Below, piece after piece: positions 1 to 64,000 of a stretch of 64,000 nt of DNA. The DNA is from a bacterium. Its GTDB lineage: Bacteria; Patescibacteriota; Patescibacteriia; Patescibacteriales; UBA12465. Each line of letters begins with the position of its first letter. Positions within the stretch are counted from its first letter, which is position 1. The stretch covers positions 8,276 to 72,275 of the forward strand of contig DAONDZ010000005.1 in assembly GCA_035402825.1 (NCBI GenBank). Direction: 5' to 3'. The position numbers and the translations under genes were made by a program. The notes below the pieces were generated by a model. That model was not told the DNA's origin and searched no databases. It saw nothing but the letters and a program-made list of their open reading frames with translations.

Positions 1-471
1 GTCTTTGGTTACTACAAAAATACTCTCGCCTTCAATATTTCCGAGATACTCTAAAATCGAAAAATAAATATAAGCGTCCTTGAAACCTTTATCAGACGTT
101 TCGTCGAATGGCGGAAGATTGCCAAGCGCAAGTTTTTTAATGTCCTCTAAAACATTTGTTGTTAAAGCAATGGTGGAATAAGGCAAGCTCTCAATTCCAG
201 CAAGTTCCAAAATCCACTTTTCTATATCAAAGTTTTTAGTTTCGTCTTCATCAATTTTTCTTAAAAAATGAAACGGATTCGATAGGAACGAATCTCTTTT
301 AGAAATAAGGTGTTTCCTTTTTTGGTTTTTTATTTCTTCGATAACAATGTCTGGAATAATAATTTCTGACACTTTCAAAAAACGCTCCAATTCAGAACGA
401 CCGCCTAAAAAATCAGCAACTGATTCGGCGTTTCTTATTGAATTTGTATCAAAAACTACTTTGTATTTCAT
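1..471 (-). CDS. PIN-like domain protein (DUF4935-like), partial; start ATG at 469-471 and the ORF runs off the window edge. It begins 4 nt downstream of the hsdS stop, consistent with co-transcription
   Basis: Manual translation of the minus strand: MKYKVVFDTNSIRNAESVADFLGG... with an N-terminal hhhFDTN motif typical of PIN-fold nucleases. No stop codon before position 1. Confidence 0.45.
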   Translation of the reverse strand, partial: MKYKVVFDTNSIRNAESVADFLGGRSELERFLKVSEIIIPDIVIEEIKNQKRKHLISKRDSFLSNPFHFLRKIDEDETKNFDIEKWILELAGIESLPYSTIALTTNVLEDIKKLALGNLPPFDETSDKGFKDAYIYFSILEYLGNIEGESIFVVTKD

Positions 472-474
472 AAT

Positions 475-1689
475 TTAATCATTAAATCCCACAACCCGAA
501 CCTCACCTTTCATCAATTTAGGCAAAAGCATACTGCGAAGAGTAGAAATAGTTTGTATTTGAGAATTGTTATTTTTTAGTTTTTTGAATGTCGGCTGAAT
601 AACTGCATTAAACTTTTTTATTATTTCATCTTCTGGCACTAATATATCAAGTGCCTTTATCATGGTTGAGTTTATAGCGGTGACAATTGATGAAGTGCTA
701 CCCAAACTATTAAAATCCAGATCTTTCAAGAATAAATAAATAAACTCAGTAGAAAAATTTGAGTTCTTTTTTATCTTTAAATGCGCAATCGCTTCATTCG
801 AAAGCATCTCCTCTGTTGTAATTGCTAATTTTCCCACTGTCATTTTAAAACTCAAAATAGCAGTGTTTTCTGGAATAACTGGAATATTAAATTTTTCAAT
901 TGCTTCGTCCGTTAAGTATTCGGAAGTGTTTGAAATATACATTTCACTATTTCCAATATCTTTTATAGAAATCCACTTTTTACCAATCGGCTTATTCGAA
1001 AACCATTCAGTTTCCAGTCTTGGCGGGGTGCGACCAATTGTAATATCAAATTCTTCTCCAATTTTCCCAGTCCTCCACCTCTCTGGGATTTTACCGAGTT
1101 CAGAATCAATTAATTTTCCATTAGCACCAGGAAAATTAAAGTTCACAAACCATTCCTTAAATATTGTCTGAGCAGTGGTCTCCAGGGTCTTATTTTGCTT
1201 CCGTAAAAACTCAATTTTATCATCTAAAGACGACAATACCGCAGCAATCGCGCGTTGTTCTGGTAAAGTGGGAGTAAGGATTAGTTTAGTTGATAACGCC
1301 CCTATTGTAATTTGAGGTTGAGCTGAACCTGTTATAACATCAGAAAAATCTCTTCCCAGCGCCCAATAATAAACAAAACCAGCGTCTAAATAGTCTTCGT
1401 TTACCTCAAAAGCAATGGAAGAATTTGTAATTGATGATTTCGCATCTGTTCTTTGAATAAAACCGCATCCAGAACCACGACAAGTAATAATTGGCTGTCT
1501 TTTTTCATATTCAAAAAAGTCTGTATACCCCCTTAATCCGCCGCCGCCGAAAACTGGGAATATTCTCTTAGTGTCTTTTGTTATAGATAAAATATCATCG
1601 GGAATGTATCTACCTTGTCGTAAAATAACAATTTCTCCTAGTGTCGTCATCTTCCATCCTTTTGGAATTGTAGAGGTTTGATCTATCAT
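475..1689 (-). CDS. hsdS: Type I restriction-modification specificity subunit HsdS (two target-recognition domains)
   Basis: 404-aa ORF with HsdS-like architecture: two variable TRDs separated by conserved coiled-coil-type repeats. Lies 2 nt downstream of hsdM. Confidence 0.8.
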   Translation of the reverse strand: MIDQTSTIPKGWKMTTLGEIVILRQGRYIPDDILSITKDTKRIFPVFGGGGLRGYTDFFEYEKRQPIITCRGSGCGFIQRTDAKSSITNSSIAFEVNEDYLDAGFVYYWALGRDFSDVITGSAQPQITIGALSTKLILTPTLPEQRAIAAVLSSLDDKIEFLRKQNKTLETTAQTIFKEWFVNFNFPGANGKLIDSELGKIPERWRTGKIGEEFDITIGRTPPRLETEWFSNKPIGKKWISIKDIGNSEMYISNTSEYLTDEAIEKFNIPVIPENTAILSFKMTVGKLAITTEEMLSNEAIAHLKIKKNSNFSTEFIYLFLKDLDFNSLGSTSSIVTAINSTMIKALDILVPEDEIIKKFNAVIQPTFKKLKNNNSQIQTISTLRSMLLPKLMKGEVRVVGFND

Positions 1690-1691
1690 AA

Positions 1692-3236
1692 TTATTCCAA
1701 GTTAAATCCAATATTTTTCAATTGTTTTTTTATTTCTTCATTTAATTTCTTTTCCTCCGCTATCTGCTCTGCAAGTTTAGCAGTTAGCCCTGTAATTTTA
1801 TCAAAAAAAGGAATGCCATCATCAATTTCATCTTGATTGCCAACATAGCGCCCCGGGGTAAGAACAAAGTTATGTTTAGTTATTTCATCTATACCAGCGG
1901 ATTTACAAAAACCTTTTATGTCTTCATATTTTCCATTTTGCTTGCGCCATTCGTGGTAGGTGCCAGCAACACGTGCCATGTCATCTTCGGAAAATTCGCG
2001 GTGCGTCTTGTCTGACATATGGCCGACTTCACTTGCGTCTATAAAAAGAATTTCACCGGTGCGTTTACGGTCACCGTTGCCTGTGCGTTTGCGAGAAATA
2101 AACCAAATACATGCTGGAATTCCAGTATTATAAAAAAGTTGTTTCGGAAGCGCGACAATACAATCCACTAAATCGTTTTCAACGAGCGACTTTCTAATAT
2201 CTCCTTCGTTGTTGGTTTGACTTGATAGTGAACCGTTGGCTAACACACACGCCATAACACCGTGTGGTGATAAATGGTAAATCATGTGCTGGAGCCACGC
2301 ATAATTGGCATTAGATGCGGGTGGTATACCATATTGCCAGCGAGGATCGTTTTGTAAAAGTTGTCCGGACCAATCACTGTCATTAAATGGTGGATTAGCA
2401 AGAACAAAATCAGCCTTAAGATCTTTGTGGGTATCATTTAAAAATGAGCCTTCGGTATTCCATTTTACCTGAGAGCCATCAATACCACGAATAGCAAGAT
2501 TCATTCGGCACAAGCGATAAGTCGTTTGGTTGCTTTCTTGACCATAAATAGAAATGTCCTCAACATTTCCGCGGTGTTCTTTGATAAATTTTTCACTCAT
2601 GATAAACATTCCGCCACTACCACACGCCGGGTCATATACTCTGCCTTTGTACGGCTCAATCATCTCTACCATGATGCGAACAATTGATTTTGGCGTGTAG
2701 AACTGGCCACCCTTCTTACCCTCTGCATTAGCAAATTCACCGAGGAAATATTCATATACCCTCCCAAGTAAATCCTTACTTTTTGCAGCCTCGGTACCAA
2801 GGGCGATATTACCCACAAGATCAATAAGTCCACCAAGTGAGGCTTTGTCCAAATTAGGACGAGCATATACTTTCGGGAGAATACCTTTAAGCGTCGGGTT
2901 TTCTTTTTCTATGGCCTCCATCGCATCATCCAAGTCCTTCCCAATGGATGGTAGTTTTGATCGAGAATGAAGATAAGACCAACGGGCAATTTGTGGCACG
3001 AAAAAAACATTTTCTGCGCGATACTCGTCGGCATCTTCAGGGTTTGCCCCTGCAAAATCATCGCCACCTACTTTTATTTTGTTATATAACTCCTCAAATG
3101 AATCTGAAATGTATTTCAGAAAGATAAGCCCAAGCACAATGTGCTTGTACTCAGCTGCATCCATATTCTTACGTAATTTATCAGCCGCCTTAAAAAGAGT
3201 CTTTTCAAATGATTCTGTTTTATTATCCTTTGCCAT
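1692..3236 (-). CDS. hsdM: Type I restriction-modification N6-adenine DNA methyltransferase subunit HsdM
   Basis: 514 aa, carrying the N6-MTase catalytic motif NPPF (LANPPFNDSDW) and the SAM-binding motif DPACGSGG. Confidence 0.9.
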   Translation of the reverse strand: MAKDNKTESFEKTLFKAADKLRKNMDAAEYKHIVLGLIFLKYISDSFEELYNKIKVGGDDFAGANPEDADEYRAENVFFVPQIARWSYLHSRSKLPSIGKDLDDAMEAIEKENPTLKGILPKVYARPNLDKASLGGLIDLVGNIALGTEAAKSKDLLGRVYEYFLGEFANAEGKKGGQFYTPKSIVRIMVEMIEPYKGRVYDPACGSGGMFIMSEKFIKEHRGNVEDISIYGQESNQTTYRLCRMNLAIRGIDGSQVKWNTEGSFLNDTHKDLKADFVLANPPFNDSDWSGQLLQNDPRWQYGIPPASNANYAWLQHMIYHLSPHGVMACVLANGSLSSQTNNEGDIRKSLVENDLVDCIVALPKQLFYNTGIPACIWFISRKRTGNGDRKRTGEILFIDASEVGHMSDKTHREFSEDDMARVAGTYHEWRKQNGKYEDIKGFCKSAGIDEITKHNFVLTPGRYVGNQDEIDDGIPFFDKITGLTAKLAEQIAEEKKLNEEIKKQLKNIGFNLE

Positions 3237-3237
3237 A

Positions 3238-3411
3238 TTATTTTTTAAGTAATTTTAATATTTCACTTTTTCTAAAACGTCGATCGCCTCGTTTACCAAA
3301 GCGAATACATTCAACCAGGCCATCCTTCTCCCATTGTCTAAGGGTGTTTGGGTGACAATTTAATAGTTCACAAGCCTGACTTAACTTTAATATTTCTTCA
3401 TTATTTTCCAT
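3238..3411 (-). CDS. Small helix-turn-helix DNA-binding protein (MerR/excisionase-family HTH), 57 aa, immediately upstream of hsdM
   Basis: Manually found ORF below the 60-aa cut-off of the track: MENNEEILKLSQACELLNCHPNTLRQWEKDGLVECIRFGKRGDRRFRKSEILKLLKK. The HTH_17-like pattern is (L..A.ELL......T...W...G.....R.G.R.RF). Confidence 0.55.
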   Translation of the reverse strand: MENNEEILKLSQACELLNCHPNTLRQWEKDGLVECIRFGKRGDRRFRKSEILKLLKK

Positions 3412-3476
3412 ATATATCTTGATTTTCTACTTAATATAACTTAACATTAGTATATATTATTACTATTGAAATTACA

Positions 3477-4244
3477 ATGATAAAAAATGACACAAAAAAT
3501 AAAGTTTCAGCAGCTCTGTTAAACGAATCATACTCTAGAATCATTGATATTTTTGAGGCAATTAAAAGTGGACTTATTTTATACACCGACGAAAACCTAA
3601 ATCAATGTTATATATCATTAGTCAAATCTATTAACAAAATTCTAGAAGAATCCTGTTATTCCGAGCTTAAAACGTTCGTGCCAGATTTTTATAAAGACAT
3701 AACAAGTAAAATAAACTTTATTGACCGAGAGTGGGATCAATATAAGGAAGAGCTTTATAATTTTTCTAGCAAAATTAATTCTTACTGTTTAACAATAGGA
3801 GCCAAAAAAGAAGTACTTAGTATTGATTTATGGAGTCCATTGTTTAATCAAATAGATGAAGCAATCACTAATCATCGCGAAACGGTAAAATATTTTTCTG
3901 AAAAACTATTAGAAAAACAAAATAACAATACCGAGAAAATAAAAATTAATATTTCCGATAATCGAGGGATATGGCGCAAAGATAATAAGACAATTCGTAT
4001 TTATGAAATAGGGATAAATACTAAAAGATTCATGATTATCAAATGTCTGAAAAACAAACAAAAAAGTGGACCTGCTTTAGCAAAATCCTACGCAAACAAT
4101 AGCCTCTCCCAGCTTAGCAAGGAGATTAAAAAAATTAACAGCCTGTTTAAAGAAAAACTTTTATTAAATGAAAATTTAATCGAAAAAGCTAACACGGGCG
4201 GATATGAATTAAATATTACTTTTTTTGATATAAATTTTGAATAA
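3477..4244 (+). CDS. Hypothetical protein (AT-rich island gene)
   Basis: 255-aa ORF followed by an intrinsic terminator; no recognisable motif. Confidence 0.45.
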   Translation: MIKNDTKNKVSAALLNESYSRIIDIFEAIKSGLILYTDENLNQCYISLVKSINKILEESCYSELKTFVPDFYKDITSKINFIDREWDQYKEELYNFSSKINSYCLTIGAKKEVLSIDLWSPLFNQIDEAITNHRETVKYFSEKLLEKQNNNTEKIKINISDNRGIWRKDNKTIRIYEIGINTKRFMIIKCLKNKQKSGPALAKSYANNSLSQLSKEIKKINSLFKEKLLLNENLIEKANTGGYELNITFFDINFE

Positions 4245-4283
4245 AAACAAAAAACCTTTAGTTGGTGTTAATAACTTTCTGGA

Positions 4284-4312
4284 AATGGCTTAATAGGCCA
4301 TTTTTTTGTTTA
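4284..4312 (+). terminator. Rho-independent terminator
   Basis: AAUGGC-UUAAUAG-GCCAUU hairpin followed by UUUUUUUGUUU. Confidence 0.6.
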
Positions 4313-4417
4313 TTAAGGTCAATAAAAAACCAATGATAAAAAATTCTAAAATACGGCAAAGTATAATTAAAGCTTTTTAATCCGGTGCACTGGTAATTTA
4401 ATAATAAAATTAAAATT

Positions 4418-4684
4418 ATGATTACCGACAAAAACAAACTGGAATACATCGACTATCGCGATGAATTTTCTACTTACGATATAGGTTTAGCTGCGGCCTT
4501 GGTTTCTTTTGGATACGAGCTTTGGGCTTTAGAAAAAGGAGAACCAAAGACAAAATTTATTTTTAAGCGTGAAACAGGTATCGAGAATACAGTTAATAGC
4601 TATTTTAACGGCAATCTGCAGGTTGATGCCCGAACAATTTTTGATAACCTAAAAATGCTCAAAAATCGCCTTTACAGTTTATGA
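4418..4684 (+). CDS. Hypothetical small protein, DUF5659-like (phage/plasmid-associated family)
   Basis: 88-aa ORF. The pattern ...ALVSFGYELWALEK...KFIFKRE...DARTIFDNLKMLKNRLY resembles DUF5659 members; the assignment is from memory, not a search. Confidence 0.4.
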   Translation: MITDKNKLEYIDYRDEFSTYDIGLAAALVSFGYELWALEKGEPKTKFIFKRETGIENTVNSYFNGNLQVDARTIFDNLKMLKNRLYSL

Positions 4685-4818
4685 AGCTTACCGGAAAAGA
4701 GATCGAGCGCTTTCAAAAAATCTATCAGGATATTTTTAACGAGAAAATAAGCTCTGATGATGCGCTTGGAAAAGGCATAGCCATAATAAACTTATTAAGA
4801 ATCGCTCTAAAAAATTAA
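4681..4818 (+). CDS. Hypothetical micro-protein (45 aa), translationally coupled to the preceding gene (ATGA overlap)
   Basis: Manually translated: MKLTGKEIERFQKIYQDIFNEKISSDDALGKGIAIINLLRIALKN. The start overlaps the stop of the 4418..4684 ORF. Confidence 0.3.
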   Translation: MKLTGKEIERFQKIYQDIFNEKISSDDALGKGIAIINLLRIALKN

Positions 4819-4824
4819 AATTAT

Positions 4825-5991
4825 ATGAACAAAGAATTCGAATATTTGGGAGCCGAGGAACTAACGGATATTCTAGGACTTACCATAAAAAAAGATAATA
4901 AAAATAAGCTTATTACTTTTCTTTGTGCCTTATCTGCTTATACAGAAGATTCCCAATTTAATTTAATCTTTAATGCTCCATCTTCAACTGGAAAAAGTTT
5001 TATTCCAACAGAAATAGCCAAACTTTTCCCAGCAGAAGATGTTATAGAAATCGCTTACTGCTCCCCAACCGCTTTTTTTCATGAGAACGGAAAATATGAC
5101 AAAGAACGAAACTCAATAATAATGGAACTATCTAATAAAATAATTATTTTTTTAGACCAGCCTCACTTGATGCTTCTTGAAAAACTTAGGCCGCTACTTT
5201 CTCATGATGCCAAAGAAATTAACCTTAAGATTACTGATAAGTCACAAAAGGGTGGTTTAAAAACCAAAAACATCATAATAAAGGGGTATCCTAGTGTTAT
5301 ATTTTGTAGCGCCAACATGAATATAGACGAACAGGAAGGCACTAGATTTATGGTGCTTTCACCAGAAGTGGATCAAGACAAGTTACGAGAATCCATAAGA
5401 GAGAAAGTACTTAAAGATACTGACATTGAAAAATATGCTACCTGGCTCGAACAAGACCCAAGAAGAATAAAATTAAGAGAACGAATACTGGCGATCAAGG
5501 CAGCAAAAATAAAAAATATTATTGTGCCCAACCCAGAAATAATATTAGAAAAATTTTTTGCAAGCAGAATTAAACTAAAACCACGTCACCAAAGAGATGT
5601 TGGGCGCATAATTTCATTAATAAAAGTTTCCGCTCTTATAAACCTGTGGCTCAGGGAAAAAGTTGGACCATCTATTATTTCTAATAATGATGATTTGGAC
5701 TTAGCCTTTTTGATCTGGAACAAAATATCAAAAAGCCAAGAATTAAATATCTCTCCTTACATTTTAGATATATACGAAAAAATAATTCTGCCCCTTTCGT
5801 CTGATAATCATGGATTAACAAAAAAAGAAATATTGGCAGAATACTACAAACGAAATGGGAGTTTTATTCCGGATTATCAATTAAGACAACAAATAATACC
5901 GACCCTAAAGGTGGCCGGATTAATTTCAGAGGACCCAGACCCTAAAGATGGTCGCTCAATTTTAATTAGACCCACAATGTATAGTGAGTGA
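4825..5991 (+). CDS. P-loop NTPase, SF3-helicase / primase C-terminal-like replication protein of a mobile element
   Basis: Walker A NAPSSTGKS, Walker B-like IIIFLDQ and a sensor-1-like VIFCSAN, spaced as in P4-type primase-helicase / D5-like ATPases. Confidence 0.5.
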   Translation: MNKEFEYLGAEELTDILGLTIKKDNKNKLITFLCALSAYTEDSQFNLIFNAPSSTGKSFIPTEIAKLFPAEDVIEIAYCSPTAFFHENGKYDKERNSIIMELSNKIIIFLDQPHLMLLEKLRPLLSHDAKEINLKITDKSQKGGLKTKNIIIKGYPSVIFCSANMNIDEQEGTRFMVLSPEVDQDKLRESIREKVLKDTDIEKYATWLEQDPRRIKLRERILAIKAAKIKNIIVPNPEIILEKFFASRIKLKPRHQRDVGRIISLIKVSALINLWLREKVGPSIISNNDDLDLAFLIWNKISKSQELNISPYILDIYEKIILPLSSDNHGLTKKEILAEYYKRNGSFIPDYQLRQQIIPTLKVAGLISEDPDPKDGRSILIRPTMYSE

Positions 5992-6027
5992 TACCGTGGG
6001 GTAAATTTATAAATTAATTTAAATTAT

Positions 6028-6270
6028 ATGAAAAACAGTGAAAAAATCATTATAACTATGTTATTTGATGAAGAAATAATTCAATGTTGTGCCGAGTCTA
6101 CAATTAAAAGAAGATTAAGTAACCTGGAATTAAACCGCCTAAGTCTTTGCTGGCCAAATTTTGATTGCACCGGTGGCGCAAGAAACGAAATCATGGAACA
6201 GTTTATTAAAGAAGTTATTGATCATGAAGACATTTGGGCGGACAAGGAATATTTTAAGTTAAAAAAATAA
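6028..6270 (+). CDS. Hypothetical small protein
   Basis: 80-aa ORF with a Cys-containing N-terminal half. Confidence 0.3.
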   Translation: MKNSEKIIITMLFDEEIIQCCAESTIKRRLSNLELNRLSLCWPNFDCTGGARNEIMEQFIKEVIDHEDIWADKEYFKLKK

Positions 6271-6600
6271 CGACAAAGGTGCGACAAATAAATTTAATAG
6301 AAGAAATCAAAACTTAAAAAATCGTGTTATCAGCGAGTAACCAATACAAAAAGAGTTAACAATATAATTTTCTTATTAAATATTAAACTAAATATAGCAA
6401 AACTTAGTACCCTTTTTTCGAGAATATAACCGGACAAAACCGGACAATAAAACGAGACAATGAGAACATTTTAAGAGTTTAGAAAATAGTAAAAAATACC
6501 CACGTTCTTTAAAAGTTTTAAAAACTACAACAATATAACGACAAAATTAAGCCTAAATCAAAGCTTTTTATTAGATCATGGGGCGGCCCTAAAATTGACA
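6241..6600. repeat. Cluster of at least 8 GACAA-core short repeats in an AT-rich, ORF-free region (iteron-like; putative origin or recombinase-binding region)
   Basis: GACAAGG, CGACAAAGG, GCGACAAATA, CCGGACAAAA/CCGGACAATA (tandem 10-mers at 6430-6449), CGAGACAATG, AACGACAAAATT and TTGACAAATT. Confidence 0.35.
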
Positions 6601-6625
6601 AATTAGCTTGATAACTAGTGCTTTC

Positions 6626-6634
6626 TGTGATAAT
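6626..6634 (+). promoter_or_regulatory. Extended -10 promoter (TGtGATAAT) driving the structured RNA element
   Basis: TG at 6626-6627 and GATAAT at 6629-6634. An upstream TTGATA/TTGACA lies at suboptimal spacing. Confidence 0.4.
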
Positions 6635-6640
6635 CTATAA

Positions 6641-6801
6641 GCGACTACCCAATTAAATGTTCACGAAACTAAGGCCCGTTTGACGGTTAGCCCGTCTTTG
6701 TCTCGCACTTGCGGATAAAGATGGGCAGTTAACCTTCCACAAGCGAGACCTTTGGGCCTTCGTGAACAGTGGGTAGTCAGGTTTGACTGCCCTTTTTTGT
6801 T
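6641..6801 (+). ncRNA. Unclassified highly structured RNA / riboswitch-like leader
   Basis: Nested long-range helices:
- GACUACCCA(6643-6651)/UGGGUAGUC(6770-6778)
- GUUCACGAA/UUCGUGAAC
- AAGGCCC/GGGCCUU
These enclose two hairpins (GACGG-UUAGC-CCGUC; GUCUCGC...GCGAGAC). An alternative terminator GGGUAGUC-AGGUUU-GACUGCCC plus U6GUU reuses the 3' strand of the outer helix. Confidence 0.5.
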
Positions 6802-6828
6802 GGGCAGATTATAATTAAAATAAAAATT

Positions 6829-7344
6829 ATGAGCAATGAAAACAAGCTCCTGGACGGAGCTAAAAAATCGTCCATCATGAATTGGGTTAAGAAACACAAG
6901 ATCTTAACCGCCATTATAATTATCTTCGTAATCGGACTGATCGGTAGTGCCATGGGGGAAGATAAAAGCACTAATAACAATATCGTCGCAAATCCTGAAG
7001 CTAATAAACCAGAAGAAAAGCAACCGGTCCAGGAGCCAGAAAAACCCAAGACTTGGACTAGCGTTTACAAAGTAACAGCAAACTCAGACAAACAAACTGA
7101 AAACTTTTCCCTTGATGGCGGACAACAGAAAATAGTATATAAGACTACCGGCAACAGCTCACTCTGCTATGTCTACGTTCTAAAGGAAGGAGCAACGCTA
7201 GACAAGAACGGCGGAATGCCAGTTGTATCAATCGACGGCGAACAAGCCGACGAAACGATGATGAGAAAATCCGATGGAAACTATTACTTGGATATCAAAA
7301 CAGTAAATGGTAGTTGCCAAATAGAAGTTCAGGAACTTAAATAA
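6829..7344 (+). CDS. Small membrane-anchored (N-terminal TM/signal-anchor) extracytoplasmic protein, hypothetical
   Basis: 171 aa with a hydrophobic segment ILTAIIIIFVIGLIGSAMG, then a low-complexity linker and a Cys-containing domain. Confidence 0.5.
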   Translation: MSNENKLLDGAKKSSIMNWVKKHKILTAIIIIFVIGLIGSAMGEDKSTNNNIVANPEANKPEEKQPVQEPEKPKTWTSVYKVTANSDKQTENFSLDGGQQKIVYKTTGNSSLCYVYVLKEGATLDKNGGMPVVSIDGEQADETMMRKSDGNYYLDIKTVNGSCQIEVQELK

Positions 7345-7360
7345 AAATGAATAACCATAA

Positions 7361-7387
7361 AAGACCGCTCCAAGGCGGTCTTTTTAA
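7361..7387 (+). terminator. Rho-independent terminator
   Basis: GACCGC-UCCAAG-GCGGUC followed by UUUUU. Confidence 0.6.
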
Positions 7388-7396
7388 AAACATAAT

Positions 7397-9040
7397 ATGA
7401 CAAATCAAAACAATAATATTAAATACTTTCTTTACGCAAGAAAGTCGTCCGAAAGTGAAGATAAGCAAGTGGCTTCTATTGATGCTCAAATTGATGAGCT
7501 CAAAAAAATATCTAAAGAAAATAATTTAGAGGTAGTTGAAATCCTATCAGAATCACAATCAGCCAAGAAGCCGGGACGCCCCGTCTTTAACTCAATGTTA
7601 GAAAGAATTTATAAAGGCGAAGCAACTGGTGTTTTATGCTGGAAAATTAATCGTTTAGCAAGAAACCCAATCGACGGCGGGAAAGTATCCTGGATGCTTC
7701 AGGAAGGCACTATTAAACACATACAAACCTTTGGTCGAAGTTATTACCCTAGTGATAATGTTTTAATGATGGCCGTTGAATTAGGAATGGCCAATCAATT
7801 TATTAAGGACCTAAGTGTCGACACAAAAAGAGGTTTAAGGGCTAAGGCTGAGCGTGGCTGGTATCCGACATTCACATCTTTAGGCTACAAACACAATCCA
7901 TTAAAGATAAAAGGAGAAAAAGAAATAGTTGATGATCCGGAAAAGTTTCATTTACTGAGAAAAATGTTTGACCTAATGCTAACTGGCCATTATCCAGTAA
8001 AAAAGATTCTTGATATTGCAACTAACGAATGGGGCTTGAGAAATAAAAAAAATAAAAAGGTTGCTATAAGCACCTTTTACAGAATTCTATCAGACCCCTT
8101 CTATTATGGTAACTTTGAATATCCTCAAGGCAGCGGAAATTGGTATAAAGGAAAACATAAACCAATGATTACTATAAATGAATTTGAGCGCATTCAAAAA
8201 CTATTAGGCAAAGAAACAAGTGCGCGTCCTCATAACAAAGAATTTGCTTTTACAGGATTAATGCGGTGTGGCGAATGCGGAGCTATTATAACTGCCGAAG
8301 CTAAAGTTAAAAGTTATAAGAATGGAAATATTCATAATTATACTTACTACCACTGCACAAAAAGAAAAAATCCGAATTGTTCTCAGAAATGCATTCGAGT
8401 AGAAACCTTAGAGAAACAAATAAGCGAAGAAATAAAACAAATATTTTTACCTAAAGAATTCTGTAGTTGGGCGCTAGAAGTTTTAAGCCGTGAAACCCGC
8501 GAAAACGGTCAAGATCGAGCCCAGCTCATATCTAAGCATAAAAAGGAATACGACGCTGTAGTGACCAAAATAAACGGTATAATAGACATGAGATCAGCTG
8601 GAGAGCTAACTGCCGAAGAATTTAATGAGCGTAAAATAGAGCTGAGCCGAGAAAAAGAGAAATTACAAGAACTTTTAAAGGATGTAGAAGAAAATGAAAA
8701 CAACTACACCGAAAAGGCGAACAGCCTTTTCCTTTTCGCAGAAAAGATTTGTGAAAAATTTATAAATGGAGATTTAAAGGACAAAGGAATAATACTTTCC
8801 TGCTTAGGTTCGAACCTCACATTAATCAACGGAAAATTGGAGATTTCATTGCAAAAACCACTAATACACATCAAAAATTTATCGCAAAATTTACACGCGA
8901 AAAATGAAGCGTTAGAACCAATGAAAAATGGCGAATATAAAAGAAAAACAGGCTCTTTCGAGTCTGCTTTTCCGATGTTGCTCCCGGGGTGGGATTCGAA
9001 CCCACGACCAATTGATTACACTTATCCACTAGTTTCCTAA
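7397..9040 (+). CDS. Large serine recombinase (integrase/transposase-type); C-terminal about 20 codons overlap tRNA exon 2 and the intron
   Basis: Resolvase-domain catalytic motif YARKSS near the N-terminus, a recombinase domain, a Cys-rich zinc ribbon (CGECG...C..C) and a coiled-coil C-terminus. The ORF reads through 8981-9040. Confidence 0.85.
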   Translation: MTNQNNNIKYFLYARKSSESEDKQVASIDAQIDELKKISKENNLEVVEILSESQSAKKPGRPVFNSMLERIYKGEATGVLCWKINRLARNPIDGGKVSWMLQEGTIKHIQTFGRSYYPSDNVLMMAVELGMANQFIKDLSVDTKRGLRAKAERGWYPTFTSLGYKHNPLKIKGEKEIVDDPEKFHLLRKMFDLMLTGHYPVKKILDIATNEWGLRNKKNKKVAISTFYRILSDPFYYGNFEYPQGSGNWYKGKHKPMITINEFERIQKLLGKETSARPHNKEFAFTGLMRCGECGAIITAEAKVKSYKNGNIHNYTYYHCTKRKNPNCSQKCIRVETLEKQISEEIKQIFLPKEFCSWALEVLSRETRENGQDRAQLISKHKKEYDAVVTKINGIIDMRSAGELTAEEFNERKIELSREKEKLQELLKDVEENENNYTEKANSLFLFAEKICEKFINGDLKDKGIILSCLGSNLTLINGKLEISLQKPLIHIKNLSQNLHAKNEALEPMKNGEYKRKTGSFESAFPMLLPGWDSNPRPIDYTYPLVS

Positions 9041-9575
9041 TGGGGTGGACTATATCATCGCCCATACAACATGGGCGCGAGGCGCTTCGAGCTATAACTT
9101 ATAGCCCTACTCCCTTTCGGGATAGTCTCTGAACCTTCCACACATAATCCTATGCGGGCTTGGCTGCTGATTACCATAATCTTTCGATCTTAGGCTTCCA
9201 GCAATTCACCTCGTTCTTCGATCTCAATTACTTGAGAAAGCTGCGTAATGCCTTCATGTACTTCGCGATGACAATTGGCACATAGGAGAACACATTTCTT
9301 TAGTTCTTCTGCTACGGACTTCCAGCTTCTGGTGTATCCTTTAGCAGAAATACCGAAATCTTTCTCCCCCGATTCAAGATGGTGAAACTCTAAAGCTTTT
9401 AGGCATCTATTGTAACCACAAATGATGCACTTTCCGCCTTTGTGTTCAACCGCCATCTGACGAATCTTTTTGCGTCTTTTGTCAACGGCCGCCTTCATAT
9501 ATTCGGCTCTATCGGCATATTTTCTCTTTTCTTTTCGCATATAAAATAGTTATAGCAAAATAAGAGAGTGCGTTC
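9019..9575 (-). mobile_element. Group I self-splicing intron (about 557 nt) with an embedded HNH homing-endonuclease ORF
   Basis: On the minus-strand RNA:
- Q-like AAUCAGCAGCC (about 9156-9166)
- R-like UUCAGAGACUAUC (9121-9133)
- S-like GAUAUAGUCC (about 9046-9056)
- P7 pairing GACUAU/AUAGUC
- terminal G before exon 2, and U before the 5' splice site. Confidence 0.8.
9190..9540 (-). CDS. HNH-family homing endonuclease encoded inside the group I intron
   Basis: 116 aa with a zinc-finger-like CIICGYNRC...HH and a HNH-like CANCHREVH motif. Confidence 0.65.
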   Translation of the reverse strand: MRKEKRKYADRAEYMKAAVDKRRKKIRQMAVEHKGGKCIICGYNRCLKALEFHHLESGEKDFGISAKGYTRSWKSVAEELKKCVLLCANCHREVHEGITQLSQVIEIEERGELLEA

Positions 9576-9636
9576 ACAGTCAACTGCGCTACCGCTGCGC
9601 TACCCGGGAATATATTAAATTTTCAAAACATAAGCT

Positions 9637-9665
9637 ATAATATCGCAAAAAACCGCGGCTGTCAA
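9637..9665 (-). promoter_or_regulatory. Sigma70-like promoter for the intron-containing tRNA (TTGACA-17-TATTAT on the minus strand)
   Basis: Reverse complement of 9660-9665 is TTGACA and of 9637-9642 is TATTAT, with a 17-nt spacer. The tRNA 5' end lies about 28 nt downstream. Confidence 0.45.
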
Positions 9666-10940
9666 TTAGTAATCCCGCAGTTTCTCCAAGCCCTTCAGCT
9701 TTCTAATCTTCTCCAAAGCCTTGGCCTCAATCTGCCTAATTCTTTCTCTGGTCACCTCAAACTCCTGCCCCACCTCTTCCAAGGTATGAGCCACGCCGTC
9801 CACTAAACCAAAGCGCATTTCCAGAATCTTCTGTTCGCGCGGAGAAAGGTTAATAATAATTTCTTTGACGTAGTCTTTCAAAAGCTGCAAAGCGGCCGAT
9901 CTATCCGGAGTTTCATTCTTCACATCCTCAATGAAGTCTTCTAAGGTGGAATTATCTTCATCGTCGCCAATAGTGGTTTCTAGGGATATGGTATCTTGGG
10001 AAATCTTGATGATGTATCGCACCTTCTCTAGCTCTTCTCCCATTTCCGCGGCCACTTCTTCCGGCAACGGTTCGCGGCCTAATTCCTGAATCAAGAATCT
10101 CTGGACCTGCTGGAATTTGTTAATAGTCTCCACCATATGAACCGGGATGCGAATAGTGCGGGATTGATCGGCTAAAGCACGAGTAATGGCCTGGCGAATC
10201 CACCAGGTGGCATAGGTGGAGAATTTAAAACCCTTGCGGTGTTCAAACTTCTCCACGGCTCTAAATAGTCCGATATTGCCCTCTTGAATCAAATCTAATA
10301 GTCCCAATCCTTTGGCGCTGGCAAACTTCTTGGCAATGGATACCACCAAGCGCAAGTTGGCTTCAATAATCTTTCTCTCGGCTTCCTTGTCTCCCTTTTC
10401 TTTCCGTTTCGCCAATTCCACTTCTTCTTCGGAATTCAAAAGCGGAATCTTGCCGATTTCTTTTAAATACATCTGAATGGAATCAGCGCTTAGTTTGGTT
10501 AAATCCAAACCGAAAGTCGGAGTCTTAGTTTTGGAGGGCATATCAGTATTCTGTCCCAAAACGTTGCCGGAGTCTTCAATTATTCTGACACCCGCTTCCT
10601 GCAGCTTGCCCAAGAAAATATCATATTCAAAAACATATTCTTCCAATTCCGGAAATAAGTATAATAATTCGGTCTCAGTGACAAAACCCCGAGTCCGTCC
10701 TTTGTTGATGACATTCTGCATTTTCTCTTCGGTCGGTTTAATCACTTCCCGCGGTTCAATTTTAAAAACTTTTTTAACCTTCACGGCCTTCTCTTTTTTC
10801 GCTTCAATCTTTTTCTTTGGAACAACCTTAACCACAGCCTTAGCTTTGGCCTTTGTTTTAATCATGGGTTTTTTGGCCACAGCCTTTTTAGCCGGTTTCT
10901 TCTTGACCGTTATTTTTTTAGTATTTTTTTTAACTTTCAT
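9666..10940 (-). CDS. rpoD: RNA polymerase primary sigma factor (sigma-70 family) with an unusual about 70-aa lysine-rich N-terminal tail
   Basis: Regions 2-4 are recognisable (…[10 protein letters not shown]…, …[14 protein letters not shown]… and C-terminal [23 protein letters not shown]). The N-terminus is KK-rich instead of acidic region 1.1. Confidence 0.85.
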
Positions 10941-10942
10941 AT

Positions 10943-12736
10943 TTAGAGATTTAATTCTTTCATTTTAGCGGACAGCTCCTTCATCTCCTCCATCAACTTG
11001 ACGGTATCCAGATCATCCTGGGCTTCCTCCGAACGGCTCAAAAGAGCCTCTATTTGCCCCATCCTTTTCTTATAGCAATCATGCTTTAGTCCGACCACTA
11101 GTTTAATGATTTCTGACTTAATAGTCAAGGCATCGGATTCGGCAAAATCTTTGTCGGACAACAGGGACAAAGTGTCTAATAATGCTAACTGTTCTTCGCC
11201 TTGAGAGGCTAAAGCCTCTTTTAGGCCGGGATAGTCTAATCCCTGCTTAGTATTATAATAGATTATTAAAGCATTGTAAAACGCGCGTAAGGAGTCATTG
11301 GGTAAATGTTCCGGCAAAAGATTATTCACCGCGTAATCTAAAAATTGCGGCTCTTTAAGAATCAAAGATAAAAGTAGTTCCGCCATTTTTTCATCGCGGT
11401 TTTTTTCCAAAACCACTTCATATTCCGCGCTCACCACCGGCTTGTCCTCCTTAATATTTTTCCTTATATTAGCCAATTCTTCCCGAATCATTGTCTCTTC
11501 AGAATTAGTCTTGGCCGCCAATCTCTTCAACCAATGATCGGCTTCAATATTATTTTTCACCTTAGAAATCATGGTGAGCATCTTGGGAATGATTAATCGC
11601 TTCTGACTGACATCGCTCAAATCCACCCCGGCGGTAATCTTGTCAAAATAATATTCCAAAACCGGCTTAGCGGCTTCCACCGCTTGGCGCCACTCTTCCG
11701 GATTATGCCGCAGACATTCATCCGGGTCTTTGCCTTGAGGAATGATGATAATCTTCACATTCATTTCTTGAGCTAGAGCCTCCACAATTCCCCTGTCAGC
11801 AGCAATTTGCCCGGCGGCATCGGCATCAAAGGCTAGGGCTAGGTTGTTGGTATAGCGCTTCAAAAGCTTCACCTGCCCAAAGGTCAAAGCGGTGCCCGAT
11901 GAGGCCACGGTATTCTTGAAACCGCGGGATTGCGAAGTGATAGCATCCATTTGCCCTTCCACCACTATGGCTAAGTCCTGATCTTTGATTTCCCGTCGCG
12001 CTTTGTCCAGCCCGAAAAGCACCCGACTTTTGTCATAGACAGCGGTTTGCGGAGTGTTAATATATTTGCCCATCTTTTCCATTTCCGGATTGACAGTTTG
12101 CGGATTAACGCGCGCGGTGAAACCTACGGTCAAACCGGCAGCGTCATTAATCGGGAACATGATTCTATCCCGAAAACGGTTAAAGTATCTTCCCGCCCCT
12201 TCTTTCTTCTGAGACAAGCCGGAAAGAAAGATGTCTTCATCGCTATACCCTTTTTTCTTGAGATGATTAATTAAATCGTCAAAACTATTAGGACTATACC
12301 CCACCTGCCATTCCTTAACCGATTTCTCATCCAATCCCCTTCCCTTGAGATAGTTTTTGATATTGTTGTTGCCTAACATCTGGCGTTGATAGAACTCCTT
12401 GGCGGCGGATAAAACATCAATTAGCTTGTTGCGCTTAGAGCTGTCTTCCCAATCATTTTTTTGTAGTGTCACCCCGGCCTTGTGAGCTAATTGTTTGAGC
12501 GCCTCCACAAAATTCAGCCCCTCCATTTCCATGACAAAGCCGAAGATGTCGCCGCCTTTTTGGCAACCGAAACAATGCCAAATTTGTTTCTCCGGCGAAA
12601 CCATGAAAGACGGCGTCTTCTCATGATGGAACGGACACAAAGCCCGCAAGTTAGAACCAGCGGGCCGGAGGTTGATATATTCTCCCAGGACTTCGGTAAT
12701 ATCCAATTTTGATTTTATCTCTTCTAAGGGGTTCAT
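10943..12736 (-). CDS. dnaG: DNA primase DnaG
   Basis: N-terminal zinc-binding [11 protein letters not shown]...CFGC, a TOPRIM region (EG..D) and the dnaG-rpoD arrangement. Confidence 0.85.
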
Positions 12737-13041
12737 AGGGTGAATAATAATAAAGACTTGAGGCGCTCCACCTCTTGCGACACTACTTCACTGTCATATT
12801 CCGCATTGTGCATATGAGAGCCTTCATAGCTAGCCTGTTTCTGATCCAGGTGAAGACTAAAGACCCAATTGTCGCCGCCCTCTTCCACGTATAAATGGAT
12901 TCGGGGATAGAAATTCTGTCCCAGACGGCGGACAAAACTTTGCACGCCGCGACGGCGGTCAAAAATCAAACCATAGCCGGCATGGCGCAACCAAGATTCC
13001 GGGTTTTCGCTTAATGAATTTTTCGGGATGGTAATTTTCAT
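12733..13041 (-). CDS. Hypothetical protein (translationally coupled between the GtrA-like gene and dnaG)
   Basis: 102-aa ORF with 4-nt overlaps on both sides. Confidence 0.4.
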   Translation of the reverse strand: MKITIPKNSLSENPESWLRHAGYGLIFDRRRGVQSFVRRLGQNFYPRIHLYVEEGGDNWVFSLHLDQKQASYEGSHMHNAEYDSEVVSQEVERLKSLLLFTL

Positions 13042-13526
13042 AAACCAGGATTAACTTCCGCCTTATCTTTTTTTCTAAAAACGATAAATTTGTAAGCCAC
13101 AAAGCTTTCCAAGCCAATCAAGATACTCACTATTAACTGGGACCAAAGATAATGGACTTGCCAGCGATTAACAAAGATATGCATTAAGTAGCCGTTTAGG
13201 TTCAAGTTGATAAAAGCAATCACTATATAAATACAAATTTGACTCCAAACCCGATGCTGGTCTTGGTTATTAAAAGTCCAGAACTTCTGTAAATAAAAGC
13301 TGACCCAGAAAGACAGGATATAGGCAATGGAGGTGGAAACGATGACATTGATGTTAAGCAAGCCATGGCAGATGTACAGGACACCCAAATCTACTCCGCC
13401 AGCGATACCGCCGCTCATCACGAATTTCACTAAAGATTTATGCCGGTGCAGAATACTATAAATCCGAGGATAACGATGATACCCCCAAGCCTTAATCCGG
13501 CAGAAAAAGTGTAAAAATATCTTCAT
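13038..13526 (-). CDS. GtrA-family membrane protein (the true start is possibly the internal Met at about 13421)
   Basis: MSGGIAGGVDLGVLY... is a GtrA-like N-terminal motif with 3-4 TM helices; the N-terminal 35 aa are probably over-extension. Confidence 0.5.
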   Translation of the reverse strand: MKIFLHFFCRIKAWGYHRYPRIYSILHRHKSLVKFVMSGGIAGGVDLGVLYICHGLLNINVIVSTSIAYILSFWVSFYLQKFWTFNNQDQHRVWSQICIYIVIAFINLNLNGYLMHIFVNRWQVHYLWSQLIVSILIGLESFVAYKFIVFRKKDKAEVNPGL

Positions 13527-13535
13527 AATAATAAA

Positions 13536-14414
13536 TTACCATTTAAAATAGCGATAGGCAAATCGGGCCAACTTGGCCGTCTCGCTGAACCTATCCGCTT
13601 CGCTTTCCGCCCCTAAAACCACAGAAATAGTGGTATGCCCTGCACTATCGCTGAACTTAGCGGCCAGGCAATAGCCAGCGACATCGGTATGGCCGGTCTT
13701 GCCGCCGATAATCTGCATGCCGGTTTCCGAAAAGCTGTTTAACAAATAATTAGTGGAAGAAAACTTCTTTTTCTCGCCGCTGACGGTACTGAACTCTATC
13801 TCCGGACTAGCTACCGCTCGGGCGATTTCTAAATTATCTAAAGCCGCCTTAGTCAATTTGGCTACCTCCAAGGCATTGGACATATTCTTTTCTAAACCAA
13901 TAGGGTCAATGAAATTGGTTTGGCTTAATCCCAAATCCAAAGCTTTGCGGTTCATGGCTTTAACAAAATCCGCTCGGCTCAATCCGGTAGCTGAAGTTAA
14001 AGCCGCCGCGGCGGTATTGTCCGAGCCCACCAGCATCGCCGAGAATAAATCCCTGACTTTCACCTTTTCTCCTAAATACAATTTGCCGCCAGTCTCCAAA
14101 TCGGTGCTTTTGATTTCATAGACACTGTCCCAACCCGGATTATGTTCCAAAAATACTAAAGCCGTCATCAGCTTAGTGATGCTGGCGATGGCGTGCTGTT
14201 CATTAGCTCTTTGAGAAAAGATAGCGCTCTGACTTCTGATATCCCACACCACGGCCGCATCAGCATTGATAATCATCAGCGGCGCCTCAGCCGATAATTG
14301 CGGTTTCTGGTTATTAGCCTCTTTCTCAACAATTGCTTCTAAAGACGGCGGCGTGGAGGCAAAATTAATCCCAGATAAAAAGAGCATGACAATTTTCACG
14401 ATATATATGAACAT
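13536..14414 (-). CDS. D-alanyl-D-alanine carboxypeptidase (PBP5/6-like, S11 peptidase)
   Basis: Signal peptide, then SxxK (ASITKLM), SGN-like (VGSDN) and KTG (GGKTGHT) motifs. Confidence 0.75.
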   Translation of the reverse strand: MFIYIVKIVMLFLSGINFASTPPSLEAIVEKEANNQKPQLSAEAPLMIINADAAVVWDIRSQSAIFSQRANEQHAIASITKLMTALVFLEHNPGWDSVYEIKSTDLETGGKLYLGEKVKVRDLFSAMLVGSDNTAAAALTSATGLSRADFVKAMNRKALDLGLSQTNFIDPIGLEKNMSNALEVAKLTKAALDNLEIARAVASPEIEFSTVSGEKKKFSSTNYLLNSFSETGMQIIGGKTGHTDVAGYCLAAKFSDSAGHTTISVVLGAESEADRFSETAKLARFAYRYFKW

Positions 14415-14417
14415 AGG

Positions 14418-15020
14418 TTAGATAGTTTCGGCAGCCGCCCTTTCAATTAATTGATCAATACTCTCATCTTGATGCAGTTTTTCGTAGTCCGGCAATTCTT
14501 CTACTCGATTAACCCCTAAATGGCGAATGAAGTCCAAGGAAACCTGATAATAGTTCTCCCCTTTCTCCTTGTCGGCTTCTTCCTCAATTAAGCCACGCAA
14601 TAATAGATTGCGTAAAATCAAAGCGCAATTGACGCCTCTAATCCGATCCAAGTCTATCTTGGCAATCGGACCGCGATAAGCAATGATAGTCAGAGTCTCC
14701 AAGCTAGGGCGAGACAATTCCCCGCTCATTTCAGCCTGTAAAAACTCGCGCACTACGCCAGCTGTTTCCGCCGAGGTCACCAATTGATATTTGTGGCCGC
14801 TTTTGATTAATTGCAAACCGCCAGATCGAGATTGATAATCTAAAATCATCTGTTCTAAAACAGTTTCAATTTCAGCCTCTTTAGCTTTTAATAAGTCGGC
14901 CAATTCTTTGACGGCCAAAGGTTTGTTAGCCACGAACAGGACGGCTTCCAGGGCGGCTGGGTAGTTTTTCATATTATAATTTATTAATAATAATCTCGCG
15001 GAATAAATCTTCTTGCTCAA
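14418..15020 (-). CDS. scpB: Segregation and condensation protein B (ScpB)
   Basis: ScpB-like winged-helix repeats (LEAVLFVANKPLAVKELADLL); overlaps the scpA end. Confidence 0.7.
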   Translation of the reverse strand: MSKKIYSARLLLINYNMKNYPAALEAVLFVANKPLAVKELADLLKAKEAEIETVLEQMILDYQSRSGGLQLIKSGHKYQLVTSAETAGVVREFLQAEMSGELSRPSLETLTIIAYRGPIAKIDLDRIRGVNCALILRNLLLRGLIEEEADKEKGENYYQVSLDFIRHLGVNRVEELPDYEKLHQDESIDQLIERAAAETI

Positions 15021-15693
15021 ATCTCAATTCCCGCTGTTTGGCTAATTCCAAGACTGCTAAAAAATTCACGATGATTTCCGTTTTAGATTGAGCGGCGGCG
15101 ATAATGTGGGAAAAATTGAAACGAATCTTTTCCAAGAGAGCCTGCTGGATATAAGCGATGCGCTCTTCAATACTAATCTTGTATTCCATCTTCTCTTCTT
15201 TCAGCTCTTCCTCCTCATTAGCAATCATGCCCAAGAGATATTGAAATTGCTCGCGGAGCTTCTCCTTGGTTAATCCTTTAGGCGGCGAAAAACTAGCTTC
15301 TAAAAACACCTTGCGCCGCTTGCCGCTTTTGCCATAGTCGCGCATGAACAGGAATTGTTTCTTGGCTAAGCGTTTCTCTATCACCCCGGCCGCCTCCAAA
15401 AACTCCTTGTACATCTTTAACTGCCTGGTTAAGTCCTCCACATCCTCATCCTCTTCCGGAGTGGCTAGATATGGCAACAAGGCTTTAGATTTGATATAGA
15501 GCAATTTGGCGGCCACCACCAAAAAATCAGCCACTTGCTCCGGATTGATGCTCTGGGCTGATTTAATATAGGCCACATACTCGTCGGCTATTTTAGCTAA
15601 AGATATTTCGGTAATATCAAGCTCCTCCTTCTCGATTAAAGAAAGCAGCAAATCCAGCGGACCGTTAAATTTTTCCGTTTGAAACTCCATCAT
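14974..15693 (-). CDS. scpA: Segregation and condensation protein A (ScpA)
   Basis: N-terminal FNGPLDLLLSLIEKEELDITEISLAKI typical of ScpA. Confidence 0.8.
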   Translation of the reverse strand: MMEFQTEKFNGPLDLLLSLIEKEELDITEISLAKIADEYVAYIKSAQSINPEQVADFLVVAAKLLYIKSKALLPYLATPEEDEDVEDLTRQLKMYKEFLEAAGVIEKRLAKKQFLFMRDYGKSGKRRKVFLEASFSPPKGLTKEKLREQFQYLLGMIANEEEELKEEKMEYKISIEERIAYIQQALLEKIRFNFSHIIAAAQSKTEIIVNFLAVLELAKQRELRFEQEDLFREIIINKL

Positions 15694-15695
15694 AA

Positions 15696-16613
15696 TTATT
15701 TCACTCCCGGTTTCACGTCAGCCCAGAGGTTGCCCTGAAAACAATAGTTTCCGGCGCTATGATAGCCCGATCCGGACATCGGATAGCTGGATTGATCGCC
15801 GTTGTTATTTCGGTTGTCAGTTCTAAATTGAGCGCAAAGCTCAAACTCCTTCTCGCCTTTTTTCTTATATTTAATCTCCGTTTTAGTTTCCGGATCGATT
15901 AATTGGCCCGGACTAATATTGAAGAACTTATCTGCCTGGAGTTCTGCCAAGTCATTAGGCAACCGCTTATTACGCTCGTAATAAGTATTGATGTAGCTTT
16001 CTAGATTATAGACATTATTAGTTAAAATCTGATCCAAGCGCTTATCCCGAGCCACCCGCGGCGAATCAACTAAGAAGAAGGCGCTGATGAAAGCAGCTAC
16101 CACGATAGCCAGGGAGGCGCAGAAATAAATTCGCACCACCAGCTTCAAAGCGCCGGCATCCTTGCGGCGAATTTCTTGAAAATAGAAAGAGAAAACTATC
16201 GCTCCCAAAATCAAGACAGAGATAATCTTCAAAGCGGAACGCCAAGTGGCTTCTCCGGATAGGAAATTATTCACTAGCGCGATCAAAGCGCCAATAGCCA
16301 CCAAGGAAGAAACTAAGAGAATAAAATAGGTCAACCAACGGCGCACTGGAGAATCCAGGCTTAATTCCTTCTTCTTGATTCCCCGTCTAATCAAACTAGA
16401 GATAACATAAAACAACGGCGCGGCAATCAGCAGAGCGGAAATAGCAAAACGCAAAGCCTCGCTAGACACAATGGATGAAGAAGCATTCAAAGCGTCCACC
16501 AGATACTTGTTAATCAACTGAAAAGAAACAATGCCCACGGAGACAGCCATGAAGATCAAAGCTAACAGCGAGAGCAAGTAATAAAAAGCATACTTGGCGT
16601 TGTGTTGATTCAT
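15696..16613 (-). CDS. Polytopic membrane protein, hypothetical
   Basis: Several hydrophobic helices followed by a soluble C-terminal domain with Cys residues. Confidence 0.45.
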   Translation of the reverse strand: MNQHNAKYAFYYLLSLLALIFMAVSVGIVSFQLINKYLVDALNASSSIVSSEALRFAISALLIAAPLFYVISSLIRRGIKKKELSLDSPVRRWLTYFILLVSSLVAIGALIALVNNFLSGEATWRSALKIISVLILGAIVFSFYFQEIRRKDAGALKLVVRIYFCASLAIVVAAFISAFFLVDSPRVARDKRLDQILTNNVYNLESYINTYYERNKRLPNDLAELQADKFFNISPGQLIDPETKTEIKYKKKGEKEFELCAQFRTDNRNNNGDQSSYPMSGSGYHSAGNYCFQGNLWADVKPGVK

Positions 16614-16628
16614 ATTTTTAAATATTAA

Positions 16629-18014
16629 TTAAAACTCAGCGTTTTTAGGAGTCCGCGGAAAAGGAATCACATCGCGAATATTGGCCATACCGCTTAGATA
16701 CATCACTAAGCGTTCAAAGCCCAAACCGAAACCACCATGTTTGACGCCGCCATATTGGCGCAAGTCCAAATACCATTGATAGTCCTCGGGACAAAGGTTG
16801 AATTGTCTCATTCGAGCCTCTAGCTTCTCCAAGCGCTCTTCTCTTTGGCTGCCGCCGATAATTTCTCCCACCCCCGGCACCAAGAGATCCATAGCGGCCA
16901 CAGTTTGGCCGTCATCGTTTAAGCGCATATAGAAAGCTTTGATTTTCTCCGGATAGTCAGTCACAAAAACCGGTCCTTTAAAAACCTCATCGGTCAAATA
17001 ACGCTCATGTTCGGTTTGCAGATCAATTCCCCATTTCACCGGATAGCTAAACTTCTGGCCGGATTTCTCTAAAATACCTATCGCCTCAGTATAGGTCAAA
17101 CGCTTAAAATCAGCCTGAGCTAGTTTTTCCAAACGAGCGATTAAACCTTTTTCAATAAACTCATCAAAGAATTTCATTTCTTCCGGCAATTCTCGCAAAG
17201 CATAGTTAATCAGATATTTCATCATCTCTTCCGCTAAGTCCATGTCATCGTTTAAATCGGCAAAATAGATCTCCGGCTCCAACATCCAAAACTCAGCCGC
17301 ATGGCGCGTAGTGTTAGAGTTTTCGGCTCTAAAGGTCGGCCCAAAAGTATAGACCCGGTTAAAAGCCAAGGCCATGGCTTCGGCATTCAATTGGCCGCTG
17401 ACCGTTAGTCCAGCCTGGCGTCCGAAAAAATCCTGGCTATAGTCCACTCGACCCTCTTTGTTGAGCGGAGTGTTTAATAAATCCAAAGTAGTGACATTAA
17501 ACATCTCCCCGGCCCCTTCGCAATCAGAGGTAGTGATAATCGGCGTGTGGGCATAAACAAAACCTTTTTCTTGAAAAAATTTGTGGATAGCAAAACTCAA
17601 CCCAGACCGCAAGCGGAAGACCGCAGAAAAAGTATTAGTCCGGGAACGCAAATGAGCGATGGTCCGCAAGAATTCAAAAGAGTGGCGCTTCTTCTGCAAA
17701 GGATAGTCAGCTTGAGACAATGATTCAATAATTATTTCTTTAGCCTGCAATTCAAAATCCTGTTCAGCCTTCGGAGACTTAATCAATTTGCCTTTGACGG
17801 TTAAAGCCGAACCCAGGCCGGCTTTTTCCACTTCGGAAAAATTAGACAAAGCAGCTTCATAGACCACTTGCAGGGGCTTAAAAAAGGTACCATCATTTAA
17901 TTCAATAAAACCAAACTCTTTAGAAGAGCGACTATTTCTAATCCAGCCTTTAACCTCAATTTCTTGATCCAAAAAATCAGCTGTCTGTTTATATAAATCC
18001 TTGATGTAAGTCAT
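16629..18014 (-). CDS. asnS: Asparaginyl-tRNA synthetase
   Basis: Class II motifs, including [21 protein letters not shown] (motif 2, AsnRS-type), [17 protein letters not shown] and motif 3 [13 protein letters not shown]. Confidence 0.85.
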
Positions 18015-18023
18015 ATAATTGAA

Positions 18024-19322
18024 TTATGGTCTTAAGCGCTTCACATCACGAGGCAAATAATTAGCCTCTTTGATATTAGACAAACCTAAAAGCTTCATCA
18101 CAATGCGAGCCGGACCAATACCTACGCCGCCGTGGCTGGGAATGCCGTAGCGGAAAAAATTCAGATAGTCAGACAGCTCTTCTAAGTTCATACCCTTGGC
18201 TTGAGCTTGTTTTTCTAAAATCTCAATGCGATGCTCTCTCTGGGCGCCGGTAGTGATTTCTAAACCGCGATAGAGCAAATCAAAACTCTTGGTTAACTCC
18301 GGATTATCTTCGCGCACCATGTGATAGAAAGGGCGGGCCGAAACCGGATAGTCAGTGACAAAAACAAAATCATGGCCGGTCTCAGCTTTTATAATTTCAG
18401 AAATTCCCCTCTCTTCTTCCGGGGTAAAATCATCGCTGGCTTCCGATTTAATTCCCTTGGCCGCTAATTTCTCTTTAGCCTGAGCAAGAGTAAGGCGCGG
18501 GAAAGGCTGAGTCGGGACAGTAATATCCAAAGCTAATTTTTCTTTGACCTGCTGAAATCCAGCCACTAACATACCCTCTTCTTGGTCCATAATCTCTTCG
18601 TGAGATGAGATGTTAGCTATTTCAAAATCCCAACCGGTGAACTCGGTGACATGGCGGTTAGTGAAAGATTTTTCGGCGCGATAGACAGTACCAACCATAA
18701 AAACTTTTTCTAAGCCGGCGGCCATGGCCATCTGTTTATAAAATTGGGGTGATTGGGCTAAATAAGCTTTGCGGTCAAAATATTTTACCTCAAAGACATC
18801 AGCGCCGGTTTCCGAAGCGGTATTCATTAAGGTCGGAGTATAGATCTGCAAAAAATTATGCTCATCAAAATAACGACGGCAGCCTTTTTCCAATTCGGTC
18901 CAAACCTTAAAAATCATTTGCTTTTCCGGCTGACGCAAATCTAAAAAGCGCCAATCCAGACGTAAGTCAATATCGGCTTCATTATCAATCTTATTCAAAA
19001 CCGGAATCGACAATTGCTCCAAAGCCAAAGATTCAATCTTTAACTCCGTGGCCAATAATTCAAAATCTTTTTTATCCTCTTCCCCCTTCTTGGCCGGTTT
19101 AGCCTGCAAGGTTCCGGTGACGGTGATATAGCTTTCTAGAGTCAAGGTTTCCGCTTGATTATAGACCGCTTCATGATCGGCCGCCATCACCACTTGCATC
19201 ACTCCGGACAAATCTCTCAAATCCACAAAAACCACCCCCTTATGAGCACGTTTGTTATACACAAAACCAGATAATACCACCTCTCCCTGGCCTTGGCTTT
19301 TAGCTTGGTTGATAGACATCAT
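18024..19322 (-). CDS. aspS: Aspartyl-tRNA synthetase, short archaeal/eukaryal-type (possibly non-discriminating)
   Basis: 432 aa; class II motif 2 YRAEKSFTNRHVTEFTGWDFE and motif 3 GGVGIGPARIVM, with no bacterial-type insertion domain. Confidence 0.7.
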   Translation of the reverse strand: MMSINQAKSQGQGEVVLSGFVYNKRAHKGVVFVDLRDLSGVMQVVMAADHEAVYNQAETLTLESYITVTGTLQAKPAKKGEEDKKDFELLATELKIESLALEQLSIPVLNKIDNEADIDLRLDWRFLDLRQPEKQMIFKVWTELEKGCRRYFDEHNFLQIYTPTLMNTASETGADVFEVKYFDRKAYLAQSPQFYKQMAMAAGLEKVFMVGTVYRAEKSFTNRHVTEFTGWDFEIANISSHEEIMDQEEGMLVAGFQQVKEKLALDITVPTQPFPRLTLAQAKEKLAAKGIKSEASDDFTPEEERGISEIIKAETGHDFVFVTDYPVSARPFYHMVREDNPELTKSFDLLYRGLEITTGAQREHRIEILEKQAQAKGMNLEELSDYLNFFRYGIPSHGGVGIGPARIVMKLLGLSNIKEANYLPRDVKRLRP

Positions 19323-19383
19323 ATATTTAAAATTGTTGATAAATATACTTAAATTATAGCTTAACTATTCCCTTTTATCAAGC

Positions 19384-20097
19384 CTAAAAAACACTATATT
19401 CCACTATTTTGGGGATAATTCCGATAATTTCCAAACGAATCTCTTCCGGCAGTTGAAACTTCTCTAAAAATGGCGAATCTTCGGACAATATTAATCGCAT
19501 CACCTTAATCGCTCCGTCAGACAAAGCCACTACTATCCCGGCTTCCCTTTCGGGACGACAATGAACGCAAACAATTTCTCCTCCTTCAGACTTGAAATGA
19601 TTAGCCCCGGCCACTAGCTCCTGCTGGCAATGGGCGCAATGATATAGATCTGGCTGGTATCCCAAGAGAGCGATTAATTTCAAACTAAAAGCCTGAAGCA
19701 GCCACTCCGGATCAGCGGTCTTTTCCATGGCCTGTAAAAAAGAAATTAATAGTGTAAACAGCTCGCCATCGGCGTGCTCTAAATGGACTAGGCGGTTAAA
19801 AAGGTTAAAACCCAGACCGCTATAATAGACTTTATTCAGATCTGATTTAATACCGCTATAAGCATCAACATTAATGGCGCTGCCGACATAATGACGATTT
19901 TTGCCGCGAATGACCATTAAATTAATCAGAGTTATCGGTTCTAAGTGAGCGGCCAGCTTGGAACTGGGACGCAGCATGCCGCGAGCCACTAAATCCAATT
20001 TTCCTTTTTGAGGACTGTATACTAAAACGCGGCCATCAAATTCTCGATGCGCCTCGCGTTTCAAAACTATCGCGGGAGTAGAATATGTTTCTTCCAT
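19384..20097 (-). CDS. recO: DNA repair protein RecO
   Basis: OB-fold N-terminus and a C-terminal Cys4 zinc finger (CAHC...CVHC). Confidence 0.7.
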   Translation of the reverse strand: MEETYSTPAIVLKREAHREFDGRVLVYSPQKGKLDLVARGMLRPSSKLAAHLEPITLINLMVIRGKNRHYVGSAINVDAYSGIKSDLNKVYYSGLGFNLFNRLVHLEHADGELFTLLISFLQAMEKTADPEWLLQAFSLKLIALLGYQPDLYHCAHCQQELVAGANHFKSEGGEIVCVHCRPEREAGIVVALSDGAIKVMRLILSEDSPFLEKFQLPEEIRLEIIGIIPKIVEYSVF

Positions 20098-20486
20098 TAG
20101 GTTAATAATAATCCGTCTAAATAATTTTGCAAAATTAACATCGCCGCTACGGCATCCCTTTCCGCCTTATCCTCTTTTTCTCCCACTAAGGCATCAGCGG
20201 CTAAGCTGGAAAGCCGTTCATCGGCTAAGTTCACTTTCACTCCGGCCTCGGCTTCTAACTTTTTCCTAAAAGCTAAAAAATCAGGATTAGCCTCGGCGCC
20301 GGACATTTTTTTCGGTTCTCCCAAAACTATTTCATCTATTCCTTCGCTGTTTATCACCTCTAAAACCGCGAACAAAGAATCAACCACCTTAAACGGCAAA
20401 GCTAAACCGGTTTCACTATCGGCTAAAGCCAAACCAATTCGTTTTTCTCCCCAATCAACTCCTAAATATTTAATATTCTCTTCCAT
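20097..20486 (-). CDS. ruvX: Holliday-junction resolvase-like RuvX/YqgF
   Basis: YLGVDWGEKRIGLALAD N-terminal motif of the YqgF family. Confidence 0.8.
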   Translation of the reverse strand: MEENIKYLGVDWGEKRIGLALADSETGLALPFKVVDSLFAVLEVINSEGIDEIVLGEPKKMSGAEANPDFLAFRKKLEAEAGVKVNLADERLSSLAADALVGEKEDKAERDAVAAMLILQNYLDGLLLT

Positions 20487-20487
20487 A

Positions 20488-21267
20488 TTATTGGGTTAAG
20501 ATCACCGGGCCCTTTTTGGTAATGGCCACGGAATGTTCAAAGTGAGCGCTTAGCGATCCATCAGCGGTCAAAGCGGTATAGCCATTCTTAGCTATTTTCA
20601 CTCGCCAAGAACCAGCATTAATCATCGGCTCAATCGCCAAAACCATGCCCGGCTCTAAAACTATATTTTCCGGAGAACGCGGTCCGATTTCGTAGTTAAA
20701 GACATCAGGCTCTTCATGGGCTTGGTGGCCGACGCCATGGCCAACAAAATCCTTCACCACGCCATATCCTTGGTTGACGCAATATTCTTCAATTACCTTA
20801 CCAATATCATTTAAAGTATTGCCCGGTTGAGCCATCTTGATACCCCGATACAAAGATTGTTCGGAAACTTTCAAAAGTTTGCGAGTGGCTTTGTCCACCT
20901 TCCCCACGGCCACGGTATAACAAGTGTCGGTGAACAAACCATTGCCTTTCGGCCATTTCATGCCAATATCTAAATCCACAATATCGCCGGAACGCAATAT
21001 CCTCTCCGGCAAAGCTGGACCATGAACCACTTCGTCGTTTATAGAAACACATAAAGCGGTAGGAAAGAATATTCCCCCGCCCATCGGGTAGTCTTTAAAG
21101 GCTGGTTCCCCGCCCGCCTGAGCAATCATTTTTAAGGCTGTTTCTTCCAAAACCGCCGTACTCAATCCAGGCTTCACCATCTTCACTAGATGCCTCAAAA
21201 TTAGGGCTAATTTATGCCCTCCTTGCCGCATTAGTTCTATTTCCGCCTCATTCTTCAGTCTAATCAT
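20488..21267 (-). CDS. map: Methionine aminopeptidase type I
   Basis: Pita-bread fold metal ligands (D..D...H...E...E) and FVGHGVGHQAHEEP. Confidence 0.85.
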   Translation of the reverse strand: MIRLKNEAEIELMRQGGHKLALILRHLVKMVKPGLSTAVLEETALKMIAQAGGEPAFKDYPMGGGIFFPTALCVSINDEVVHGPALPERILRSGDIVDLDIGMKWPKGNGLFTDTCYTVAVGKVDKATRKLLKVSEQSLYRGIKMAQPGNTLNDIGKVIEEYCVNQGYGVVKDFVGHGVGHQAHEEPDVFNYEIGPRSPENIVLEPGMVLAIEPMINAGSWRVKIAKNGYTALTADGSLSAHFEHSVAITKKGPVILTQ

Positions 21268-21352
21268 ATAGCCTCATTTTAGCACCAATTATCGCCCTCT
21301 TCAACCATTTGACAATATTTAACAATTATTATGTAATTCAAGTTTAAAAATA

Positions 21353-21383
21353 CCCACAAAAAAGCTACCCTTCCAGGTAGCTT
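21353..21383 (-). terminator. Rho-independent terminator downstream of the pilin-like gene
   Basis: On the minus strand, AGCUACC-UGGAAG-GGUAGCU followed by UUUUUUGUGGG. Confidence 0.6.
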
Positions 21384-21399
21384 TTATTATTTTCAATTA

Positions 21400-22980
21400 T
21401 TATTTGCTCGGTTCTTCATTAGCCGGCGGATTAGCCCCTTCCGCCCAGCTAGTTAGAGTGTGATCATAGACCGAAGTGCCAGAAACATCAGTATAATACC
21501 AGGCGGTAGGCGGATCGGTATTCCAGCGATACATTAATCGGACGCCTTCTTCTCCGGGTTCTAGCTCCCAGCTATAGAGAACATCATAATAGCGGTAAGA
21601 GCCATCGTCAATCAAGGTGGTAGCTAAAGGAGTGCTAGAGAATACTTTTAACCCACTTTCAGTGTGATAAGAATAAGCATTGAAAGTTCGGGAGATACCA
21701 TAAGCGCCATAAGAGAAATAGAACATATCGGGCGGCGTAATATCCCAGGCAGAATATCCACTGTCCTGAATGGAGTTAGTAGTAATATCTTTGTAATAAA
21801 CTGCACTAGCGGCCGTTTCGGCAGCAGTTTGAATTCCGCCGAGATATTCTAGCAGACCAATAATATCGGTGATAAAATCATCAACTAAAATTCGAGCGGC
21901 AGTGGCATACCCCTGAGCGGCGCCGGTAGTAGCGGCATTATACGCCAAATCCAACTGAGTTCTAAGAGCATTATTTCTATTCACCATATCTTGCAAATCA
22001 GTAGTGACCGAAGGGGCCATGCCTAAATCCAGGCTCAAAAGATATTCTAGTTGACCGTTTATATCCATACTGGCATAGATTGCCTCTTGAGTAATGGATC
22101 TAATATCATTTAATGAAAAAGTACCGCCCTCAATCATCACCATCAGCTCTCTGATTCGGGTTAAACGATCATTGATGCCCTGCAAGGTTCCTTCAGCTGT
22201 CTGGCATTTATTAATAATATCATATTGAGTCGAGGCCTGAGAGGAATTACTTTTTAAAACTAAATAACCATCGGCATCCGGTGAAGCCGTCCAGCTCCAA
22301 TCAATGTTATAACTACCGCTAGAACTATCATCAGTAACATCTATGCTGGCCGCATCGCTAACATAGCGATAGCCATCAATAAGTTTATAAGCATAAACCT
22401 GGATAGATTGATTGGAACCATTGGTTGTATAATTTCCACTGCCATAGTTAATAGTACCAACCGGATTGGTGGCCGGAGATAAATACCAGGTAATTGTCGC
22501 TTGCAAAGTGCCGGCAGAACCGCTCAAACTGCAATCGCTGTTATACACTCCTCCCGGAGTGGCACATTTAGGACCGGAAGCTAGAGAACCAGTATTGTTT
22601 CCCAAACAATAAGATAAAGTATAAGAAGCGCCGTCTTCGGTCTGTTGATAATATAAAGTGTTTTGATCAGAAGTACAGTTGCCGTCCGGAGTAGTCGGAG
22701 CGGCGGGAATTATTTTTAAATAAGTAGTCAGCGGGTTACTAGAGCTAGACATAATAGAACCAGTTTCCCACTCCTCTGGAGTCGGATAACGACCCTGGTC
22801 ATTAAAAAACAATTCCAAGGCGGTTTGAACTTGCTTCACATCTCCAACTCTTTTAGCATCGCGAGATCTGGCTCGGGCACTGCTTAGAGCAACTACCGAT
22901 AGAGACGCCAGGAGGCCGATAATGGCAATCACCACTAACAGCTCCACCAGGGTAAAGCCCTTTTTTTGTTTTATCATCAT
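21400..22980 (-). CDS. Type IV pilin-like protein (prepilin N-terminal cleavage/methylation domain) with a large C-terminal domain
   Basis: N-terminal KKGFTLVELLVVIAIIGLLASL (class III signal peptide) then ARSRDAKRVGDVKQVQTALELFFNDQGRYP; 526 aa. Confidence 0.8.
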   Translation of the reverse strand: MMIKQKKGFTLVELLVVIAIIGLLASLSVVALSSARARSRDAKRVGDVKQVQTALELFFNDQGRYPTPEEWETGSIMSSSSNPLTTYLKIIPAAPTTPDGNCTSDQNTLYYQQTEDGASYTLSYCLGNNTGSLASGPKCATPGGVYNSDCSLSGSAGTLQATITWYLSPATNPVGTINYGSGNYTTNGSNQSIQVYAYKLIDGYRYVSDAASIDVTDDSSSGSYNIDWSWTASPDADGYLVLKSNSSQASTQYDIINKCQTAEGTLQGINDRLTRIRELMVMIEGGTFSLNDIRSITQEAIYASMDINGQLEYLLSLDLGMAPSVTTDLQDMVNRNNALRTQLDLAYNAATTGAAQGYATAARILVDDFITDIIGLLEYLGGIQTAAETAASAVYYKDITTNSIQDSGYSAWDITPPDMFYFSYGAYGISRTFNAYSYHTESGLKVFSSTPLATTLIDDGSYRYYDVLYSWELEPGEEGVRLMYRWNTDPPTAWYYTDVSGTSVYDHTLTSWAEGANPPANEEPSK

Positions 22981-23040
22981 AAATAAAAATAAAGTTTATC
23001 TAAGACTATTTTACTACACTTCTCCCCTTCTGACAACAGG

Positions 23041-23071
23041 AAAAACAAAAAAGCTGCCTGTAGAGGCAGCT
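23041..23071 (-). terminator. Rho-independent terminator downstream of secY
   Basis: On the minus strand, AGCUGCCU-CUAC-AGGCAGCU followed by UUUUUUGUUUUU; the hairpin is palindromic, so it could act bidirectionally. Confidence 0.65.
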
Positions 23072-23094
23072 TTTTCTATATTCACTTCAGTTGA

Positions 23095-24363
23095 TTATAA
23101 TCCATCATATTCCCGCATGGTCAGCTGGGACTTAATCTGTTTGACCATATCAATCACCACCGAAACTACGATCAACAAGCTGGTGCCGCCGATAGCCAAA
23201 GACTGGATGCCGGTGAAGTAGCGCATAATTAAAGGCAAGATAGCGATGATGCCTAAAAACAAAGCGCCGACTAGAATAATCTTGTGGGTGGTGTTGCCCA
23301 AATATTCTTCGGTCTGTTGACCCGGACGAATACCAGGAATGAAGCCACCATTCTTCTGCAAGTTTTCCGCAATCTGTTTGGGGTGGAAAATAACTTCGGT
23401 ATAGAAATAGGTAAAAGCAAAAACTAACAAAAAATAGATGATGCCGTAGAATAATTGATTCTGGAATAAAGCGATAGTCTTCTCTGCTCCGGTTACCAGC
23501 CAAGCCGTTTTGGCATGCAAGAAGAATTGAGCGATCATGGACGGGAACATGATAATGGAAATAGCAAAGATGATCGGAATCACACCGGCCATGTTGACGC
23601 GTAACGGCAAATGAGTATTGGTGCCGCCAAAAGCGCGGGAACCTCTGATTTGACGAGCGTATTGAATCGGAATATTGCGCTGGCCTTCGTTGATAATAAC
23701 CACGCCGATAACGGTCACTAAAGCTATCACCACGAAACCTAGCAATAAGAATAATTGAGATTTATCAAAAGTCAAAAATAGCTGGCTGGCCGCCTGCGGT
23801 AAAGCTGCGACGATACCGGCGAAGATTAATAAGGAAATACCATTACCAATCTTCTTTTCAGAAATCAATTCGCCTAACCACATCAGGAACATGGTGCCGG
23901 CGGTAATCGCCACCATCATCACTATCATATCAAAACTGGAAACATTGTTTAAAACACCGGTAGCGGAACGTCCCAAAAGATTGATCATGGCATAAGACTG
24001 CAGTAAAGCCAACGGCACGGTAGCCCATCTGGTCCAAGTAGTAATCTTTTGGCGACCGGATTCTTCTTTCTGCATTTCTTCTAGTTTCGGCACAATCATG
24101 CCTAATAATTGGAAAATAATAGAAGAGGTGATATAAGGACCGACACCCATCATGACAATGGAGAAATTCTTCATGCCACCGCCGGAAAATAAGTCCATCA
24201 TGCCAAGCAATTGATTGGAACTAAAAAGCTGACGTAGAGCTAAAGTGTCAACGCCAGGAACTGGAATATGGGCAATCAAACGGAAGATAACCAACATGCC
24301 TAAAACAAAAAGGATCTTATTTCTGACATCTCTGGCCTTCCATAACTGTCTCAATTTTTCCAT
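23095..24363 (-). CDS. secY: Preprotein translocase subunit SecY
   Basis: 422 aa with 10 TM segments and the conserved SecY N-terminus. Confidence 0.9.
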   Translation of the reverse strand: MEKLRQLWKARDVRNKILFVLGMLVIFRLIAHIPVPGVDTLALRQLFSSNQLLGMMDLFSGGGMKNFSIVMMGVGPYITSSIIFQLLGMIVPKLEEMQKEESGRQKITTWTRWATVPLALLQSYAMINLLGRSATGVLNNVSSFDMIVMMVAITAGTMFLMWLGELISEKKIGNGISLLIFAGIVAALPQAASQLFLTFDKSQLFLLLGFVVIALVTVIGVVIINEGQRNIPIQYARQIRGSRAFGGTNTHLPLRVNMAGVIPIIFAISIIMFPSMIAQFFLHAKTAWLVTGAEKTIALFQNQLFYGIIYFLLVFAFTYFYTEVIFHPKQIAENLQKNGGFIPGIRPGQQTEEYLGNTTHKIILVGALFLGIIAILPLIMRYFTGIQSLAIGGTSLLIVVSVVIDMVKQIKSQLTMREYDGL

Positions 24364-24373
24364 ATTGGTAAAA

Positions 24374-24790
24374 TTAGAGTTGCTTTTTTAAACCTTCACT
24401 CATTTTGACGCTCTGGAATTTTAGGTCCTTCACGGTCAATTTCTCTTTGCCTAAAATCTTTACCGGTTGATGATCATCTTTCACCAAGCCTTTTTCCTTG
24501 AGGGTCAAAGGGGAAACTATTTCATTAGGTTTGTAGTTGGCATTAATAATGGTCACGGAAACAACTTGGTTCTTCGGGTGTTGGGATTTAAAACCGCGAG
24601 CTTTCGGAATCTGCAATAGTTGCTTCTTCATGCCCAAACGCTTCAAACCGGAAGCGCCGCTTCTAGACTTCTGCCCTTTCAAACCACGAGTACTATAAGT
24701 ACCATGACCGGAAGCGTTACCGCGACCGACTCTTTTTTTCTTCTTTAATCCGCCAGAGGATTTTTTGATGGCATTTAGTCCTAAAGACAT
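24374..24790 (-). CDS. rplO: 50S ribosomal protein L15
   Basis: KRVGRG..SG.GKT..RG.KGQ motif. Confidence 0.85.
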   Translation of the reverse strand: MSLGLNAIKKSSGGLKKKKRVGRGNASGHGTYSTRGLKGQKSRSGASGLKRLGMKKQLLQIPKARGFKSQHPKNQVVSVTIINANYKPNEIVSPLTLKEKGLVKDDHQPVKILGKEKLTVKDLKFQSVKMSEGLKKQL

Positions 24791-24812
24791 ATTTATAAAA
24801 ATTAATTAAACA

Positions 24813-25418
24813 TTATTTTGTTTCTGTTTCTTCTTTTTTGGCGCGGGGTTCTACCTTCTTCAAGCTCTTTAAAGCCGCTACGGTACAACGAGCATTATTA
24901 ATCTTATTGCCGCCGCCTAAAATCTTGCTGGTGACATTTTTCACACCGGCTAATTCTAAAATGATTCTCACCACGCCGCCGGCTTTAACACCGCTGCCCT
25001 GCTTGGCCGGTTTGAAGACGATCCAAGAAGCACCCATAGTTTTACGGACTTCGTGAGGAATAGTATCGTTAATCAAATTAACATGCACCATATTCTTCTT
25101 GGCCTGGTTCACGGCTTTATTTACCGCCAAGGTCACATCAGCGCCCTTGCCTAAGCCAATACCGATATTGCCATTCTTGTCACCCAAAGCAATACAAGCT
25201 CTGAAGCTCATACGTTTGCCGCCCTGCATCACGCGGGTTACCCGAGCGATGTCCAGCATTCTTTGTTCAAACTCTTCCTGACGTTTCGGTCCACGATTGC
25301 GACCACGGAAACCGCCGCGATCACCACCCGGTCTCTGGCCATAGACAGTCTTAGCGACAGCTTCAGCCACTTTCTGTTCGGTATTTTGATTGTCTTGAGT
25401 CTTTAATTCTTCGGACAT
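24813..25418 (-). CDS. rpsE: 30S ribosomal protein S5 (with N-terminal extension); L15 follows directly, so no L30 gene
   Basis: S5 dsRBD and C-terminal domain sequence; only 22 nt separate it from rplO. Confidence 0.85.
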   Translation of the reverse strand: MSEELKTQDNQNTEQKVAEAVAKTVYGQRPGGDRGGFRGRNRGPKRQEEFEQRMLDIARVTRVMQGGKRMSFRACIALGDKNGNIGIGLGKGADVTLAVNKAVNQAKKNMVHVNLINDTIPHEVRKTMGASWIVFKPAKQGSGVKAGGVVRIILELAGVKNVTSKILGGGNKINNARCTVAALKSLKKVEPRAKKEETETK

Positions 25419-25431
25419 ATGTTAGATAATA

Positions 25432-25788
25432 TTAAAATTGCAATCCGCCTTGGCGAGCTCCTTCAGCCACTGCTTTAACTCGGCCATGATAGCGATAACC
25501 GCCGCGATCAAAGACTACGGCGCTAATTTTCTTGTCTTGAGCTTTCTTAGCCAACAATTCACCCAAGGTTTTAGCTAACTCTAATTTCGGCTTTTTGACA
25601 TCCTTCAATTCCTTGCTGTCGGCACTGACCAAAGTCACACCTTTAACATCGTCAATTAACTGGAGGAATAAACCGGTGTTAGAACGAAAAACATTCAAGC
25701 GCGGTCGAGCGGCAGTACCTTCAATCTTAGCTCTGACCCGAACATGGCGTCTTTCTAATTTAGAATTTTTAGCGATTTGCTTATTCAT
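25432..25788 (-). CDS. rplR: 50S ribosomal protein L18
   Basis: RHVRVRAKI...[10 protein letters not shown] motif and operon position. Confidence 0.85.
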
Positions 25789-25800
25789 ATAAGTTTATGC

Positions 25801-26343
25801 TTATTTGCTAGCGGCAGTCTTACCAGCCTTGCGTCTAATAACTTCATCAATATATTTAATACCCTTGCCTTTATAAGGTTCCGGCAAACGCAAGCGGCGA
25901 ATCTGAGCGGCTACTTCTCCGACGGCCTGTTTGTCAATTCCTTGAATAGTCAAGAAATTGCCATCAGAAACAGCGGAAATACCAGCCGGCAACGGAAACT
26001 CAATCGGATGGGAGAAACCTAGGTTCAAAGTCAATTTCTGACCGCTCACCTGGGTGCGATAACCGACACCTTTGATTTCCATTTTCTTTTCAAAGCCGAC
26101 CGTTACGCCTAAAACCATATTGTTAATCAAATTGCGGCATAATCCCCAAAGAGCTCTTTGTTTTACATCTTCGGCATCTTCCACTTTGACAATAGCTTCC
26201 TTTTCGGTAATTTCCAGGCTAACTTTTTTCGGCAACTCAAAGCTAAGCTCGCCTTTAGGGCCTTTAACTTTCACCAAAGAACCGGACAAAGTCAGATTAA
26301 CTCCAGCGACTAATTCAATTGGTAATTTTCCTAAGCGAGACAT
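25801..26343 (-). CDS. rplF: 50S ribosomal protein L6
   Basis: MSRLGKLPIELVAGV start and two-domain L6. Confidence 0.85.
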   Translation of the reverse strand: MSRLGKLPIELVAGVNLTLSGSLVKVKGPKGELSFELPKKVSLEITEKEAIVKVEDAEDVKQRALWGLCRNLINNMVLGVTVGFEKKMEIKGVGYRTQVSGQKLTLNLGFSHPIEFPLPAGISAVSDGNFLTIQGIDKQAVGEVAAQIRRLRLPEPYKGKGIKYIDEVIRRKAGKTAASK

Positions 26344-26361
26344 ATATAATTAAATTAAAGA

Positions 26362-26778
26362 TTAATAAATTTCGCAGAGAACTTCGCCACCGATCTTTTC
26401 CCGCCAAGCCTGCTTGTTAGTCATCAGTCCCTTGGGGGTAGAAATAATAGCCATACCCAAGCCGTTTAGAACTCGCGGCAAGTTATCAGCCGGCACATAA
26501 ATTCTCAAACCCGGCTTGCTAATTCTCTTCAAACAAGTAATTTTAGAAAAACCTTCGGCATCGTATTTCAAAACCAATTTGATTTCGTCAAAAATAGCTG
26601 AGCCATTCTTCTTTACTGCCTGGCTTTTAATTAATTCAGTTTTAGCAATCCAGCCCTCGCGCTCTAAGATCTTGGCAATCTCTAATTTGATTTTAGAGAA
26701 TGGCAAACAGACCTCCGCCTTTTTTACCATGGCCGCGTTCCTGATACGAGTTAGCATGTCTGCGATTGGATCCGTCAT
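26362..26778 (-). CDS. rpsH: 30S ribosomal protein S8
   Basis: MTDPIADMLTRIRNA start. Confidence 0.9.
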   Translation of the reverse strand: MTDPIADMLTRIRNAAMVKKAEVCLPFSKIKLEIAKILEREGWIAKTELIKSQAVKKNGSAIFDEIKLVLKYDAEGFSKITCLKRISKPGLRIYVPADNLPRVLNGLGMAIISTPKGLMTNKQAWREKIGGEVLCEIY

Positions 26779-26803
26779 AATTTTACATTAATTAAAAATA
26801 TAA

Positions 26804-26989
26804 TTACCAGCTGGCCTTCTTGATGCCCGGCAAATCACCGTTATCCGCCAATTCCCGAAAACAAATACGACAAAGCTTGAAATCACGCATGTAGCCGTGC
26901 AAACGGCCGCAGCGCCAGCAACGATGGATTTTCCGGGTGGAAAATTTCGGTTTTAACTTAGATTTTACAATTAGGGCAGTTCTAGCCAT
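26804..26989 (-). CDS. rpsZ: 30S ribosomal protein S14 type Z (zinc-binding)
   Basis: 61 aa with C..C...C..C. Confidence 0.85.
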
Positions 26990-27004
26990 ATAAATTAAAT
27001 ATAA

Positions 27005-27544
27005 TTAATTCTGTTTAAACGGAAAGCCTAATAAGCGGAATAATTCTAAACCGGCTTCCCTATTTTTAGCATTGGTGTTGATAATAATCTCTAAGCCATG
27101 GATAGCAACCACATCTTCCAAATGGATTTCCGGGAAAGGCAAATTTTCTTTAAAACCGACAGTCATGTTGCCATTTCTATCTACTGCCTTATCAGAAATA
27201 CCGCGAAAGTCGCGTACTCGCGGGAAAGTAATATTTACTAATTTTTCAATAAAATCATACATTCTGTCAGAGCGCAGGGTAACCATAGCGCCAATCACCA
27301 TTCCTTCTCTGACTTTAAAAGCGGAAATTGATTTCTTAGCCTTGGTAAAGACTGGTTTCTGGCCGGCGATCTTGAGCAAGGTCTTTTCCACGCTCTCAAT
27401 CACTTCCTTTTCCTTAGCCTGCTTACCGAAACCGACGTTGATGACCACCTTTAACATTCGCGGTACTAACATCGCGTTTTTGTAGCCAAACTTATCTTTT
27501 AAGGCTTTAACTATTTCTTTTTGATACTTCTCTTTTAAACGCAT
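27005..27544 (-). CDS. rplE: 50S ribosomal protein L5
   Basis: MRLKEKYQKEIV start and operon position. Confidence 0.85.
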   Translation of the reverse strand: MRLKEKYQKEIVKALKDKFGYKNAMLVPRMLKVVINVGFGKQAKEKEVIESVEKTLLKIAGQKPVFTKAKKSISAFKVREGMVIGAMVTLRSDRMYDFIEKLVNITFPRVRDFRGISDKAVDRNGNMTVGFKENLPFPEIHLEDVVAIHGLEIIINTNAKNREAGLELFRLLGFPFKQN

Positions 27545-27549
27545 ATATT

Positions 27550-27873
27550 TTAATCAATAGTTTGTTCGCATTTTTTACAAACTCGGAATTTTTTAGTTTT
27601 ACCATCTTCACCTTTTACTAACTTATGACCCACGCGGGTAACTTTGCCGCATTTCGGGCAGATCAAAGCGACATTGGAGGCGTCAATAAAACGCGGGAAT
27701 TCAATTCTCTGTCCCTTTTCTCCCCGGCGCTGCGGGCGCAAATGCTTAATCAGCAAATTCAAGCCTTCCACACTCAATTTTTTTTGAGCCGGAAGAGTCT
27801 GCAAAACCTTACCAGTTTTGCCCTGGTCTTTGCCGGTTAAAATCTTCACTTTGTCTTCTTTCTTGATATTCAT
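27550..27873 (-). CDS. rplX: 50S ribosomal protein L24
   Basis: KOW motif (IKKEDKVKILTGKDQGKTGKV). Confidence 0.85.
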   Translation of the reverse strand: MNIKKEDKVKILTGKDQGKTGKVLQTLPAQKKLSVEGLNLLIKHLRPQRRGEKGQRIEFPRFIDASNVALICPKCGKVTRVGHKLVKGEDGKTKKFRVCKKCEQTID

Positions 27874-27894
27874 AAAATAATAAATGAATCTAAA

Positions 27895-28266
27895 TTACAA
27901 TACTTCCGGGGCCAAGGAAATAATCTTCATATATCCAGCTTGGCGCAATTCTCGAGCCACCGGCCCAAAAATACGGCTCCCCTTCGGTTCTTTCTTTTCC
28001 TTATCAATAATCACGCAAGCATTATCATCAAAGCGCAGATAAGAACCATCAGCGCGGCGGATTTCTTTTTTAGTGCGAACAATAACGGCATAAACTACAT
28101 CGCTCTTCTTGACAGCGGCATGCGGAGTAGCAGTTTTCACAGCTCCGACGATGATATCGCCCACGCGAGCATAACGACGCTTGTAGCCGCCTAAAGGTTT
28201 AATACATAAGACGGATTTGGCACCGGAATTATCAGCTACTTTTAATATAGTTTGAACTTGAATCAT
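27895..28266 (-). CDS. rplN: 50S ribosomal protein L14
   Basis: [17 protein letters not shown] start. Confidence 0.9.
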
Positions 28267-28270
28267 ATAT

Positions 28271-28531
28271 TTAAGCTTTAACTACTCGCCAACGCTTGTC
28301 CCGGCTTAAAGGCCGACACTCAACGAAGGTTACAACATCACCAACTTTATATTCATTCTTTTCATCATGAACTTTATAGTGGGAGCTAACGGTATAGCGC
28401 TTGTGATATTTAGGATGGATCTTAACTCTTTCCACGCGGACGATAATAGTCTTGTCGTTCTTATCAGAAACGACTTCGCCTTTAAATTTCTTTTTGATTA
28501 TCGGAGCCTTAGTGGCTTTTGCTTCTTTCAT
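28271..28531 (-). CDS. rpsQ: 30S ribosomal protein S17
   Basis: OB-fold S17 sequence and operon position. Confidence 0.8.
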
Positions 28532-28539
28532 ATAATAAT

Positions 28540-28740
28540 TTATTTAACAGCTTTCTTTTTTAATTCATTTAAAGCAGTTATGATCATCGCTACCAATTTC
28601 TTGCCCGCTCGAAGAGCACGCACATTTTTCAATTGGCGGTTAGAATCTTTAAAGCGCATTTCGGTAAGCTTAGACCGTTCTTCGGCCAACATCTTGTTCA
28701 ATTCGCTTTCAGTTTTAGTTTTGATTTCTTTATATTCCAT
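28540..28740 (-). CDS. rpmC: 50S ribosomal protein L29
   Basis: 66 aa, helical, operon position. Confidence 0.8.
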   Translation of the reverse strand: MEYKEIKTKTESELNKMLAEERSKLTEMRFKDSNRQLKNVRALRAGKKLVAMIITALNELKKKAVK

Positions 28741-28745
28741 ATAAG

Positions 28746-29153
28746 CTAGCTGCGTTTAACAAATTGACATTTAATCGGTAATTTATAGGCGGCGGCTTCC
28801 AAAGCTTCTTTAGCCATCTCTTCTGATACGCCGTCCATTTCAAACAATACCATGCCCGGACGAATAACTACTACATAGTAGTCCACTGCGCCTTTACCAC
28901 CACCCATGGTAGATTCATTACCATGATCGGTGACCGGTTTATCCGGAAAAATCCGAATCCAAATCTTACCACTCTTTTTAGTGTATTTAGTCATCACGCG
29001 GCGGGAAGCTTCAATTTGGCGGGCAGTAATCCAATGGCTCTCCAAGGCTTTTAAACCATAGGAACCAAAGCTGACCTCTAACTTGGAGCTAGTCTTGCCG
29101 CCACGGCGGCCCTTGTGACTCTTTCTGAATTTGGTTTTTTTGGGCATTAACAT
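28746..29153 (-). CDS. rplP: 50S ribosomal protein L16
   Basis: [19 protein letters not shown] start. Confidence 0.9.
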
Positions 29154-29164
29154 ATTTAAACTCC

Positions 29165-29830
29165 TTATTTTTTATTTTTATCAAAAATTTCACCTTTATA
29201 GATCCAAACCTTAATACCAATCGCACCATAAGTGGTGGCGGCGGTACCGCGAGCATAATCAATATCAGCGCGAATGGTGCTGAGCGGCAATTTGCCGACA
29301 GTCAACTTTTCGGTGCGAGCGATTTCTGCTCCGTTTAAACGACCAGCGATACAAACCTTCACACCTAAACCGCCGGCTCTTTCAATCTTGGAAATCATCT
29401 GTTTCATCACTTTGCGGAAAGGGGTACGTTTTTCAATATCTAAAATCATCTGTTGCACAGCAATTTGAGCGCTCAAACCCGGTTGAGTGACTTCTTTGAT
29501 ATTAATATTCACATCGCTCGGACGGATACCGGCCGGGTTGGATAAAAATTGGCGATGTAATTTAGTTTTCAATTCTTCAATACCATTGCCGCCGCGGCCG
29601 ATCAAAACGCCCGGTTTGGCAGTATGGATATCAATATTTATCTTATTGGCGCCGCGAGCAATCTCCACTTTGTCCACGCCAGCTTCTTTGAAATTCTTCA
29701 ATAAAAACTTGCGGATTCTCACATCCTGTCTGAACTGATCGATATATTTATCACCTCTAGCGAACCACAAGGAAGGCCAAGGTTTGACCACACCGATACG
29801 TATTGCTTTTGGATTTACTTTTTTACCCAT
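29165..29830 (-). CDS. rpsC: 30S ribosomal protein S3
   Basis: KH domain and [14 protein letters not shown] start. Confidence 0.9.
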
Positions 29831-29843
29831 ATGAAATAATTAA

Positions 29844-30422
29844 TTAACCAGATTTGCGATTAAACAATCGGCCGGAGAAACCGCGACTAGAAGAACCTTC
29901 GATCTTAGCATGGCCACGACGACCAAAGTTTCTCGGATCTTCTTCGCTCACCACTTCCTCGCTGGCTTTAACTGACTTCTTGGTGGACTTTATTTTTTCC
30001 GGAGCCGGAGCGGCCTTGGTATTAACCAAAGTCTCCAACTTCACCGGCTTCTCAGTCTTCATTTTCTTAGCCTCGCGCTTACCGCTATCTTTAATTTCGG
30101 CTAAGACCAAATCAATGTGACAAGAACGCTTGCGAATAGTGGTGGCGCGGCCATGGGCTCGCGGCATCCAACGCTTCAAAGTCTTGCCCTGATCAACTCT
30201 AATTTCTTTAATATATAAATTATTAGCGTCCAATTCAAAGTTATTTACCGCATTGGCAACGGCTGATTTAATCAGCTTGGCAATCGGATCAGTCGCCTTC
30301 TTGTTAGTGAAAGCCAATTGAGCCAAAGCTTTGTCGGTTTTCTGGTTGCGGATAAGATCCACGACTAAGCGAGCCTTGCGTTCGGAGATGCGTAAATTTT
30401 GTAATCTAGCCTTGATTTCCAT
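29844..30422 (-). CDS. rplV: 50S ribosomal protein L22 (with a long K/E-rich C-terminal extension)
   Basis: L22 core followed by an about 80-aa charged tail. Confidence 0.8.
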   Translation of the reverse strand: MEIKARLQNLRISERKARLVVDLIRNQKTDKALAQLAFTNKKATDPIAKLIKSAVANAVNNFELDANNLYIKEIRVDQGKTLKRWMPRAHGRATTIRKRSCHIDLVLAEIKDSGKREAKKMKTEKPVKLETLVNTKAAPAPEKIKSTKKSVKASEEVVSEEDPRNFGRRGHAKIEGSSSRGFSGRLFNRKSG

Positions 30423-30431
30423 ATAATAAAA

Positions 30432-30710
30432 TTATTTTTTCTGCTCTTTAGCCATTTTGCCGCCATGAGAGACGAACTTTCTGGTATGGGAGAATTCACC
30501 CAAGCGATGACCAATCATATTTTCCACGATATAAACCGGGATATGTTGTTTGCCATTGTGAACGCCGATGGTGTAGTTGACCATTTCCGGAGTAACAGTG
30601 CAGGATCTATCCCAAGTCTTCACCACGGTCTTATCACCGGGAGTTAAAGCCTGTAATTTTTTGATTAATCTTTCGTTGATGTATGGTCCCTTTTTTAAAC
30701 TTCTCGCCAT
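30432..30710 (-). CDS. rpsS: 30S ribosomal protein S19
   Basis: MARSLKKGPYI start. Confidence 0.9.
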   Translation of the reverse strand: MARSLKKGPYINERLIKKLQALTPGDKTVVKTWDRSCTVTPEMVNYTIGVHNGKQHIPVYIVENMIGHRLGEFSHTRKFVSHGGKMAKEQKK

Positions 30711-30721
30711 ATTAATAAATA

Positions 30722-31558
30722 TTATTTATTTCTAGAACGACGCTTCACGATCAATTTATTGGAATGCTGGAACTTTCTAGTCTTAACTCCAGAAGCATGT
30801 TTGCCCCATAAAGTTTTCGGATATTTCAAACCAATAGATTGATTACCTTCACCACCGCCGTGCGGATGATCTTTCGGATTCATAGCGGTACCTCTGACAG
30901 TCGGACGAATGCCTAAGCGGCGATTGCGACCGGCGAAACCAATAACCAAGTGCATCCGATCCGGATTGCTGGCCTGGCCAACAGTACACAAACAGTCCTT
31001 CTTCACTAAACGGATTTCACCAGAGGGTAATTTTAATTGAGCATACTTACCTTCCACACCCATTACAGCCACAGTATTACCGGCACCGCGAGCGATTTGA
31101 CCGCCCTTGCCCGGTTCCAATTCAACGTTATAGACTCCAATACCAGCCGGAATATATTTCAAAGGCATAGCGTTGCCAGTCTTGATTTCAATTAATTCAT
31201 TGGAGCTTAGAATAACATCATTAACCTTCAAACCTACCGGAGCGATAATATAGCGCTTCTCGCCGTCGGCATAAGCCAACAAAGCTAGACGAGCACCGCG
31301 GTTCGGATCATATTCAATAGCTTTTACAGTTGCCGGTACGCCGAATTTTTCGCGTTTATAATCAACCACGCGCAAATAGCGCTTCACACCGCCGCCGCGA
31401 TGGCGAACAGTAATAGAACCCTGAGCATTGCGGCCACTGGTCTTTTTCTTAATAACTACCAAAGCCTTCTCCGGTTTCTTTTTAGTGATATCGGAAAAAT
31501 CGTCGAAAGTAATTTGGCGACGGCCCGGAGTAGTTGGTTTTACCTTTTTGATACCCAT
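30722..31558 (-). CDS. rplB: 50S ribosomal protein L2
   Basis: …[19 protein letters not shown]… and C-terminal HPHGGGEG. Confidence 0.9.
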
Positions 31559-31570
31559 ATTGATAATTCT

Positions 31571-32005
31571 TTAAACACCTTCGTAAATTTGAATGCTATC
31601 GTTCTTAGCTAAAGTAACAATCGCTTTGCGGATATTGCTTCTCACGCCGACAGTGCGACCGCGATAGACTTTCTTGCCTTTAATATTAACAATATTAACG
31701 CTTAAAGGTTTAACACCGTAAACAGCAGTAATAGCTTTAGCCACTTCAATCTTGTTAGCGCCTCTAGCCACCATAAAAACATATTGGTTGTGAGCGCTCA
31801 AGTTGGTAGCTTTTTCAGTCACCACCGGCTTCAATAAGATTCTGTCTGCCCGGGTACCGATCTTCTTCTTGGATACAGCGCTCTTAGCCGCTTTTTCACC
31901 AGCATACAAATCCTTCATGGAAGAATCTTTCTTCTCCGCCTTCACCGCTTCTTTAGCGGCCGGCTGCTTGTCATCTTCTTTAGTTTTTTTGTTGAATATT
32001 GCCAT
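31571..32005 (-). CDS. rplW: 50S ribosomal protein L23 (with an N-terminal K/A-rich extension)
   Basis: L23 core in the C-terminal 95 aa. Confidence 0.8.
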   Translation of the reverse strand: MAIFNKKTKEDDKQPAAKEAVKAEKKDSSMKDLYAGEKAAKSAVSKKKIGTRADRILLKPVVTEKATNLSAHNQYVFMVARGANKIEVAKAITAVYGVKPLSVNIVNIKGKKVYRGRTVGVRSNIRKAIVTLAKNDSIQIYEGV

Positions 32006-32013
32006 ATGCCGGA

Positions 32014-32664
32014 TTATTTAAGATAAGTTTGCTCTAGTTTTTTGAGGCCAGCTTGGCTCAAAACCAAATTACGGTAATGGAGCAAATCTAAAATATTAAT
32101 ATTTTCCAAATTGATAATTTCAACATCCGCCAAATTGCGAGTGGAATATTTTAAAGCTTCCGACTTGTCGTCGTTAATCATCAAAACACTGCGTCGCGGA
32201 TTCTGCCAAACTTTAGTTTCTAAATTCTTCACCAAAGTATTGATAGCTTTAGTTTTAAATTCTTTAACTTCCAAGCTATCCAAAACTACCAAACCGTTGG
32301 TTTTAACCTTATCAGACAAAACCATGAACAAAGCCTTCTGCTTCATCTTCTGGTTGATATTCTTTTTAAAATTGCGATCTTTACGCGGACCAAAAGTGAT
32401 ACCGCCACCAATCCATAACGGAGAACGGCTGGAACCGGAACGAGCGCGACCAGTTCCCTTTTGTCGCCACGGCTTCTTACCGCCGCCGCGAACTTCAGAC
32501 TTAGTTTTAGTATGAGCTAGAACTTGGCGTTCATTGCCCATTTGAGCCACCATAGCTTGATGAACTAAATCATTGTTCACTTCAACGCCAAAAATTTTTT
32601 CCGATAAATCCAAATTACCGACCGATTCTGCTTTAGAATTGTATAAATTAATCTTGATAGCCAT
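32014..32664 (-). CDS. rplD: 50S ribosomal protein L4
   Basis: …GGGKKPWRQKGTGRAR…. Confidence 0.85.
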   Translation of the reverse strand: MAIKINLYNSKAESVGNLDLSEKIFGVEVNNDLVHQAMVAQMGNERQVLAHTKTKSEVRGGGKKPWRQKGTGRARSGSSRSPLWIGGGITFGPRKDRNFKKNINQKMKQKALFMVLSDKVKTNGLVVLDSLEVKEFKTKAINTLVKNLETKVWQNPRRSVLMINDDKSEALKYSTRNLADVEIINLENINILDLLHYRNLVLSQAGLKKLEQTYLK

Positions 32665-32668
32665 AAAA

Positions 32669-33466
32669 TTAAGCTTCTTTATTTTCTACCTGCTCCTCAA
32701 CTGGAGCTTCTTCGGTCTTAGCTTCTTCTGCTGCCGGAGTTTCCTCAACTACCGGAGCGGCCTCGACAACATCTTCTGAGGCGGTAACTACCACTTCTTC
32801 ATTTACTTCTACCGGAGCGACAGCTTCTTGAGGCTGAGCAATTTTTAATTCACCAGCTCCTTTAACAATCACTAAGGAATTAGTGGCACCCGGCAAAGCA
32901 CCTTTGATATATAAAATGTTGTTAGCTTCATCAATGGAAACTACTTCCAAATTTCTGGTAGTCACTTGTTCGTCTCCCATATGGCCACCCATGCGAGTGC
33001 CTTTGAAAACGTGAGCCGGACCCTTCGGACCTACAGAACCGGAATGTCTTTCTTGATCTTTATTACCATGAGTTTTTCTGAAACCATGGAAGCCATGACG
33101 CTTCACCACGCCCTGGAAACCTTTACCCTTAGAAACACCGGTCACAGCGACAATGTCGCCAGCAGCAAAAGTATCAACTTTCACCACATCACCCAATTTT
33201 ACTTCCGGCAAAGATTCTACGCGGAATTCGCGCAAATGGCGGATATTTTTAGATTGAGATTTTAATAAATGGCCCAACTGCGGTTTTCTGATATTCTTTT
33301 CTTTGCGGAAACCAAAACCTAACTGCAAAGCTTCATAGCCGTCATTATCTTTATTCTTAATTTGAGTGACCACACAAGGGCCGGCGGCTACCGGAGTAAC
33401 TGCCACCACCTTATCATTCACCCAAACCTGGGTCATATTTAATTTGTTTCCTAAAATGAATTTCAT
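32669..33466 (-). CDS. rplC: 50S ribosomal protein L3 (with a C-terminal A/E/V-rich extension)
   Basis: L3 core followed by an about 55-aa acidic tail. Confidence 0.85.
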   Translation of the reverse strand: MKFILGNKLNMTQVWVNDKVVAVTPVAAGPCVVTQIKNKDNDGYEALQLGFGFRKEKNIRKPQLGHLLKSQSKNIRHLREFRVESLPEVKLGDVVKVDTFAAGDIVAVTGVSKGKGFQGVVKRHGFHGFRKTHGNKDQERHSGSVGPKGPAHVFKGTRMGGHMGDEQVTTRNLEVVSIDEANNILYIKGALPGATNSLVIVKGAGELKIAQPQEAVAPVEVNEEVVVTASEDVVEAAPVVEETPAAEEAKTEEAPVEEQVENKEA

Positions 33467-33482
33467 AACAAGCGATTAGAAA

Positions 33483-33520
33483 AAATAAAAACTGGTTGGG
33501 TAAACCAGCTTGAACCATTA
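33483..33520 (-). promoter_or_regulatory. Terminator/attenuator-like hairpin in the unusual 215-nt rpsJ-rplC spacer
   Basis: On the minus strand, CUGGUU-UACCC-AACCAG followed by UUUUUAUUUUUU, about 17 nt upstream of the rplC start. An orphan AGGAGG lies further upstream at about 33588-33595. Confidence 0.3.
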
Positions 33521-33681
33521 TTGTTAAACACAATTGGGAACCGGAAACGACCGGCGCAAATGTTATTTAATTTTTTGGTTTGGTTTACCTCCTAAGAGCT
33601 TTTCCCTTAATTTAAAGCATTTTCCAAAAATAGAATTACTTTAAACGAATAAAAAAGCTAAAATATTTCAACGAATATAGT

Positions 33682-34026
33682 TTACTGCATTTTAATCTCC
33701 AAGTCAACCCCGGCCGGCAAGCTCAGATTGGTTAAATCCTCGATTGTCTTTTGGTTCGGATCAACAATGTCAATCAAGCGTTTATGAACTCTCATTTCGT
33801 ACTGATCCCGAGCATTCTTATGGACGAAAGTGGAACGATTAACGGTATATTTCCGTTTCTCGGTCGGCAACGGGATAGGCCCAAAAATTTGAGCATCAGT
33901 CCGTTGGGCAGTTTCCATAATAGTCTTGGTGGATTGATCAATAATCTTGTGATCAAACGCTTTGATCTTGATGCGAATACGCTGTTTTTCGCCTTCTTTT
34001 TCTTTGGTTTTTTTAGTTTCTGCCAT
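33682..34026 (-). CDS. rpsJ: 30S ribosomal protein S10 (with a short N-terminal extension)
   Basis: …[26 protein letters not shown]…. Confidence 0.9.
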
Positions 34027-34091
34027 AGATATAATGTGCTTTTAAATAAACACTACAAGCTCGCTCTAGAAATTAGAGCGAGCCTAAGTGA

Positions 34092-35279
34092 CTACTTGAT
34101 AATCTTAGTAACTACACCGGCGCCAACAGTGCGACCACCTTCGCGGATAGCAAATCTCTGCTTTTCCTCAAGAGCAATCGGAGCGATTAATTTGACAGTC
34201 AAATTAACGGTATCGCCAGGCATAATCATTTCGGTGCCAGCCGGTAACTCAATCTCACCGGTAACATCAGTGGTGCGGATGTAAAATTGCGGCTTATAAC
34301 CCTTGAAGAAAGGTTTATGGCGGCCACCTTCATCCTTACCCAAAATATAAACTTCAGCTTCAAAATCAGTATGCGGAGAAACAGAACCCGGTTTGGCTAA
34401 AACCTGACCGCGCTCTACATCTTCTCTCTTGGTGCCGCGGATTAATAAACCAGCGTTATCACCAGCCATACCTTTTTCTAACTGCTTGTTAAACATTTCA
34501 ATACCGATAACGGTAGTTTTCTTGGTGTCCATTAAACCGACGATTTCAACTTCTTCGCCGATCTTAATTTCACCTCTTTCAATTCTACCAGTTACCACGG
34601 TACCACGACCTTCAATGGAGAAAATATCTTCCACCGGCATCAAGAACGGTTTGTCGGTTTCACGTTTCGGTTCTGGGATAAACTCATCCAAAGCCTTTAA
34701 TAAATCAAGGATCGGCTGAGCATCCGGACCGGTCGGGTTTTCCAAAGCTTTCAAAGCGGAACCACGGATAATCGGAGTGGTATCGCCCGGGAATTCCCAT
34801 TTCTTCAATAAATCGCGGATTTCTTCTTCCACTAGATCAATCAATTCTTTGTCTTCAACCATATCGCATTTGTTCAAGAAGACAACGATATAAGGCACGC
34901 CAACCTGACGAGCTAATAGGATGTGTTCGCGAGTCTGAGGCATAGGGCCGTCAGTAGCAGCGACCACCAAGATAGCACCGTCCATCTGAGCGGCGCCAGT
35001 GATCATGTTTTTGACATAATCAGCATGTCCCGGACAGTCAACGTGAGCATAGTGACGAGTAGCAGTTTCATACTCCTGGTGAGAAGTAGCAATGGTAATA
35101 CCTCTTTGTTTCTCTTCCGGGGCATTATCAATGTCATTAACACCTTTTTTGGTAGCTTTCATACCCTGAGCAGTAGCTACGTTTAAAATAGCGGCGGTCA
35201 AGGTAGTTTTGCCATGGTCAACGTGGCCGATAGTACCGACATTGACATGGGGCTTACTTCTTTGAAAAACTTCTGCCAT
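34092..35279 (-). CDS. tuf: Elongation factor Tu
   Basis: [22 protein letters not shown] and NKCD. Confidence 0.95.
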
Positions 35280-35372
35280 GTTTTTTATTAACGACCTCCT
35301 TAAAATAAAGAGTTATTTGCCTTTTAAAGACAACCAGTCGTTATCGTTAATTATTTTTAATTTATTAGTAAT

Positions 35373-35726
35373 TTATTGTTTCGCTTCGTCAATTTCGGAA
35401 GCAACCTCTTTGATCTCTTTCGGGATCTGCCAATTGTTGCTTTTAAAGCGATTTTTTAACACTTGGGCGCTAGAATAAATGTTTTCTTTAGGAAAACCTT
35501 CACCGCTCCCAGTATTATTATTGGGTTTTTCACTCACTTGGACTATTTTATCAGCAATATCTCCCCCTGTCAAGGCAGAGTTTTCCACTGCTAAGCCCAA
35601 TAAACCCTCATATTCATCTAAAGGCATGACCACAAAACTAGTGTCCGGGACGGAGTTATCAAACACCACTACCCTATCACCAGTTTTCTTGGCTAATTTT
35701 AGTACTTTTTGCAATCTGTCGGACAT
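35373..35726 (-). CDS. Hypothetical protein inserted between fusA and tuf
   Basis: 117-aa ORF with no recognisable motif. Confidence 0.4.
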   Translation of the reverse strand: MSDRLQKVLKLAKKTGDRVVVFDNSVPDTSFVVMPLDEYEGLLGLAVENSALTGGDIADKIVQVSEKPNNNTGSGEGFPKENIYSSAQVLKNRFKSNNWQIPKEIKEVASEIDEAKQ

Positions 35727-35743
35727 AAAAGTTCTAAATTAAA

Positions 35744-37822
35744 TTATTTAGCGCCTTTCTCCTTGATCTGCTCCAAAATATTGCGCGGAACCTCGCTATA
35801 ATGCAAGAACTCCATGCTGTAATTAGCTCGGCCTTGGCTCATGGAGCGCAAAGAAGTGGCATAGCCAAACATTTCAGCTAACGGCACTTTAGCGCGCACC
35901 AATTTGATATTAGCTCGATCGGACATTTCATCAATCTGACCGCGCTTGGCATTCAAATCGCCAATAATATTGCCCATATATTCTTCCGGAGTGGTAACTT
36001 CCACTTTCATCACCGGTTCTAACATTACCGGCTTAGCTTTTTGACAAGCATCCTTGAAAGCGAAAATACCAGCCATTTTAAAGGCAGCTTCAGAAGAGTC
36101 AACTTCATGATATGATCCATCAAAAACAGTCACTTTGACGTCCACCATCGGATAGCCGGCCAAGACACCGGAGGTCATAGCCTCGCGGACACCTTTTTCA
36201 ATAGCCGGAATATATTCTCGCGGCACAACACCGCCTTTAACTTCATCCACAAATTCATAGCCCTTGCCTTCTTCTTGCGGTTCAACTCTGAGCCAGCAAT
36301 CACCATATTGACCACGGCCGCCGGACTGTTTAACATATTTGCCCTGAGCCTCAGCCTTGTCTCTAATAGTTTCACGATAGGATACCTGCGGTTTGCCGAT
36401 ATTAGCTTCCACACCGAATTCTCTCTTCATGCGATCAACAATGATATCCAAATGCAATTCTCCCATACCGGAGATTAAAGTCTGTCCAGATTCTTCATCG
36501 GTTTCCACACGGAAAGTCGGATCTTCTTCAGCCAAACGAGCCAAAGCCACACCCATCTTTTCTTGGTCAGCTTTAGTCTTCGGTTCCACGGCGATTTTAA
36601 TCACCGGTTCCGGGAATTTAATAGTTTCCAAAAGCATCGGCTTATCTTCGGCGCATAAAGTATTGCCAGTGGTAGTATCTTTCAAACCAATTACCGCTGC
36701 GATATCGCCGGCATAAACTTCTTTAATTTCTTCCCGATGATTAGCGTGCATGCGCACCAAACGGCCAACTCTTTCTTTGTTGCCGGTGGAAGCATTGACA
36801 ATATAAGAACCGGACTGCAATACGCCTTGATAAACGCGGACGAAACAAAGTTTGCCCACGAAAGGATCGGTAGCGATCTTAAAAGCTAGACCAACGAAAG
36901 AAGCATTGTCTTCCGGTTTGACCGGATATTTTTTCTCTTCGTCTCTAACATCATTAGCGGTAATTTCCGGAACGTCCAAAGGAGAAGGTAAATATTCGCA
37001 AACTGCATCCAAAGCTAATTGCACGCCGATATTCTGCAAAGCAGTGCCGCAGATTACCGGATAGCAACCATTAGCGATAACACCTTTGCGTAAAGCGGAT
37101 TTTAATTCTTCTAGAGTGATCTCTTCCCCGTTCAAATATTTTTCAGTCAAAGTATCATTAAACTCGGCAATTTTTTCTACGGCCAAAGCGCGATATTTAT
37201 CCACGTCAGCCTTCATGTCTTCCGGAATCGGAACTTCAATTAATTTCTCGCCGAAAGCACCTTCAAAATGAAAAGCCTTCATCTCTAAAAGGTCAACTAC
37301 GCCGACTAAATCAGATTCAGCGCCTATCGGCAATTGAATGGCAAAAGCGTTGGAATTCAAGCGAGTTTGAATAGATTTCAAGCTCATATAGAAATCAGCG
37401 CCCATTTTATCCATTTTATTGACGAAGCATAAGCGCGGCACCTGGTATTTATCAGCCTGACGCCAAACAGTTTCCGATTGCGGTTCTACACCGGCCTGGC
37501 CGTCAAAAACAGCGATAGCGCCGTCTAAAACGCGCAAGGAGCGCTCTACTTCCACGGTGAAATCTACGTGGCCGGGAGTATCAATAATATTGATTTTATT
37601 GTCGCGCCAAAAGCAAGTGGTGGCGGCGGAAGTAATAGTGATGCCTCTTTCTTTTTCTTGTTCCATCCAATCCATTTCTGCGGCGCCTTCATGCACTTCG
37701 CCAATCTTGTGTTTCTTGCCGGTGTAAAACAAAACCCGCTCGGTAAAAGTAGTTTTACCAGCGTCAATGTGAGCCATGATGCCAATATTTCTGATCTTAT
37801 CAAGAGAAAAATCTCGGGCCAT
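35744..37822 (-). CDS. fusA: Elongation factor G
   Basis: [17 protein letters not shown] and five-domain length. Confidence 0.95.
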
Positions 37823-37848
37823 AAAATTATGTAAAAATTATTGATTAA

Positions 37849-38316
37849 TTAACGAGAGAAATGAGCGAAAGCCTTGTTGGCTTCAGCCATGCGATGAACA
37901 GACTCACGCTTTTTGATAGCGTTGCCCTCACCATTAGAAGCATCTAGAATTTCCGCAGCCAACTTTTCTTCCATGGAATGACCCCGGCGTTCGTTAGCAG
38001 CGTCTATCAACCAATAGCAAGCCAAATAATAACGGCGTTCGCCGCGAACCTGAACCGGCACCTGATAGTTGGCACCGCCGACGCGCTTGCTTCTGACTTC
38101 CACCAAAGGAGAAACCCTCTTGATCGCCTTATTAAAAATATGGCGCGGGTCTTGCTTGGTCTTGTCTTTGATAATATTAAAAGCACTGTAGATAATATTT
38201 TGAGCTACAGCTTTCTTGCCGTCCTTCATCAAGTAGTTGATCAATTTGGCAATACTAGGATCGCTATATTTTAAGTCCCCTTCAATTTTTCTAATGGGGG
38301 CGGCTTTTCCACGCAT
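37849..38316 (-). CDS. rpsG: 30S ribosomal protein S7
   Basis: S7 sequence and position in the str operon. Confidence 0.9.
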   Translation of the reverse strand: MRGKAAPIRKIEGDLKYSDPSIAKLINYLMKDGKKAVAQNIIYSAFNIIKDKTKQDPRHIFNKAIKRVSPLVEVRSKRVGGANYQVPVQVRGERRYYLACYWLIDAANERRGHSMEEKLAAEILDASNGEGNAIKKRESVHRMAEANKAFAHFSR

Positions 38317-38384
38317 AGATTAAGTGATTTTAAGTACTCAGCTATAAGTAAATAAAACCGATATTAAGTAAATTTAATGACTAA

Positions 38385-38804
38385 TTATTTTTTCGGACGC
38401 TTGTTGCCGTAAAGACTGCGGCCCTGGCGACGAGATTCTACACCCTGGGTGTCATAGACGCCGCGGATGATTTTATAGCGCAAACCAGGTAAATCTTTGG
38501 TCTTTCCACCCTTCAAGAGCACGATGGAGTGTTCCTGCAAGTTATGACCGATACCGGGGATATAAGCAGTAACTTCCATGCCGTTAGACAGTTTGACTCT
38601 GGCAATTTTTCGTAAAGCGGAGTTCGGTTTCTTCGGAGTCATGGTGGTCACCTTTAAGCAGACCCCCTGTTTGAACGGAGAGCCCTTTTTATCCACTTTT
38701 TTGCGGCGATGCAAGGAATCAAAACGAGTGCGTAAAGCCAAGGTTTTAGTCCTTTTTTTCTTTTCTCCGCGCCCTTTTCGTACCAATTGGTTAATAGTTG
38801 GCAT
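38385..38804 (-). CDS. rpsL: 30S ribosomal protein S12
   Basis: [12 protein letters not shown]…[10 protein letters not shown]. Confidence 0.95.
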
Positions 38805-38894
38805 AATGAAATTAAAACGGCGAATCAGCTATAATTCGCTTTAATTAAAAAATATTAAATAAATCCTGAAAACAGGATAATTTATCTGTCCCCT

Positions 38895-38923
38895 ACTTTA
38901 ACAAAAACCCCTAATGAAGTCAA
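38895..38923 (-). promoter_or_regulatory. Sigma70-like promoter of the str operon (TTGACT-17-TAAAGT on the minus strand)
   Basis: Reverse complement of 38918-38923 is TTGACT and of 38895-38900 is TAAAGT; preceded by a CCCC motif as in the infA promoter. Confidence 0.45.
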
Positions 38924-38961
38924 GGGGAAATCCCCTTTATCGCCTCATAAATTGCCTAATA

Positions 38962-38990
38962 TTGACATAATTAGACAAATATGCTATAGT
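38962..38990 (+). promoter_or_regulatory. Sigma70-like promoter (TTGACA-17-TATAGT) for the 39035 gene
   Basis: TTGACA at 38962-38967 and TATAGT at 38985-38990. Confidence 0.5.
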
Positions 38991-39034
38991 ATACAGACAA
39001 ATAGTCGCGAACATTCACAACAAAATCCAGAAAA

Positions 39035-39892
39035 ATGAAAAAATTGATCAGCATTGCCCTATTGGTAGTCTTCAGCACTGCCGCCTTTAGCCAGATAAAT
39101 GATGTAAAACTGGACAGCAACCTCACCATTAACAAGATCTATGTCGGGATCTTAAATACCACGGCCTTCAACACCGAAGCAGCTACAGTCACCAACAATT
39201 TTAGCTTCAGGGTTGGCACCATGGCTACCTGGCAGACCACAAAATGGATGAAGGTGAAGGCTTTTGCCACTTTGGACTATAGCGACGGGACAGCCACGCC
39301 AATTAATTCATTCTCAGTAAAATTCCATAACAAGAAAGAAGGTTTTGGAGTTGAACTGGGTTATATGGCCACCCCCGCCACCGAAAGCCGTCCTTTGCCT
39401 CCCAGCGCCGCCGGACATTTTGAAACATTCACCGAAGCCAATATTCCCGGTAGTGCCTTAGGCATAAAAACCGGGGTAAAAATTGGTAAAACCACCACGC
39501 TTTCCGCCGGGGTATGCGCCAGGAACAAAGAAGCCGAATATCATCTGCGTTTTGGTTCTAAAGTAGTTGATCTCTCGGTATTCGCTAATCCCACCTCCCA
39601 GGAATTCGGCGGAGTGTCGGTAATCAAAGCTGGTCCGGTCTATAATACCACCGTATTTAAAAATAAAGTTGCCGAAAACTTTTTCGCCAACTTTACAAAT
39701 GTTGAACTTAACAAGAAGAAAGACATTTGCTGGTATTTAGATTTCGGCTATCAGATTGACACCAAAGAAGTAAAACGGTTGGAAACTGGTCTGTTCAAAA
39801 CCTTTTCCAGTAAATGGGTCAACGGACTCGTTTGCCTGGGATATAGGCACGAAAACAAATCAGTCTGTGGATATTTATTCGTCCACCTCTAA
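39035..39892 (+). CDS. Secreted beta-rich protein with signal peptide, hypothetical
   Basis: MKKLISIALLVVFSTAAFSQ signal peptide; alternating hydrophobic pattern. Confidence 0.5.
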   Translation: MKKLISIALLVVFSTAAFSQINDVKLDSNLTINKIYVGILNTTAFNTEAATVTNNFSFRVGTMATWQTTKWMKVKAFATLDYSDGTATPINSFSVKFHNKKEGFGVELGYMATPATESRPLPPSAAGHFETFTEANIPGSALGIKTGVKIGKTTTLSAGVCARNKEAEYHLRFGSKVVDLSVFANPTSQEFGGVSVIKAGPVYNTTVFKNKVAENFFANFTNVELNKKKDICWYLDFGYQIDTKEVKRLETGLFKTFSSKWVNGLVCLGYRHENKSVCGYLFVHL

Positions 39893-39943
39893 CTGATACC
39901 ACAAGAATCTTTTCAAAAAGCCTTGCCACAAAGCAAGGTTTTT

Positions 39944-40375
39944 TTATATCAAAAAGAAAATGGCAAAGAGAACAATAGTAAAAATCAGCTCCGCTCGAGA
40001 ATAATAACCGATGAATCCCTTAGTATTCCATTTCTTGAGAGGAAAAAGAGGATAAAAATCAGAGTTATCTACCGCATCCAGCAGGAAGTGTCCCAAATAA
40101 CCTAAACCAAAAACTAACCCGATTTTTAGGCTAAAAATACACAAAATACCAGTAATTACCCCCCAAGCGATAAAGCTATGCAAATAGCTGCGGCCGCTGC
40201 CATGGACACTTTTAGTCCGGGCCAAAAACTTTTTCACGCTACCCAATGCCCCTTCCCGGGCATAAGGGACCAGGTGGTCCAAATCAATCGCCACTGAGCT
40301 AATAATGGCCGTAGGATAATCACCGGTTAATTTGCCGATAATCAATCCGGCGGCTAAATGGGCTGTAGTATACAT
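39944..40375 (-). CDS. Membrane-bound metal-dependent hydrolase (YdjM/DUF457-like)
   Basis: Pattern HLAAGLIIG…DLDHL…HSF. Confidence 0.5.
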   Translation of the reverse strand: MYTTAHLAAGLIIGKLTGDYPTAIISSVAIDLDHLVPYAREGALGSVKKFLARTKSVHGSGRSYLHSFIAWGVITGILCIFSLKIGLVFGLGYLGHFLLDAVDNSDFYPLFPLKKWNTKGFIGYYSRAELIFTIVLFAIFFLI

Positions 40376-40376
40376 A

Positions 40377-41021
40377 TTAAAATATTCTATAACCGGTAAT
40401 TAAGGCAAAGAGGCCATTAATTATCGGTACAATTAATTGATATCCCATAAAAGCAAAAATCAAAACCAGAAGCAAACCATAACGTTCCAAGCTCAAAAAT
40501 TTTTCCTGCCATAGAGGAGGCAAAAAAGCTGCCAATACTTTAGATCCGTCTAAGGGCGGTAAGGGCACCAAGTTAAAAATCATTAGTAAAATATTGATAT
40601 AAACCACTATTCCTAAAAATCCCAGCATATTTTCTCCCAAAAACGGACAAAATCTGATGACTATACCGAATAATAGAGCTAGAATTAGGTTCCCCAAAGG
40701 GCCGGCGATAGCTACTTTAGCCGCTCCCCACTTTTGATCCCGCAAGGCATAGGGGTTGAAAGGAACCGGTTTGGCCCAACCGAAAATAATACCAGTGCCG
40801 GATAAAACCATGAGCAGTGGTATGATAATAGAGCCAAAGAGATCAATATGCGGAATCGGATTAAGGGTTAATCGCCCCAAATCTTTAGCCGTATGGTCTC
40901 CCAGGCGATAAGCCATAAAACCATGCATATATTCATGGATTATGGCGGAAAAGACTAGGACTATAATCTGAAATAATTGAATCATAGAGCTAATTTTATC
41001 ACATCTTGATATTTTTATCAA
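40377..41021 (-). CDS. Site-2 protease / peptidase M50-family zinc metalloprotease
   Basis: HEYMH (HExxH) within a TM helix plus a downstream LNPIPHIDLFG-like motif. Confidence 0.7.
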   Translation of the reverse strand: MIKISRCDKISSMIQLFQIIVLVFSAIIHEYMHGFMAYRLGDHTAKDLGRLTLNPIPHIDLFGSIIIPLLMVLSGTGIIFGWAKPVPFNPYALRDQKWGAAKVAIAGPLGNLILALLFGIVIRFCPFLGENMLGFLGIVVYINILLMIFNLVPLPPLDGSKVLAAFLPPLWQEKFLSLERYGLLLVLIFAFMGYQLIVPIINGLFALITGYRIF

Positions 41022-41067
41022 AGGATGTTATGATAGCCAAAGCTGATAAATAAGAAAAGAAAAAAAT

Positions 41068-41244
41068 ATGGCTAAGAAATGCGATCTGTGCGGCCGGGGC
41101 TCAACTAGAGGTGCTACCCGCTCTCACTCTAAAAGAAAAACTTTAAAACGTCAGAATATCAATCTGCAACCTAAGAATATCGGCGGTATCAAAGTTAAAC
41201 TCTGCACCTCCTGCTTAAGAAGCATGAAGAAGAACGACAAATAA
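41068..41244 (+). CDS. rpmB: 50S ribosomal protein L28
   Basis: Manually translated 58 aa: MAKKCDLCGRGSTRGATRSHSKRKTLKRQNINLQ…. Confidence 0.8.
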   Translation: MAKKCDLCGRGSTRGATRSHSKRKTLKRQNINLQPKNIGGIKVKLCTSCLRSMKKNDK

Positions 41245-41273
41245 TTATTTTCAATTATTACAAAGAAATCGAG

Positions 41274-42686
41274 TCAAGCTCGATTTTTTTGTTTGTTAAA
41301 AAAATAATAGACTAAAAAGAAACCACTATAAAACAGTCCTGCCCCGCCCCAGTTCCAACGCCAGTCCACAGTAGCCAGCGGCACTCGGGCGATTATCTCC
41401 GCCGCTGAGAAAATATAGAGCAGACCGAAATAGGCCGGCAGAAAAAATATCTTCACAAGTGGCGGCAATAATGCCGCCAGTAATAACCCTCCTAGCAATG
41501 TGGCCATCAGAAATGGAAATATCCACAGCAATAAAATATTAGCCAAGGGCGCTATCACCGAGAAGCGGCCGAAGTTCACAGCTATTAGCGGTGCTGTCAA
41601 AAGCTGAGAGGCGATGGTTAATACAAATACTTCCCAAACTCCTTGAGCCCAACGCTGTTTAGGCCAATTAACAAAATAAGAATTCAGCCAAGGATAAATA
41701 TAAATTAAAGCAATCATTGCCAAATAAGACAGTTGGAACCCCAAGTCGGCGGTCAGCCACAATGGATTAATGAGGAGCATGAAAGCCGCCGAAAAAATTA
41801 AGAGCCAAGTCCCATTCTGTTTTCCCTTTTGACTCATAATCACTAAAGCCAAAATACCCATCACCAATGATCTTAAAGCCGCGGCCGAAGAGCCGGTTAG
41901 CAGAACATAGAAGGACAAAAAACTGATGGTTAAAATTAATTTGGGTCGGCGAAAAAATATTCCCATTATCTTCTGCCAAATCATGGCCATGATAGTAATG
42001 TGGGTACCGGAAATAGCAATCATGTGACTAACACCAATTTCCGAAAACAAATCTAAATATTCCCGACTGACCGTATTCTTGTATCCTAAGATTAAAGCAT
42101 TAGCCAGACCCGCCTCCGGCTCCGGCATTGATTTATCAATTATCTTTTTTAAATTATCTTTGAGGCGAAATAAGACCGAAAAGAATCCTCTCTTCTCCTC
42201 AGCCACTTTCTCCAAGCTGGGCTGGCGAGAAATTAAATATATTCCTTGTTTAGCTAAATAGCGGTCATAGCGAAAACCATCAATTTCTCCCGGCCGCTCT
42301 ATCTTTCCCCGGAAATTAACCTGGTCGCCATAATAATACGGCGGATATAATCCCACCGTGGCCAATACCTTTTGCTTAGCAAAGCAAAGCACTAATTTTT
42401 GTTGATCCAATCTCAAATCCGGTTCAGCGCAAATAGTAGCGGCAAATTCATACTTCCCCGGTTGAAAATCAGGCGGCATGGGAATTAAACTAATTCGCAT
42501 TATTCCCAAAATATAAGCCAAGCTCATCAGCCAAAACTTTGTCTTTGTTCGCCAACAATATAACACCAAAAATAACAATCCGATTAGAGCGACAACATTA
42601 TTAAAAACCAGGGCTAAAGATAGTCCTAAAATAAAACTCAAAAACATCAATTGTAATTTTTGATTACCAAATAGTAGAAAGCGCAT
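41274..42686 (-). CDS. comEC: ComEC/Rec2-family competence membrane protein (no metallo-beta-lactamase domain)
   Basis: DUF4131-like N-terminus and competence-domain motif FSEIGVSHMIAISGTHITIMAM. Confidence 0.7.
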   Translation of the reverse strand: MRFLLFGNQKLQLMFLSFILGLSLALVFNNVVALIGLLFLVLYCWRTKTKFWLMSLAYILGIMRISLIPMPPDFQPGKYEFAATICAEPDLRLDQQKLVLCFAKQKVLATVGLYPPYYYGDQVNFRGKIERPGEIDGFRYDRYLAKQGIYLISRQPSLEKVAEEKRGFFSVLFRLKDNLKKIIDKSMPEPEAGLANALILGYKNTVSREYLDLFSEIGVSHMIAISGTHITIMAMIWQKIMGIFFRRPKLILTISFLSFYVLLTGSSAAALRSLVMGILALVIMSQKGKQNGTWLLIFSAAFMLLINPLWLTADLGFQLSYLAMIALIYIYPWLNSYFVNWPKQRWAQGVWEVFVLTIASQLLTAPLIAVNFGRFSVIAPLANILLLWIFPFLMATLLGGLLLAALLPPLVKIFFLPAYFGLLYIFSAAEIIARVPLATVDWRWNWGGAGLFYSGFFLVYYFFNKQKNRA

Positions 42687-42788
42687 TGTCTAATCATAAC
42701 AAGGCGGTGATGAAGAAAGGATAAAGAGTAGTTGACAAGCGCCGGATAATGAAGGAAAATAACCATAGGACCTTTAAACCCTTGAAAA

Positions 42789-43226
42789 ATGGCTAACAAT
42801 ACAGAAAGTGATTGGCGAGACCAGCTTTCTCTGGCCAATCAAGAGCTAGGCGATGCGCCGGATGATTTCAACACCATCAATCGGGAATCATTAGATTATA
42901 TCAAGAAAATGATTACCTGGGCGCAAAACATTAGGCTTCCCTTGCGTCATGTCTGGGAAGAAGCCCGGGACAGAGAGGATTATATTATGATGGACAAGAT
43001 TCAAGATGCCTTTCAACCCTCATTTGAAATTCGTTTCTTCCTGGACAGAATTACTGTTGAGATTAATCAAGCCGAAGCCAATTTAGTAATTAACGACTTA
43101 AATTGGGATGACTACCCTATTCTCTCAGAATTAGTCGTATCGGTAATGAACGCTAGCCAACTAATCAATGAAATTCTTTATGATTTGGGTAGAGCAACTC
43201 TCAGAGTTTTCTACTTTAGAAATTAA
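42789..43226 (+). CDS. Hypothetical protein
   Basis: 145-aa ORF ending at a bidirectional terminator. Confidence 0.4.
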   Translation: MANNTESDWRDQLSLANQELGDAPDDFNTINRESLDYIKKMITWAQNIRLPLRHVWEEARDREDYIMMDKIQDAFQPSFEIRFFLDRITVEINQAEANLVINDLNWDDYPILSELVVSVMNASQLINEILYDLGRATLRVFYFRN

Positions 43227-43257
43227 AAAAATCCCTCAACCAAGGGATTTTTTATTT
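43224..43257. terminator. Bidirectional rho-independent terminator between convergent genes
   Basis: A-tract, then AUCCCU-CAACCA-AGGGAU, then U-tract. Confidence 0.6.
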
Positions 43258-43301
43258 GTTAAAAAATAATATAATTATCTGGCAGTATAGCACGAAAAAA
43301 A

Positions 43302-44393
43302 TTATTTAATAAACCGTAAATAGGCTTCGCTGAATTTTTCTAAGTTACCGTCTAAAACCGAATTGATATCTGTTTCTTCATAATCGCTGCGGTGGTCTTT
43401 CACTAACTGATAAGGCTGCATGACATAAGATCTAATCTGCTTGCCCCATTCAGCCACTTTTACATCTCCTTTTAATTTCTTTTCTTCTTTGTTTTTCTTC
43501 TCTTCTTCTAGATGTTTTAGTTTAGCCCGCAAAACCCGCAAAGCAATTTCCCGATTCTGGAGCTGGGATCTTTCGCTCTGGCAAGTTATGGAAATCTTAG
43601 TCGGCAAATGGATTAATCGCACCGCCGAAGCAGTTTTGTTGACATTTTGTCCACCCGGACCGGAAGAGTGATAGAACTCCCATTTTAAATCTTCGTCTCT
43701 GATCTCCACCGATTCGCTTTCCGGCAATTCCGGAATAACCTCCACTAAAGCAAAAGAGGTGTGGCGCATAGACTCGGCATCAAAGGGTGAGATTCGCACC
43801 AAGCGATGGACACCGTTTTCGCTCTTGAAATAGCCATAGGCGAAATGTCCGCTCACTCGAAAAGAAACGCTCTTGATACCCGCTTCCTGCCCTTCCAGAC
43901 GGTCAATTATCTCTGCCTTAAACCCCAGCTTCTCACTATAGCGATAGTACATTCTTTCTAATATTTGCGCCCAATCTTGCGCATCCACTCCGCCCACGCC
44001 GGCATGGATAGAAACAATGGCATTGCTCGCATCATATTTCTCGGAGAATAATAACAAAAACTCTAAATCAGAAAATTGGGCTAATAGATCTAAATATCTC
44101 TTTTCCACTTCTTCATTTAAATCCTTCTCCCCTTCTTTGTCCGCCAAAGCTGCCAATTCTTCCAACTCTCTAATTTCTTTAGATAAAGACTGCCATTTCA
44201 ACAATTCCTTTTCCAGGCCCTCAGCCTGACGAGAAATATCCGCCGCCTTTCTCTGATCATTCCAAAAATCCGGCCGACTCATTTCCCGCTTCAATTCCCG
44301 AGCTTCGCTTTCCATTTGCGGCAAGTCTAAAAGAGCCTCGGCTCGCGTCAGTCTTTCTCGTAATTCTTCAATTTTCTTAATCAAATTTTCCAT
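43302..44393 (-). CDS. prfB: Peptide chain release factor 2, uninterrupted (no +1 frameshift site)
   Basis: SPF tripeptide (RISPFDA) and GGQ (SGPGGQNVNKT). Confidence 0.85.
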   Translation of the reverse strand: MENLIKKIEELRERLTRAEALLDLPQMESEARELKREMSRPDFWNDQRKAADISRQAEGLEKELLKWQSLSKEIRELEELAALADKEGEKDLNEEVEKRYLDLLAQFSDLEFLLLFSEKYDASNAIVSIHAGVGGVDAQDWAQILERMYYRYSEKLGFKAEIIDRLEGQEAGIKSVSFRVSGHFAYGYFKSENGVHRLVRISPFDAESMRHTSFALVEVIPELPESESVEIRDEDLKWEFYHSSGPGGQNVNKTASAVRLIHLPTKISITCQSERSQLQNREIALRVLRAKLKHLEEEKKNKEEKKLKGDVKVAEWGKQIRSYVMQPYQLVKDHRSDYEETDINSVLDGNLEKFSEAYLRFIK

Positions 44394-44417
44394 ATTATTA
44401 TCATACCAAACTTTCCC

Positions 44418-44452
44418 CCAAATACAAAACCCGCGATTTTTCGCGGGTTTTA
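44418..44452 (-). terminator. Terminator hairpin between the 44460 gene and prfB
   Basis: AACCCGCGA-UUUU-UCGCGGGUU. Confidence 0.45.
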
Positions 44453-44459
44453 AAGAGTA

Positions 44460-45089
44460 TTAAACTCTGAAGGCTTCCCTGAATTTAATCTTTTCATCTC
44501 TCATTAGAGTCATCCATTCTATTTTTGGCGAGATTATAGAAATATATTTATCCATTTCTTGGCAAATACTTTCTCTCAAATTATACCGAACCTCGCTACT
44601 GCACTGATCCAAGCGAACAAAATGATTTTCTAATATCCCAATAGCATTGGACAGTTCATCATTCTCTTCAATTTTAATTTTCATGAGGTGAACATAGAGC
44701 AAGCCGACTTTATACGAACCAGCCCCAATTAGGGCTTGGAAGATAAAGCTCCAATAAGCGTCTTTCCGGGTATTGGCATAGCATGATTTTAAATCCATTC
44801 CCAGCTCCTCTAAGCAGTGAGCCTGCATTTCTTCATCAGTTCCAGGACCAAACAGGTTTGCTTGCAATTGTGCAGCAATATCGTCCTTAAACTCAATTAG
44901 AAAAGATGTCGGCGCCTCAGACAAGGTGCCCAGGAAATCCCAACAGTCATCCTGAGTAGAATCTGAAACCAAACGGATGTCTTGGCAAAACTTAAATTTC
45001 CGTCTAATCCTTTTGATGTACAAAAGAAAGGATAGAATTATTCCCAAATGAATAATCAAAAACAAAATAGCAGCAATATATGTTTCCAT
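44460..45089 (-). CDS. Hypothetical membrane-anchored protein
   Basis: 209 aa with an N-terminal TM helix. Confidence 0.4.
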   Translation of the reverse strand: METYIAAILFLIIHLGIILSFLLYIKRIRRKFKFCQDIRLVSDSTQDDCWDFLGTLSEAPTSFLIEFKDDIAAQLQANLFGPGTDEEMQAHCLEELGMDLKSCYANTRKDAYWSFIFQALIGAGSYKVGLLYVHLMKIKIEENDELSNAIGILENHFVRLDQCSSEVRYNLRESICQEMDKYISIISPKIEWMTLMRDEKIKFREAFRV

Positions 45090-45150
45090 GATAAAGGGTT
45101 TTAATGAACATTCCGTCTATATTAAAACAAAATACTTGAAATGTCAACTA

Positions 45151-45180
45151 ACACAAAACCCGCCAGATAAGCGGGTTTTG
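45151..45180 (-). terminator. Rho-independent terminator downstream of rpsI
   Basis: On the minus strand, AACCCGC-UUAUCUG-GCGGGUU followed by UUUGUGU. Confidence 0.55.
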
Positions 45181-45204
45181 AAATATATAAACGGAATAGA
45201 TAAA

Positions 45205-45684
45205 TTAACGTTTGGACCATTGCGGAGCACGGCGAGCTTTGCGCAAGCCAGGCTTCTTTCTTTCCACTTCTCTCGGGTCGCGAGTCAAATAATCGGCAGC
45301 TTTTAAAGCCGGCTTTAAGTTTTCGTCAATCTTCAACAAAGCGCGAGCCACACCTAAACGGATAGCTTCGGCTTGGCCATTCTTGCCTCCACCATGAACG
45401 ACAGCAGAAACGCTCAAATTGCGGTTCTGGCCGGTCAATTTCAAAGGTTGGGTAATCAAATTGGCCTGATCTTCAGAAAAATACTTAGTCGGTTTCTGGT
45501 TATTTACCACCACGCCTCCCTTGCCTTCTAAATATAGTCTAACGCGAGCAGTGGCAGTCTTGCGACGACCAATAGCGGCGATATATTTACCGGCAAACTC
45601 GTTAGCCTCCTTTACTTCCTTTTCCTTAACAACCTTTTTCGGAGCGGCTTTAACGGTGGTAGTTTTCTTTACTTTTTCTGCCAT
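45205..45684 (-). CDS. rpsI: 30S ribosomal protein S9 (with N-terminal extension)
   Basis: C-terminal …GGGKNGQAEAIRLGVARALL…RRAPQWSKR. Confidence 0.9.
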   Translation of the reverse strand: MAEKVKKTTTVKAAPKKVVKEKEVKEANEFAGKYIAAIGRRKTATARVRLYLEGKGGVVVNNQKPTKYFSEDQANLITQPLKLTGQNRNLSVSAVVHGGGKNGQAEAIRLGVARALLKIDENLKPALKAADYLTRDPREVERKKPGLRKARRAPQWSKR

Positions 45685-45697
45685 ATAATTTAGTGCT

Positions 45698-46069
45698 TTA
45701 CTTAATAATTAAACGCTTCATCATGGCCGGGCGTAACTTGGTAGGCGGCAGCATCTGTTTGACAGCGCGCTGTAATACTTCCGCCGGCTTGGTCTTCATG
45801 ACCACCGACAATTTCTTGCGCTTCAAACCGCCTAAATAGCCAGAATAGCTTTTATATTCTTTCTGCTCTAACTTCTTACCGGTAAACTTCATCAATTTCA
45901 CATTCTTGACTTCCACGATGTCGCCGGCATCAATATGCGGCAAATAGCTAGCTTTGTTCTTGCCACGTAATAAAATGGCAATTTGGGTAGCTAAACGACC
46001 AGCGGCCTGTCCTTCGGCATCTAAATGATGAATAGCTCTCTTGATTGGTTGTGCTTTTTTATCAGCCAT
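45698..46069 (-). CDS. rplM: 50S ribosomal protein L13
   Basis: L13 sequence directly upstream of rpsI. Confidence 0.85.
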   Translation of the reverse strand: MADKKAQPIKRAIHHLDAEGQAAGRLATQIAILLRGKNKASYLPHIDAGDIVEVKNVKLMKFTGKKLEQKEYKSYSGYLGGLKRKKLSVVMKTKPAEVLQRAVKQMLPPTKLRPAMMKRLIIK

Positions 46070-46075
46070 ATAATT

Positions 46076-46426
46076 TTATACTAATTCAATTTGAACCATA
46101 TTAGCCCCATCACCTTGGCGGAAACCTAATTTAACGATACGGGTATAGCCTCCTTGGCGATCTTGATAGCGGGCGCCTAAAACTTCCATTGATTTTTTAA
46201 CAGCATTTTTCTGTAAAAGCACCTGAATCAATCTCCGGCGAGAATTTAAATTGCCGGTCTTAGCGATAGTAATTAATCTTTCCACTATCGGTCTCACCAC
46301 CTTAGCCTTAGCTTCGGTAGTTTTCACTTTTTCATACAAAATCACGCTGGAAGCCAAATTCCGGAGCATTAATTCCCGAGAGGCCTTGTCGCGATCTAAA
46401 ATTTTTCCTTTATTAGCGTGTCTCAT
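46076..46426 (-). CDS. rplQ: 50S ribosomal protein L17
   Basis: MRHANKGKILDRD start. Confidence 0.85.
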   Translation of the reverse strand: MRHANKGKILDRDKASRELMLRNLASSVILYEKVKTTEAKAKVVRPIVERLITIAKTGNLNSRRRLIQVLLQKNAVKKSMEVLGARYQDRQGGYTRIVKLGFRQGDGANMVQIELV

Positions 46427-46445
46427 ATAAATGGATATTTAAAAC

Positions 46446-47231
46446 TTATTTTTTCTTCTTGGTTTTGGGTTTTTCTTCAGTCTCAACAACTTCTTCTTCG
46501 GCGGCTACTTCAGCTACCGGTTCTTCCACTGCTTCCACTTCTAAAGCGCCGGGTAATAAAGCGTTGAATTGATCAATTAAGACCTCAACTGATTTATTAA
46601 AAGCTTCTTCAAAAGTAATAGTACCATCAGTTTTGACCTTCAAGATCAATTTATCCCAGTTAGTCATTTTACCGACGCGGACATTTTCATTTTCAATGGA
46701 AACAGACAAAATCGGAGAGAAGATAGCATCCACTTCAATGAATCCTAATTCTCCCTTGCCCTTTTCACTGGTATCGGATAATTGATAGCCGCGGCCTGGT
46801 TTGGCATAAATTTCCATTTCTAAATTGCCGGCCGGATCGGTAATCTGAGCTAAAACTAGATCAGGATTAACGACTTCTACTTGGCTATTCTTAGCTATAT
46901 CAGCGGCGGTGACGATTTTCTTACCAGAAACTGACAAATCTAATTTCACTTCCTCTTCACCGTGAATTTTCAAACGCAATTGCTTCAAATTTAAAATAAT
47001 CTCCAAAATGTCTTCTTTGATATTCTCCAAAGCCATGAATTCATGACTAGCTCCCTTGATTTTGACACCGGTAACGGCTGCTCCCGGCAAGGAAGACAAA
47101 AGCACGCGGCGCAAAGAGTTGCCCAAAGTCATACCATAGCCAGGAAACAAAGGCTCGATGATAATGTTACCTTCGTTTAACTCGGTTCCAGCTTGGAATT
47201 CAATTTTTTTAGGCAGAGCGATTTTTTCCAT
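46446..47231 (-). CDS. rpoA: DNA-directed RNA polymerase alpha subunit lacking the C-terminal domain (acidic tail instead)
   Basis: Alpha-NTD sequence; only 261 aa, ending in a disordered E/V/A-rich tail and KTKKKK. Confidence 0.8.
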   Translation of the reverse strand: MEKIALPKKIEFQAGTELNEGNIIIEPLFPGYGMTLGNSLRRVLLSSLPGAAVTGVKIKGASHEFMALENIKEDILEIILNLKQLRLKIHGEEEVKLDLSVSGKKIVTAADIAKNSQVEVVNPDLVLAQITDPAGNLEMEIYAKPGRGYQLSDTSEKGKGELGFIEVDAIFSPILSVSIENENVRVGKMTNWDKLILKVKTDGTITFEEAFNKSVEVLIDQFNALLPGALEVEAVEEPVAEVAAEEEVVETEEKPKTKKKK

Positions 47232-47263
47232 AATTTTATTATGAGAGTTATTATGAGAAATTT

Positions 47264-47893
47264 TTATTTGGAGTAGAACTCAATAATCATCTGGACATTG
47301 ATATGCTGAGGCATATCGTCCTTCTTCGGTTCATGTAAAACCTTGGCGCTCAAATCTTCAGCGTTAAAATTAACCCAGCTCGGCAAATTCACGTTCTTCA
47401 AGCGTTCGGTTAGATCTCTGAAGAATTTGCTCTTAACGCTAGTTTTCTTAATTTTGATAATATCGCCGGTTTTAACATTAAATGAAGGGATATCAACCTT
47501 ACGGCCGTTCACGGTAAAATGACCGTGGTTAACCAACTGCCTGGCCTGAGAGTGAGAAGTAGCCCAACCCAAACGACAGATAGTATTGTCTAAACGCATT
47601 TCTAACAATTTTAGGAAGTTATAACCGGTATCGCCAGTCTGATTCTTAGCCTTATCAAAAGTCAAACGGAATTGGCTTTCCATTAGATGATACATCTTTT
47701 TAGCCTTTTGTTTTTCCGCCAATTGAGCTCCATAGTCGCTACCTCTCTTTTTGCCCTTCGGACCATGAATACCAGGAGCGTAGTTGCGTTTTAAAATAGC
47801 GCACTTAGCACTAGTACAGCGCTCGCCTTTTAAAAGCAGTTTTTCGCCCAGACGGCGGCATTGTTTGCATTTCGGAGATAAATTTCTTCCCAT
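47264..47893 (-). CDS. rpsD: 30S ribosomal protein S4
   Basis: N-terminal C..C…C..C zinc-type motif and S4 domain. Confidence 0.9.
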   Translation of the reverse strand: MGRNLSPKCKQCRRLGEKLLLKGERCTSAKCAILKRNYAPGIHGPKGKKRGSDYGAQLAEKQKAKKMYHLMESQFRLTFDKAKNQTGDTGYNFLKLLEMRLDNTICRLGWATSHSQARQLVNHGHFTVNGRKVDIPSFNVKTGDIIKIKKTSVKSKFFRDLTERLKNVNLPSWVNFNAEDLSAKVLHEPKKDDMPQHINVQMIIEFYSK

Positions 47894-47916
47894 ATAAACA
47901 AAATAATTAGATTAAA

Positions 47917-48519
47917 TTAAACACGTCTCGGTTTCTTCGGGCGGCAACCATTATGAGGAATCGGAGTGGTATCTTTAATGGCGGCTACATTCAAGCCGTT
48001 GGCATTCAAAGCTCTGATAGCCGCTTCGCGGCCGGTACCGACGCCAGAAACAAAAACTTTAACTTCTTCTAAACCGAATTCTTCCTTAGCCTTCTGAACA
48101 GCAATTTTAGTAATGATCTGAGCGGCATACGGGGTAGCTTTCTTGGCGCCTTTGAAACCGGCCATACCGGCGCTAGCCCAAGAAATAACATCGCCGTTAT
48201 TGTCGGTCAAAGTCATGATGGTGTTATTATAAGTGGCATTAATATAAGCCTTGCCGGATTTAACGGTCTTGGCCACTTTCTTCTTTTTCTTTTTGATAAT
48301 TTTCTTTTTGGCACGAGCAGCTTTGTTCTTTTCTAGTTTTTCCTTAATTTCAGCCGGCAATTCTTCGCTCTCAGACATCAAGCTATTAACTGCAGCTTCA
48401 TCGTTGTCTTCAAAGTCATCAACCAAAACTTCCGGGGCGGTTGCCTCGTCCATTGAATCTTTGGCCTGTTCAGCCATTTTTTCTTCTTCAATTTGCTTTT
48501 CTTCTGCCATATATAACAA
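47917..48519 (-). CDS. rpsK: 30S ribosomal protein S11 (with an about 70-aa acidic N-terminal extension)
   Basis: C-terminal S11 core …[13 protein letters not shown]…. Confidence 0.85.
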
Positions 48520-48534
48520 ATTAATTATTGAATA

Positions 48535-48927
48535 TTAGGTCTTCTGAGCTGCTTTAGCCCGGCCGGAACCCATGGTTAGACGCTTATTACCTCTAACGGT
48601 ACGGCTGTTAGTCTTGGTTCTCTGTCCTCTAACCGGCAAATGACGGTTATGGCGCACGCCGCGGAAAGAATTGATTTCCTTCAAGCGCTTCACATTGCTA
48701 GCCACTTCTCGGCGCAAATCGCCTTCCACGACATATTGCTTTTCAATCATTTCTCGGATACGGTTGGCATCCTCTTCTTTTAAATCTTTAACTCTGATGC
48801 TCGGATCAATCTTGGCCTTTTCCAAAATTGCCTTACTCTGAGTCGGGCCAATGCCATAAATATAAGTCAAAGCTGTTTCGACTCTTTTTTCATTAGGGAT
48901 ATTAACACCGGCTATTCTGACTGCCAT
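48535..48927 (-). CDS. rpsM: 30S ribosomal protein S13
   Basis: [11 protein letters not shown] start. Confidence 0.9.
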
Positions 48928-48952
48928 AGAATTATGTAAAAATTAAAAATTA

Positions 48953-49066
48953 TTAACCCTGTCTCTGCTTGTGCTTAGGATTTTTGCAGATAACATAAAC
49001 TCGGCCCTTGCGGCGGACAACTTTGCAATCTTTACAGATTTTTTTAGCACTAGCTCTAACTTTCAT
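48953..49066 (-). CDS. rpmJ: 50S ribosomal protein L36
   Basis: Manually translated 37 aa: [37 protein letters not shown]. Confidence 0.85.
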
Positions 49067-49101
49067 ATAAAATTAAGTAAAAAATAAATTAAGCTTAGCA
49101 A

Positions 49102-49341
49102 TTAGAGGCGATAAGTCACCCGTCCTTTGGTCAAGTCATAAGGGCTCATTTCCACCCTTACCTTGTCTCCCGGCAGCAACTTAATTTTATTCATCCGCAT
49201 CTTGCCAGATAAATGAGCCAATATTTCATGACCGCTGTCCAAAGCCACTTTGAAAGTGGCGGACGGCATCAGTTCTAAAACCTCGCCTTCGGTTTCAATG
49301 AAATTCTTAGAATCAATGTTTTGATTGTCACCTTTAGACAT
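49102..49341 (-). CDS. infA: Translation initiation factor IF-1 (the track ORF is N-terminally over-extended; likely start at the internal MSKGD)
   Basis: S1-like OB-fold sequence …[32 protein letters not shown]…. Confidence 0.8.
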
Positions 49342-49453
49342 TAAAGCAAAAAAAATTGATAAAGACTTAAAAAGCATAGGCTAGCTATGCCCTCAGCCTT
49401 ATCAAATATCTAAAAAATAAAATCTTCTGATACAAATTTCTAATAATGCCTTC

Positions 49454-49482
49454 ATTATAACCAAGCCCCCTATTCTTGTCAA
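49454..49482 (-). promoter_or_regulatory. Consensus sigma70 promoter (TTGACA-17-TATAAT on the minus strand) for the infA-rpmJ-rpsM-rpsK-rpsD-rpoA-rplQ operon
   Basis: Reverse complement of 49477-49482 is TTGACA and of 49454-49459 is TATAAT, with a 17-nt spacer. Confidence 0.6.
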
Positions 49483-49503
49483 GGGGAAAAGTCGGGTTTT
49501 AGG

Positions 49504-50523
49504 CTATTTTATCAAATTAACCTCCGGCTCCAAGACTACCCCAAATTTATTCTTGACTTTATCAATAATTCGTTGTGCTAAAGCCAGAATATCAGCCTGG
49601 TTAGCTTGCCCATAGTTAATCAAAACCAAGGGTTGATTGACATGGGTCCCAGCATCTCCTTCGCGGTATCCTTTAAAGCCGCATTGCTCAATTAGCCAGG
49701 CTGTTGGTATTTTTATCTTCCCATTAGTTTCAAAATGCTTAATTTCCGGAAATTTCTCTAAAATTGGAGCAAATTCCTCCGGACTAAGCTCCACATTCTT
49801 GAAAAACGAACCGGCGCTAGGCAGAACTGCCGGGTCAGGCAGCTTGGCGCCCCGAACCGAGACCACGGTTTCAAAAATATTTCGCTGATTTAGTTCCTTA
49901 TCTCCTAAACAATCTTTAAGGGTGCCGTATTCCACAATCGGTTTGCAGGTCTTATCTAAAGAAAAACCCACTGAAACGATGAAATAACGCCCTTGACCGG
50001 CTTTCTTGAACCGGCTTTGGCGATAAGAAAAATCACAATCTGAGGCAGCTATAGTCTGCAATTTTAATTCCGGATCATGTAAATCAACACATTTCACAAA
50101 TGAACAATGATCTTTCAGTTCTACGCCATAGGCACCGATATTTTGCACCGGTGCCGCTCCCACGGTACCAGGAATGGCAGCCAGGTTCTCTAAACCACTC
50201 CAACCTTTATCCACAGTATAAACCACTAACTCCGGCCAATCTTCCCCGCCGCCGATTAATAAGCTGACCTTGTCCTCAGCTTCCTCCAATATTTCCCGTC
50301 CCTTTATTTCATTTTTAATCACCAAACCGGGGAAACCGGCATCGCTCACCAGCATATTAGCCCCCCGACCCAAAACTAAGAGCGGCAAATTCCGTTCCTT
50401 GTTCCATGCCATCACTTCCCGCAAATCTTCTAAATTAGTAATCACGGCGAAATAACGCGCCGGGCCGCCGATGCGAAAAGTGGTATAAGCAGACAAATTG
50501 ATATTTTCTTGGATGTTTAACAT
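49504..50523 (-). CDS. murB: UDP-N-acetylenolpyruvoylglucosamine reductase MurB
   Basis: FAD-binding N-terminus YTTFRIGGPARYF and MurB C-terminal domain. Confidence 0.85.
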   Translation of the reverse strand: MLNIQENINLSAYTTFRIGGPARYFAVITNLEDLREVMAWNKERNLPLLVLGRGANMLVSDAGFPGLVIKNEIKGREILEEAEDKVSLLIGGGEDWPELVVYTVDKGWSGLENLAAIPGTVGAAPVQNIGAYGVELKDHCSFVKCVDLHDPELKLQTIAASDCDFSYRQSRFKKAGQGRYFIVSVGFSLDKTCKPIVEYGTLKDCLGDKELNQRNIFETVVSVRGAKLPDPAVLPSAGSFFKNVELSPEEFAPILEKFPEIKHFETNGKIKIPTAWLIEQCGFKGYREGDAGTHVNQPLVLINYGQANQADILALAQRIIDKVKNKFGVVLEPEVNLIK

Positions 50524-50524
50524 A

Positions 50525-52300
50525 TTATTTATTAACTATATCCCCAGCCGCCTGCAAGCTTAGCAGTTTTTGATACAAACCGCCATGCTGGGACAATTCT
50601 AAGTGACTCCCCTCTTCAATCACCCGACCATTTTCCAAAACCACTATTTTGTCGGCTTTGCGAATGGTGGACAAACGATGCGCCACGATAATCATAGTGC
50701 GATGCTGACGTACCCTTTCAATGGCTTCCTGAATTAATTTTTCACTATAACTATCTAAATTAGAAGTCGCCTCGTCAAAGATTAAAATCTGGGGATTGGC
50801 CAAAATGGCTCGAGCGATACCAATTCTTTGTCTTTGACCGCCGGACAATTTCACGCCCCGTTCCCCGACTAATGTTTCGTATCCTTTGTTTAATTTGACG
50901 ATGAACTCCTCGGCATTAGCCATCTTGGCCGCGGCTTTAATTTCTTTGAGGCTAGCCCGCGGATTAGCATAGGCAATATTGTCCTTAATATTCAAATCAA
51001 AGATTTCCACCTCCTGTGGCACGATAGCCAAAAAGCGCCGATAGTTATAAAGATCTAATTCTCGCAGACTATGGCCATCAACTGAGATATCCCCCGTGGT
51101 CGGGTCATAATGACGGTAAATTAAGCGAGCCAAAGTAGTTTTTCCCGATCCCGAAGGACCAACCAGGGCGGTTACCGCGCCGGCGGCAATTTTAAGATTA
51201 ATCTTTTTCAAAACCGCATTCTCATTAGCGCGATAGTTGAAACTGACATTAGAAAATTCAATCTCGCCGCTGATACTTTTCAACTTTCGGCCATTTTCCG
51301 GGTTAGTTATTTCTGGTTTCTCCTCTATCAACTCCTGCAGACGGGAAACGCCTTCTCGCCCTTCGGCCATCATGTCATAGACATGGCTCAAACGATAAAT
51401 AGCGGTATAGGCACTTTCGCTTAAGCTCATTACAAAGACTAAAGAACCGATGCTAATCTCGCCTTTAAACACCAAATAAGCGCTCAAAATCAGAACCACG
51501 GCTCGACCGGTATCAATCAAAGAGTTTCGGAACCAATTCAAACGATTCACCGTCAGCCACTCTTTGTCTTCCTTAGTTTTGATATCTTGCTTGAGATTGG
51601 TAAAATCACGCAATTCCCGGCGTTCCTGAGAAAAAGATTGGACAGCATTAATATTCATCACCGCCTGAGCCATTTTCCCCGAAGCCTTTTCATACTGCCG
51701 ATACCGCGCTCGGCGCACCGGATAGAGACGGCGGTTAAAGGTGTAGTTTAGAATAATAAACGGTATGGTAAATATCAAAAAACCGATAGCAAAACGATAA
51801 TCAATCACTCCTAAAAATATGGTGGTGACAAACAGTTGGATAACAGTCGGCACCACTTCAAAAAAGAAATCTCCCACTAAATTGGATATTTTAAAAACTC
51901 CTTTTTCAATTTTGACAATCTTGGCCCCGGTATTTTCTCTTTCGTGATAGGATAAATTGAGTTGCAAAAGTTTTTCATGAGCCTTAATCGGCAAAAAATA
52001 TTCCAATTCCACCATAACTTTGAATAACAACTGCCGTTCAAAATATTGCAGGCTGGTCCGAATTAAATCAGTTCCCCAAAAAATCATCACCCAGAGAATC
52101 AGCCAGCCCCAATCTTGAAACCCGGCCGTCGTCAACCGATCCACTATCAATTTCAAAGCATAGGGCTTAACCACAGCCAACAAAGTCAAAAAAATTACAA
52201 AAACCGAAATACCCAGCAATCCTTTGCGAATCGGCTGGAGTAGGCGCCAAAGATTGCGCCAATATTGACCTTCGTTGTTGGGCTTATTTTCTTTTTCCAT
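50525..52300 (-). CDS. ABC transporter, fused permease/ATPase (MsbA-like exporter) embedded in the mur operon
   Basis: Six-TM N-terminal half, Walker A GPSGSGKTT, ABC signature LSGGQRQR and Walker B ILIFDEATS. Confidence 0.85.
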   Translation of the reverse strand: MEKENKPNNEGQYWRNLWRLLQPIRKGLLGISVFVIFLTLLAVVKPYALKLIVDRLTTAGFQDWGWLILWVMIFWGTDLIRTSLQYFERQLLFKVMVELEYFLPIKAHEKLLQLNLSYHERENTGAKIVKIEKGVFKISNLVGDFFFEVVPTVIQLFVTTIFLGVIDYRFAIGFLIFTIPFIILNYTFNRRLYPVRRARYRQYEKASGKMAQAVMNINAVQSFSQERRELRDFTNLKQDIKTKEDKEWLTVNRLNWFRNSLIDTGRAVVLILSAYLVFKGEISIGSLVFVMSLSESAYTAIYRLSHVYDMMAEGREGVSRLQELIEEKPEITNPENGRKLKSISGEIEFSNVSFNYRANENAVLKKINLKIAAGAVTALVGPSGSGKTTLARLIYRHYDPTTGDISVDGHSLRELDLYNYRRFLAIVPQEVEIFDLNIKDNIAYANPRASLKEIKAAAKMANAEEFIVKLNKGYETLVGERGVKLSGGQRQRIGIARAILANPQILIFDEATSNLDSYSEKLIQEAIERVRQHRTMIIVAHRLSTIRKADKIVVLENGRVIEEGSHLELSQHGGLYQKLLSLQAAGDIVNK

Positions 52301-53675
52301 AGATTAATTCTTGCCCCACTCTAAAGACATCGCCCGCTCCTAAAAGTAATAACAAATCTTGCGGGCGTAAAATAATCCGTAAGTATTTAACCGCCGCCGC
52401 CAAATCCTTGATATGTTTGGCCGGCACTTGACTATGAATATTAATAGCAGCGGCTAAATCTTTAGCCGATACCCCGCCCTGCTTTTCCCGGGCTGAGCCA
52501 TAGATATTTAAAACAAAAACCTGGTCAGCTTCCCTAAAACTATTGCTAAAATCTTTAAACAACGCCTTGGTGCGAGTAAAAGTATGCGGATGAAACAAAA
52601 CTAATAATCTTTTTTGCGGATAAAGATTCCTTAAAGCCATTAAGGTAGCTTTAATTTCAGTCGGATGATGGCCATAGTCATCAATAATTTTAGCTCCGTG
52701 ATAAACGCCCAAGGTTTGCAATCTTCTCTCAGTGCCCTGAAAGGAAAATAAACCTTTGATAATTTGCTCTTTCTTCACTCCCAATTTTTCCGCGGCGGCA
52801 ATCACCGCCAAAGCATTGGAAATATTATGTTTTCCGGTTAATTTAGTCTTCACCTTCCCCCAAAGCCGTCCTCGTTTATAAACCAAAAATGATTGCTGGC
52901 CGTGATTAAGGCTAATGGCCTGAGCGTAGTAATCAGCTTGAGAATCAACCAAGCTATAACTAATTAATTTGGCCGGATTATACTTTAAGATGCTTTTGAT
53001 TTTTTGATCATCAAGGTTGGCCACTAAAAATCCCGAGCGCGGAATCTTTTTAATGAATTCGGCAAAAACCCGGATGTAATCTTTCTCGGTAGAGAAAAAA
53101 TCCGGATGATCATAATCAATATTATTAAGCAAAACTCCGCGCGGAGAAAAATACTGCAATTTGTTCTGATACTCATCTGATTCCGCTACGAATAATTTTG
53201 ATTTTCCCAGTAAAGCGCTGCCCTTAAATTGCGGTACTCTGGCTCCCACTAAAACATTGGGCGACTTGCCGGCGCGAGACAAGACATAGCCTAGCCAAGC
53301 GGTAGTGGTAGTCTTGCCGTGGCTGCCGCAGACAGAAATCCCTTGATAAGAATTAAAGAGCCAGCCCAAGGCTTCGGCATAACAATACATCTTTAATCCG
53401 CGTCGCCGAGCCTCTTTCATCTCCACATTATTTTTTTCACTATAAGCTGAAGAATAAACGACAAAATCAACCTGGGCAGGAATATTTTTAATCGCAAAAG
53501 GTGACAATACCTTAATCTTAGCCCGGCGCAAAACCGCGTCGGTCATAAAAACCTCGGAATTATCCGCTCCGGTTATTTTAATTCCCTGTCCGGCCAAAAA
53601 CTGAGCCAGCATAGTCATGCCCACTCCTTTAATGCCGATAAAATAAGCTGATTTACCTAAATTAGAAATTTTCAT
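52284..53675 (-). CDS. murC: UDP-N-acetylmuramate--L-alanine ligase MurC
   Basis: IGIKGVGMT… N-terminus and Mur ligase motif GSHGKTTTT. Confidence 0.85.
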   Translation of the reverse strand: MKISNLGKSAYFIGIKGVGMTMLAQFLAGQGIKITGADNSEVFMTDAVLRRAKIKVLSPFAIKNIPAQVDFVVYSSAYSEKNNVEMKEARRRGLKMYCYAEALGWLFNSYQGISVCGSHGKTTTTAWLGYVLSRAGKSPNVLVGARVPQFKGSALLGKSKLFVAESDEYQNKLQYFSPRGVLLNNIDYDHPDFFSTEKDYIRVFAEFIKKIPRSGFLVANLDDQKIKSILKYNPAKLISYSLVDSQADYYAQAISLNHGQQSFLVYKRGRLWGKVKTKLTGKHNISNALAVIAAAEKLGVKKEQIIKGLFSFQGTERRLQTLGVYHGAKIIDDYGHHPTEIKATLMALRNLYPQKRLLVLFHPHTFTRTKALFKDFSNSFREADQVFVLNIYGSAREKQGGVSAKDLAAAINIHSQVPAKHIKDLAAAVKYLRIILRPQDLLLLLGAGDVFRVGQELIYGKRK

Positions 53676-54745
53676 AGCAAATTATTAATAATTTCCGCCA
53701 TTTTCTGACTAGCTTCTCTTTTCATCATCTTGCCCATCAAATAGGAATACTTATCACCATTTTGCAGCATTTTTTTAACGCTCTGCACCAAATCGCCGGA
53801 GGTTAAACTATCTTCGGCTAAAACTACCGCCGCCTGATTCTGAGAAAAATAACCGGCGTTGTCCTCTTGATGAGAATGAGGCAAAGGAATAAGTATCGCC
53901 GGTTTTTTAAAATAGCTGATTTCATTTAAAGTTCCTAATCCACAGCGAGAAACCACCACTTGAGCCAAAGACTCTAGGGCTAATAATTCGGAATGAGGAA
54001 TAAACTCTAAGACTTGAAATCCCGGTACCGCCGCAAAGCTTTTTCCTAAACCGCAAATCTGAATAACTTCTCCCAATTTAGCCAATTCTCCGGCCGCTTC
54101 CTGACTCAATCTATTAAGAGCCACCGAACCGGTGCCGCCGCCCATAATCAGAATTAACGGCTTGTCCTGAGACAAATTATATTTTGTTATCACCGCCGCT
54201 TGATCAGCAGCCAATTGTTCTGGATCTATTTCCTTGATAGGATTGCCAATCCAAACTGCTCTGGAACCATAATCGGCTAAAGATTTTTCAAAAGTGACGG
54301 TAATTGTCTTCGCTGCCCCCTTCATTAATTTGTTAGCTAATCCCGGCCGCCAATCCTGTTGATGAATAATTGATTTTATTCCCATCATTCTTCCTGCCCA
54401 AACTAAAGGCACGCTCACAAACGATCCGGCTGAAATAATGAGCGCCGGACGATATTTAGATAATAGATAGAAAGACTGAAAGAAAGCTAAACCGATTAAA
54501 ATAATATCAAAAATATTCCGGAGAGAAAAATAACGGCGCAATTTTCCTGACAACATTCCTTGGAACGGAATGTCGGAAGCTTTAGCCCACCTCTCCTCTG
54601 GACCATGCTTGGTACCGATAAATAAAAAACGATAGCGGCTGGCTGAGTATTTTTTTAAATAATCGGCCACGGCCAAAAGCGGGGTCACCGAACCACCGGT
54701 CCCACCTCCTGATAAAATAATTAATTTTGGCGCTATTTTTTTCAT
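53672..54745 (-). CDS. murG: Undecaprenyl-PP-MurNAc-pentapeptide UDP-GlcNAc transferase MurG
   Basis: GGGTGGSVTP N-terminal motif and GT28 two-domain architecture. Confidence 0.85.
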   Translation of the reverse strand: MKKIAPKLIILSGGGTGGSVTPLLAVADYLKKYSASRYRFLFIGTKHGPEERWAKASDIPFQGMLSGKLRRYFSLRNIFDIILIGLAFFQSFYLLSKYRPALIISAGSFVSVPLVWAGRMMGIKSIIHQQDWRPGLANKLMKGAAKTITVTFEKSLADYGSRAVWIGNPIKEIDPEQLAADQAAVITKYNLSQDKPLILIMGGGTGSVALNRLSQEAAGELAKLGEVIQICGLGKSFAAVPGFQVLEFIPHSELLALESLAQVVVSRCGLGTLNEISYFKKPAILIPLPHSHQEDNAGYFSQNQAAVVLAEDSLTSGDLVQSVKKMLQNGDKYSYLMGKMMKREASQKMAEIINNLL

Positions 54746-54747
54746 AA

Positions 54748-55878
54748 TTATGATTTAACCGTCTGCCGACTAATATTAATCAAAATTCCCATCGCTGCCA
54801 AGAGGGCCAACAAAGCCGAACCGCCGGAACTGACGAAGGGCAAAGGCACTCCAGTCATGGGAATAAAATTCATCGCCCCACCAATGTTCAAAATTGCCTG
54901 CACCACCACCCAAGCCGAAATACCCACCGCCAAATAACGGCCGAATAAATCGGGAGCCCTGGAAGCAATCATTAGGCCGCGATAGGCTAAGAAAAAATAG
55001 GCGGCGATTAAAGCTAGACTAAACAAGAAACCGACCTCTTCAGCGATGACTGCAAAAATAGAATCACTCCAAACTTCCGGCAAATACATAAACTTCTGCC
55101 GACTTTCTCCTAATCCGCGCCCCAAGAATCCGCCAGAACCAATAGCAATTAAAGATTGATTAATCTGATAACATTGCTCTCCGGCATTAATTTCTGGATG
55201 CTGAAAACATTCTATTCTGTCCATTTTGTTGCTTTTCTGATTGAGCAAGATCAATAACGCCATTGCGGCTATCACTAAAATAGCGGCGATGTAGCGCCAT
55301 TTGATGCCGGCCACGAAATAAACAATCAAAGAGCTGCCTAAAATAATGGACAAAGTCCCTAAATCCGGCTGCTTGAGCATCAAAATAGAAATAGCGGCAA
55401 TGATAAAAACTAAGGGGCCTAAACTATCTTTAAAACTATTAATGCGATCGGCTTTGACCTCCAGCCAGGCGGCTAAATAAATTAAAAACAATAATTTCAC
55501 AAACTCCGAGGGCTGAACAGAAAAACCGAAAACATTAATCCAGTTCTGGGCCTTGCCATAGCCGGCTCCTAGTCCGGGAATAAAAACTAATGACAGGAGC
55601 AAAAAAGAACCGATTAAAGCATAGAGCGCCCAGGGTTTGAGATAATGATAATTAATTTTGGACAGTATGATCATCGCCGGCAGACCCAGAGCCAAACCAA
55701 AAAGCTGGTGTTTAATAAAATACAAACTGCTGCCGCCCTTGACATAACCGGCCACCAAGGAAGCGCTAAAGAGCATCACCAGACCGAAAACAAGAAGCCC
55801 AATTATAGTGATAACGAGCTTCTTATCGGCCAACTGTTCGGTTTTAGGGTGAGCTAAAGCTCCGCCGCGCCAGGTCAT
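54748..55878 (-). CDS. ftsW: SEDS-family peptidoglycan glycosyltransferase FtsW/RodA
   Basis: Ten-TM SEDS pattern …PDLGT…. Confidence 0.8.
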   Translation of the reverse strand: MTWRGGALAHPKTEQLADKKLVITIIGLLVFGLVMLFSASLVAGYVKGGSSLYFIKHQLFGLALGLPAMIILSKINYHYLKPWALYALIGSFLLLSLVFIPGLGAGYGKAQNWINVFGFSVQPSEFVKLLFLIYLAAWLEVKADRINSFKDSLGPLVFIIAAISILMLKQPDLGTLSIILGSSLIVYFVAGIKWRYIAAILVIAAMALLILLNQKSNKMDRIECFQHPEINAGEQCYQINQSLIAIGSGGFLGRGLGESRQKFMYLPEVWSDSIFAVIAEEVGFLFSLALIAAYFFLAYRGLMIASRAPDLFGRYLAVGISAWVVVQAILNIGGAMNFIPMTGVPLPFVSSGGSALLALLAAMGILINISRQTVKS

Positions 55879-55881
55879 AAA

Positions 55882-56928
55882 TTATATATGCTTGTCCAAA
55901 AGAAAAATCATTAATCCCAGAGCCGCGCAAATAGCGGCTATCAACCAGAGACGCATCACAATTTTAGTTTCCGGCCAACCCACGGCTTGCAAATGATTAT
56001 GCAAGGGGCTGGAGAGAAAAACTTTTTTGTGGCGCAACTTTTTAGAGATCATCTGAATAATCACCGAAGCTGATTCCACCACGAACACCAAGCCGATAAT
56101 CGGCAGAATAAACATATTGTTAGTCAGCATGGCAATCACGCCCAAAGTCACCCCCAAACTCATGGAACCGGTATCTCCCAAATAGAAACGGGCCGGAGCA
56201 ATATTAAACCACAGAAAAGCGATCAAAGCGCCAATAATTACCCCGCAAAAAGCGGCTAAATCATAGCGCCCCATAGAGAAAGCGATAATCGCATAGGCGG
56301 TATAAGACATCAGCAAAGTGCCGCCGGCTAAACCGTCCAAACCATCGGTTTCATTGACCGAGAAAGAAGTAGCCACAATCACTAAGACAAATATTGGAAT
56401 ATACCACCAACCAATTTCAAAATTACCCAAGAAAGGAACATGCAAAACCGTCCAATCCAATTTAAAATAGAACCAAAGGGCGCCCACCAAGGCGATAGCG
56501 GTATAAATTAACAAACGATGTTTCATTCTCAGTCCCCCGCCGCCTTTTTCTCCTTTGCCGCGAACATCCAGCCAATCGTCAAATAATCCGATTAAAGCGG
56601 AGGCGATTAGAGCAATTAGAGGCAAGAGGGTTTCTTTCTTGGTCAAAAAATTCATCTGACAAAGAGTACTGCAGTTAACGAAGCGGCTGGCTAAATAGAA
56701 AACCAAGATAAAAATTAATAGCGTCACCCAAATCAACATGCCGCCCATGGTGGGGGTGCCGGCTTTGTGAGCATGAAGCTGGCTGAAAATCGGCGTATTA
56801 CCATTATTTCTGATCCGCTTCCCCATCCGGTATTTATACAAAAAATTAGTCAAAAGCGGCGTCCAGGCAATAGTAAAGATAAAAGCCAAAGTAGACAGCA
56901 AGATGATTTTGATGATATAGAAGTCCAT
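55882..56928 (-). CDS. mraY: Phospho-N-acetylmuramoyl-pentapeptide transferase MraY
   Basis: MraY motifs …NETDGLDGLAGG… and …FLGDTGS…. Confidence 0.85.
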   Translation of the reverse strand: MDFYIIKIILLSTLAFIFTIAWTPLLTNFLYKYRMGKRIRNNGNTPIFSQLHAHKAGTPTMGGMLIWVTLLIFILVFYLASRFVNCSTLCQMNFLTKKETLLPLIALIASALIGLFDDWLDVRGKGEKGGGGLRMKHRLLIYTAIALVGALWFYFKLDWTVLHVPFLGNFEIGWWYIPIFVLVIVATSFSVNETDGLDGLAGGTLLMSYTAYAIIAFSMGRYDLAAFCGVIIGALIAFLWFNIAPARFYLGDTGSMSLGVTLGVIAMLTNNMFILPIIGLVFVVESASVIIQMISKKLRHKKVFLSSPLHNHLQAVGWPETKIVMRLWLIAAICAALGLMIFLLDKHI

Positions 56929-56935
56929 AGAACAA

Positions 56936-57352
56936 TTATCTGAAATTAATAAGGTAAACCGCTAGCAGCGATAACAACAACAAAGCATTGACCAAAATGG
57001 CCGTTGCCAGAAGCACATGAGAGACTAAGCTAAGATTTTTCTGTTTAGTCCAAAAAAGCAAAAACAAGAAATCCAATAATATAAAAGTTAATCCGATAGC
57101 CGGATTTAAAAATAATTTTTGCCTCTGGCCCACCAAATCAATACCAAAGTCCACATTATAATGAAGCACGGTCAAATTCGGTCCCATGGCTCGATAAAGC
57201 AGAAATGACCCCACCCAATCTAGAAGATTGATAATGCCGGCCACTAGAATATAAACTCGGACGTAAGTTAAGCCCCAGGCTAATTTAGCCGCTATTTTCA
57301 AGTTCGTTTTCCCCAAAGACGCATAGTGCGCCAATTTGCCGACTAGAAGCAT
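56936..57352 (-). CDS. Small polytopic membrane protein, hypothetical
   Basis: 138 aa with 4 predicted TM helices. Confidence 0.4.
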   Translation of the reverse strand: MLLVGKLAHYASLGKTNLKIAAKLAWGLTYVRVYILVAGIINLLDWVGSFLLYRAMGPNLTVLHYNVDFGIDLVGQRQKLFLNPAIGLTFILLDFLFLLFWTKQKNLSLVSHVLLATAILVNALLLLSLLAVYLINFR

Positions 57353-57465
57353 AAAATAAAGATTTTATAAATAATTCTCCCTTCCATTATAGTACATTTT
57401 AAAATAATATAAAATAGTGATATAATTAACCGGAACTCAATTTTATTAACCCCTCAGACCACATT

Positions 57466-58137
57466 TTGAATATTATGGCAAGAATAGCAATCATCATCCC
57501 CGGACTAAACGAAGCCCGTTCCATAGCCGCAGTAGTGAGCTCGGTCAAACCCTTAGCCGAATGGGTAATCGTGGTTGACGACGGTTCCACCGATAATACC
57601 CGCCAACTGGCTCAAGACGCCGGGGCTTTAGTTTTAACTCATAAAATAAACCGCGGCCAGGGCGCCGCTTTAGAAACCGGCGATCAAAAAGCTAAATCCT
57701 TAGGCGCCGAGATAATCGTCCACTTTGATGCCGATGGCCAATTTCTGGCCTCAGACATCGCTAAAGTCTGCGCTCCAATTATCAACGGTCAAGCCGACAT
57801 CGTTTTCGGTTCCCGTTTTTTATCCGACAACCAACTACCCTGGGCTAAAGCCAAGATTATCATGCCCTTAGCCAAAACCTTAAGCCGTTTAATTTGGAAC
57901 ATTAAATTAACCGATCCCCAAAGCGGCTTCCGGGCTTTCAACAGAAAAGTAGCCGACACTCTCACCATTGAAAATGACCGCATGGCCCATTGCAGTGAAA
58001 TCATCATCAAAGCCCATCGCAATAAATACCGCGTCCAAGAAGTGCCGATAACCGTAATCTATCACCGCTTCGGCCAAAACTTCGGCGGCGGATTAAGAAT
58101 CATCAAAGATTTAATTTATAAAGCAATAACCAAATAA
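57466..58137 (+). CDS. Family 2 glycosyltransferase (polyprenyl-phosphate sugar synthase-like)
   Basis: VVDDGSTDNT, a DAD-like HFDADGQ and catalytic region typical of the GT2 DPM/GtrB type. Confidence 0.8.
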   Translation: MNIMARIAIIIPGLNEARSIAAVVSSVKPLAEWVIVVDDGSTDNTRQLAQDAGALVLTHKINRGQGAALETGDQKAKSLGAEIIVHFDADGQFLASDIAKVCAPIINGQADIVFGSRFLSDNQLPWAKAKIIMPLAKTLSRLIWNIKLTDPQSGFRAFNRKVADTLTIENDRMAHCSEIIIKAHRNKYRVQEVPITVIYHRFGQNFGGGLRIIKDLIYKAITK

Positions 58138-58138
58138 T

Positions 58139-58456
58139 ATGTGGCAACAAATTATCGCCCTAGTCATTATCCTCTTCTTCATCTGGCGCCTGAGCTTGCA
58201 AAAGAAGAATAAAAAAATTAGCCGCAACGAATTCCGTTTCTGGCTCACCTTCTGGCTAATAGCCGCCTTGGCGATCTTAGGATTAAAGATGATAGACAGA
58301 TTAGTGATCCAATTAGGGCTTTCCGGCGCCGGTATCAATTACCTGCTCTACATTGCTGTCCTCTTCCTGTTCTATCTTTTATTCCGCACCCGATTAAAAA
58401 TCGTCAAAATTGAAAAAGACATTACCCAAATTACTCGCGACGAAGCCCTCAAATAA
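58139..58456 (+). CDS. Small membrane protein (DUF2304-like), coupled to the GT2 gene
   Basis: 105 aa with 3 TM helices; starts 2 nt after the GT2 stop. Confidence 0.5.
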   Translation: MWQQIIALVIILFFIWRLSLQKKNKKISRNEFRFWLTFWLIAALAILGLKMIDRLVIQLGLSGAGINYLLYIAVLFLFYLLFRTRLKIVKIEKDITQITRDEALK

Positions 58457-58464
58457 TATCAATT

Positions 58465-59553
58465 ATGAAAACAGTGCAATTAGTCTGCGTCTATCCTCCC
58501 TATGCCGGCGGCATTGGCACTAGCGCTTTTAATCTCAGCCGTTATTTTAGCTGGGATACCATTACCCTAAACCAGGGCGCCAACCAGCCCGCTGACCGAG
58601 TGAGCTACCTATCTCCTCTGATTAGATTTGGCCATGCCGCCTTGCCCTTCTCTTTGTTTAGCAAACTAAAACCATACGATCTAATATATTTCCACTATCC
58701 TTTCTTTGGCGCCGGATTAATCCTTTTTTTCTTCAAACTTTTTCATCCCCGAACTCGTCTCATCATCCAATATCACATGGACACCGGGGACCTAAAAGGC
58801 ATGAAAAAAATCCTAGCCTGGCCGGAAAGGATAATCAGCTACCGGCTTTTTAACTTAGCCGAAAAAATTATTGTCTCTAGTTTAGACTATGCCAAAAATA
58901 GTGAAATAAAAAGATACTATCAAAAACATCCGGACAAATTCGCCGCCGTCCCCTTTGCCATTGATACCCAAGTTTTTTGTCCGCAAGAAAATATTCAACG
59001 TGCTGACACTCAAAACATTATCTTCGTCGGCGGTTTAGACAAAGCTCATTATTTCAAAGGCGTGGATAATTTAATAATCGCTCTGAGCCGTTCCAAATTA
59101 TCAAAATGGCAATTAACCATTGCCGGCACCGGAGAGTTGGAAAAGCAATATCAGGAACTAGCTAAAAAATTAGGCGTGGGCGAAAGGGTAAAATTCTTGG
59201 GAAAATTAAACAACCAAGAAGAATTAATCGCCGCCTATCGGCAAAATGACGTCTTAGTCCTCCCTTCCATTAACAGTCATGAAGCCTTCGGCATAGTCTT
59301 AATTGAAGCCCTGGCCTGCGGTCTAGCTGTTTTAGCCTCTGATTTGCCGGGAGTGAGAAGCGTCTTTAACGAAGCAGAAGGATTAAAAGCCATTCCTAAT
59401 GATATAGAAAATTTAAAGGAAAAACTAACAGAAATATTCTCTGATCCTCAAGAACTCCTTGCCCGGAAACAAGCCGGAAGAAAACTGGCGTTAGAGAAAT
59501 ATGATACCGAGAAAATAAAAAAACAATTAAGAGAAATAATAAAAGAGGCTTAA
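58465..59553 (+). CDS. Family 1 (GT4) glycosyltransferase
   Basis: C-terminal EAFGIVLIEALACGLAV motif (E-x7-E). Confidence 0.75.
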   Translation: MKTVQLVCVYPPYAGGIGTSAFNLSRYFSWDTITLNQGANQPADRVSYLSPLIRFGHAALPFSLFSKLKPYDLIYFHYPFFGAGLILFFFKLFHPRTRLIIQYHMDTGDLKGMKKILAWPERIISYRLFNLAEKIIVSSLDYAKNSEIKRYYQKHPDKFAAVPFAIDTQVFCPQENIQRADTQNIIFVGGLDKAHYFKGVDNLIIALSRSKLSKWQLTIAGTGELEKQYQELAKKLGVGERVKFLGKLNNQEELIAAYRQNDVLVLPSINSHEAFGIVLIEALACGLAVLASDLPGVRSVFNEAEGLKAIPNDIENLKEKLTEIFSDPQELLARKQAGRKLALEKYDTEKIKKQLREIIKEA

Positions 59554-59588
59554 GCCTCTTTTTTGGTAATCAGTATTAACTCAGCAAA

Positions 59589-61439
59589 TTATTTTTTAAA
59601 CCAGAAAACATAGTCCTCGCCATTATCAATCTTCTCCCAGGAATTAGCTTCATGTTTCAAGAGTTTCACCACCCGATCAAAATCCCACCAATAATTATTA
59701 ACCACCACATAGCCCTCATCAACTCCAGCCAAGCTCAAAGCGGCCAGCACCGTCTCTCTTTTCGGTTCAGCCATTAAACTGCGGAAATACTCCTGTAATT
59801 CACCGCCGCTCTGGGTGGAATAATAAAAATAGGGGCCATAGTATTTATAAAACCCGAACTGAGAAATAGCGGCTGCTCCCACTTGCTGGTTAGCTAAAAC
59901 AATATAATCCTTCCCTGCTCCCTGAGTATGAATATAATTTACGGCTTGAATGTCGCTGGCTGAAACTGAATAGCCCTTGGAATTAAAATGAATATCATTT
60001 CTAGGGTACGCCAAATAAAAAGAAGCGGTAATTAAAAAGGAAACAAACAAAAGAATAATTGCTTTAAACAACCAGCCTTCATTATTTATCTTCTCCTCTA
60101 TTCTCTCCCCAATTAATACCAAACCCGGTAGCAAGAACAAGCTGCCGGCCAAGAGCAGACGAACGGCATAATCATATTTCTCTGTCGTGGCTAAATTAGT
60201 TAGAGGCAAGAACAAACAAAAAATATAGGCTAGAAACAAACTAGCGCCGGCTAAAACATAAGATCGCCATTCCGGCTTTTTTTTGTAAGTCCACAACATC
60301 ATCGCTATCGCCACTGCCCCTAAAATCCAGGGCCGCAAGAATTGCCAAATGTAAATAATATTACTCCACCAACTGTCGGCATTAGCCCAAGAAAAATTAA
60401 AAGCTATTTCCGGTCCGGTTAGTTTCACCGGCAAAAAGAAATAGAAAAATAACGGCCAGAAAATAGCTTGGCCCCAAAATATTAACCCCGCCCAGCGGGA
60501 AAACTTTTTTAAGATCAAGAAAGCGGTAAAAGCCAGAGCCGGGATACCAGCCAAAGGCTGAATAAAAATTGCGGCCAAAGATAAAATCAGCATGGCGGTT
60601 AATGTTTCCGAAGACGGTCTTCCCTGTTTTTGCTTTAAAGACAAGATAATCACTAACAATAAAAACAGATAGGCCAAGTTTTGCGGCACAGTATAGGTTA
60701 AGAAAGCAAACGGCCAAAGCAATAAGAGCCAGAGAACGAAATATTTGTTCTTGTTCACCGATACCTTGAAGAAAGTCAAAGGAATTAGAACGCCGGCTAA
60801 AACCGGCACCAGGAAATTATCAATCCAGCGCAAATCAATAAAACTCAAACGATGGATAATTATCTCTAAAGCATATTGGCCAGAATAATATAAAGTCTGA
60901 GGATGAATCGCCCCCTGCTTATCTATCACCGCCAAAGCAGCCCGATGTAAAAAAGGATCATAACCGTAGCCAGCGCTATAAACCAAGGGCAGAACAATAA
61001 AAGATAAAAAAATATGGCCGCCCAGGAACCAGCCGCTATATTTAGCCTGGCGATAAGCCAAAATGGCGACTACCAAAGTTAAAACAAAATAAATCAATAA
61101 AGCATAGGACGGCAAAGCTTCAAAAGGCGAAACCAAAGACCGGCCGGTGCGCGAGGAAATTATCAGTCCCAAAAAGGTTAAAAACAAAATAATATAAACC
61201 AGACTTAATCCCCAATTCGGCTGACGAGTTATCTCTTTGGTCTCAACTTGCTTCTGGCGGCTGAAATAGCGTATAATAAAAAAGGTGGAACTTAACCCTA
61301 AAATTAGGGCTAAAAATACACCGAAACTATTAAGCTGATAGCTCAAATAGACTGCCGCTCCCCAAAAGGTAACCAACCCCAGAAGCCACAATAGCGCTAA
61401 ATGATAGTTAATTTGCAAATATCTAAAAATGTTTTTCAT
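59589..61439 (-). CDS. Large polytopic membrane protein, GT-C-like / polymerase-like candidate
   Basis: 616 aa with more than 12 TM helices and a soluble C-terminal domain. Confidence 0.45.
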   Translation of the reverse strand: MKNIFRYLQINYHLALLWLLGLVTFWGAAVYLSYQLNSFGVFLALILGLSSTFFIIRYFSRQKQVETKEITRQPNWGLSLVYIILFLTFLGLIISSRTGRSLVSPFEALPSYALLIYFVLTLVVAILAYRQAKYSGWFLGGHIFLSFIVLPLVYSAGYGYDPFLHRAALAVIDKQGAIHPQTLYYSGQYALEIIIHRLSFIDLRWIDNFLVPVLAGVLIPLTFFKVSVNKNKYFVLWLLLLWPFAFLTYTVPQNLAYLFLLLVIILSLKQKQGRPSSETLTAMLILSLAAIFIQPLAGIPALAFTAFLILKKFSRWAGLIFWGQAIFWPLFFYFFLPVKLTGPEIAFNFSWANADSWWSNIIYIWQFLRPWILGAVAIAMMLWTYKKKPEWRSYVLAGASLFLAYIFCLFLPLTNLATTEKYDYAVRLLLAGSLFLLPGLVLIGERIEEKINNEGWLFKAIILLFVSFLITASFYLAYPRNDIHFNSKGYSVSASDIQAVNYIHTQGAGKDYIVLANQQVGAAAISQFGFYKYYGPYFYYSTQSGGELQEYFRSLMAEPKRETVLAALSLAGVDEGYVVVNNYWWDFDRVVKLLKHEANSWEKIDNGEDYVFWFKK

Positions 61440-61468
61440 ACACTTATTATAGCTAAAAACTCCGAAAA

Positions 61469-62575
61469 ATGAAAATTGCCATTTTAAACAACCTTTACTT
61501 CCCTCATGAAAAAGGCGGCGCTGAGAAAGCGGCGGCCAATTTGAGCGCTGAACTGAGAAATTTAGGCCATACCGTTTTTACCGTTTCTACCGCCCCCAGA
61601 ACGTATAGCGCTAATGCCAATTACTACCTTGCCTCGCAATATTATCAGCTCAGCCAAAAAAGCTGGCCCTATCGCCTGCTGTGGCAGATGAATAATCTCT
61701 ATAACCAAACTAAATACCGGGAAATAAAAAAAATCTTCCAAAAAGAAAAACCGGAATTAGTAATCACCCACAACCTAATGGGGTTGGGATTATTAATCCC
61801 GAGGCTCATCAAAGAAATAAAAGCTAAACACGTCCATATTCTTCACGATTTGCAACTGCTCTACCCCTCCGGCATTATTTTAGCCGGCCAAGAAAAAAGA
61901 TTAGACTCAACTCTAGCTAAAAAATACCAGAACCTAGCCCGGAAACTAATGGGCTCGCCCGACTTAGTCGTTTCGCCTTCCCGCTGGCTTTTAGACCTCC
62001 ACCAACAAAGAGGATTCTTTCCCCACTCGCAAACAGCCGTTCGATTAAATCCCATTAAGACTATACCGAAAATAGTCAGCGAGCGGAATCAAAAACAATT
62101 TATCTTCGTCGGCCAAATGGAAGAATCTAAAGGAGCTCCCTTCCTGTTTTCCGCTTGGCAGAAGATGCCGACGGAATATAAATTAATCATGGTGGGCTCC
62201 GGCAGCCAGCTAGAGAAACTGCAGAAATTGGCCCAAGAAAAAAATATAACTAACATTGAATTCACCGGCCGCCTAGAAATGGAAAAGGTTTTCCCACTGT
62301 TGGCTCAAAGCTCAGCACTCATTCTCCCCTCTCTAACCTATGAAAACTCTCCTAATGTGATTATCGAAGCCGCCTCGCAAGCTACCCCCACTATTGCTAG
62401 CCGTCTGGGCGGCATACCGGAGCTCATAAAACTTTGCGGCGGCGGCGAATTCTCCCCTGGCAATGAAGCTGAACTATTGGCCGCTATTCAAAAACATCTC
62501 AAAAATAATCTCAGCGTCAAAACTCTTCCGCCTGATAATTACGCCGCTTGGCTCTTAGCTAAAATATCTTCCTAA
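61469..62575 (+). CDS. Family 1 (GT4) glycosyltransferase
   Basis: GT4 C-terminal domain …LPSLTYENSPNVIIEAASQATPTIAS…. Confidence 0.7.
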   Translation: MKIAILNNLYFPHEKGGAEKAAANLSAELRNLGHTVFTVSTAPRTYSANANYYLASQYYQLSQKSWPYRLLWQMNNLYNQTKYREIKKIFQKEKPELVITHNLMGLGLLIPRLIKEIKAKHVHILHDLQLLYPSGIILAGQEKRLDSTLAKKYQNLARKLMGSPDLVVSPSRWLLDLHQQRGFFPHSQTAVRLNPIKTIPKIVSERNQKQFIFVGQMEESKGAPFLFSAWQKMPTEYKLIMVGSGSQLEKLQKLAQEKNITNIEFTGRLEMEKVFPLLAQSSALILPSLTYENSPNVIIEAASQATPTIASRLGGIPELIKLCGGGEFSPGNEAELLAAIQKHLKNNLSVKTLPPDNYAAWLLAKISS

Positions 62576-62606
62576 ACAAAAAACCCTCCGAGCGGAGGGT
62601 TTTTAA
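62575..62606. terminator. Bidirectional rho-independent terminator between convergent genes
   Basis: A-tract, then CCCUCC-GAGC-GGAGGG, then UUUUU. Confidence 0.6.
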
Positions 62607-62624
62607 ATAAGCAAATTTAAATAA

Positions 62625-63641
62625 TTAGGATTGGAACTCTTTGAGCTGACGTTTAGCCTGAAGATCAAAAACAGTTTTTTTAAGTCCGTTAGCCAAGGTC
62701 ACCACCGGCATCCAGCTTAACTCATTCTTGACGATGGTAATATCGGGCAAAGGCAATTCGCTCATGAATAATTTCTGCTCACTGTAAACCACCTTAGATT
62801 CGGAACCCAGCTCTTTAATAATTAACTGAGCAATTTCCGACAGTTTTACATCTTCGTCAGAACCGACATTGATCGGACCGGCTAAACTGGAAGCCATCAT
62901 TTTAATCGCCGCATCCACCACATCGGAAACATAGCAAAAAGAGGAAGAAAAATTTTCATCTCCGAAAATTACCAAATCTTCATTATTCATGGCGCTAAGA
63001 ATAAAGTCCGGCAGCATCTGGTCGTCGTGCAAAGTCATTCGCGGGCCATAGGTTCTAAATACGCGGATTATCTTGGCATCCAGATTATAGATATCGCGGT
63101 AATTCTTGACCATGGTCTCGGCAAAACGCTTGCCCTCGTCATAAGCGCTGCGTTCCGACAGATTATCCACTATTCCCTTAAAATCTTCCTTGATCTTGAA
63201 ACTAGTGCCCAAAGGTCGGGGGCCATAAACAACCGAGGAAGAAAAATTAACCAGCTTGGCCTGATACTTCAAAGCTAAATCCAAAGCATTCTTGATGCCT
63301 AAAGAACTGGTTAAAAGCATGCCCAAACGGTTCTCCATAAAATGCTTAGGCGAAGTCGGACAGGCTAAATAATAGATTTCTTGAACCCCCTGGAAAGCGA
63401 CCTTAAACTTCTTCAATTCAGAATGAGATTCCAAATCCAAGGGCAAAGAAATATCGTGATTGATAAAAACAAAATTAGGATTAGGCAAGAGATGCTCAAT
63501 ATTAGATTCGGTGCTGCTAGCAAAATTATCTACGCAAATGACTTTAGCCTCTTTGACTAATTCTTCGCATAAATGAGAACCGATAAAACCGGCGCCGCCG
63601 ATAATTAGGATGTTTTTCTTATCAAAAATAACTTGAGGCAT
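62625..63641 (-). CDS. NAD-dependent sugar-nucleotide epimerase/dehydratase (UDP-glucuronate decarboxylase / UDP-xylose synthase-like SDR)
   Basis: Rossmann motif GGAGFIGSHL, catalytic YxxxK (YDEGKR) and an extended-SDR length. Confidence 0.75.
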   Translation of the reverse strand: MPQVIFDKKNILIIGGAGFIGSHLCEELVKEAKVICVDNFASSTESNIEHLLPNPNFVFINHDISLPLDLESHSELKKFKVAFQGVQEIYYLACPTSPKHFMENRLGMLLTSSLGIKNALDLALKYQAKLVNFSSSVVYGPRPLGTSFKIKEDFKGIVDNLSERSAYDEGKRFAETMVKNYRDIYNLDAKIIRVFRTYGPRMTLHDDQMLPDFILSAMNNEDLVIFGDENFSSSFCYVSDVVDAAIKMMASSLAGPINVGSDEDVKLSEIAQLIIKELGSESKVVYSEQKLFMSELPLPDITIVKNELSWMPVVTLANGLKKTVFDLQAKRQLKEFQS

Positions 63642-63678
63642 ATAGATTAATAAAAATATTAGCTAATCTTAGTATAGC

Positions 63679-64000
63679 TTATTTAGCCGATAAAATAAAG
63701 CCGACCGTCAGTCCTTTATCAAAACTGTCCGAATAAGCATAGAAAGAATCTATTAAATCCCCCCGATTATTCCAAGTTCTGACATGCGGCGTTCCGCCCG
63801 GACCGGCCCCGGTGATAATCTCCACTCGGCCATCATTATTCACATCGCCGCTGGCTAGGCTGACGCCGTTTTTAAACTTTTCGTCATAAGCCAAGAAGCT
63901 CAACTTCAAGCGGCCGTCATTAGCAAAAGCCTTAACCCGCGGTTCGCTGTCTTTTATCGGCGCGACAATAATCTCATCGCGGCTACGATCCAAGCGGCCA
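63679..64000 (-). CDS. FG-GAP/VCBS-repeat-like protein, partial (the ORF stays open to the window edge)
   Basis: DVNNDGRVEIITGAGPGG calcium-binding FG-GAP-like repeat; no stop codon in frame up to position 64000. Confidence 0.4.
   Translation of the reverse strand, partial: GRLDRSRDEIIVAPIKDSEPRVKAFANDGRLKLSFLAYDEKFKNGVSLASGDVNNDGRVEIITGAGPGGTPHVRTWNNRGDLIDSFYAYSDSFDKGLTVGFILSAK

Follow-up and report, generated by a model that had tools for sequence, protein, structure and literature searches.

A probable large serine recombinase-inserted element at the 3' end of an intron-containing tRNA-Asn(GUU) gene

Insertion at the 3' ends of tRNA genes is characteristic of the genomic islands of tyrosine integrases (P4-like elements and the Islander/TIGER class), in which a functional tRNA is kept, the integrase adjoins the tRNA gene, the DNA is AT-rich, defence genes form the cargo, and the sites act as hotspots with tandem arrays. 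In the myxophage Mx8 (intP/intX), attP lies in the 3' end of the integrase gene, and integration into a tRNA gene alters the C-terminus of Int, a tyrosine recombinase. Phage-type large serine integrases (Listeria A118/LI, Bxb1, phiC31, TP901-1 and SPbeta) have a Resolvase, Recombinase and zinc-ribbon architecture, and their short att sites share a small core; relative to attP, the distal motif of the zinc-ribbon domain in attB is displaced by 5 bp towards the centre, a shift reported for the LI integrase (PMC3783163). According to a review, tRNA 3' ends are the usual targets of tyrosine recombinases, and serine recombinases mostly insert into the interior of genes (PMC5704250). A serine recombinase with a predicted tRNA-Met site is given for the Paracoccus phage vB_PamS_Pami6 (PMC6536676), a single alphaproteobacterial tailed phage; the portion of that source considered here describes no att architecture or family-wide pattern.

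The locus described below combines a recombinase of the phage-type architecture and att layout with a tRNA target. Its large serine recombinase (LSR) is remotely similar to the phage-type enzymes; only its catalytic domain matches solved structures. The differences concern the target (a tRNA 3' end with the T-loop as distal motif, not the interior of a protein-coding gene), the overlap between attP and the recombinase gene's own 3' end, the host (Patescibacteria) and the lack of a known directionality factor. The site, the intact tRNA and the surroundings are those of tyrosine-integrase islands, whereas the enzyme family and, presumably, the chemistry differ, and the shared core spans 4-5 bp, where those islands duplicate tens of bases of the tRNA 3' segment. 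Mx8 shares the arrangement of attP within the integrase gene, although its enzyme class is different; vB_PamS_Pami6 shares the assignment of a serine-recombinase element to a tRNA gene, as far as the cited source goes (PMC6536676). The element is ordinary in kind; its enzyme family is one that normally avoids tRNA genes as targets.

The window, i.e., the whole stretch of DNA that was analysed, comprises 64,000 nucleotides of a bacterial contig (source contig L001). GC content calculated per 1 kb was 0.30-0.43 (mean 0.35, n = 9) for positions 1-9000 and 0.39-0.46 for positions 9001-64000 (55 intervals of 1 kb). Eight of the nine left-hand kilobases fall below 0.39, the minimum of the right-hand 55, and the sole GC-normal kilobase (2001-3000, GC 0.43) lies within hsdM. 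The step at ~ 9.0 kb, which continues on the source contig and recurs at the tRNA end in L010 and L108, coincides with the end of the tRNA gene (~ 8.98 kb). An earlier interpretation made from the DNA sequence alone (hereafter, the sequence-only reading) had proposed an AT-rich mobile element abutting the tRNA, which both the computed discontinuity and the comparison with relatives confirm, and had placed the change in composition at about 6.6 kb, which the calculation does not. On the source contig, the AT-rich tract runs on past the attL of the element into older remnants and an IS. Therefore, the "island" is a tandem array in which the recombinase element is the member adjoining the tRNA.

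We consider it highly probable that positions 1-8984 represent the 9 kb next to the tRNA in a 14.6-kb integrative element, which the LSR inserted at the 3' end of tRNA-Asn(GUU). The element is non-conjugative, with no family match for relaxase, coupling protein or type IV secretion genes, and is probably self-replicating. It consists of a rightward backbone (DUF5659 protein, 45-aa ORF, AAA+ helicase, candidate iteron-like origin, structured RNA, membrane protein, LSR) and a divergent leftward cargo operon (HTH protein, HsdM, HsdS, PIN_12 protein, HsdR and two further genes). The features are as follows.

1..474, minus strand: 5' part of a PIN_12-domain gene between hsdS and hsdR (Pfam PIN_12, E = 4e-14)
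475..1689, minus strand: hsdS, 404 aa, two target-recognition domains (Pfam Methylase_S, E = 3e-24, two matched stretches)
1692..3236, minus strand: hsdM, N6-adenine methyltransferase, 514 aa (Pfam N6_Mtase, E = 1e-114; HsdM_N, E = 1e-24)
3238..3411, minus strand: 57-aa DNA-binding protein of the HTH_17/MerR type, at the head of the leftward operon (Pfam HTH_17, MerR_1)
3477..4244, plus strand: unassigned 255-aa protein, first gene of the rightward module
4418..4684, plus strand: DUF5659 protein of the backbone, 88 aa (Pfam DUF5659, E = 1.5e-8)
4681..4818, plus strand: 45-aa ORF of the backbone, conserved with the DUF5659 and helicase genes
4825..5991, plus strand: AAA+ P-loop ATPase, 388 aa (homologues, AlphaFold2, Foldseek)
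6028..6270, plus strand: 80-aa ORF, a called gene in several assemblies, no family match
6240..6560, plus strand: iteron-like direct repeats (S)GACAA, pairs 10-11 nt apart
6643..6798, plus strand: strongly structured element (MFE -80.7 kcal/mol, z = -7.4)
6829..7344, plus strand: 171-aa protein with one membrane helix predicted from the sequence
7397..9040, plus strand: LSR, 547 aa in the integrated state (Pfam Resolvase, Recombinase, Zn_ribbon_recom)
8950..9005, plus strand: attR (junction alignment across loci)
8950-8979: P arm of attR, inside the LSR gene
8980-8984: core of attR, GCTCC, antisense to tRNA G70-G73 plus one trailer nucleotide
8995-9001: TTCGAAC of the B' arm of attR, which is the acceptor/T arm of the tRNA
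8981..9609, minus strand: tRNA-Asn(GUU), the host target gene (spliced sequence called tRNA-Asn by ARAGORN)
9609-9576, 9575-9019 and 9018-8981, minus strand: exon 1, group I intron and exon 2 of the tRNA gene
9190-9540: HNH ORF in the intron (PHROG HNH, E = 3e-29)
L001 17303-17329, outside the window: cognate attL (P'-type pattern match, core GCTCC)

The target gene is interrupted, and ARAGORN reported no tRNA on the unspliced window. Joining 9609-9576 to 9018-8981 yields a canonical tRNA-Asn(GUU) cloverleaf with the intron between U35 and U36, and Rfam RF00028 (group I intron) matches 9026-9311 on the minus strand with a score of 84 bits, where the gathering score is 50. The Asn assignment was favoured over an alternative Thr(UGU) join because of U1-A72, G73 and synteny with intronless tRNA-Asn genes, which follow rpoD in six relatives. 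Exon 2 had been recognised earlier at the right end of the element; more precisely, the element ends exactly at the tRNA 3' end.

The recombinase reported at 7397..9040 is supported by its domains (Resolvase, E = 2.4e-18; Recombinase, E = 5e-9; Zn_ribbon_recom, E = 4e-11) and a profile match to the TP901-1 integrase catalytic domain (E = 9e-9). In an alignment of 40 family sequences, the Y13-x-R15-K-S17 motif, R61, R86 and R89, and the four cysteines C291, C294, C320 and C328 are invariant, and the intact ORF retains every family-invariant catalytic residue. As also stated previously, its 3' end overlaps exon 2 (8981-9018). The overlap is with the opposite strand and extends over 22 nt of the intron, so that the last 18-20 codons (530-547) are antisense to exon 2 and the 3' end of the intron. 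This adjacency reflects an attP that coincides in part with the 3'-terminal codons of the LSR. The sequence-only reading had called the geometry classic; it is indeed present, but it is classic for tyrosine integrases and unusual for a serine recombinase.

The same geometry is common in the family, which belongs to Patescibacteria and is very large (6087 matches at E < 1e-30): its genes often terminate within the 3' half of a tRNA gene. The C-terminal tail is an antisense translation of a tRNA T-arm (e.g., '..G.DSN.RP..') in 57 of the best 120 homologues, and at 23 of the 41 GTDB loci examined, the stop codon lies within or adjoins an antisense tRNA gene; the tRNAs concerned are Asn, His, Glu, Arg, Gly, Tyr, Val, Leu and Gln. 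Two types of junction could be distinguished across at least eight independent loci: in the tRNA type, a GCTC(C/G) core is followed after 10 nt by the T-loop motif TTCGAAC, and in the P' type, it is followed after 15 nt by TT(A/C)GAAC. The P'-type arm was found in a phage-like contig (L149) and in L147, L150, L127, L108 and L090. The difference between the two spacings equals the 5-bp shift described for the LI integrase (PMC3783163).

An important question is whether the other end of the element can be located. Upstream on the source contig, as the sequence-only reading had suggested, there is a single P'-type site in the expected orientation (0.01 expected by chance), 5.6 kb past the window start; the left boundary does lie beyond the window. 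This attL call, on the contig beyond the window, combines one pattern match with arguments of consensus, frame and context: the site matches the extended P' consensus GACGA..TTAGAACC; joining its P' arm to the P arm of the LSR gives an open 560-aa ORF with the tail 'LLHELDEIRT..', which resembles attP-state homologues (e.g., '..LYDEIRT..'); and a terminator hairpin precedes it, as at attL/attB of L108 and L147. The corresponding predicted junction sequences are TTCCGATGTTGCTCCACGAACTAGACG for attP and AATAAAGCTCCCGGGGTGGG for attB. Symmetry between the P and P' arms is weak (13 of 32 positions).

From these junctions, a route of integration can be proposed. LSR dimers would bind attP of the circular element, which would overlap the last LSR codons and carry TT(A/C)GAAC in its arms, 15 nt from the core. 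They would also bind attB, in which the GCTC(C) core would correspond to positions 70-73 of the tRNA and the initial base of the trailer; the T-loop TTCGAAC, 10 nt from the core and 5 bp closer to the centre, would be the distal motif. Cleavage at a central dinucleotide presumed to lie within GCTC, rotation of the subunits and religation would then insert the element, and since the exchange would be limited to the identical core and the 3' trailer, the tRNA would be left intact. Integration would also swap the C-terminus of the LSR, replacing 31 residues of the P' arm (HELDEIRT...) with 18 residues read antisense from the tRNA and intron; many integrated copies in the family end early ('..LLRG*'), and the swapped tail is therefore probably not functional. 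P-O-P' junctions also occur inside chromosomal arrays in L147, L148 and L127, which a simple attP x attB exchange accounts for only in part.

Could the AT-rich DNA instead be a native chromosomal region, with a recombinase such as a resolvase or invertase near the tRNA by coincidence? In favour of this, the search for an attB version of the tRNA locus among same-species contigs, recommended earlier, yielded none (10 of 10 contigs encoding identical RpoD carry the island). Synteny of rpoD and tRNA-Asn is conserved in the relatives, but the DNA past the tRNA differs in L010, L012, L017, L027 and L147, and it is wholly different in those at 80-81% RpoD identity. In L010 (81%), the same tRNA-Asn is followed by a tyrosine integrase and an AT-rich island; in L012, by an LSR homologue together with inovirus-like genes; and in L147 (80%), by a related LSR element whose backbone is the same. 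The locus is an integration hotspot. Moreover, neither the family-wide overlap of recombinase and tRNA nor junctions of the attP and attB types are expected by chance, and the enzyme has the integrase-type Recombinase and zinc-ribbon domains rather than the architecture of small resolvases. We therefore regard a native region as hardly credible.

Within the inserted element, the cargo proved to be as described previously, a type I restriction-modification (R-M) system and a PIN-like gene, now identified by Pfam as HsdS, HsdM and PIN_12. The system is complete, with HsdM and HsdS in the window and HsdR (1037 aa; PADLOC REase_I, 1231 bits) next on the source contig. The PIN_12 gene, cut by the window edge, encodes 338 aa in full (L001 11219-12235) and matches PADLOC PDC-S34 (E = 8e-10). 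The 57-aa HTH protein, which is a possible regulator or excisionase-like factor, matches a PHROG excisionase/regulator family (E = 3e-6) and PADLOC mad1 (E = 3e-6). With this leftward operon, the element qualifies as a defence island. Its R-M genes are GC-richer than the backbone (0.43 at 2-3 kb), tandem arrays are common at this type of locus (L147/L148, L108 and L048), and remnants exist past attL; such observations would fit a composite of two tandem insertions of different times, one bringing the backbone (~ 3.4-9 kb) and the other the R-M cargo (1-3.4 kb and further left). This is unlikely, however, since no further att-like site of either type occurs between window position 8980 and L001 17303, the related L147 element shows the same divergent two-operon layout around one intergenic region, and type I R-M genes also lie beside the recombinase at two other LSR loci (L136 and L127).

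The backbone of the LSR-inserted element is conserved in L147, where identity is 43% for the DUF5659 protein (in the same gene order), 50% for the 45-aa ORF, 60% for the AAA+ protein and 62% for the LSR. A pair of small DUF5659-like genes had been proposed; one is a DUF5659 gene, and its partner is the 45-aa ORF, which is a called gene in several assemblies and is 50% identical in L147/L148 and 40% in L091. The 388-aa ATPase carries Walker A (APSSTGKS) and Walker B-like (IIFLDQ) motifs. The P-loop protein of the sequence-only reading is confirmed and its proposed part in replication supported, but the SF3-helicase/primase-C label found no clear support: no Pfam, PHROG or NCBIfam model matches the protein, SF3/D5 models included. 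For its AlphaFold2 model (mean pLDDT 85.7), a Foldseek comparison with the PDB ranks MCM2-7 and archaeal MCM first (E = 1e-7, TM ~ 0.5), followed by BchI, RavA and ComM, and a D5-like PrimPol match is weak (E = 1e-3). The predicted fold is thus nearest to MCM-clade AAA+ ATPases, as in prophage-encoded MCM-like helicases, and none of the strong structural matches is an SF3 helicase. Many of the more than 1500 homologues have an N-terminal Toprim primase domain, as in Toprim-primase/AAA+ replication proteins of plasmids and prophages; this domain is confined to the longer homologues (600-724 aa), whereas the present protein begins at the ATPase module. The Toprim fusions support a role in replication, and the protein is probably the replicative helicase of the element.

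Downstream, the ORF-free region with GACAA repeats noted before is confirmed (6271-6828). Six same-strand SGACAA copies occur in 6240-6544 (305 nt) against ~ 0.33 expected from the window-wide density, and the repeats form a candidate replication origin. Together, the Toprim-fused homologues, the MCM-like model and these clustered repeats support a replication module. The structured element at 6643..6798, upstream of the 171-aa gene and the LSR, has promoter-like and terminator-like flanks (terminator-like site at 6771-6792) and no Rfam match; it could be an sRNA or a leader. The 171-aa protein has weak PHROG matches at best (e.g., superinfection exclusion, E = 0.007). The 255-aa protein has no Pfam, PHROG or NCBIfam match and is not conserved in related elements. 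In all, the proteins encoded by the element include ones of 255, 428, 193 and 171 aa without an assigned role.

A phage origin deserves consideration at this point. PHROG labels the LSR an integrase (E = 6e-66), some family members occur in phage-like contigs (L149, with Rad52, RuvC and a repressor) or beside inovirus-like genes (L012), and IMG/VR holds related proviruses. However, searches with Pfam, PHROG and NCBIfam over the whole 14.6 kb revealed no virion structural, packaging or lysis genes (no capsid, terminase, portal, tail, lysis or Zot-like gene), and the recognisable gene content is replication, recombination and defence. A prophage or phage satellite is accordingly very improbable.

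Another key question is whether the element may still move. In every contig of identical RpoD, from at least five samples, the island is kept with identical intergenic sequence; the predicted 560-aa excised-state protein is absent from a collection of 15 billion proteins and the attP junction from IMG/VR; the helicase lacks the Toprim domain of many homologues; and no recombination directionality factor was recognised. These observations are compatible with an LSR-inserted element that has become a fixed, domesticated defence island and no longer excises or replicates, a possibility that we take seriously but consider the less probable one. The intact recombinase, with its catalytic residues, and intact attL and attR, which both match the family consensus, argue against it, and missing excision products are weak evidence because rare circles do not get assembled. 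An integrative element that may have retained its mobility is the reading we prefer.

Viewed across the family, the LSR may represent a large undescribed radiation of serine integrases, mostly in Patescibacteria, with attB at the tRNA 3' end, attP in the last integrase codons and a C-terminus that differs between the excised and integrated states; we give this interpretation about an even chance. The universally conserved T-loop TTCGAAC would then be the motif to which the zinc-ribbon domain binds, and the acceptor end with the discriminator would serve as the crossover core. Clades would have been retargeted to at least nine tRNA isoacceptor types, and the sites would gather tandem arrays, with integrase-less mini-elements of 0.3-1.1 kb among their members.

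The first 9 kb of the window are compositionally distinct. In 1-kb windows, GC content ranged from 0.30 to 0.43 (mean 0.35) over positions 1-9000 and from 0.39 to 0.46 over positions 9001-64000 (n = 55), and eight of the nine leftmost windows fell below the minimum of the remaining 55. The shift from AT-rich to core DNA described in the sequence-only reading is a genuine discontinuity, but the step lies at ~9.0 kb and not at 6.6 kb. On the source contig (JGI Ga0116247_10000517, 77.5 kb; here L001), low GC extends 8.4 kb further to the left of window position 1. As that reading had anticipated, the left boundary of the island lies outside the window: on the contig, the remainder of the PIN_12 gene is followed by HsdR (1037 aa), two further ORFs (193 and 428 aa) and a number of small ones. 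A DUF5671 gene is also present in the neighbourhood and, with the record names of relatives given below, suggests that the host belongs to the candidate phyla radiation. All of the genes that it had named were located by ORF calling and by Pfam and PHROG searches, and their positions are listed below.

Genes of the island within the window
1-474, minus strand: PIN_12 gene, truncated by the window edge
475-1689: HsdS
1692-3236: HsdM
3238-3411, minus strand: 57-aa HTH_17/MerR protein
4418-4684: DUF5659
4825-5991: P-loop protein (388 aa)
7397-9040, plus strand: large serine recombinase (LSR) with Resolvase, Recombinase and Zn_ribbon_recom domains

Exact-protein look-ups revealed the same arrangement in at least five other assemblies. 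The proteins of 388, 255, 80, 171, 193 and 428 aa had no match in Pfam, PHROG, NCBIfam, PADLOC or PDB sequence searches.

The island adjoins a tRNA gene that ARAGORN did not report in the raw window. The gene is split by a group I intron (Rfam, positions 9026-9311, minus strand, 84 bits against a gathering score of 50), and ARAGORN therefore detects tRNA-Asn only once the intron is removed: positions 9609-9576 joined to 9018-8981 give a canonical tRNA-Asn(GUU) (8981-9609, minus strand), in which the 557-nt intron lies between U35 and U36 and contains an HNH homing-endonuclease ORF (9190-9540, PHROG E = 3e-29). An alternative join yielding Thr(UGU) is formally possible, but U1-A72, G73 and the intronless tRNA-Asn found directly 3' of rpoD in six relatives speak for Asn. 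The LSR ORF does overlap exon 2 of the tRNA, as previously noted, on the opposite strand and together with 22 nt of the intron. In intronless hosts, the LSR stop codon is a TAA antisense to U35-U36-A37 of the anticodon loop; the intron in the window splits this triplet, and the ORF is seven codons longer.

The overlap of recombinase and tRNA genes recurs throughout the family. We found 6087 LSR homologues at E < 1e-30, of which the top 120 share 54-67% identity and are about 530-570 aa long; the records of the relatives carry the names Patescibacteria, Parcubacteria and Saccharibacteria. In 57 of these 120, the protein ends in a tail '..LL(P/R)G.DSN.(R/Q)P..', which is the antisense translation of the 3' strand of the tRNA acceptor and the T-arm. 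Eight of the 57 run on into 'YTYP..', the signature of the intron of the window (in full, '..YTYP(L/I)(V/I)S'), which was also found in loci L090, L141 and L142; the intron is thus widespread in the lineage. Approximately 44 of the 120 tails end directly after '..LLRG', a class in which the stop codon fell in the T-stem of tRNA-Asn in all three GTDB loci inspected, and approximately 14 continue with '..L.D.(V/I)RT..'. Of the 41 GTDB loci that hold an LSR relative, 23 had the stop codon inside or adjoining an antisense tRNA gene; the genes concerned were those for Asn, His, Glu, Arg, Gly, Tyr, Val, Leu and Gln. Relatives with 38-48% identity were also present in Bdellovibrionales, Rickettsiales, Omnitrophota, Ferruginibacter, Lutibacter and Flavobacteriales (L092, L094, L098-L100 and L102), which extends the family beyond Patescibacteria; these mostly had no overlapping tRNA, and their targets may differ. 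In IMG/VR, the single LSR protein as query gave no match, and an alignment-based search gave six distant proviruses.

How, then, is the tRNA gene recognised? When the junctions were aligned on the conserved block T(T/G)GCTC(C/G), two kinds of right arm became apparent. At tRNA junctions, 10 nt separate GCTCC from TTCGAAC, the T-loop. The other kind, found in the phage-like contig L149 and in L150, L127, L147, L108 and L090, has TT(A/C)GAAC starting 15 nt after the core, within the wider consensus ..GACGA(T/G)(G/A)TT(A/C)GAACC. For the LI integrase, the distal motif is 5 bp nearer the centre in attB than in attP, and the same was proposed for other serine integrases (PMC3783163). Since the 5-bp shift matches this pattern, we assign the 15-nt kind to the P' arms, with the tRNA supplying the B' arm. 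The element/tRNA junction in the window (attR) is then composed as follows.

Components of attR
8950-8979: P arm, in the 3' end of the LSR gene
8980-8984: core GCTCC, antisense to G70-G73 plus one trailer base
8995-9001: TTCGAAC of the B' arm

In some attL/attR pairs (L108 and L147), the shared sequence is GCTC only, so the crossover dinucleotide should fall within these four bases. Islands of tyrosine integrases usually carry a duplicated 3' fragment of the tRNA as their signature. Apart from a 15-nt repeat in L115, no such fragment was found on the source contig, in L012 or in 20 GTDB loci, which pointed to a short-core mechanism. The symmetry between the P and P' arms is weak and is not counted in favour of this assignment. 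Inside the LSR gene, at 8808-8817 and about 8906-8915 (~172 and 65 nt upstream of the core), and in many homologues as well, there are also conserved GGTT(C/A)GAACC-like stretches similar to the distal att motif. They encode the conserved peptides 'LGSNL' and '(R/A)LEP' and could be either accessory binding sites or simply the product of coding constraint.

The far end of the element was sought on the upstream contig, as the sequence-only reading had proposed, and was found there. A single match to GCTCS-N15-TTMGAAC was obtained on the source contig (L001 17303-17329), against a chance expectation of 0.01, and it lies on the strand that attL should occupy. The site also fits the extended P' consensus, which was not included in the search pattern, and a strong terminator hairpin stands in front of it, a feature shared with the B arms in L108, L147 and L127. 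When attL is joined to the P arm of the LSR gene, the frame remains open for 31 more codons, so that the predicted excised-state protein has 560 aa against 547 aa in the integrated state, and gives the tail 'LLHELDEIRTSLNEFEGYEAIKLLFNKPEFTLR*', which reproduces the '..DEIRT..' tail of attP-state homologues. The predicted attP junction is TTCCGATGTTGCTCCACGAACTAGACGAGATTAGAACC, and the predicted attB junction is GCTTTTGTCAATAAAGCTCCCGGGGTGGGATTCGAACC. Since window coordinates equal 11690 minus L001 coordinates, the attL core falls ~5.6 kb beyond the left edge of the window, which gives the element a length of 14.6 kb. Between attR and attL, no further att-like site was found; hence, the restriction-modification (R-M) operon and the backbone appear to be one element.

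Beyond attL, a terminator hairpin (TTGACAAAAGCATAT..ATATGCTTTT) is present three times in the region L001 17334-20126, which also holds two or three P'-like repeats in degenerate form and orphan ORFs (99, 101, 239 and 121 aa). The region resembles a fossil array of small elements in tandem that lack an integrase, and we take its contents for remnants of older insertions. Similar arrays, in which some units are integrase-less and 0.3-1.1 kb long, were observed in L147/L148, L108 and L048. In L147 (11586-12765), L148 (10839-11652), L048 (15676-19460) and L108 (4274 and 6474), several P'-type sites follow one another at distances of 0.3-1.1 kb, and the same hairpin precedes each of them; in L147 and L127, an attP-like P' arm follows the LSR gene despite the setting in a chromosomal array. 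Simple attP x attB recombination does not account for these arrays. The tandem sites and attP-like arms suggest insertion of new elements between the tRNA and an older element, and mobilisation of mini-elements in trans. The source contig breaks off within the C-terminus of an rve-type DDE transposase (L001 19930-20126, minus strand, '..YNHTRIHTKLKMPP..'). The end point shared by several assemblies was considered as the end of the island and rejected, as it corresponds to this C-terminus; independent assemblies break within ~300 nt of one place because of the IS copy.

Comparison with relatives shows that the rpoD/tRNA-Asn locus is an integration hotspot: the DnaG - RpoD - tRNA-Asn synteny is kept, and the DNA 3' of the tRNA varies. 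In the closest relative found (L010, 81% RpoD identity), a tyrosine integrase immediately follows tRNA-Asn, with an AT-rich island of at least 9 kb (11876-21113) carrying other restriction and toxin genes, identified by eye only as restriction enzymes, a Dam-like methylase and a HicAB-like pair. In L147 (80% RpoD identity), a related element with identical backbone order occupies tRNA-Asn (identities: DUF5659, 43%; 45-47-aa ORF, 50%; Toprim-AAA+, 60% in the ATPase part; LSR, 62%). The same block in a non-tRNA context, which would have spoken against tRNA-directed integration, was not seen. In L012 (70% RpoD identity), an LSR homologue with 36% identity over its full length follows tRNA-Asn. 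At 2036-9232, this locus also carries genes that look inovirus-like, judged from N-terminal sequences only; their products are a Zot-like P-loop protein (232 aa), a secreted protein (592 aa) and a membrane protein (90 aa). Here, a serine recombinase may have integrated a filamentous prophage into a bacterium of the candidate phyla radiation.

Pfam, PHROG and NCBIfam searches revealed no virion, packaging, lysis, relaxase or secretion genes; the description that fits the element best is that of an integrative, plasmid-like defence island. The type I R-M system expected as cargo is complete, with the PIN_12 gene embedded in it and two downstream genes without family; type I R-M genes were also found at the LSR loci L136 and L127. 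The 57-aa HTH protein ahead of hsdM matches PADLOC 'mad1' (E = 3e-6) and the PIN_12 protein matches the candidate defence family PDC-S34 (E = 8e-10), so the operon may be a more complex defence cassette. Another question is whether the island is now fixed and no longer mobile. The exact excised-state protein is absent from a collection of 15 billion proteins, the attP junction is absent from IMG/VR, and a look-up of identical RpoD gave no empty site, as would be the case for a fixed island; however, the LSR ORF, attL and attR are all intact, and we consider fixation rather unlikely.

The element works like phage-type serine-integrase systems but occupies the usual site of tyrosine-integrase islands. 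Serine recombinases generally integrate within genes, while tyrosine recombinases use tRNA 3' ends (reviewed in PMC5704250), although a Paracoccus phage with a serine recombinase was assigned, as a prediction, to tRNA-Met (PMC6536676). As a genomic island, the element is of an ordinary type, integrated at a tRNA hotspot and carrying defence genes; what would set it apart is a serine integrase that recognises the tRNA 3' end with the T-loop as one DNA-binding motif. Our literature search, which was incomplete and may have missed an earlier description, returned no account of tRNA-targeting serine integrases in Patescibacteria, nor of a T-loop as distal motif or an attP lying within the 3' end of the integrase gene; the island databases TIGER/Islander may already contain such cases. 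The family has thousands of members in the candidate phyla radiation, a group in which gene flow and mobile elements are still poorly known. If correct, the proposed recognition would explain how small-genome bacteria acquire defence genes without gene disruption, would provide a simple rule for delimiting islands in fragmented metagenome assemblies (core GCTC plus the motif at 10 or 15 nt), and would supply serine integrases that naturally target highly conserved tRNA genes, of practical interest for genome engineering.

The P-loop protein had been taken for an SF3-helicase/primase-like protein. Profile libraries gave no match to it, but it has >1500 homologues, many with an N-terminal Toprim primase domain that is absent from this copy. 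Its confident AlphaFold2 model (34 sequences; mean pLDDT 85.7, pTM 0.87) best matched eukaryotic and archaeal MCM subunits in the PDB (E = 1e-7, TM about 0.5), followed by BchI, RavA and ComM, whereas a D5-like PrimPol matched at E = 1e-3 only. A replication role is thus well supported by the homologues and the predicted fold, and the SF3 label is not. The GACAA repeats reported in the ORF-free stretch 6271-6828 are present as six SGACAA copies on the same strand within 305 nt (~0.33 expected); helically phased and right after the P-loop gene, they are a plausible candidate origin.

One additional feature is a structured element of ~155 nt at 6643-6798 (plus strand, MFE z = -7.4), directly before the 171-aa gene and the LSR. 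A promoter-like sequence precedes it, and 6771-6792 form a terminator-like hairpin. The element matches no Rfam family and is a candidate new sRNA or leader; the sole related sequence found was a 77% partial match in the IMG/VR locus L146 (15185-15298). In the related element of L147, the intergenic region between the divergent genes contains a LOOT RNA (Rfam RF03000, 53 bits; 5570-5693, minus strand), for which the element of the window gave no match.

Follow-up and report, generated by a model that had tools for sequence, protein, structure and literature searches.

A structured RNA with a competing intrinsic terminator as a candidate attenuator leader of small integrating mobile elements

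The + strand of the window (the whole 64-kb stretch of DNA that was analysed) carries, upstream of a membrane-protein gene, a structured RNA whose built-in terminator competes with two other conserved pairings, and because of this competition an RNA on/off valve for membrane-protein genes is the most likely reading of the sequence. More specifically, the RNA may well be a cis-acting attenuator leader of small integrating mobile elements, equipped with a conditional intrinsic terminator, an assignment that we make tentatively. Judged by the lack of any match in Rfam 15, it is absent from known families and previously uncatalogued.

To our knowledge, gene regulation in candidate-phyla-radiation bacteria and their mobile elements is almost entirely unexplored. 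The RNA described here is compact (~157 nt); its covariation is strong, its promoter and terminator are defined, and the three-way competition between its pairings lends itself to testing. If control were exerted by RNA only, a logic like that of P4 and pT181 would reach a new phylum and a new type of element; a riboswitch, if that is what the RNA is, would indicate a signal governing surface proteins in largely uncultured organisms. It could also be used as a modular transcription regulator.

Promoter, extent and fold of the RNA

The region 6643-6801 (+ strand) has a minimum free energy of −69.8 kcal/mol, as compared with −42.6 ± 4.1 kcal/mol in shuffled sequences (z = −6.7); its minus strand also folds well (z = −7.4). 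A covariance model of the RNA, R1, scores 167 bits and finds a single copy within the 64-kb window. Among homologs, sequence conservation ends at both boundaries of the RNA, and the 3′ limit is exactly that of the U-tract. The promoter and the elements of the fold are as follows.

6608-6613, + strand: −35 hexamer TTGATA, with a 17-nt spacer to the −10
6628-6636, + strand: extended −10, TG-A-TAATCT (TG at 6628-6629, hexamer TAATCT at 6631-6636; family consensus TGnTAAATT)
6643-6801, + strand: structured RNA, ~157 nt, between the inferred start and the 3′ end of the U-tract
6643-6651 / 6770-6778, + strand: P1, GACUACCCA with UGGGUAGUC; the 5′ strand is segment A
6659-6667 / 6759-6767, + strand: P2, GUUCACGAA with UUCGUGAAC
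6673-6677 / 6754-6758, + strand: P2a, GGCCC with GGGCC
6682-6696, + strand: P3 hairpin, GACGG-UUAGC-CCGUC
6700-6706 / 6743-6749, + strand: base of P4, GUCUCGC with GCGAGAC; the whole long hairpin spans 6700-6749
6709-6715 / 6736-6742, + strand: upper stem of P4, UUGCGGA with UCCACAA
6716-6735, + strand: apical loop of P4, 20 nt

The earlier note had read the extended −10 promoter as TGtGATAAT; such a promoter does exist, although the family alignment shifts it two bases to the right. Its consensus, TTGAYW-N17-TGnTAAATT, is conserved at a fixed distance from the RNA among 20 homologs, with the TG of the −10 invariant in all 20 and a −35 resembling TTGAYW or TTTACW at the fixed 17-nt spacing in 18 of them. 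Six nucleotides separate the end of the −10 hexamer from the G of GACUAC, the 7th base downstream, and the alignment of the family promoters would place the transcription start at about this residue, G6643.

Every helix of the earlier note is present in the sequence at the position it had given, yet not all of them can form as drawn. P2a had been described as a 7-bp helix; since it would then share two U residues (6759-6760) with P2, the two cannot both reach full length, and P2a stands as the shorter helix listed above. The interior of the fold is less straightforward. In the RNAfold minimum free energy structure, P3 and P4 are replaced by a hairpin in which CCCGUCUUUGUC pairs with GAUAAAGAUGGG, and models of nested structure favour this different hairpin over P3/P4. 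Conversely, covariation among the homologs backs P3 and P4. As a universal feature the alternative hairpin was rejected, being strong in sequences similar to that of the window and at chance level in the homologs L002, L008, L019 and L028. When the P4 loop was held single-stranded in folding, all 19 aligned sequences shared one architecture.

Homologs and covariation

The earlier note had suggested a search of metagenomes for related leaders and an analysis of covariation. The same RNA was recovered in 20 distinct metagenomic or MAG sequences; most alignment statistics rest on 19 of these, and the 20th, L040, was found later. A loop-pattern search of IMG/VR returned one true member (L019) and seven chance matches, and the first terminator pattern returned no member from that database. 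With a looser pattern, none of the 79 new loci screened among the IMG/VR matches listed fitted the covariance model. Three sequences matching a combined pattern (L024, L031 and L033) were discarded as GC-rich sequence without the other conserved segments of the RNA, and neither INPHARED nor PLSDB contained a blastn match to 6600-6830.

Pairing extends to 87% of cells in the alignment of 19 homologs, as against 78% in shuffles and 32-48% in slid controls, and 21 pairs are altered on both sides, a number that none of 500 shuffles equalled. The compensatory changes back P2, P2a, P3 and P4. Five of the nine P2 pairs are altered on both sides, the type-2 relatives having GUUAGC/GCUAAC at this position, and P2a is swapped in relatives for GCACGAA/UUCGUGC, ACCCUA/UAGGGU or AUCCG/CGGAU. 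Three pairs of P3 have changed on both sides (AGAC-loop-GUCU in type-2 relatives), as have all six basal pairs of P4, which in L019 consists of 13 perfect A-U-rich pairs and in type-2 relatives of UACCGUUUU with AAAACGGUA. Furthermore, a count of 39 G.U pairs against 15 A.C mismatches favours the + strand as the one that folds. The two minus-strand ORFs that overlap the RNA (6661-6897 and 6777-7049) look as spurious as had been supposed: they are unconserved, and the stop-free stretch ranges from 33 to 101 codons in the homologs.

Invariant columns are confined to the segments A, A′, B and B′ and the top of P4, and all of these blocks can be accounted for by alternative base pairing. No conserved unpaired core that might bind a ligand was found in the junctions or bulges of the homologs: J2a/3, J3/4, J4/2a and the internal loop between P1 and P2 differ in length and sequence, and the junction linkers and this internal loop are nearly missing in the type-2 relatives.

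Competition between P1 and the terminator

The elements listed here, together with segment A, are those on which the proposed switch would depend.

6770-6779, + strand: segment A′, shared between P1 (as its 3′ strand) and the terminator (as its 5′ arm)
6771-6779 / 6784-6792, + strand: intrinsic terminator, 9 pairs and a 4-nt loop, from the terminator scan
6784-6801, + strand: segment B′, the terminator 3′ arm UGACUGCCC followed by the U-tract UUUUUUGUU (6793-6801)
6714-6734, + strand: segment B-ext, GAUAAAGAUGGGCAGUUAACC, top and loop of P4, complementary to 6780-6801

The terminator is present in all 20 homologs, and its arms are paired in 99.4% of cells among the 19. A′ reads GGGUAGUCAG without variation in all 19 aligned homologs and again in L040, and it can pair either with 6643-6651 to form P1 or with 6784-6792 to form the terminator. 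The mutual exclusivity of the outer helix and the terminator, which the earlier note had proposed, is thus borne out by the shared strand, and the two states are also close in energy: −60.7 kcal/mol for the P1 state in the window and −59.6 kcal/mol for the terminator state, with differences between the former and the latter of −5.2 to +2.2 kcal/mol across the 19 sequences. Because the states are nearly isoenergetic, a small input could tip the outcome.

P1 is paired in 98.8% of cells; six of its pairs are constant, and two show a change of C to U that yields U.G. Between the terminator arms, no compensatory change occurs among the 19 homologs. Being almost invariant, P1, the terminator and the pairing of the P4 loop with the 3′ tail described below are backed by conservation and complementarity, and not by covariation.

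Complementarity between the P4 loop and the 3′ tail

The strongest further feature of the sequence, overlooked by the earlier note, is the potential of the P4 loop to pair with the 3′ tail. B-ext is complementary to 6780-6801 over ~20 nt, with 20 pairs and 98.4% of cells paired, and the predicted duplex has an energy of −22 to −29 kcal/mol (z of −4.8 to −7.3) in all 19 homologs. One of its pairs changes in a compensatory manner, from G-C to A-U, in L002, L013 and L014, which include both structural subtypes; this level of covariation was matched by 29 of 500 shuffles. The P4 loop is highly conserved across homologs, but its 20 nt leave no room for 20 pairs unless the top of P4 opens, and the geometry of the resulting pseudoknot is therefore uncertain.

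The complementarity extends to the U-tract itself, with which the purine tract of the loop can form eight R:U pairs. As such pairing cannot bear on the termination decision itself, it suggests a role in the finished RNA, whether terminated or read-through. In addition, the 5′ segment A can pair with B in the loop at eight of nine positions, with an invariant A.C mismatch and a z of about −2.

Proposed mechanism

From these pairings we infer, on the basis of sequence, a regulated read-through, the way in which the switch turns and the function of the loop-to-tail interaction. Transcription would start at about G6643 from the extended −10 promoter, and the nascent RNA would form P2/P2a, leading into a three-way junction whose other two arms are P3 and the long P4. 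On emerging, A′ (6770-6779) could close P1 with A (6643-6651). Should B′ (6784-6792), as it emerges in turn, pair with A′, the terminator would form, the ~157-nt RNA would end at the U-tract, and the gene would be off. Conversely, should A′ be kept in P1, B′ would be caught by the P4 loop (B, 6723-6734) in a loop-to-tail pseudoknot, no terminator would form, and transcription would read through into the membrane-protein gene.

To judge by the conserved bases, which belong to the competing helices and do not outline a junction pocket, we consider a macromolecular or kinetic input to this switch somewhat more likely than a metabolite. Candidate inputs would be an RNA or a protein, or folding of the P4 and pseudoknot state that depends on Mg2+ or temperature. 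The earlier proposal of a riboswitch or attenuator therefore survives as regards a promoter-driven + strand RNA with covariation and a switchable terminator, whereas the variable junctions speak against a metabolite aptamer.

Several other means of control were considered and rejected. A leader peptide is not apparent, in that the sole AUG (6657) opens an 8-codon ORF that is missing from homologs, and sequestration of a Shine-Dalgarno sequence by the ACCUCC of the loop does not apply to downstream genes that lack one. A second promoter, suggested by TTGACT inside the terminator, has no conserved −10 at a spacing of 16-19 nt. The 9-nt identity of some loop variants to the tRNA-His anticodon arm, which might have indicated tRNA sensing, was judged to be due to chance.

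It is improbable, though worth stating, that the RNA represents a new class altogether: either a self-referential switch of mobile elements in ultra-small bacteria, probably Patescibacteria, whose loop reads the element's own terminator in cis or, from RNA already accumulated, in trans, or a new class of pseudoknot riboswitch. If true, the former would provide control of surface-protein genes that depends on copy number or state, in the manner of immunity and without a protein regulator, and the latter would answer to some signal controlling cell-surface proteins.

Alternative explanations

That the element makes use of the ~157-nt terminated RNA in its own right, as a stable small RNA acting by protein binding or in trans, is possible but doubtful. 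The released RNA is proposed to refold with its 5′ end in P1 and its U-tail on the purine tract of the P4 loop, and its targets in trans would be transcripts from the same locus, either nascent or read-through. An own promoter, a strong and invariant terminator and conservation that stops exactly at the U-tract would all be expected of such an RNA, and the pairing between loop and U-tract is sensible only in a finished one. The complementarity of the loop to a downstream site (strong) and to the 5′ segment (8/9) furthermore resembles the seqA-CI-seqC arrangement (PMC4825925). The CI RNA of phage P4 (not to be confused with the helix P4) pairs with seqA and seqC, and the Gifsy-1 RNA IsrK acts on its own read-through mRNA (PMC4825925). 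As with P4 CI, P1 c4 (a1b1/a2b2) and IsrK, which come from temperate elements, the present RNA is promoter-proximal and untranslated, has a central structured segment that is complementary to a downstream site and, imperfectly, to an upstream one in the same transcript, and is predicted to yield a short RNA and a read-through mRNA by way of a leader terminator. Yet it has no sequence or Rfam similarity to them, its upstream A-B complementarity is weak with an invariant A.C mismatch, and it belongs to a serine-recombinase element of an uncultured, probably Patescibacteria, host. In addition, the folded state leaves almost no conserved base single-stranded as a seed, the sharing of A′ between P1 and the terminator would hamper efficient 3′-end formation, a separate conserved promoter is lacking for the downstream genes, and no other target in trans was found above chance within the 64-kb window.

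The RNA could in principle be a true ON-type riboswitch, in which a small molecule or ion stabilises P1 and the pseudoknot and so blocks the terminator; we consider this unlikely. In ON riboswitches such as the pbuE/ydhL adenine riboswitch, the 3′ strand of P1 doubles as the 5′ strand of the terminator, and the two folds are near in energy. The present RNA has the same shared strand and near-equal folds, as in typical expression platforms, and also the 5′ leader position behind a conserved promoter, the complex conserved fold with covariation and the high conservation of the 20-nt loop that a riboswitch would call for. Unlike pbuE/ydhL, it has no conserved nucleotides in a junction or pocket, its P1 of 9 bp is invariant and includes the first transcribed base, nothing there corresponds to the pairing of a loop with the 3′ arm and U-tract of the terminator, and the genes served are membrane proteins of a mobile element with no assigned function.

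Alternatively, the site of a riboswitch could be the pseudoknot between P4 loop and 3′ tail. In the SAM-II, preQ1-I/II and fluoride pseudoknots, the expression signal lies in a tail on the 3′ side that pairs with the loop of a hairpin; in these H-type riboswitches the signal is the ribosome-binding site, and pairing silences the gene. Here, too, a hairpin loop is complementary to a tail with an expression signal; however, the tail is the 3′ arm of a terminator, pairing would switch the gene on, and the loop (20 nt) and the complementarity (~20 nt) are far longer. A second messenger could be the ligand, as heterogeneous surface or membrane-protein genes are typical downstream of second-messenger riboswitches, and the varied genes found here would fit. 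Against a riboswitch of either kind stand the variable junction linkers and P1-P2 internal loop, the ability of alternative pairing to account for all invariant blocks, and the restriction of the RNA to one family of mobile elements. The earlier note had recognised no known aptamer class, and cmscan against Rfam 15 concurs: the only family detected in the whole window at gathering thresholds was a group I intron outside the RNA, the matches to 6500-6900 at E ≤ 10 were three of noise level and no aptamer, and five homologous loci at E ≤ 1 gave nothing on the RNA.

An attenuator of the pT181/pIP501 type, in which P1 would be the default preemptor and an antisense RNA from the opposite strand would bind the 5′ part of the leader, free A′ and induce the terminator, is very unlikely. 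In pT181, the terminator is pre-empted when its 5′ arm is paired with a 5′ segment (PMC3753616). The layout of the RNA studied here follows the same logic, with a default fold that would permit transcription, a 5′ arm that on release would make the terminator, and a mobile replicon as its setting; a replication module and iteron-like repeats lie close by, and the folding of the minus strand noted above would suit a countertranscript. No promoter for one was found, however: inspection by eye of the conserved blocks, within the leader and just past it, showed no promoter-like motif conserved on the minus strand, and the flanks are unconserved, and a promoter scan gave one minus-strand site (6561-6532), upstream of the RNA, with a match count no higher than the shuffle expectation. 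Moreover, the regulated genes encode transmembrane or secreted proteins and not the replication initiator, the balance of G.U over A.C points to the + strand, and the RNA is much larger than its pT181/pIP501 counterparts, with a three-way junction and the extra complementarity of loop to terminator.

Finally, a DNA-level element (8-mer protein-binding sites of an operator or accessory recombination site, a single-stranded origin or a cruciform), to which the earlier note's DNA-only recombination site would belong, is scarcely credible: five copies of the 8-mer GACTRCCC/GGGYAGTC (either strand) do lie within 165 bp, A′ and B′ together make up an imperfect palindrome of 22 bp, and the genes of the element include those for a serine recombinase and for an HTH protein resembling excisionases, but P2, P2a, P3 and P4 keep pairing despite complete sequence change, unlike a double-stranded DNA site, the G.U pairs (39 versus 15 A.C) are strand-specific, the promoter and U-tract are conserved in matching orientation, the ends of the element are located elsewhere, at a tRNA-His gene, and its replication protein is of the primase-helicase and not the rolling-circle type.

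Downstream genes and read-through

The gene that the attenuator leader would control in the window follows the RNA closely, together with a short motif at the start of the read-through sequence.

6829-7344, + strand: downstream gene, 171 aa, single-pass membrane protein with a beta-rich C-terminal domain; ATG 27 nt past the U-tract
6802-6807, + strand: GGGCAG, pairing with CUGCCC (6787-6792) in read-through RNA only

The 171-aa protein has no significant match in Pfam or PHROGs. Its predicted structure combines a transmembrane helix with beta strands, and the two AlphaFold models, with a pLDDT of only ~61, match no fold in the PDB. Downstream of the RNA, the homologs have genes of at least five families unrelated to one another, all encoding proteins with a transmembrane helix or signal peptide. 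Wherever an ORF was found within 200 nt, it starts 29-47 nt past the terminator by that survey's own measure, a count that leaves out L026 and the truncated L037. Between the RNA and the downstream gene, the homologs share no conserved −10 at promoter spacing, and the genes would therefore depend on read-through. A motif resembling GGGC(A/U) was seen by eye 0-6 nt past the U-tract in about 13 of 19 homologs, and in the window a hairpin involving GGGCAG is predicted in the fold of the read-through RNA.

A new RNA family upstream of a membrane-protein gene

Homologs of the 171-aa membrane protein encoded next to the RNA were traced to their source contigs, and inspection of the upstream regions revealed the same RNA directly 5' of the gene in most of these loci. 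Exact-pattern scans made from the two most conserved blocks of the RNA added one viral contig, 10 metagenome matches and 7 genome matches, three of the last being coding-sequence false positives. The distinct sequences number 20, an initial set of 19 plus that of loci L040/L041, and a search with a covariance model derived from the alignment detects a single copy at each locus and one in the window. No Rfam family matches the RNA, either in the window or in five homologous loci, nor was a similar sequence found among annotated phages and plasmids; the RNA is a family new to Rfam. It is absent beside the most distant homologs of the protein, P0141 and P0140 (L006 2790-2970 and L042 1-183). The leader at L006 is unrelated (z = -3.8); it consists of three hairpins and an intrinsic terminator that lies ~45 nt upstream of the gene, and may be an analogous, non-homologous counterpart.

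The family alignment also defines a promoter, whose elements in the window are:

6608-6613, plus strand: TTGATA
6628-6629, plus strand: TG
6631-6636, plus strand: TAATCT

An invariant TG plus one base plus TAAATT occurs in 20/20 sequences, with TAATCT in the window, and in 18 of the 20 a hexamer resembling TTGAYW or TTTACW lies 17 nt further upstream. In all 20, GACUAC begins with its G at the seventh base past the -10 hexamer. Judging from this spacing, transcription would start at about G6643, and the first base of the RNA would therefore be the first base of helix P1. Conservation ends directly after UUUUUUGUU.

Fold and comparative support

The helices named in the earlier note are all present in window sequence 6400-7500. 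A repeat finder shows the two longest inverted repeats (6658-6667/6759-6768 and 6643-6651/6770-6778) to be perfect, and a pattern scan places the terminator at 6771-6792, with nine pairs and a 4-nt loop followed by TTTTTTGTT. The RNA region forms a 45% G+C bump inside a 24-31% G+C spacer. Its minimum free energy (6641-6801, 161 nt) is -69.8 kcal/mol, compared with -42.6 +/- 4.1 for dinucleotide shuffles (z = -6.7), and none of 200 shuffles matches it; since the opposite strand folds comparably (z = -7.4), folding energy alone does not decide the strand. Two of the named helices, AAGGCCC/GGGCCUU and GUUCACGAA/UUCGUGAAC, both exist but cannot both form at full length, because two U residues are common to them.

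The sequences fall into two subtypes, type 1 (window-like) and type 2 (L013, L014, L028, L030, L035, L036).

Helix sequences of the two subtypes
P2: type 1, GUUCACGA; type 2, GUUAGC
P2a: type 1, GGCCC; type 2, GCACGAA
P3: type 1, GACGG hairpin; type 2, AGAC/GUCU hairpin
P4 base: type 1, GUCUCGC; type 2, UACCGUUUU

With the conserved P4 loop constrained to stay unpaired, 19/19 sequences adopt one common architecture, in which P1, an internal loop, P2 and P2a lead to a three-way junction with P3 and with P4, a helix of 13-14 bp capped by a 19-20 nt loop. A model-guided alignment has 87% paired cells versus 78% in shuffles, both sides have changed at 21 of 41 pairs, and none of 500 shuffles does as well; a shift of the partners by 1-3 columns lowers pairing to 32-48%. 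The compensatory changes lie mostly in P4 (all six basal pairs) and P2 (five of nine). The poor score of P2a in the pair table is due solely to misalignment of the type-2 sequences in that helix; they pair perfectly in their own P2a. RNAfold's minimum-energy interior is a hairpin, CCCGUCUUUGUC/GAUAAAGAUGGG (Alt), instead of P3 plus P4, and Alt is predicted in every sequence, clearly above shuffled controls only in the window-like subgroup. Despite this prediction, homolog folds and compensatory changes identify the P3/P4 interior proposed earlier as the evolutionarily conserved one. Furthermore, the helices contain 39 G.U pairs versus 15 A.C mismatches, a balance that favours the plus strand as the putative transcribed strand.

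Invariant segments and competing pairings

Four segments are nearly invariant across homologs:

6643-6651, plus strand: A, 5' strand of P1, GACUAC(C/U)(C/U)A
P4 loop, plus strand: B, AUG(G/A)GCAGUU(A/G)ACC
6771-6780, plus strand: A', 3' strand of P1 and terminator 5' arm, GGGUAGUCAG
6785-6798, plus strand: B', terminator 3' arm and U-tract, GACUG(C/U)(C/U)C plus U6

Pairing of A/A' (P1) holds in 98.8% of cells, the sole changes being C to U, which give U.G, and A'/B' (the terminator) in 99.4%. B and B' pair in every sequence, with one compensatory G-C to A-U change found in L002 (type 1) and L013/L014 (type 2). RNAalifold, followed by direct counting, extends this loop-to-tail pairing to 20 pairs (6714-6734 with 6780-6801), in which paired cells amount to 98.4% and the variation at seven positions is confined to A/G opposite U; the predicted duplex energy lies between -22 and -29 kcal/mol in 19/19 sequences (z from -4.8 to -7.3). 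Covariation statistics are weak for all three pairings (29 of 500 shuffles do as well for extended B/B', and A'/B' shows no covariation) because the four segments barely change, and such near-invariance is what multi-partner segments should show. The single position at which the segments differ gives A-U in A/A', C-G in B/B', U.G in A'/B' and an A.C mismatch in A/B; P1 together with the loop-to-tail pairing is thus the fully Watson-Crick state.

With the P4 loop left free, the P1 and terminator states are nearly equal in energy, at -60.7 and -59.6 kcal/mol respectively in the window; across 19 sequences the gap between them spans -5.2 to +2.2 kcal/mol. Nested folds at growing length predict that P3 forms first and Alt next, after which P2a, P2 and P1 close. 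Read-through RNA is predicted to form a CUGCCC/GGGCAG hairpin, worth about -8.7 kcal/mol, across the U-tract. A third GGGCAG-like motif lies right after the U-tract, at 6802-6807 and at the equivalent site in most homologs, and can pair with the CUGCCC in the 3' arm of the terminator in read-through transcripts only.

A proposed leader with a conditional terminator

According to the best-supported reading, the RNA serves as a cis-acting leader whose terminator is conditional: P1 would pre-empt the terminator, the P4 loop could capture the terminator 3' arm, and the P1 and terminator states are energetically balanced. Leaders with mutually exclusive antiterminator and terminator are a well-known kind of element; the variant seen here, whose loop mirrors the terminator arm and U-tract of the same RNA, has to our knowledge no match among described systems. 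This is a new, testable RNA, with putative input and output, from a poorly understood organism group.

An attenuator of the pT181 type, in which antisense RNA turns a default ON fold into the terminator (PMC3753616), fits in part: its logic matches the P1/terminator layout, but inspection by eye of the conserved blocks and flanks found no conserved antisense promoter. Pairing of the purine tract in the P4 loop with the U-tract cannot affect termination, because the U-tract is then still inside polymerase, and this indicates that the finished RNA also matters. A stable small-RNA role, or by analogy a P4 CI- or IsrK-like trans-acting one (PMC4825925), is therefore conceivable. Of the riboswitch or attenuator reading in the earlier note, P1/terminator exclusivity holds, and the two states are balanced in energy; a classical metabolite aptamer is nevertheless rated lower here, because neither the junction nor the internal loops show conservation; a binding pocket within the loop-to-tail pseudoknot is conceivable. 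A site acting only as DNA is highly improbable in view of the compensatory changes, strand-specific G.U pairs, and matching promoter and U-tract.

Downstream genes and host element

In every sequence with an ORF in the first 200 nt, the next gene on the same strand begins 29-47 nt past the terminator by the measure used for this survey, a range that excludes L026 and L037. At L026 no ORF was found over that distance, the first ATG being ~70 nt away from the TTGACT motif, and the L037 sequence used here was truncated. Different loci carry different gene families:

Genes downstream of the RNA
171-aa family: most loci
90-aa membrane protein: L019
359-aa secreted protein: L025, L027
Zinc-ribbon plus TM protein: L029, L030, and L037 by its first residues
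Another TM protein: L035

No Shine-Dalgarno sequence precedes any downstream gene examined, and these genes share no conserved -10 at promoter spacing from the terminator TTGACT, so that the promoter 5' of the RNA is the only evident one. Upstream neighbours vary (other-strand restriction-modification, AIPR, DndB, MazG and MutH genes, or same-strand element genes), and the co-travelling unit is therefore promoter, RNA and membrane-protein gene. The low-confidence model of the 171-aa protein shows a single TM helix and a beta-rich domain, and has no PDB match.

As proposed earlier, the RNA lies inside a small integrating element, whose gene content was established from Pfam, PHROGs and homolog searches, directly 5' of the membrane-protein gene, with the serine recombinase next:

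3238-3411, minus strand: MerR/excisionase-like HTH protein
4418-4684, plus strand: DUF5659 protein
4825-5991, plus strand: 388-aa P-loop protein
6829-7344, plus strand: 171-aa membrane protein
7397-9040, plus strand: large serine recombinase

The P-loop protein has >1500 homologs, many of which are longer and contain fused Toprim primase domains (PF13155, PF13362), or carry PF27228; MAGs of Ca. Staskawiczbacteria and Planctomycetota account for some of the named ones. The protein probably forms the helicase portion of a replication protein of the primase-helicase type. A tRNA-His(GUG) gene lies on the minus strand at 8979-9600 (ARAGORN reported no tRNA in the window), its exons at about 9570-9606 (5') and 8979-9022 (3') and its anticodon loop interrupted by a group I intron (Rfam match 9026-9311, 84 bits) that contains an HNH endonuclease ORF (9190-9540). 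Since the serine recombinase ORF reads into the tRNA 3' end (…GWDSNPRP…), this gene presumably provides the element's attachment site.

Defence-type cargo adjoins the RNA cassette, namely a type I R-M HsdM gene (1692-3236) and a 404-aa ORF (475-1689); the left flanks of relatives L002, L005, L008 and L010 carry AIPR, HpaII/NgoBV/Bsp6I restriction enzymes with methylases, and DndB, MazG-like and MutH genes. Iteron-like direct repeats, ATAACCGGACAAA / AAAACCGGACAAT / AAAACGAGACAAT, lie at 6426-6461, 5' of the RNA promoter, and related elements repeat sequences such as GACAAATCCAACA several times in a 280-450 nt gap past the membrane-protein gene (L002 3511-3791; L005 3511-3798; L008 3493-3775; L010 3514-3863; L013 3266-3717). 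These repeats could be a replication origin. At 7359-7384, a perfect 10-bp hairpin, AAAAGACCGCCTTGGAGCGGTCTTTT, flanked on both sides by A and T runs, resembles a bidirectional terminator separating the membrane-protein and serine recombinase genes. Finally, the P4 loop of the L008/L030 type shares the 9-nt GCAGUUGAC with the tRNA-His anticodon arm (9588-9596), and the window's own loop carries GCAGUUAAC; with roughly 0.04-0.15 such matches expected, this identity is probably due to chance.

Follow-up and report, generated by a model that had tools for sequence, protein, structure and literature searches.

In the 64-kb window (the whole stretch of DNA analysed here) a self-splicing, mobile group I intron of subgroup IA very probably lies between U35 and U36 of a functional tRNA-Asn(GUU) gene. 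The two halves of one tRNA are present on the minus strand where the preliminary description had placed them, with 557 nt between them (9575..9019), and the insertion does fall within the anticodon loop, with the junction between positions 35 and 36. The joined exons (9609..9576 + 9018..8981) form a flawless cloverleaf that ARAGORN calls as tRNA-Asn(gtt) with 73 bases. Under default settings and with no joining of exons, ARAGORN finds zero tRNAs in the whole 64-kb window. The 3' exon is a single copy in the window, and the gene does not encode CCA at the tRNA 3' end. The 5' exon ends in CUGU in 9/9 family members. U1-A72 and G73 are features of bacterial tRNA-Asn, and bacterial tRNA-Thr typically has G1-C72 and A or U at position 73. 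All family members have U1-A72 and G73, and so do 15/15 published Patescibacteria tRNA-Asn genes (PMC13011429). Against published tRNA-Asn exons the identity is 72-85%, and the published exons at 85% come from Paceibacteria and Saccharimonadia genomes. The same split arrangement recurs in 9 distinct loci of other organisms. It is far beyond chance.

Table 1. Coordinates of the split tRNA gene, its intron and neighbouring genes in the window
Feature	Position	Strand	Remarks
Sigma-70-type promoter, putative	9665..9637	-	TTGACA, 17-nt spacer, TATTAT; 11/12 consensus matches
tRNA-Asn 5' exon	9609..9576	-	34 nt; TCCCGGG-TA-GCGC-AGCGGTA-GCGC-A-GTTGA-CTGT; acceptor 5' strand, D arm, anticodon stem 5' strand, loop C32 U33 G34 U35
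Group I intron, subgroup IA	9575..9019	-	557 nt, between anticodon positions 35 and 36
L1, loop of P1	9575..9245	-	331 nt; holds most of the HNH gene
HNH homing-endonuclease gene (predicted)	9540..9190	-	116 aa, contains CANCHREVH; starts 36 nt into the intron
Internal guide sequence GCAGC	9244..9240	-	Pairs with exon end (A)CUGU as P1
P2 hairpin	9237..9222	-	UCUCAA-GUAA-UUGAGA; family alignment columns 16-21 with 26-32; 5/6 pairs with at least one compensatory double change
Core domain P3-P4-P5-P6-P7(5')-P7.1-P7.2-P3'	9213..9078	-	RF00028 match and covariation
P3	9213..9207 with 9084..9078	-	RF00028 match and covariation
P4	9203..9198 with 9170..9165	-	RF00028 match and covariation
P7.1	9122..9111	-	UCCC-GAAA-GGGA; covaries
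P7.2	9107..9089	-	Covaries
P8	9077..9059	-	Several compensatory changes
P7 3' strand	9052..9048	-	UAGUC; RF00028 alignment
P9 with GAAA loop	9043..9026	-	Several compensatory changes
Terminal guanosine (omega-G)	9019	-	Last intron base
tRNA-Asn 3' exon	9018..8981	-	38 nt; TAA-TCAAT-TGGTC-GTGGG-TTCGAAT-CCCAC-CCCGGGA-G; U36 A37 A38, anticodon stem 3' strand, variable loop, T arm, acceptor 3' strand, discriminator G73
Large serine recombinase gene	7397..9040	+	Abuts and overlaps the tRNA 3' half
asnS	16629..18014		In the window
aspS, non-discriminating	18024..19322		In the window

The preliminary description had also identified the intervening RNA as a group I intron, and the covariance-model check agrees. 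Rfam model RF00028 matches over its full length at 9311..9026(-) with 84.1 bits (E = 6e-20), against a gathering threshold of 50 bits. The Q-, R- and S-like strings that had been picked out as core signatures correspond to the P4'/P6, P6'/P7 and P7' strands in the Rfam alignment. The rules of U before the 5' site and a terminal G both hold for the 557-nt intron, whose first base is also G. RNAalifold predicts 59 pairs from 9 family members and 38 of these have compensatory double changes. The covarying helices are P2, P3, P4, P5, P6, P7.1, P7.2, P8 and P9. P7 is a pseudoknot and falls outside this scoring; its strands, GACUA and UAGUC, are invariant in the family. A further RNAalifold pairing joins ACGC in the guide region to GUGU at the 3' splice site. 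We set this pairing aside, which is probably an artefact of an alignment that lacks the 5' exon. The extra hairpins P7.1 and P7.2 both covary and are located between the P7 5' strand and the P3 3' strand. Since hairpins in this place are the hallmark of IA, we assign the intron to that subgroup. This is also the subgroup of 25/28 introns at 35/36 (PMC13011429).

A 116-aa HNH open reading frame had been reported within the intron. Its location and its CANCHREVH motif stand, and 24/25 aligned family members match Pfam PF01844 at E <= 0.01 (best 4e-6), but the window protein itself scores 17.9 bits, which is below the gathering cutoff of 21.4. Several homologs have a precomputed PF01844 assignment, and the closest named ones are labelled Parcubacteria or Patescibacteria. 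The catalytic His...Asn...His motif and its flanking CxxC zinc ligands are present. C38, C41, H53, H54, C87, C90, H91 and H95 are invariant in the 25 aligned sequences and N89 is nearly so. A profile search of the PDB with the protein gave marginal HNH-motif matches only (best E = 0.015, the HNH motif of McrA) and no close solved structure. The final ~18 codons and the stop run through the guide sequence, P2, P3, P4 and the P5 5' strand. The reading frame is patchily present among homologous introns. This patchiness and its site inside the intron suggest that the protein is an active homing endonuclease.

The guide lies directly 5' of P2 and P3, and GCAGCTT (RNA GCAGCUU) is invariant in 9/9 members. 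G9244 stands opposite U35, which makes a U•G wobble at the 5' splice site. P1 is supported by conservation only, with no covariation. It must be noted that P1 of the window copy is weaker than in most relatives, with four perfect pairs and a mismatch (A·C) at exon position -5. The mismatch arises because the anticodon stem has A31-U39 instead of G31-C39. A second guide candidate (GCGGUUGA at 9453) makes 8 pairs with the exon. It was rejected: four of the eight are G•U, and it sits in the middle of the reading frame, away from the canonical place before P2 and P3.

We argue that the gene would be expressed and spliced as follows. Transcription would start from the gene's own strong promoter, whose -10 hexamer ends 27 nt upstream of the tRNA 5' end and which overlaps the rpoD stop codon; its match to the consensus suggests that it drives the tRNA precursor. 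P1 would form between the guide and the exon end CUGU, and its U•G wobble would mark the 5' splice site for attack by an external guanosine. The terminal G would then occupy the G-binding site of P7 and the exons would be ligated into a 72-nt tRNA with the loop CUGUUAA. The HNH product would cleave tRNA-Asn genes that lack the intron, close to the insertion site, and repair would copy the intron in (homing). That the window copy splices is probable by analogy, as a homologous HEG-less intron with 69% core identity splices in vitro (PMC13011429). A terminator scan called no intrinsic terminator after the tRNA. By eye, an imperfect hairpin, CAGACUC-GAAA-GAGCCUG followed by UUUUUCUUUU, can be seen at ~8964..8937; the scan did not call it.

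One could suppose instead that the intron is a decayed relic that no longer splices, that this copy of tRNA-Asn is a pseudogene and that another gene supplies the tRNA. The weakened P1 would suit such a history, and our view is limited to 64 kb of the genome. However, we consider it very unlikely. Every core helix is intact and the conserved strands fit the family consensus. The HNH reading frame is uninterrupted and keeps all the motif residues, and the gene has a near-consensus promoter. The A31/U39 exon variant is not peculiar to this copy either, as family member L004 and the published GCA_016699245.1 have it too.

The splice junction of the functional, intron-bearing gene is placed by the predicted P1 between U35 and U36 (CUGU/...G/UAA, with slashes at the splice sites), and the predicted host is tRNA-Asn(GUU). 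The ligated exons would then read ...GACUGUUAAUC..., and a product reading ...GACUUGUAAUC... would speak against this junction. The spliced intron of GCA_016700035.1 has the same layout, ...GGCUGU/uaaagGCAGCC (PMC13011429). AUUA at 9249..9246 can pair with UAAU of the 3' exon as a weak 4-bp P10. Only the window and L004 have this P10; it is not a conserved feature of the family.

The joined sequence folds equally well if the boundaries are shifted by 2 nt, which puts the intron between 33 and 34 of a tRNA-Thr(UGU) with the loop CUUGUAA. This is exactly what ARAGORN reports when its intron mode (-i) is run on the window, and in this copy U precedes the 5' site and G is the final intron base at either junction. 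Even so, a tRNA-Thr host is very improbable. U33 would stand opposite the A of the conserved GCAG and not opposite a G, so the U•G wobble would disappear, and no alternative guide candidate is in the right place. The introns of family members L003 and L012 end in CUUG. Only the 35/36 junction retains the terminal G there, and the shifted junction makes U their final base. The U1-A72 pair, G73 and the exon identities given above are also those of tRNA-Asn. The Thr call is a systematic software error for this class, and the ligated product of a homolog was sequenced as Asn (PMC13011429). The preliminary description had preferred Asn(GUU) over Thr(UGU), and the wobble position in P1, the terminal-G rule in L003 and L012 and the homolog's ligated tRNA (PMC13011429) all side with that preference. 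The Thr alternative that it kept, with the 2-nt shift, is a known mis-call by ARAGORN and tFind (PMC13011429, Table 1). ARAGORN miscalls tRNA-Asn genes with 35/36 introns as Thr(UGU) (PMC13011429). Since its intron-aware mode does so here, this genome would be scored as having no tRNA-Asn. The published fix applies here: the junction should be compared with intron-less homologs (PMC13011429).

asnS is in the window, therefore the organism needs tRNA-Asn. The tRNA had been described as next to asnS and aspS, but it is 7-10 kb from them and rpoD, dnaG and five other ORFs lie in between. This proximity is loose, and nothing suggests that it has a meaning. Family members L007 and L009 have the same dnaG-rpoD-tRNA synteny. 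On the other side, the DNA beyond the serine recombinase gene is a low-GC island. The recombinase gene abuts and overlaps the 3' half, so one can ask whether the halves are attachment-site fragments left by site-specific integration of this island and not one split gene, but that is scarcely credible: the 557 nt between them are a complete group I ribozyme with an endonuclease gene instead of island cargo, L007 and L009 have the identical split with no recombinase nearby, and the window holds no further tRNA fragment. We looked in the window for an island boundary in the form of a repeated tRNA 3' end or intron end and found none.

The split tRNA-Asn gene by itself changes little biologically. 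The phage link of the intron HNH is a new angle, and it is the part that could matter. HNH proteins of Bacillus phage Bastille, Salmonella phage Felix O1 and the crAss-like DAC15 are 47-69% identical to the intron protein and are tied to tRNA genes. Unlike the intron gene, these genes lie outside introns and lack the 'xQL' tail that the guide sequence encodes. Phage tRNA arrays contain hundreds of such free-standing relatives, and tRNA-Asn is their preferred neighbour. With redundancy removed, tRNA-Asn is an immediate neighbour in 25/50 clusters of free-standing HNH, and 27 of the 76 neighbouring tRNAs are Asn against a background of 3.7% (p ~ 2e-16). Free-standing HNH genes in phage tRNA arrays are a general phenomenon (PMC6409571, PMC5966550). 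SegB of T4 is likewise a nuclease associated with phage tRNA genes (PMC2330249), but it belongs to a different family (GIY-YIG) from the phage and intron HNH.

The viral contig L030 is one apparent intermediate. There a free-standing HNH gene overlaps the beginning of a tRNA-Asn gene in which a HEG-less group I intron already occupies 35/36. The HNH lies within the P1 loop of the intron in the window and in at least 105 metagenome protein clusters. We tentatively suggest, at somewhat less than an even chance, that this is one HNH lineage specialised on tRNA-Asn genes and seen in three states: free-standing in phage arrays, overlapping an intron-bearing tRNA-Asn (L030) and inside the P1 loop. 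If so, it would be a natural series in which a free-standing phage endonuclease and a pre-existing intron with a shared target site merge into a mobile intron. Bonocora and Shub reportedly proposed this pathway, in which a free-standing endonuclease and an intron that share a target merge. Phage-mediated spread would then follow as well, among others into MAGs labelled Omnitrophota (L005), Auribacterota (L012) and Eubacteriales (L003). The phage link would also give a tractable means of examining the assembly of mobile introns.

Classical bacterial tRNA introns are like the window's in that they are self-splicing group I introns inserted in the anticodon loop after U, some with a homing endonuclease. 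The PD-(D/E)XK enzyme of the cyanobacterial tRNA-fMet intron is one such endonuclease, which we take to be I-Ssp6803I. The classical cases are tRNA-Leu(UAA) at 34/35 and tRNA-fMet at 33/34, both in cyanobacteria and the second with the PD-(D/E)XK enzyme, and tRNA-Arg(CCU) at 36/37 (PMC13011429). They are unlike the window's in being mostly IC3, in other loop positions and isotypes and with other endonuclease families (PMC13011429).

The closest comparison is with the Patescibacteria introns of subgroup IA that interrupt tRNA-Asn at 35/36 (Nakagawa et al., mSystems 2026; PMC13011429). Bacterial tRNA group I introns had been presented in the preliminary description as rare and known mainly from cyanobacteria and some proteobacteria, but they are common in Patescibacteria and HNH-bearing ones at this site have been described (PMC13011429). 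Using the sequences in Table S3 of that paper, the window core shares 60-72% identity with the published tRNA-Asn 35/36 introns, and the window HNH shares 51-62% with the HNH proteins of the four published introns that encode one. Four of the published introns carry HNH genes, namely GCA_023898525.1 and GCA_016699425.1 (Paceibacteria), GCA_001029735.1 (UBA1384) and GCA_000503835.1 (WWE3), and one HEG-less member was spliced in vitro (PMC13011429). The HNH-bearing introns have the same tRNA, insertion site, ribozyme family and guide-then-P2 layout, with the HNH in L1, and are similar in length (~570-610 nt against 557 nt). They come from different organisms than the window's metagenome MAG. The window reading frame has a tail that reaches the P5 5' strand, whereas 102-aa variants stop just after the guide sequence. 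The HEG-less Saccharimonadia intron of GCA_016700035.1 has a core that is 69% identical over ~230 nt, the same CUGU/...G/UAA junction and the same GCAGC guide. Its self-splicing in vitro was accurate at 35/36 and the ligated product was sequenced (PMC13011429, Fig. 4, Table S4). Its tRNA encodes CCA, unlike the window tRNA, and its L1 is 5 nt against 331 nt with the endonuclease gene in the window; L1 of the published HEG-less relatives is only 5-28 nt. The window locus is one more member of this characterised class, and the finding itself is already known.

The tRNA gene is real and it is split by a group I intron. Both halves reported in the preliminary description can be read on the minus strand, and the 557 nt between them have G at both ends and U directly before; this U and the terminal G are as had been claimed for the splice sites. 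When the halves are joined ARAGORN finds a flawless cloverleaf. With default settings it finds no tRNA in the 64-kb window. The suggested check against the Rfam group I model gave a full-length match (9311..9026, minus strand; 84.1 bits against a gathering score of 50, E = 6e-20), and this is the sole Rfam family detected in the window. Relatives were gathered by way of the HNH protein, giving 4 loci from reference genomes and 6 from metagenome assemblies; the window's own sequence recurs at 2 further loci in other assemblies. The layout is identical across all collected loci. RNAalifold recovered P2, P3, P4, P5, P6/P6a, P7.1, P7.2, P8 and P9 from nine distinct sequences, and 38 of the 59 predicted pairs have changes on both sides with pairing kept. 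A dead intron seems very unlikely. The extra hairpins P7.1 and P7.2 identify the intron structurally as subgroup IA. P1 is conserved, without covariation. The window's P1 contains an A·C mismatch at exon position -5, caused by A31-U39 in the anticodon stem, a variant common to the window, the intron locus L004 and the published GCA_016699245.1. The P10 pairing of AUUA (9249..9246) with UAAU is weak and lacks conservation.

Features of the split tRNA gene and its surroundings (window coordinates)
Feature	Position	Strand	Remarks
Type I R-M subunit S	475..1689	-	
Type I R-M subunit M	1692..3236	-	
Large serine recombinase	7397..9040	+	547-aa ORF, downstream of tRNA
tRNA 3' half	9018..8981	-	UAA, stem 3' strand, variable loop, T arm, acceptor 3' strand, G73
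Intron	9575..9019	-	557 nt
P7.2	9107..9089	-	extra hairpin between P7 and P3 3' strand
P7.1	9122..9111	-	extra hairpin between P7 and P3 3' strand
HNH ORF	9540..9190	-	116 aa
tRNA 5' half	9609..9576	-	acceptor 5' strand, U8-A9, D arm, anticodon stem 5' strand, CUGU
asnS	16629..18014	-	672 bits to asnS model
aspS, non-discriminating type	18024..19322	-	456 bits

The halves can be joined as Asn(GUU) or as Thr(UGU). Both joins fold equally well, and the intron mode of ARAGORN arbitrarily picks Thr(UGU) at 33/34; ARAGORN and tFind often miscall such genes this way (Nakagawa et al., PMC13011429). Three independent lines decide for the reading originally preferred, in which the host gene is tRNA-Asn(GUU) and the intron separates U35 from U36. 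The first is the guide sequence GCAGC (9244..9240, minus strand), which is in the canonical position just 5' of the P2 hairpin and P3. It pairs with the exon end CUGU, placing U35 opposite G9244 as a U•G wobble, and GCAGCUU is invariant in 9/9 aligned family members. The Thr junction would set U33 opposite A, and there is no alternative guide in a suitable place. The second is the terminal G. The intron ends in CUUG in the relatives L003 and L012, so the shifted junction would leave U as the last intron base there, whereas 35/36 keeps G. The third is tRNA identity. U1-A72 and G73 occur in every family member and are common to all 15 tRNA-Asn genes in Table S3 of PMC13011429, and the exons of the window tRNA are 72-85% identical to the tRNA-Asn exons of that table. 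A tRNA-Thr with its intron at 33/34 is very unlikely. That the tRNA halves are integration debris is barely conceivable.

The intron does contain the HNH gene attributed to it, including the motif CANCHREVH. The ORF, which begins 36 nt into the intron, occupies the P1 loop; L1 is 331 nt in the window versus 5-28 nt in six published relatives without an endonuclease gene. The protein family has more than 2000 clusters at E <= 1e-3, and among named homologs the closest carry the label Parcubacteria or Patescibacteria. C38, C41, H53, H54, C87, C90, H91 and H95 are invariant and N89 is nearly so; together they form an HNH motif flanked by two CxxC pairs. A profile check of the window protein scored 17.9 bits against the Pfam cutoff of 21.4, and PF01844 matches 24 of 25 family members. 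No close solved structure was found for the window protein. The conserved protein end GITQL is encoded by the guide sequence itself, and 102-aa variants stop directly after the guide. P2-P5 encode the tail beyond GITQL, whose conservation is therefore due to constraints on the RNA. Protein and RNA constraints thus overlap in the 3' part of the ORF (9190..9250, minus strand).

The fold, junction and homology of the window intron are established, and guanosine-initiated self-splicing has been demonstrated for a homolog (PMC13011429). We propose that the tRNA gene would be expressed from its own near-consensus promoter (9665..9637, 11/12 matches), that this copy of the intron would splice, and that the HNH protein would cut intron-less tRNA-Asn genes, leading to homing. 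An extended -10-like box lies just upstream of the HNH start in the window (TGCTATAAC, within 9509..9575) and in the intron loci L004 (TGGTATAAT) and L006 (GCTATACT). It could be an internal promoter from which the endonuclease gene is expressed without relying on the tRNA precursor. In a two-hexamer promoter scan of the window its box received no call.

The tRNA had been placed beside asnS and aspS. Both genes are in the window, but 7-10 kb away. Adjacent asnS and non-discriminating-type aspS suggest that there may be two routes to Asn-tRNA-Asn, or a relic. Downstream of the tRNA, GC content is 30-38% over 1..9000 in 1-kb bins, save 2001..3000 at 43%; it is 42-46% over 9001..20000. Several ORFs in 1..9040 have no family match. 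The low GC, the recombinase, the R-M genes and these ORFs imply that 1..9040 is probably an acquired genomic island ending at tRNA-Asn. No second tRNA fragment marking its far end was found within the window. The last 20 codons of the recombinase including the stop (8981..9040, plus strand) are antisense to the tRNA 3' exon, and the overlap also takes in 22 nt of intron sequence, from P9 to the terminal G. The ORF may extend by chance through stop-free tRNA antisense, or an att site may lie in the tRNA. A second large serine recombinase is found in a Magasanikbacteria MAG (GCA_030650025.1, locus L011, 2021..2789). It is 31% identical to the window's over the zinc-ribbon region, and it likewise points toward, and overlaps, a tRNA-Asn gene that has an intron. 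Integration at tRNA-Asn thus seems to recur in these bacteria.

In IMG/VR viral contigs there are at least 561 relatives of the HNH family, and the 80 best loci, which were retained, show 47-69% identity. The family is also present in 344 phage records of GenBank. The phage copies lie outside introns. A profile built on the intron core matched 1 of 80 viral loci in nhmmer, versus 12 of 12 controls, and of 20 viral loci 1 has a group I intron according to Rfam. The phage copies are instead surrounded by dense tRNA arrays (131 tRNA matches in 62 kb). Once viral loci were collapsed to 50 clusters, an intact same-strand tRNA-Asn(GTT) was the immediate neighbour in 25. Asn accounts for 27/76 neighbouring tRNAs versus 8/219 (3.7%) elsewhere in the same arrays (p ~ 2e-16). 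The order in Bacillus phage Bastille is tRNA-Asn, HNH, tRNA-Asn; in Felix O1 and the crAss-like phage DAC15 the gene adjoins tRNAs of other isotypes. There is an apparent intermediate in the viral contig IMGVR_UViG_3300023184_006895 (517..1149). There a free-standing HNH ORF (517..879) extends into the beginning of a tRNA-Asn gene (869..1149), whose 206-nt group I intron at 35/36 lacks an endonuclease gene. The 3' region of that intron resembles IC3-type introns (Table S5, PMC13011429) and not the window's IA family. Among the 120 best metagenome homologs, 105 have the guide-encoded tail "xQL", against 0 of 80 phage copies, so the tail works as a marker of intron-borne copies. This implies such copies are far commoner in metagenomes than the four in complete genomes. 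It is already known that phage tRNA arrays can contain HNH genes (PMC6409571, PMC5966550), and SegB is a further tRNA-array example (PMC2330249). In a limited literature search we came across neither the preference for tRNA-Asn nor the relationship to the intron enzyme of Patescibacteria. The phage link should be considered a lead rather than a conclusion. It must be noted that another viral contig (L026) has a tmRNA at 1410..1686 (cyano_tmRNA 112 bits, permuted-type 61 bits); its HNH gene and tRNAs lie a few hundred bases away.

Among complete genomes, endonuclease-bearing IA introns at 35/36 are found in Patescibacteria only (PMC13011429). We find HNH-bearing tRNA-Asn 35/36 introns in MAGs labelled Eubacteriales (L003), Omnitrophota (L005) and Auribacterota (Ca. 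Euphemobacter frigidus, L012). The D arms of these tRNAs differ from the Patescibacteria type, which would argue against simple mis-binning. The Omnitrophota locus also has an nhaA-I riboswitch (1163..1217) upstream of its intron-bearing tRNA-Asn.

The original observation is confirmed and its interpretation supported, and the phenomenon has been described before, with experiments that prove it for a homologous intron. Nakagawa et al. (mSystems 2026, PMC13011429; preprint 10.1101/2025.07.03.662931) surveyed 95 complete Patescibacteria genomes and found group I introns at 35/36 in 15 tRNA-Asn(GUU) and 3 tRNA-Asp genes. Nearly all Patescibacteria tRNA introns were classed as subgroup IA, and four of the tRNA-Asn introns have HNH (PF01844) genes. 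An in vitro assay, a mutant of the terminal G and product sequencing showed that 35/36 is the exact splice position of the introns from GCA_016700035.1 (Asn) and GCA_001029755.1 (Asp). We compared the window with the sequences of their Tables S3 and S4, taking the core as the 226 nt from guide sequence to terminal G. As judged from these alignments, the window intron belongs to this class in every tested respect. Its core is 60-72% identical to six published introns and 69% identical to the experimentally spliced GCA_016700035.1 intron, and the HNH protein shares 51-62% identity with the four published intron HNH proteins.
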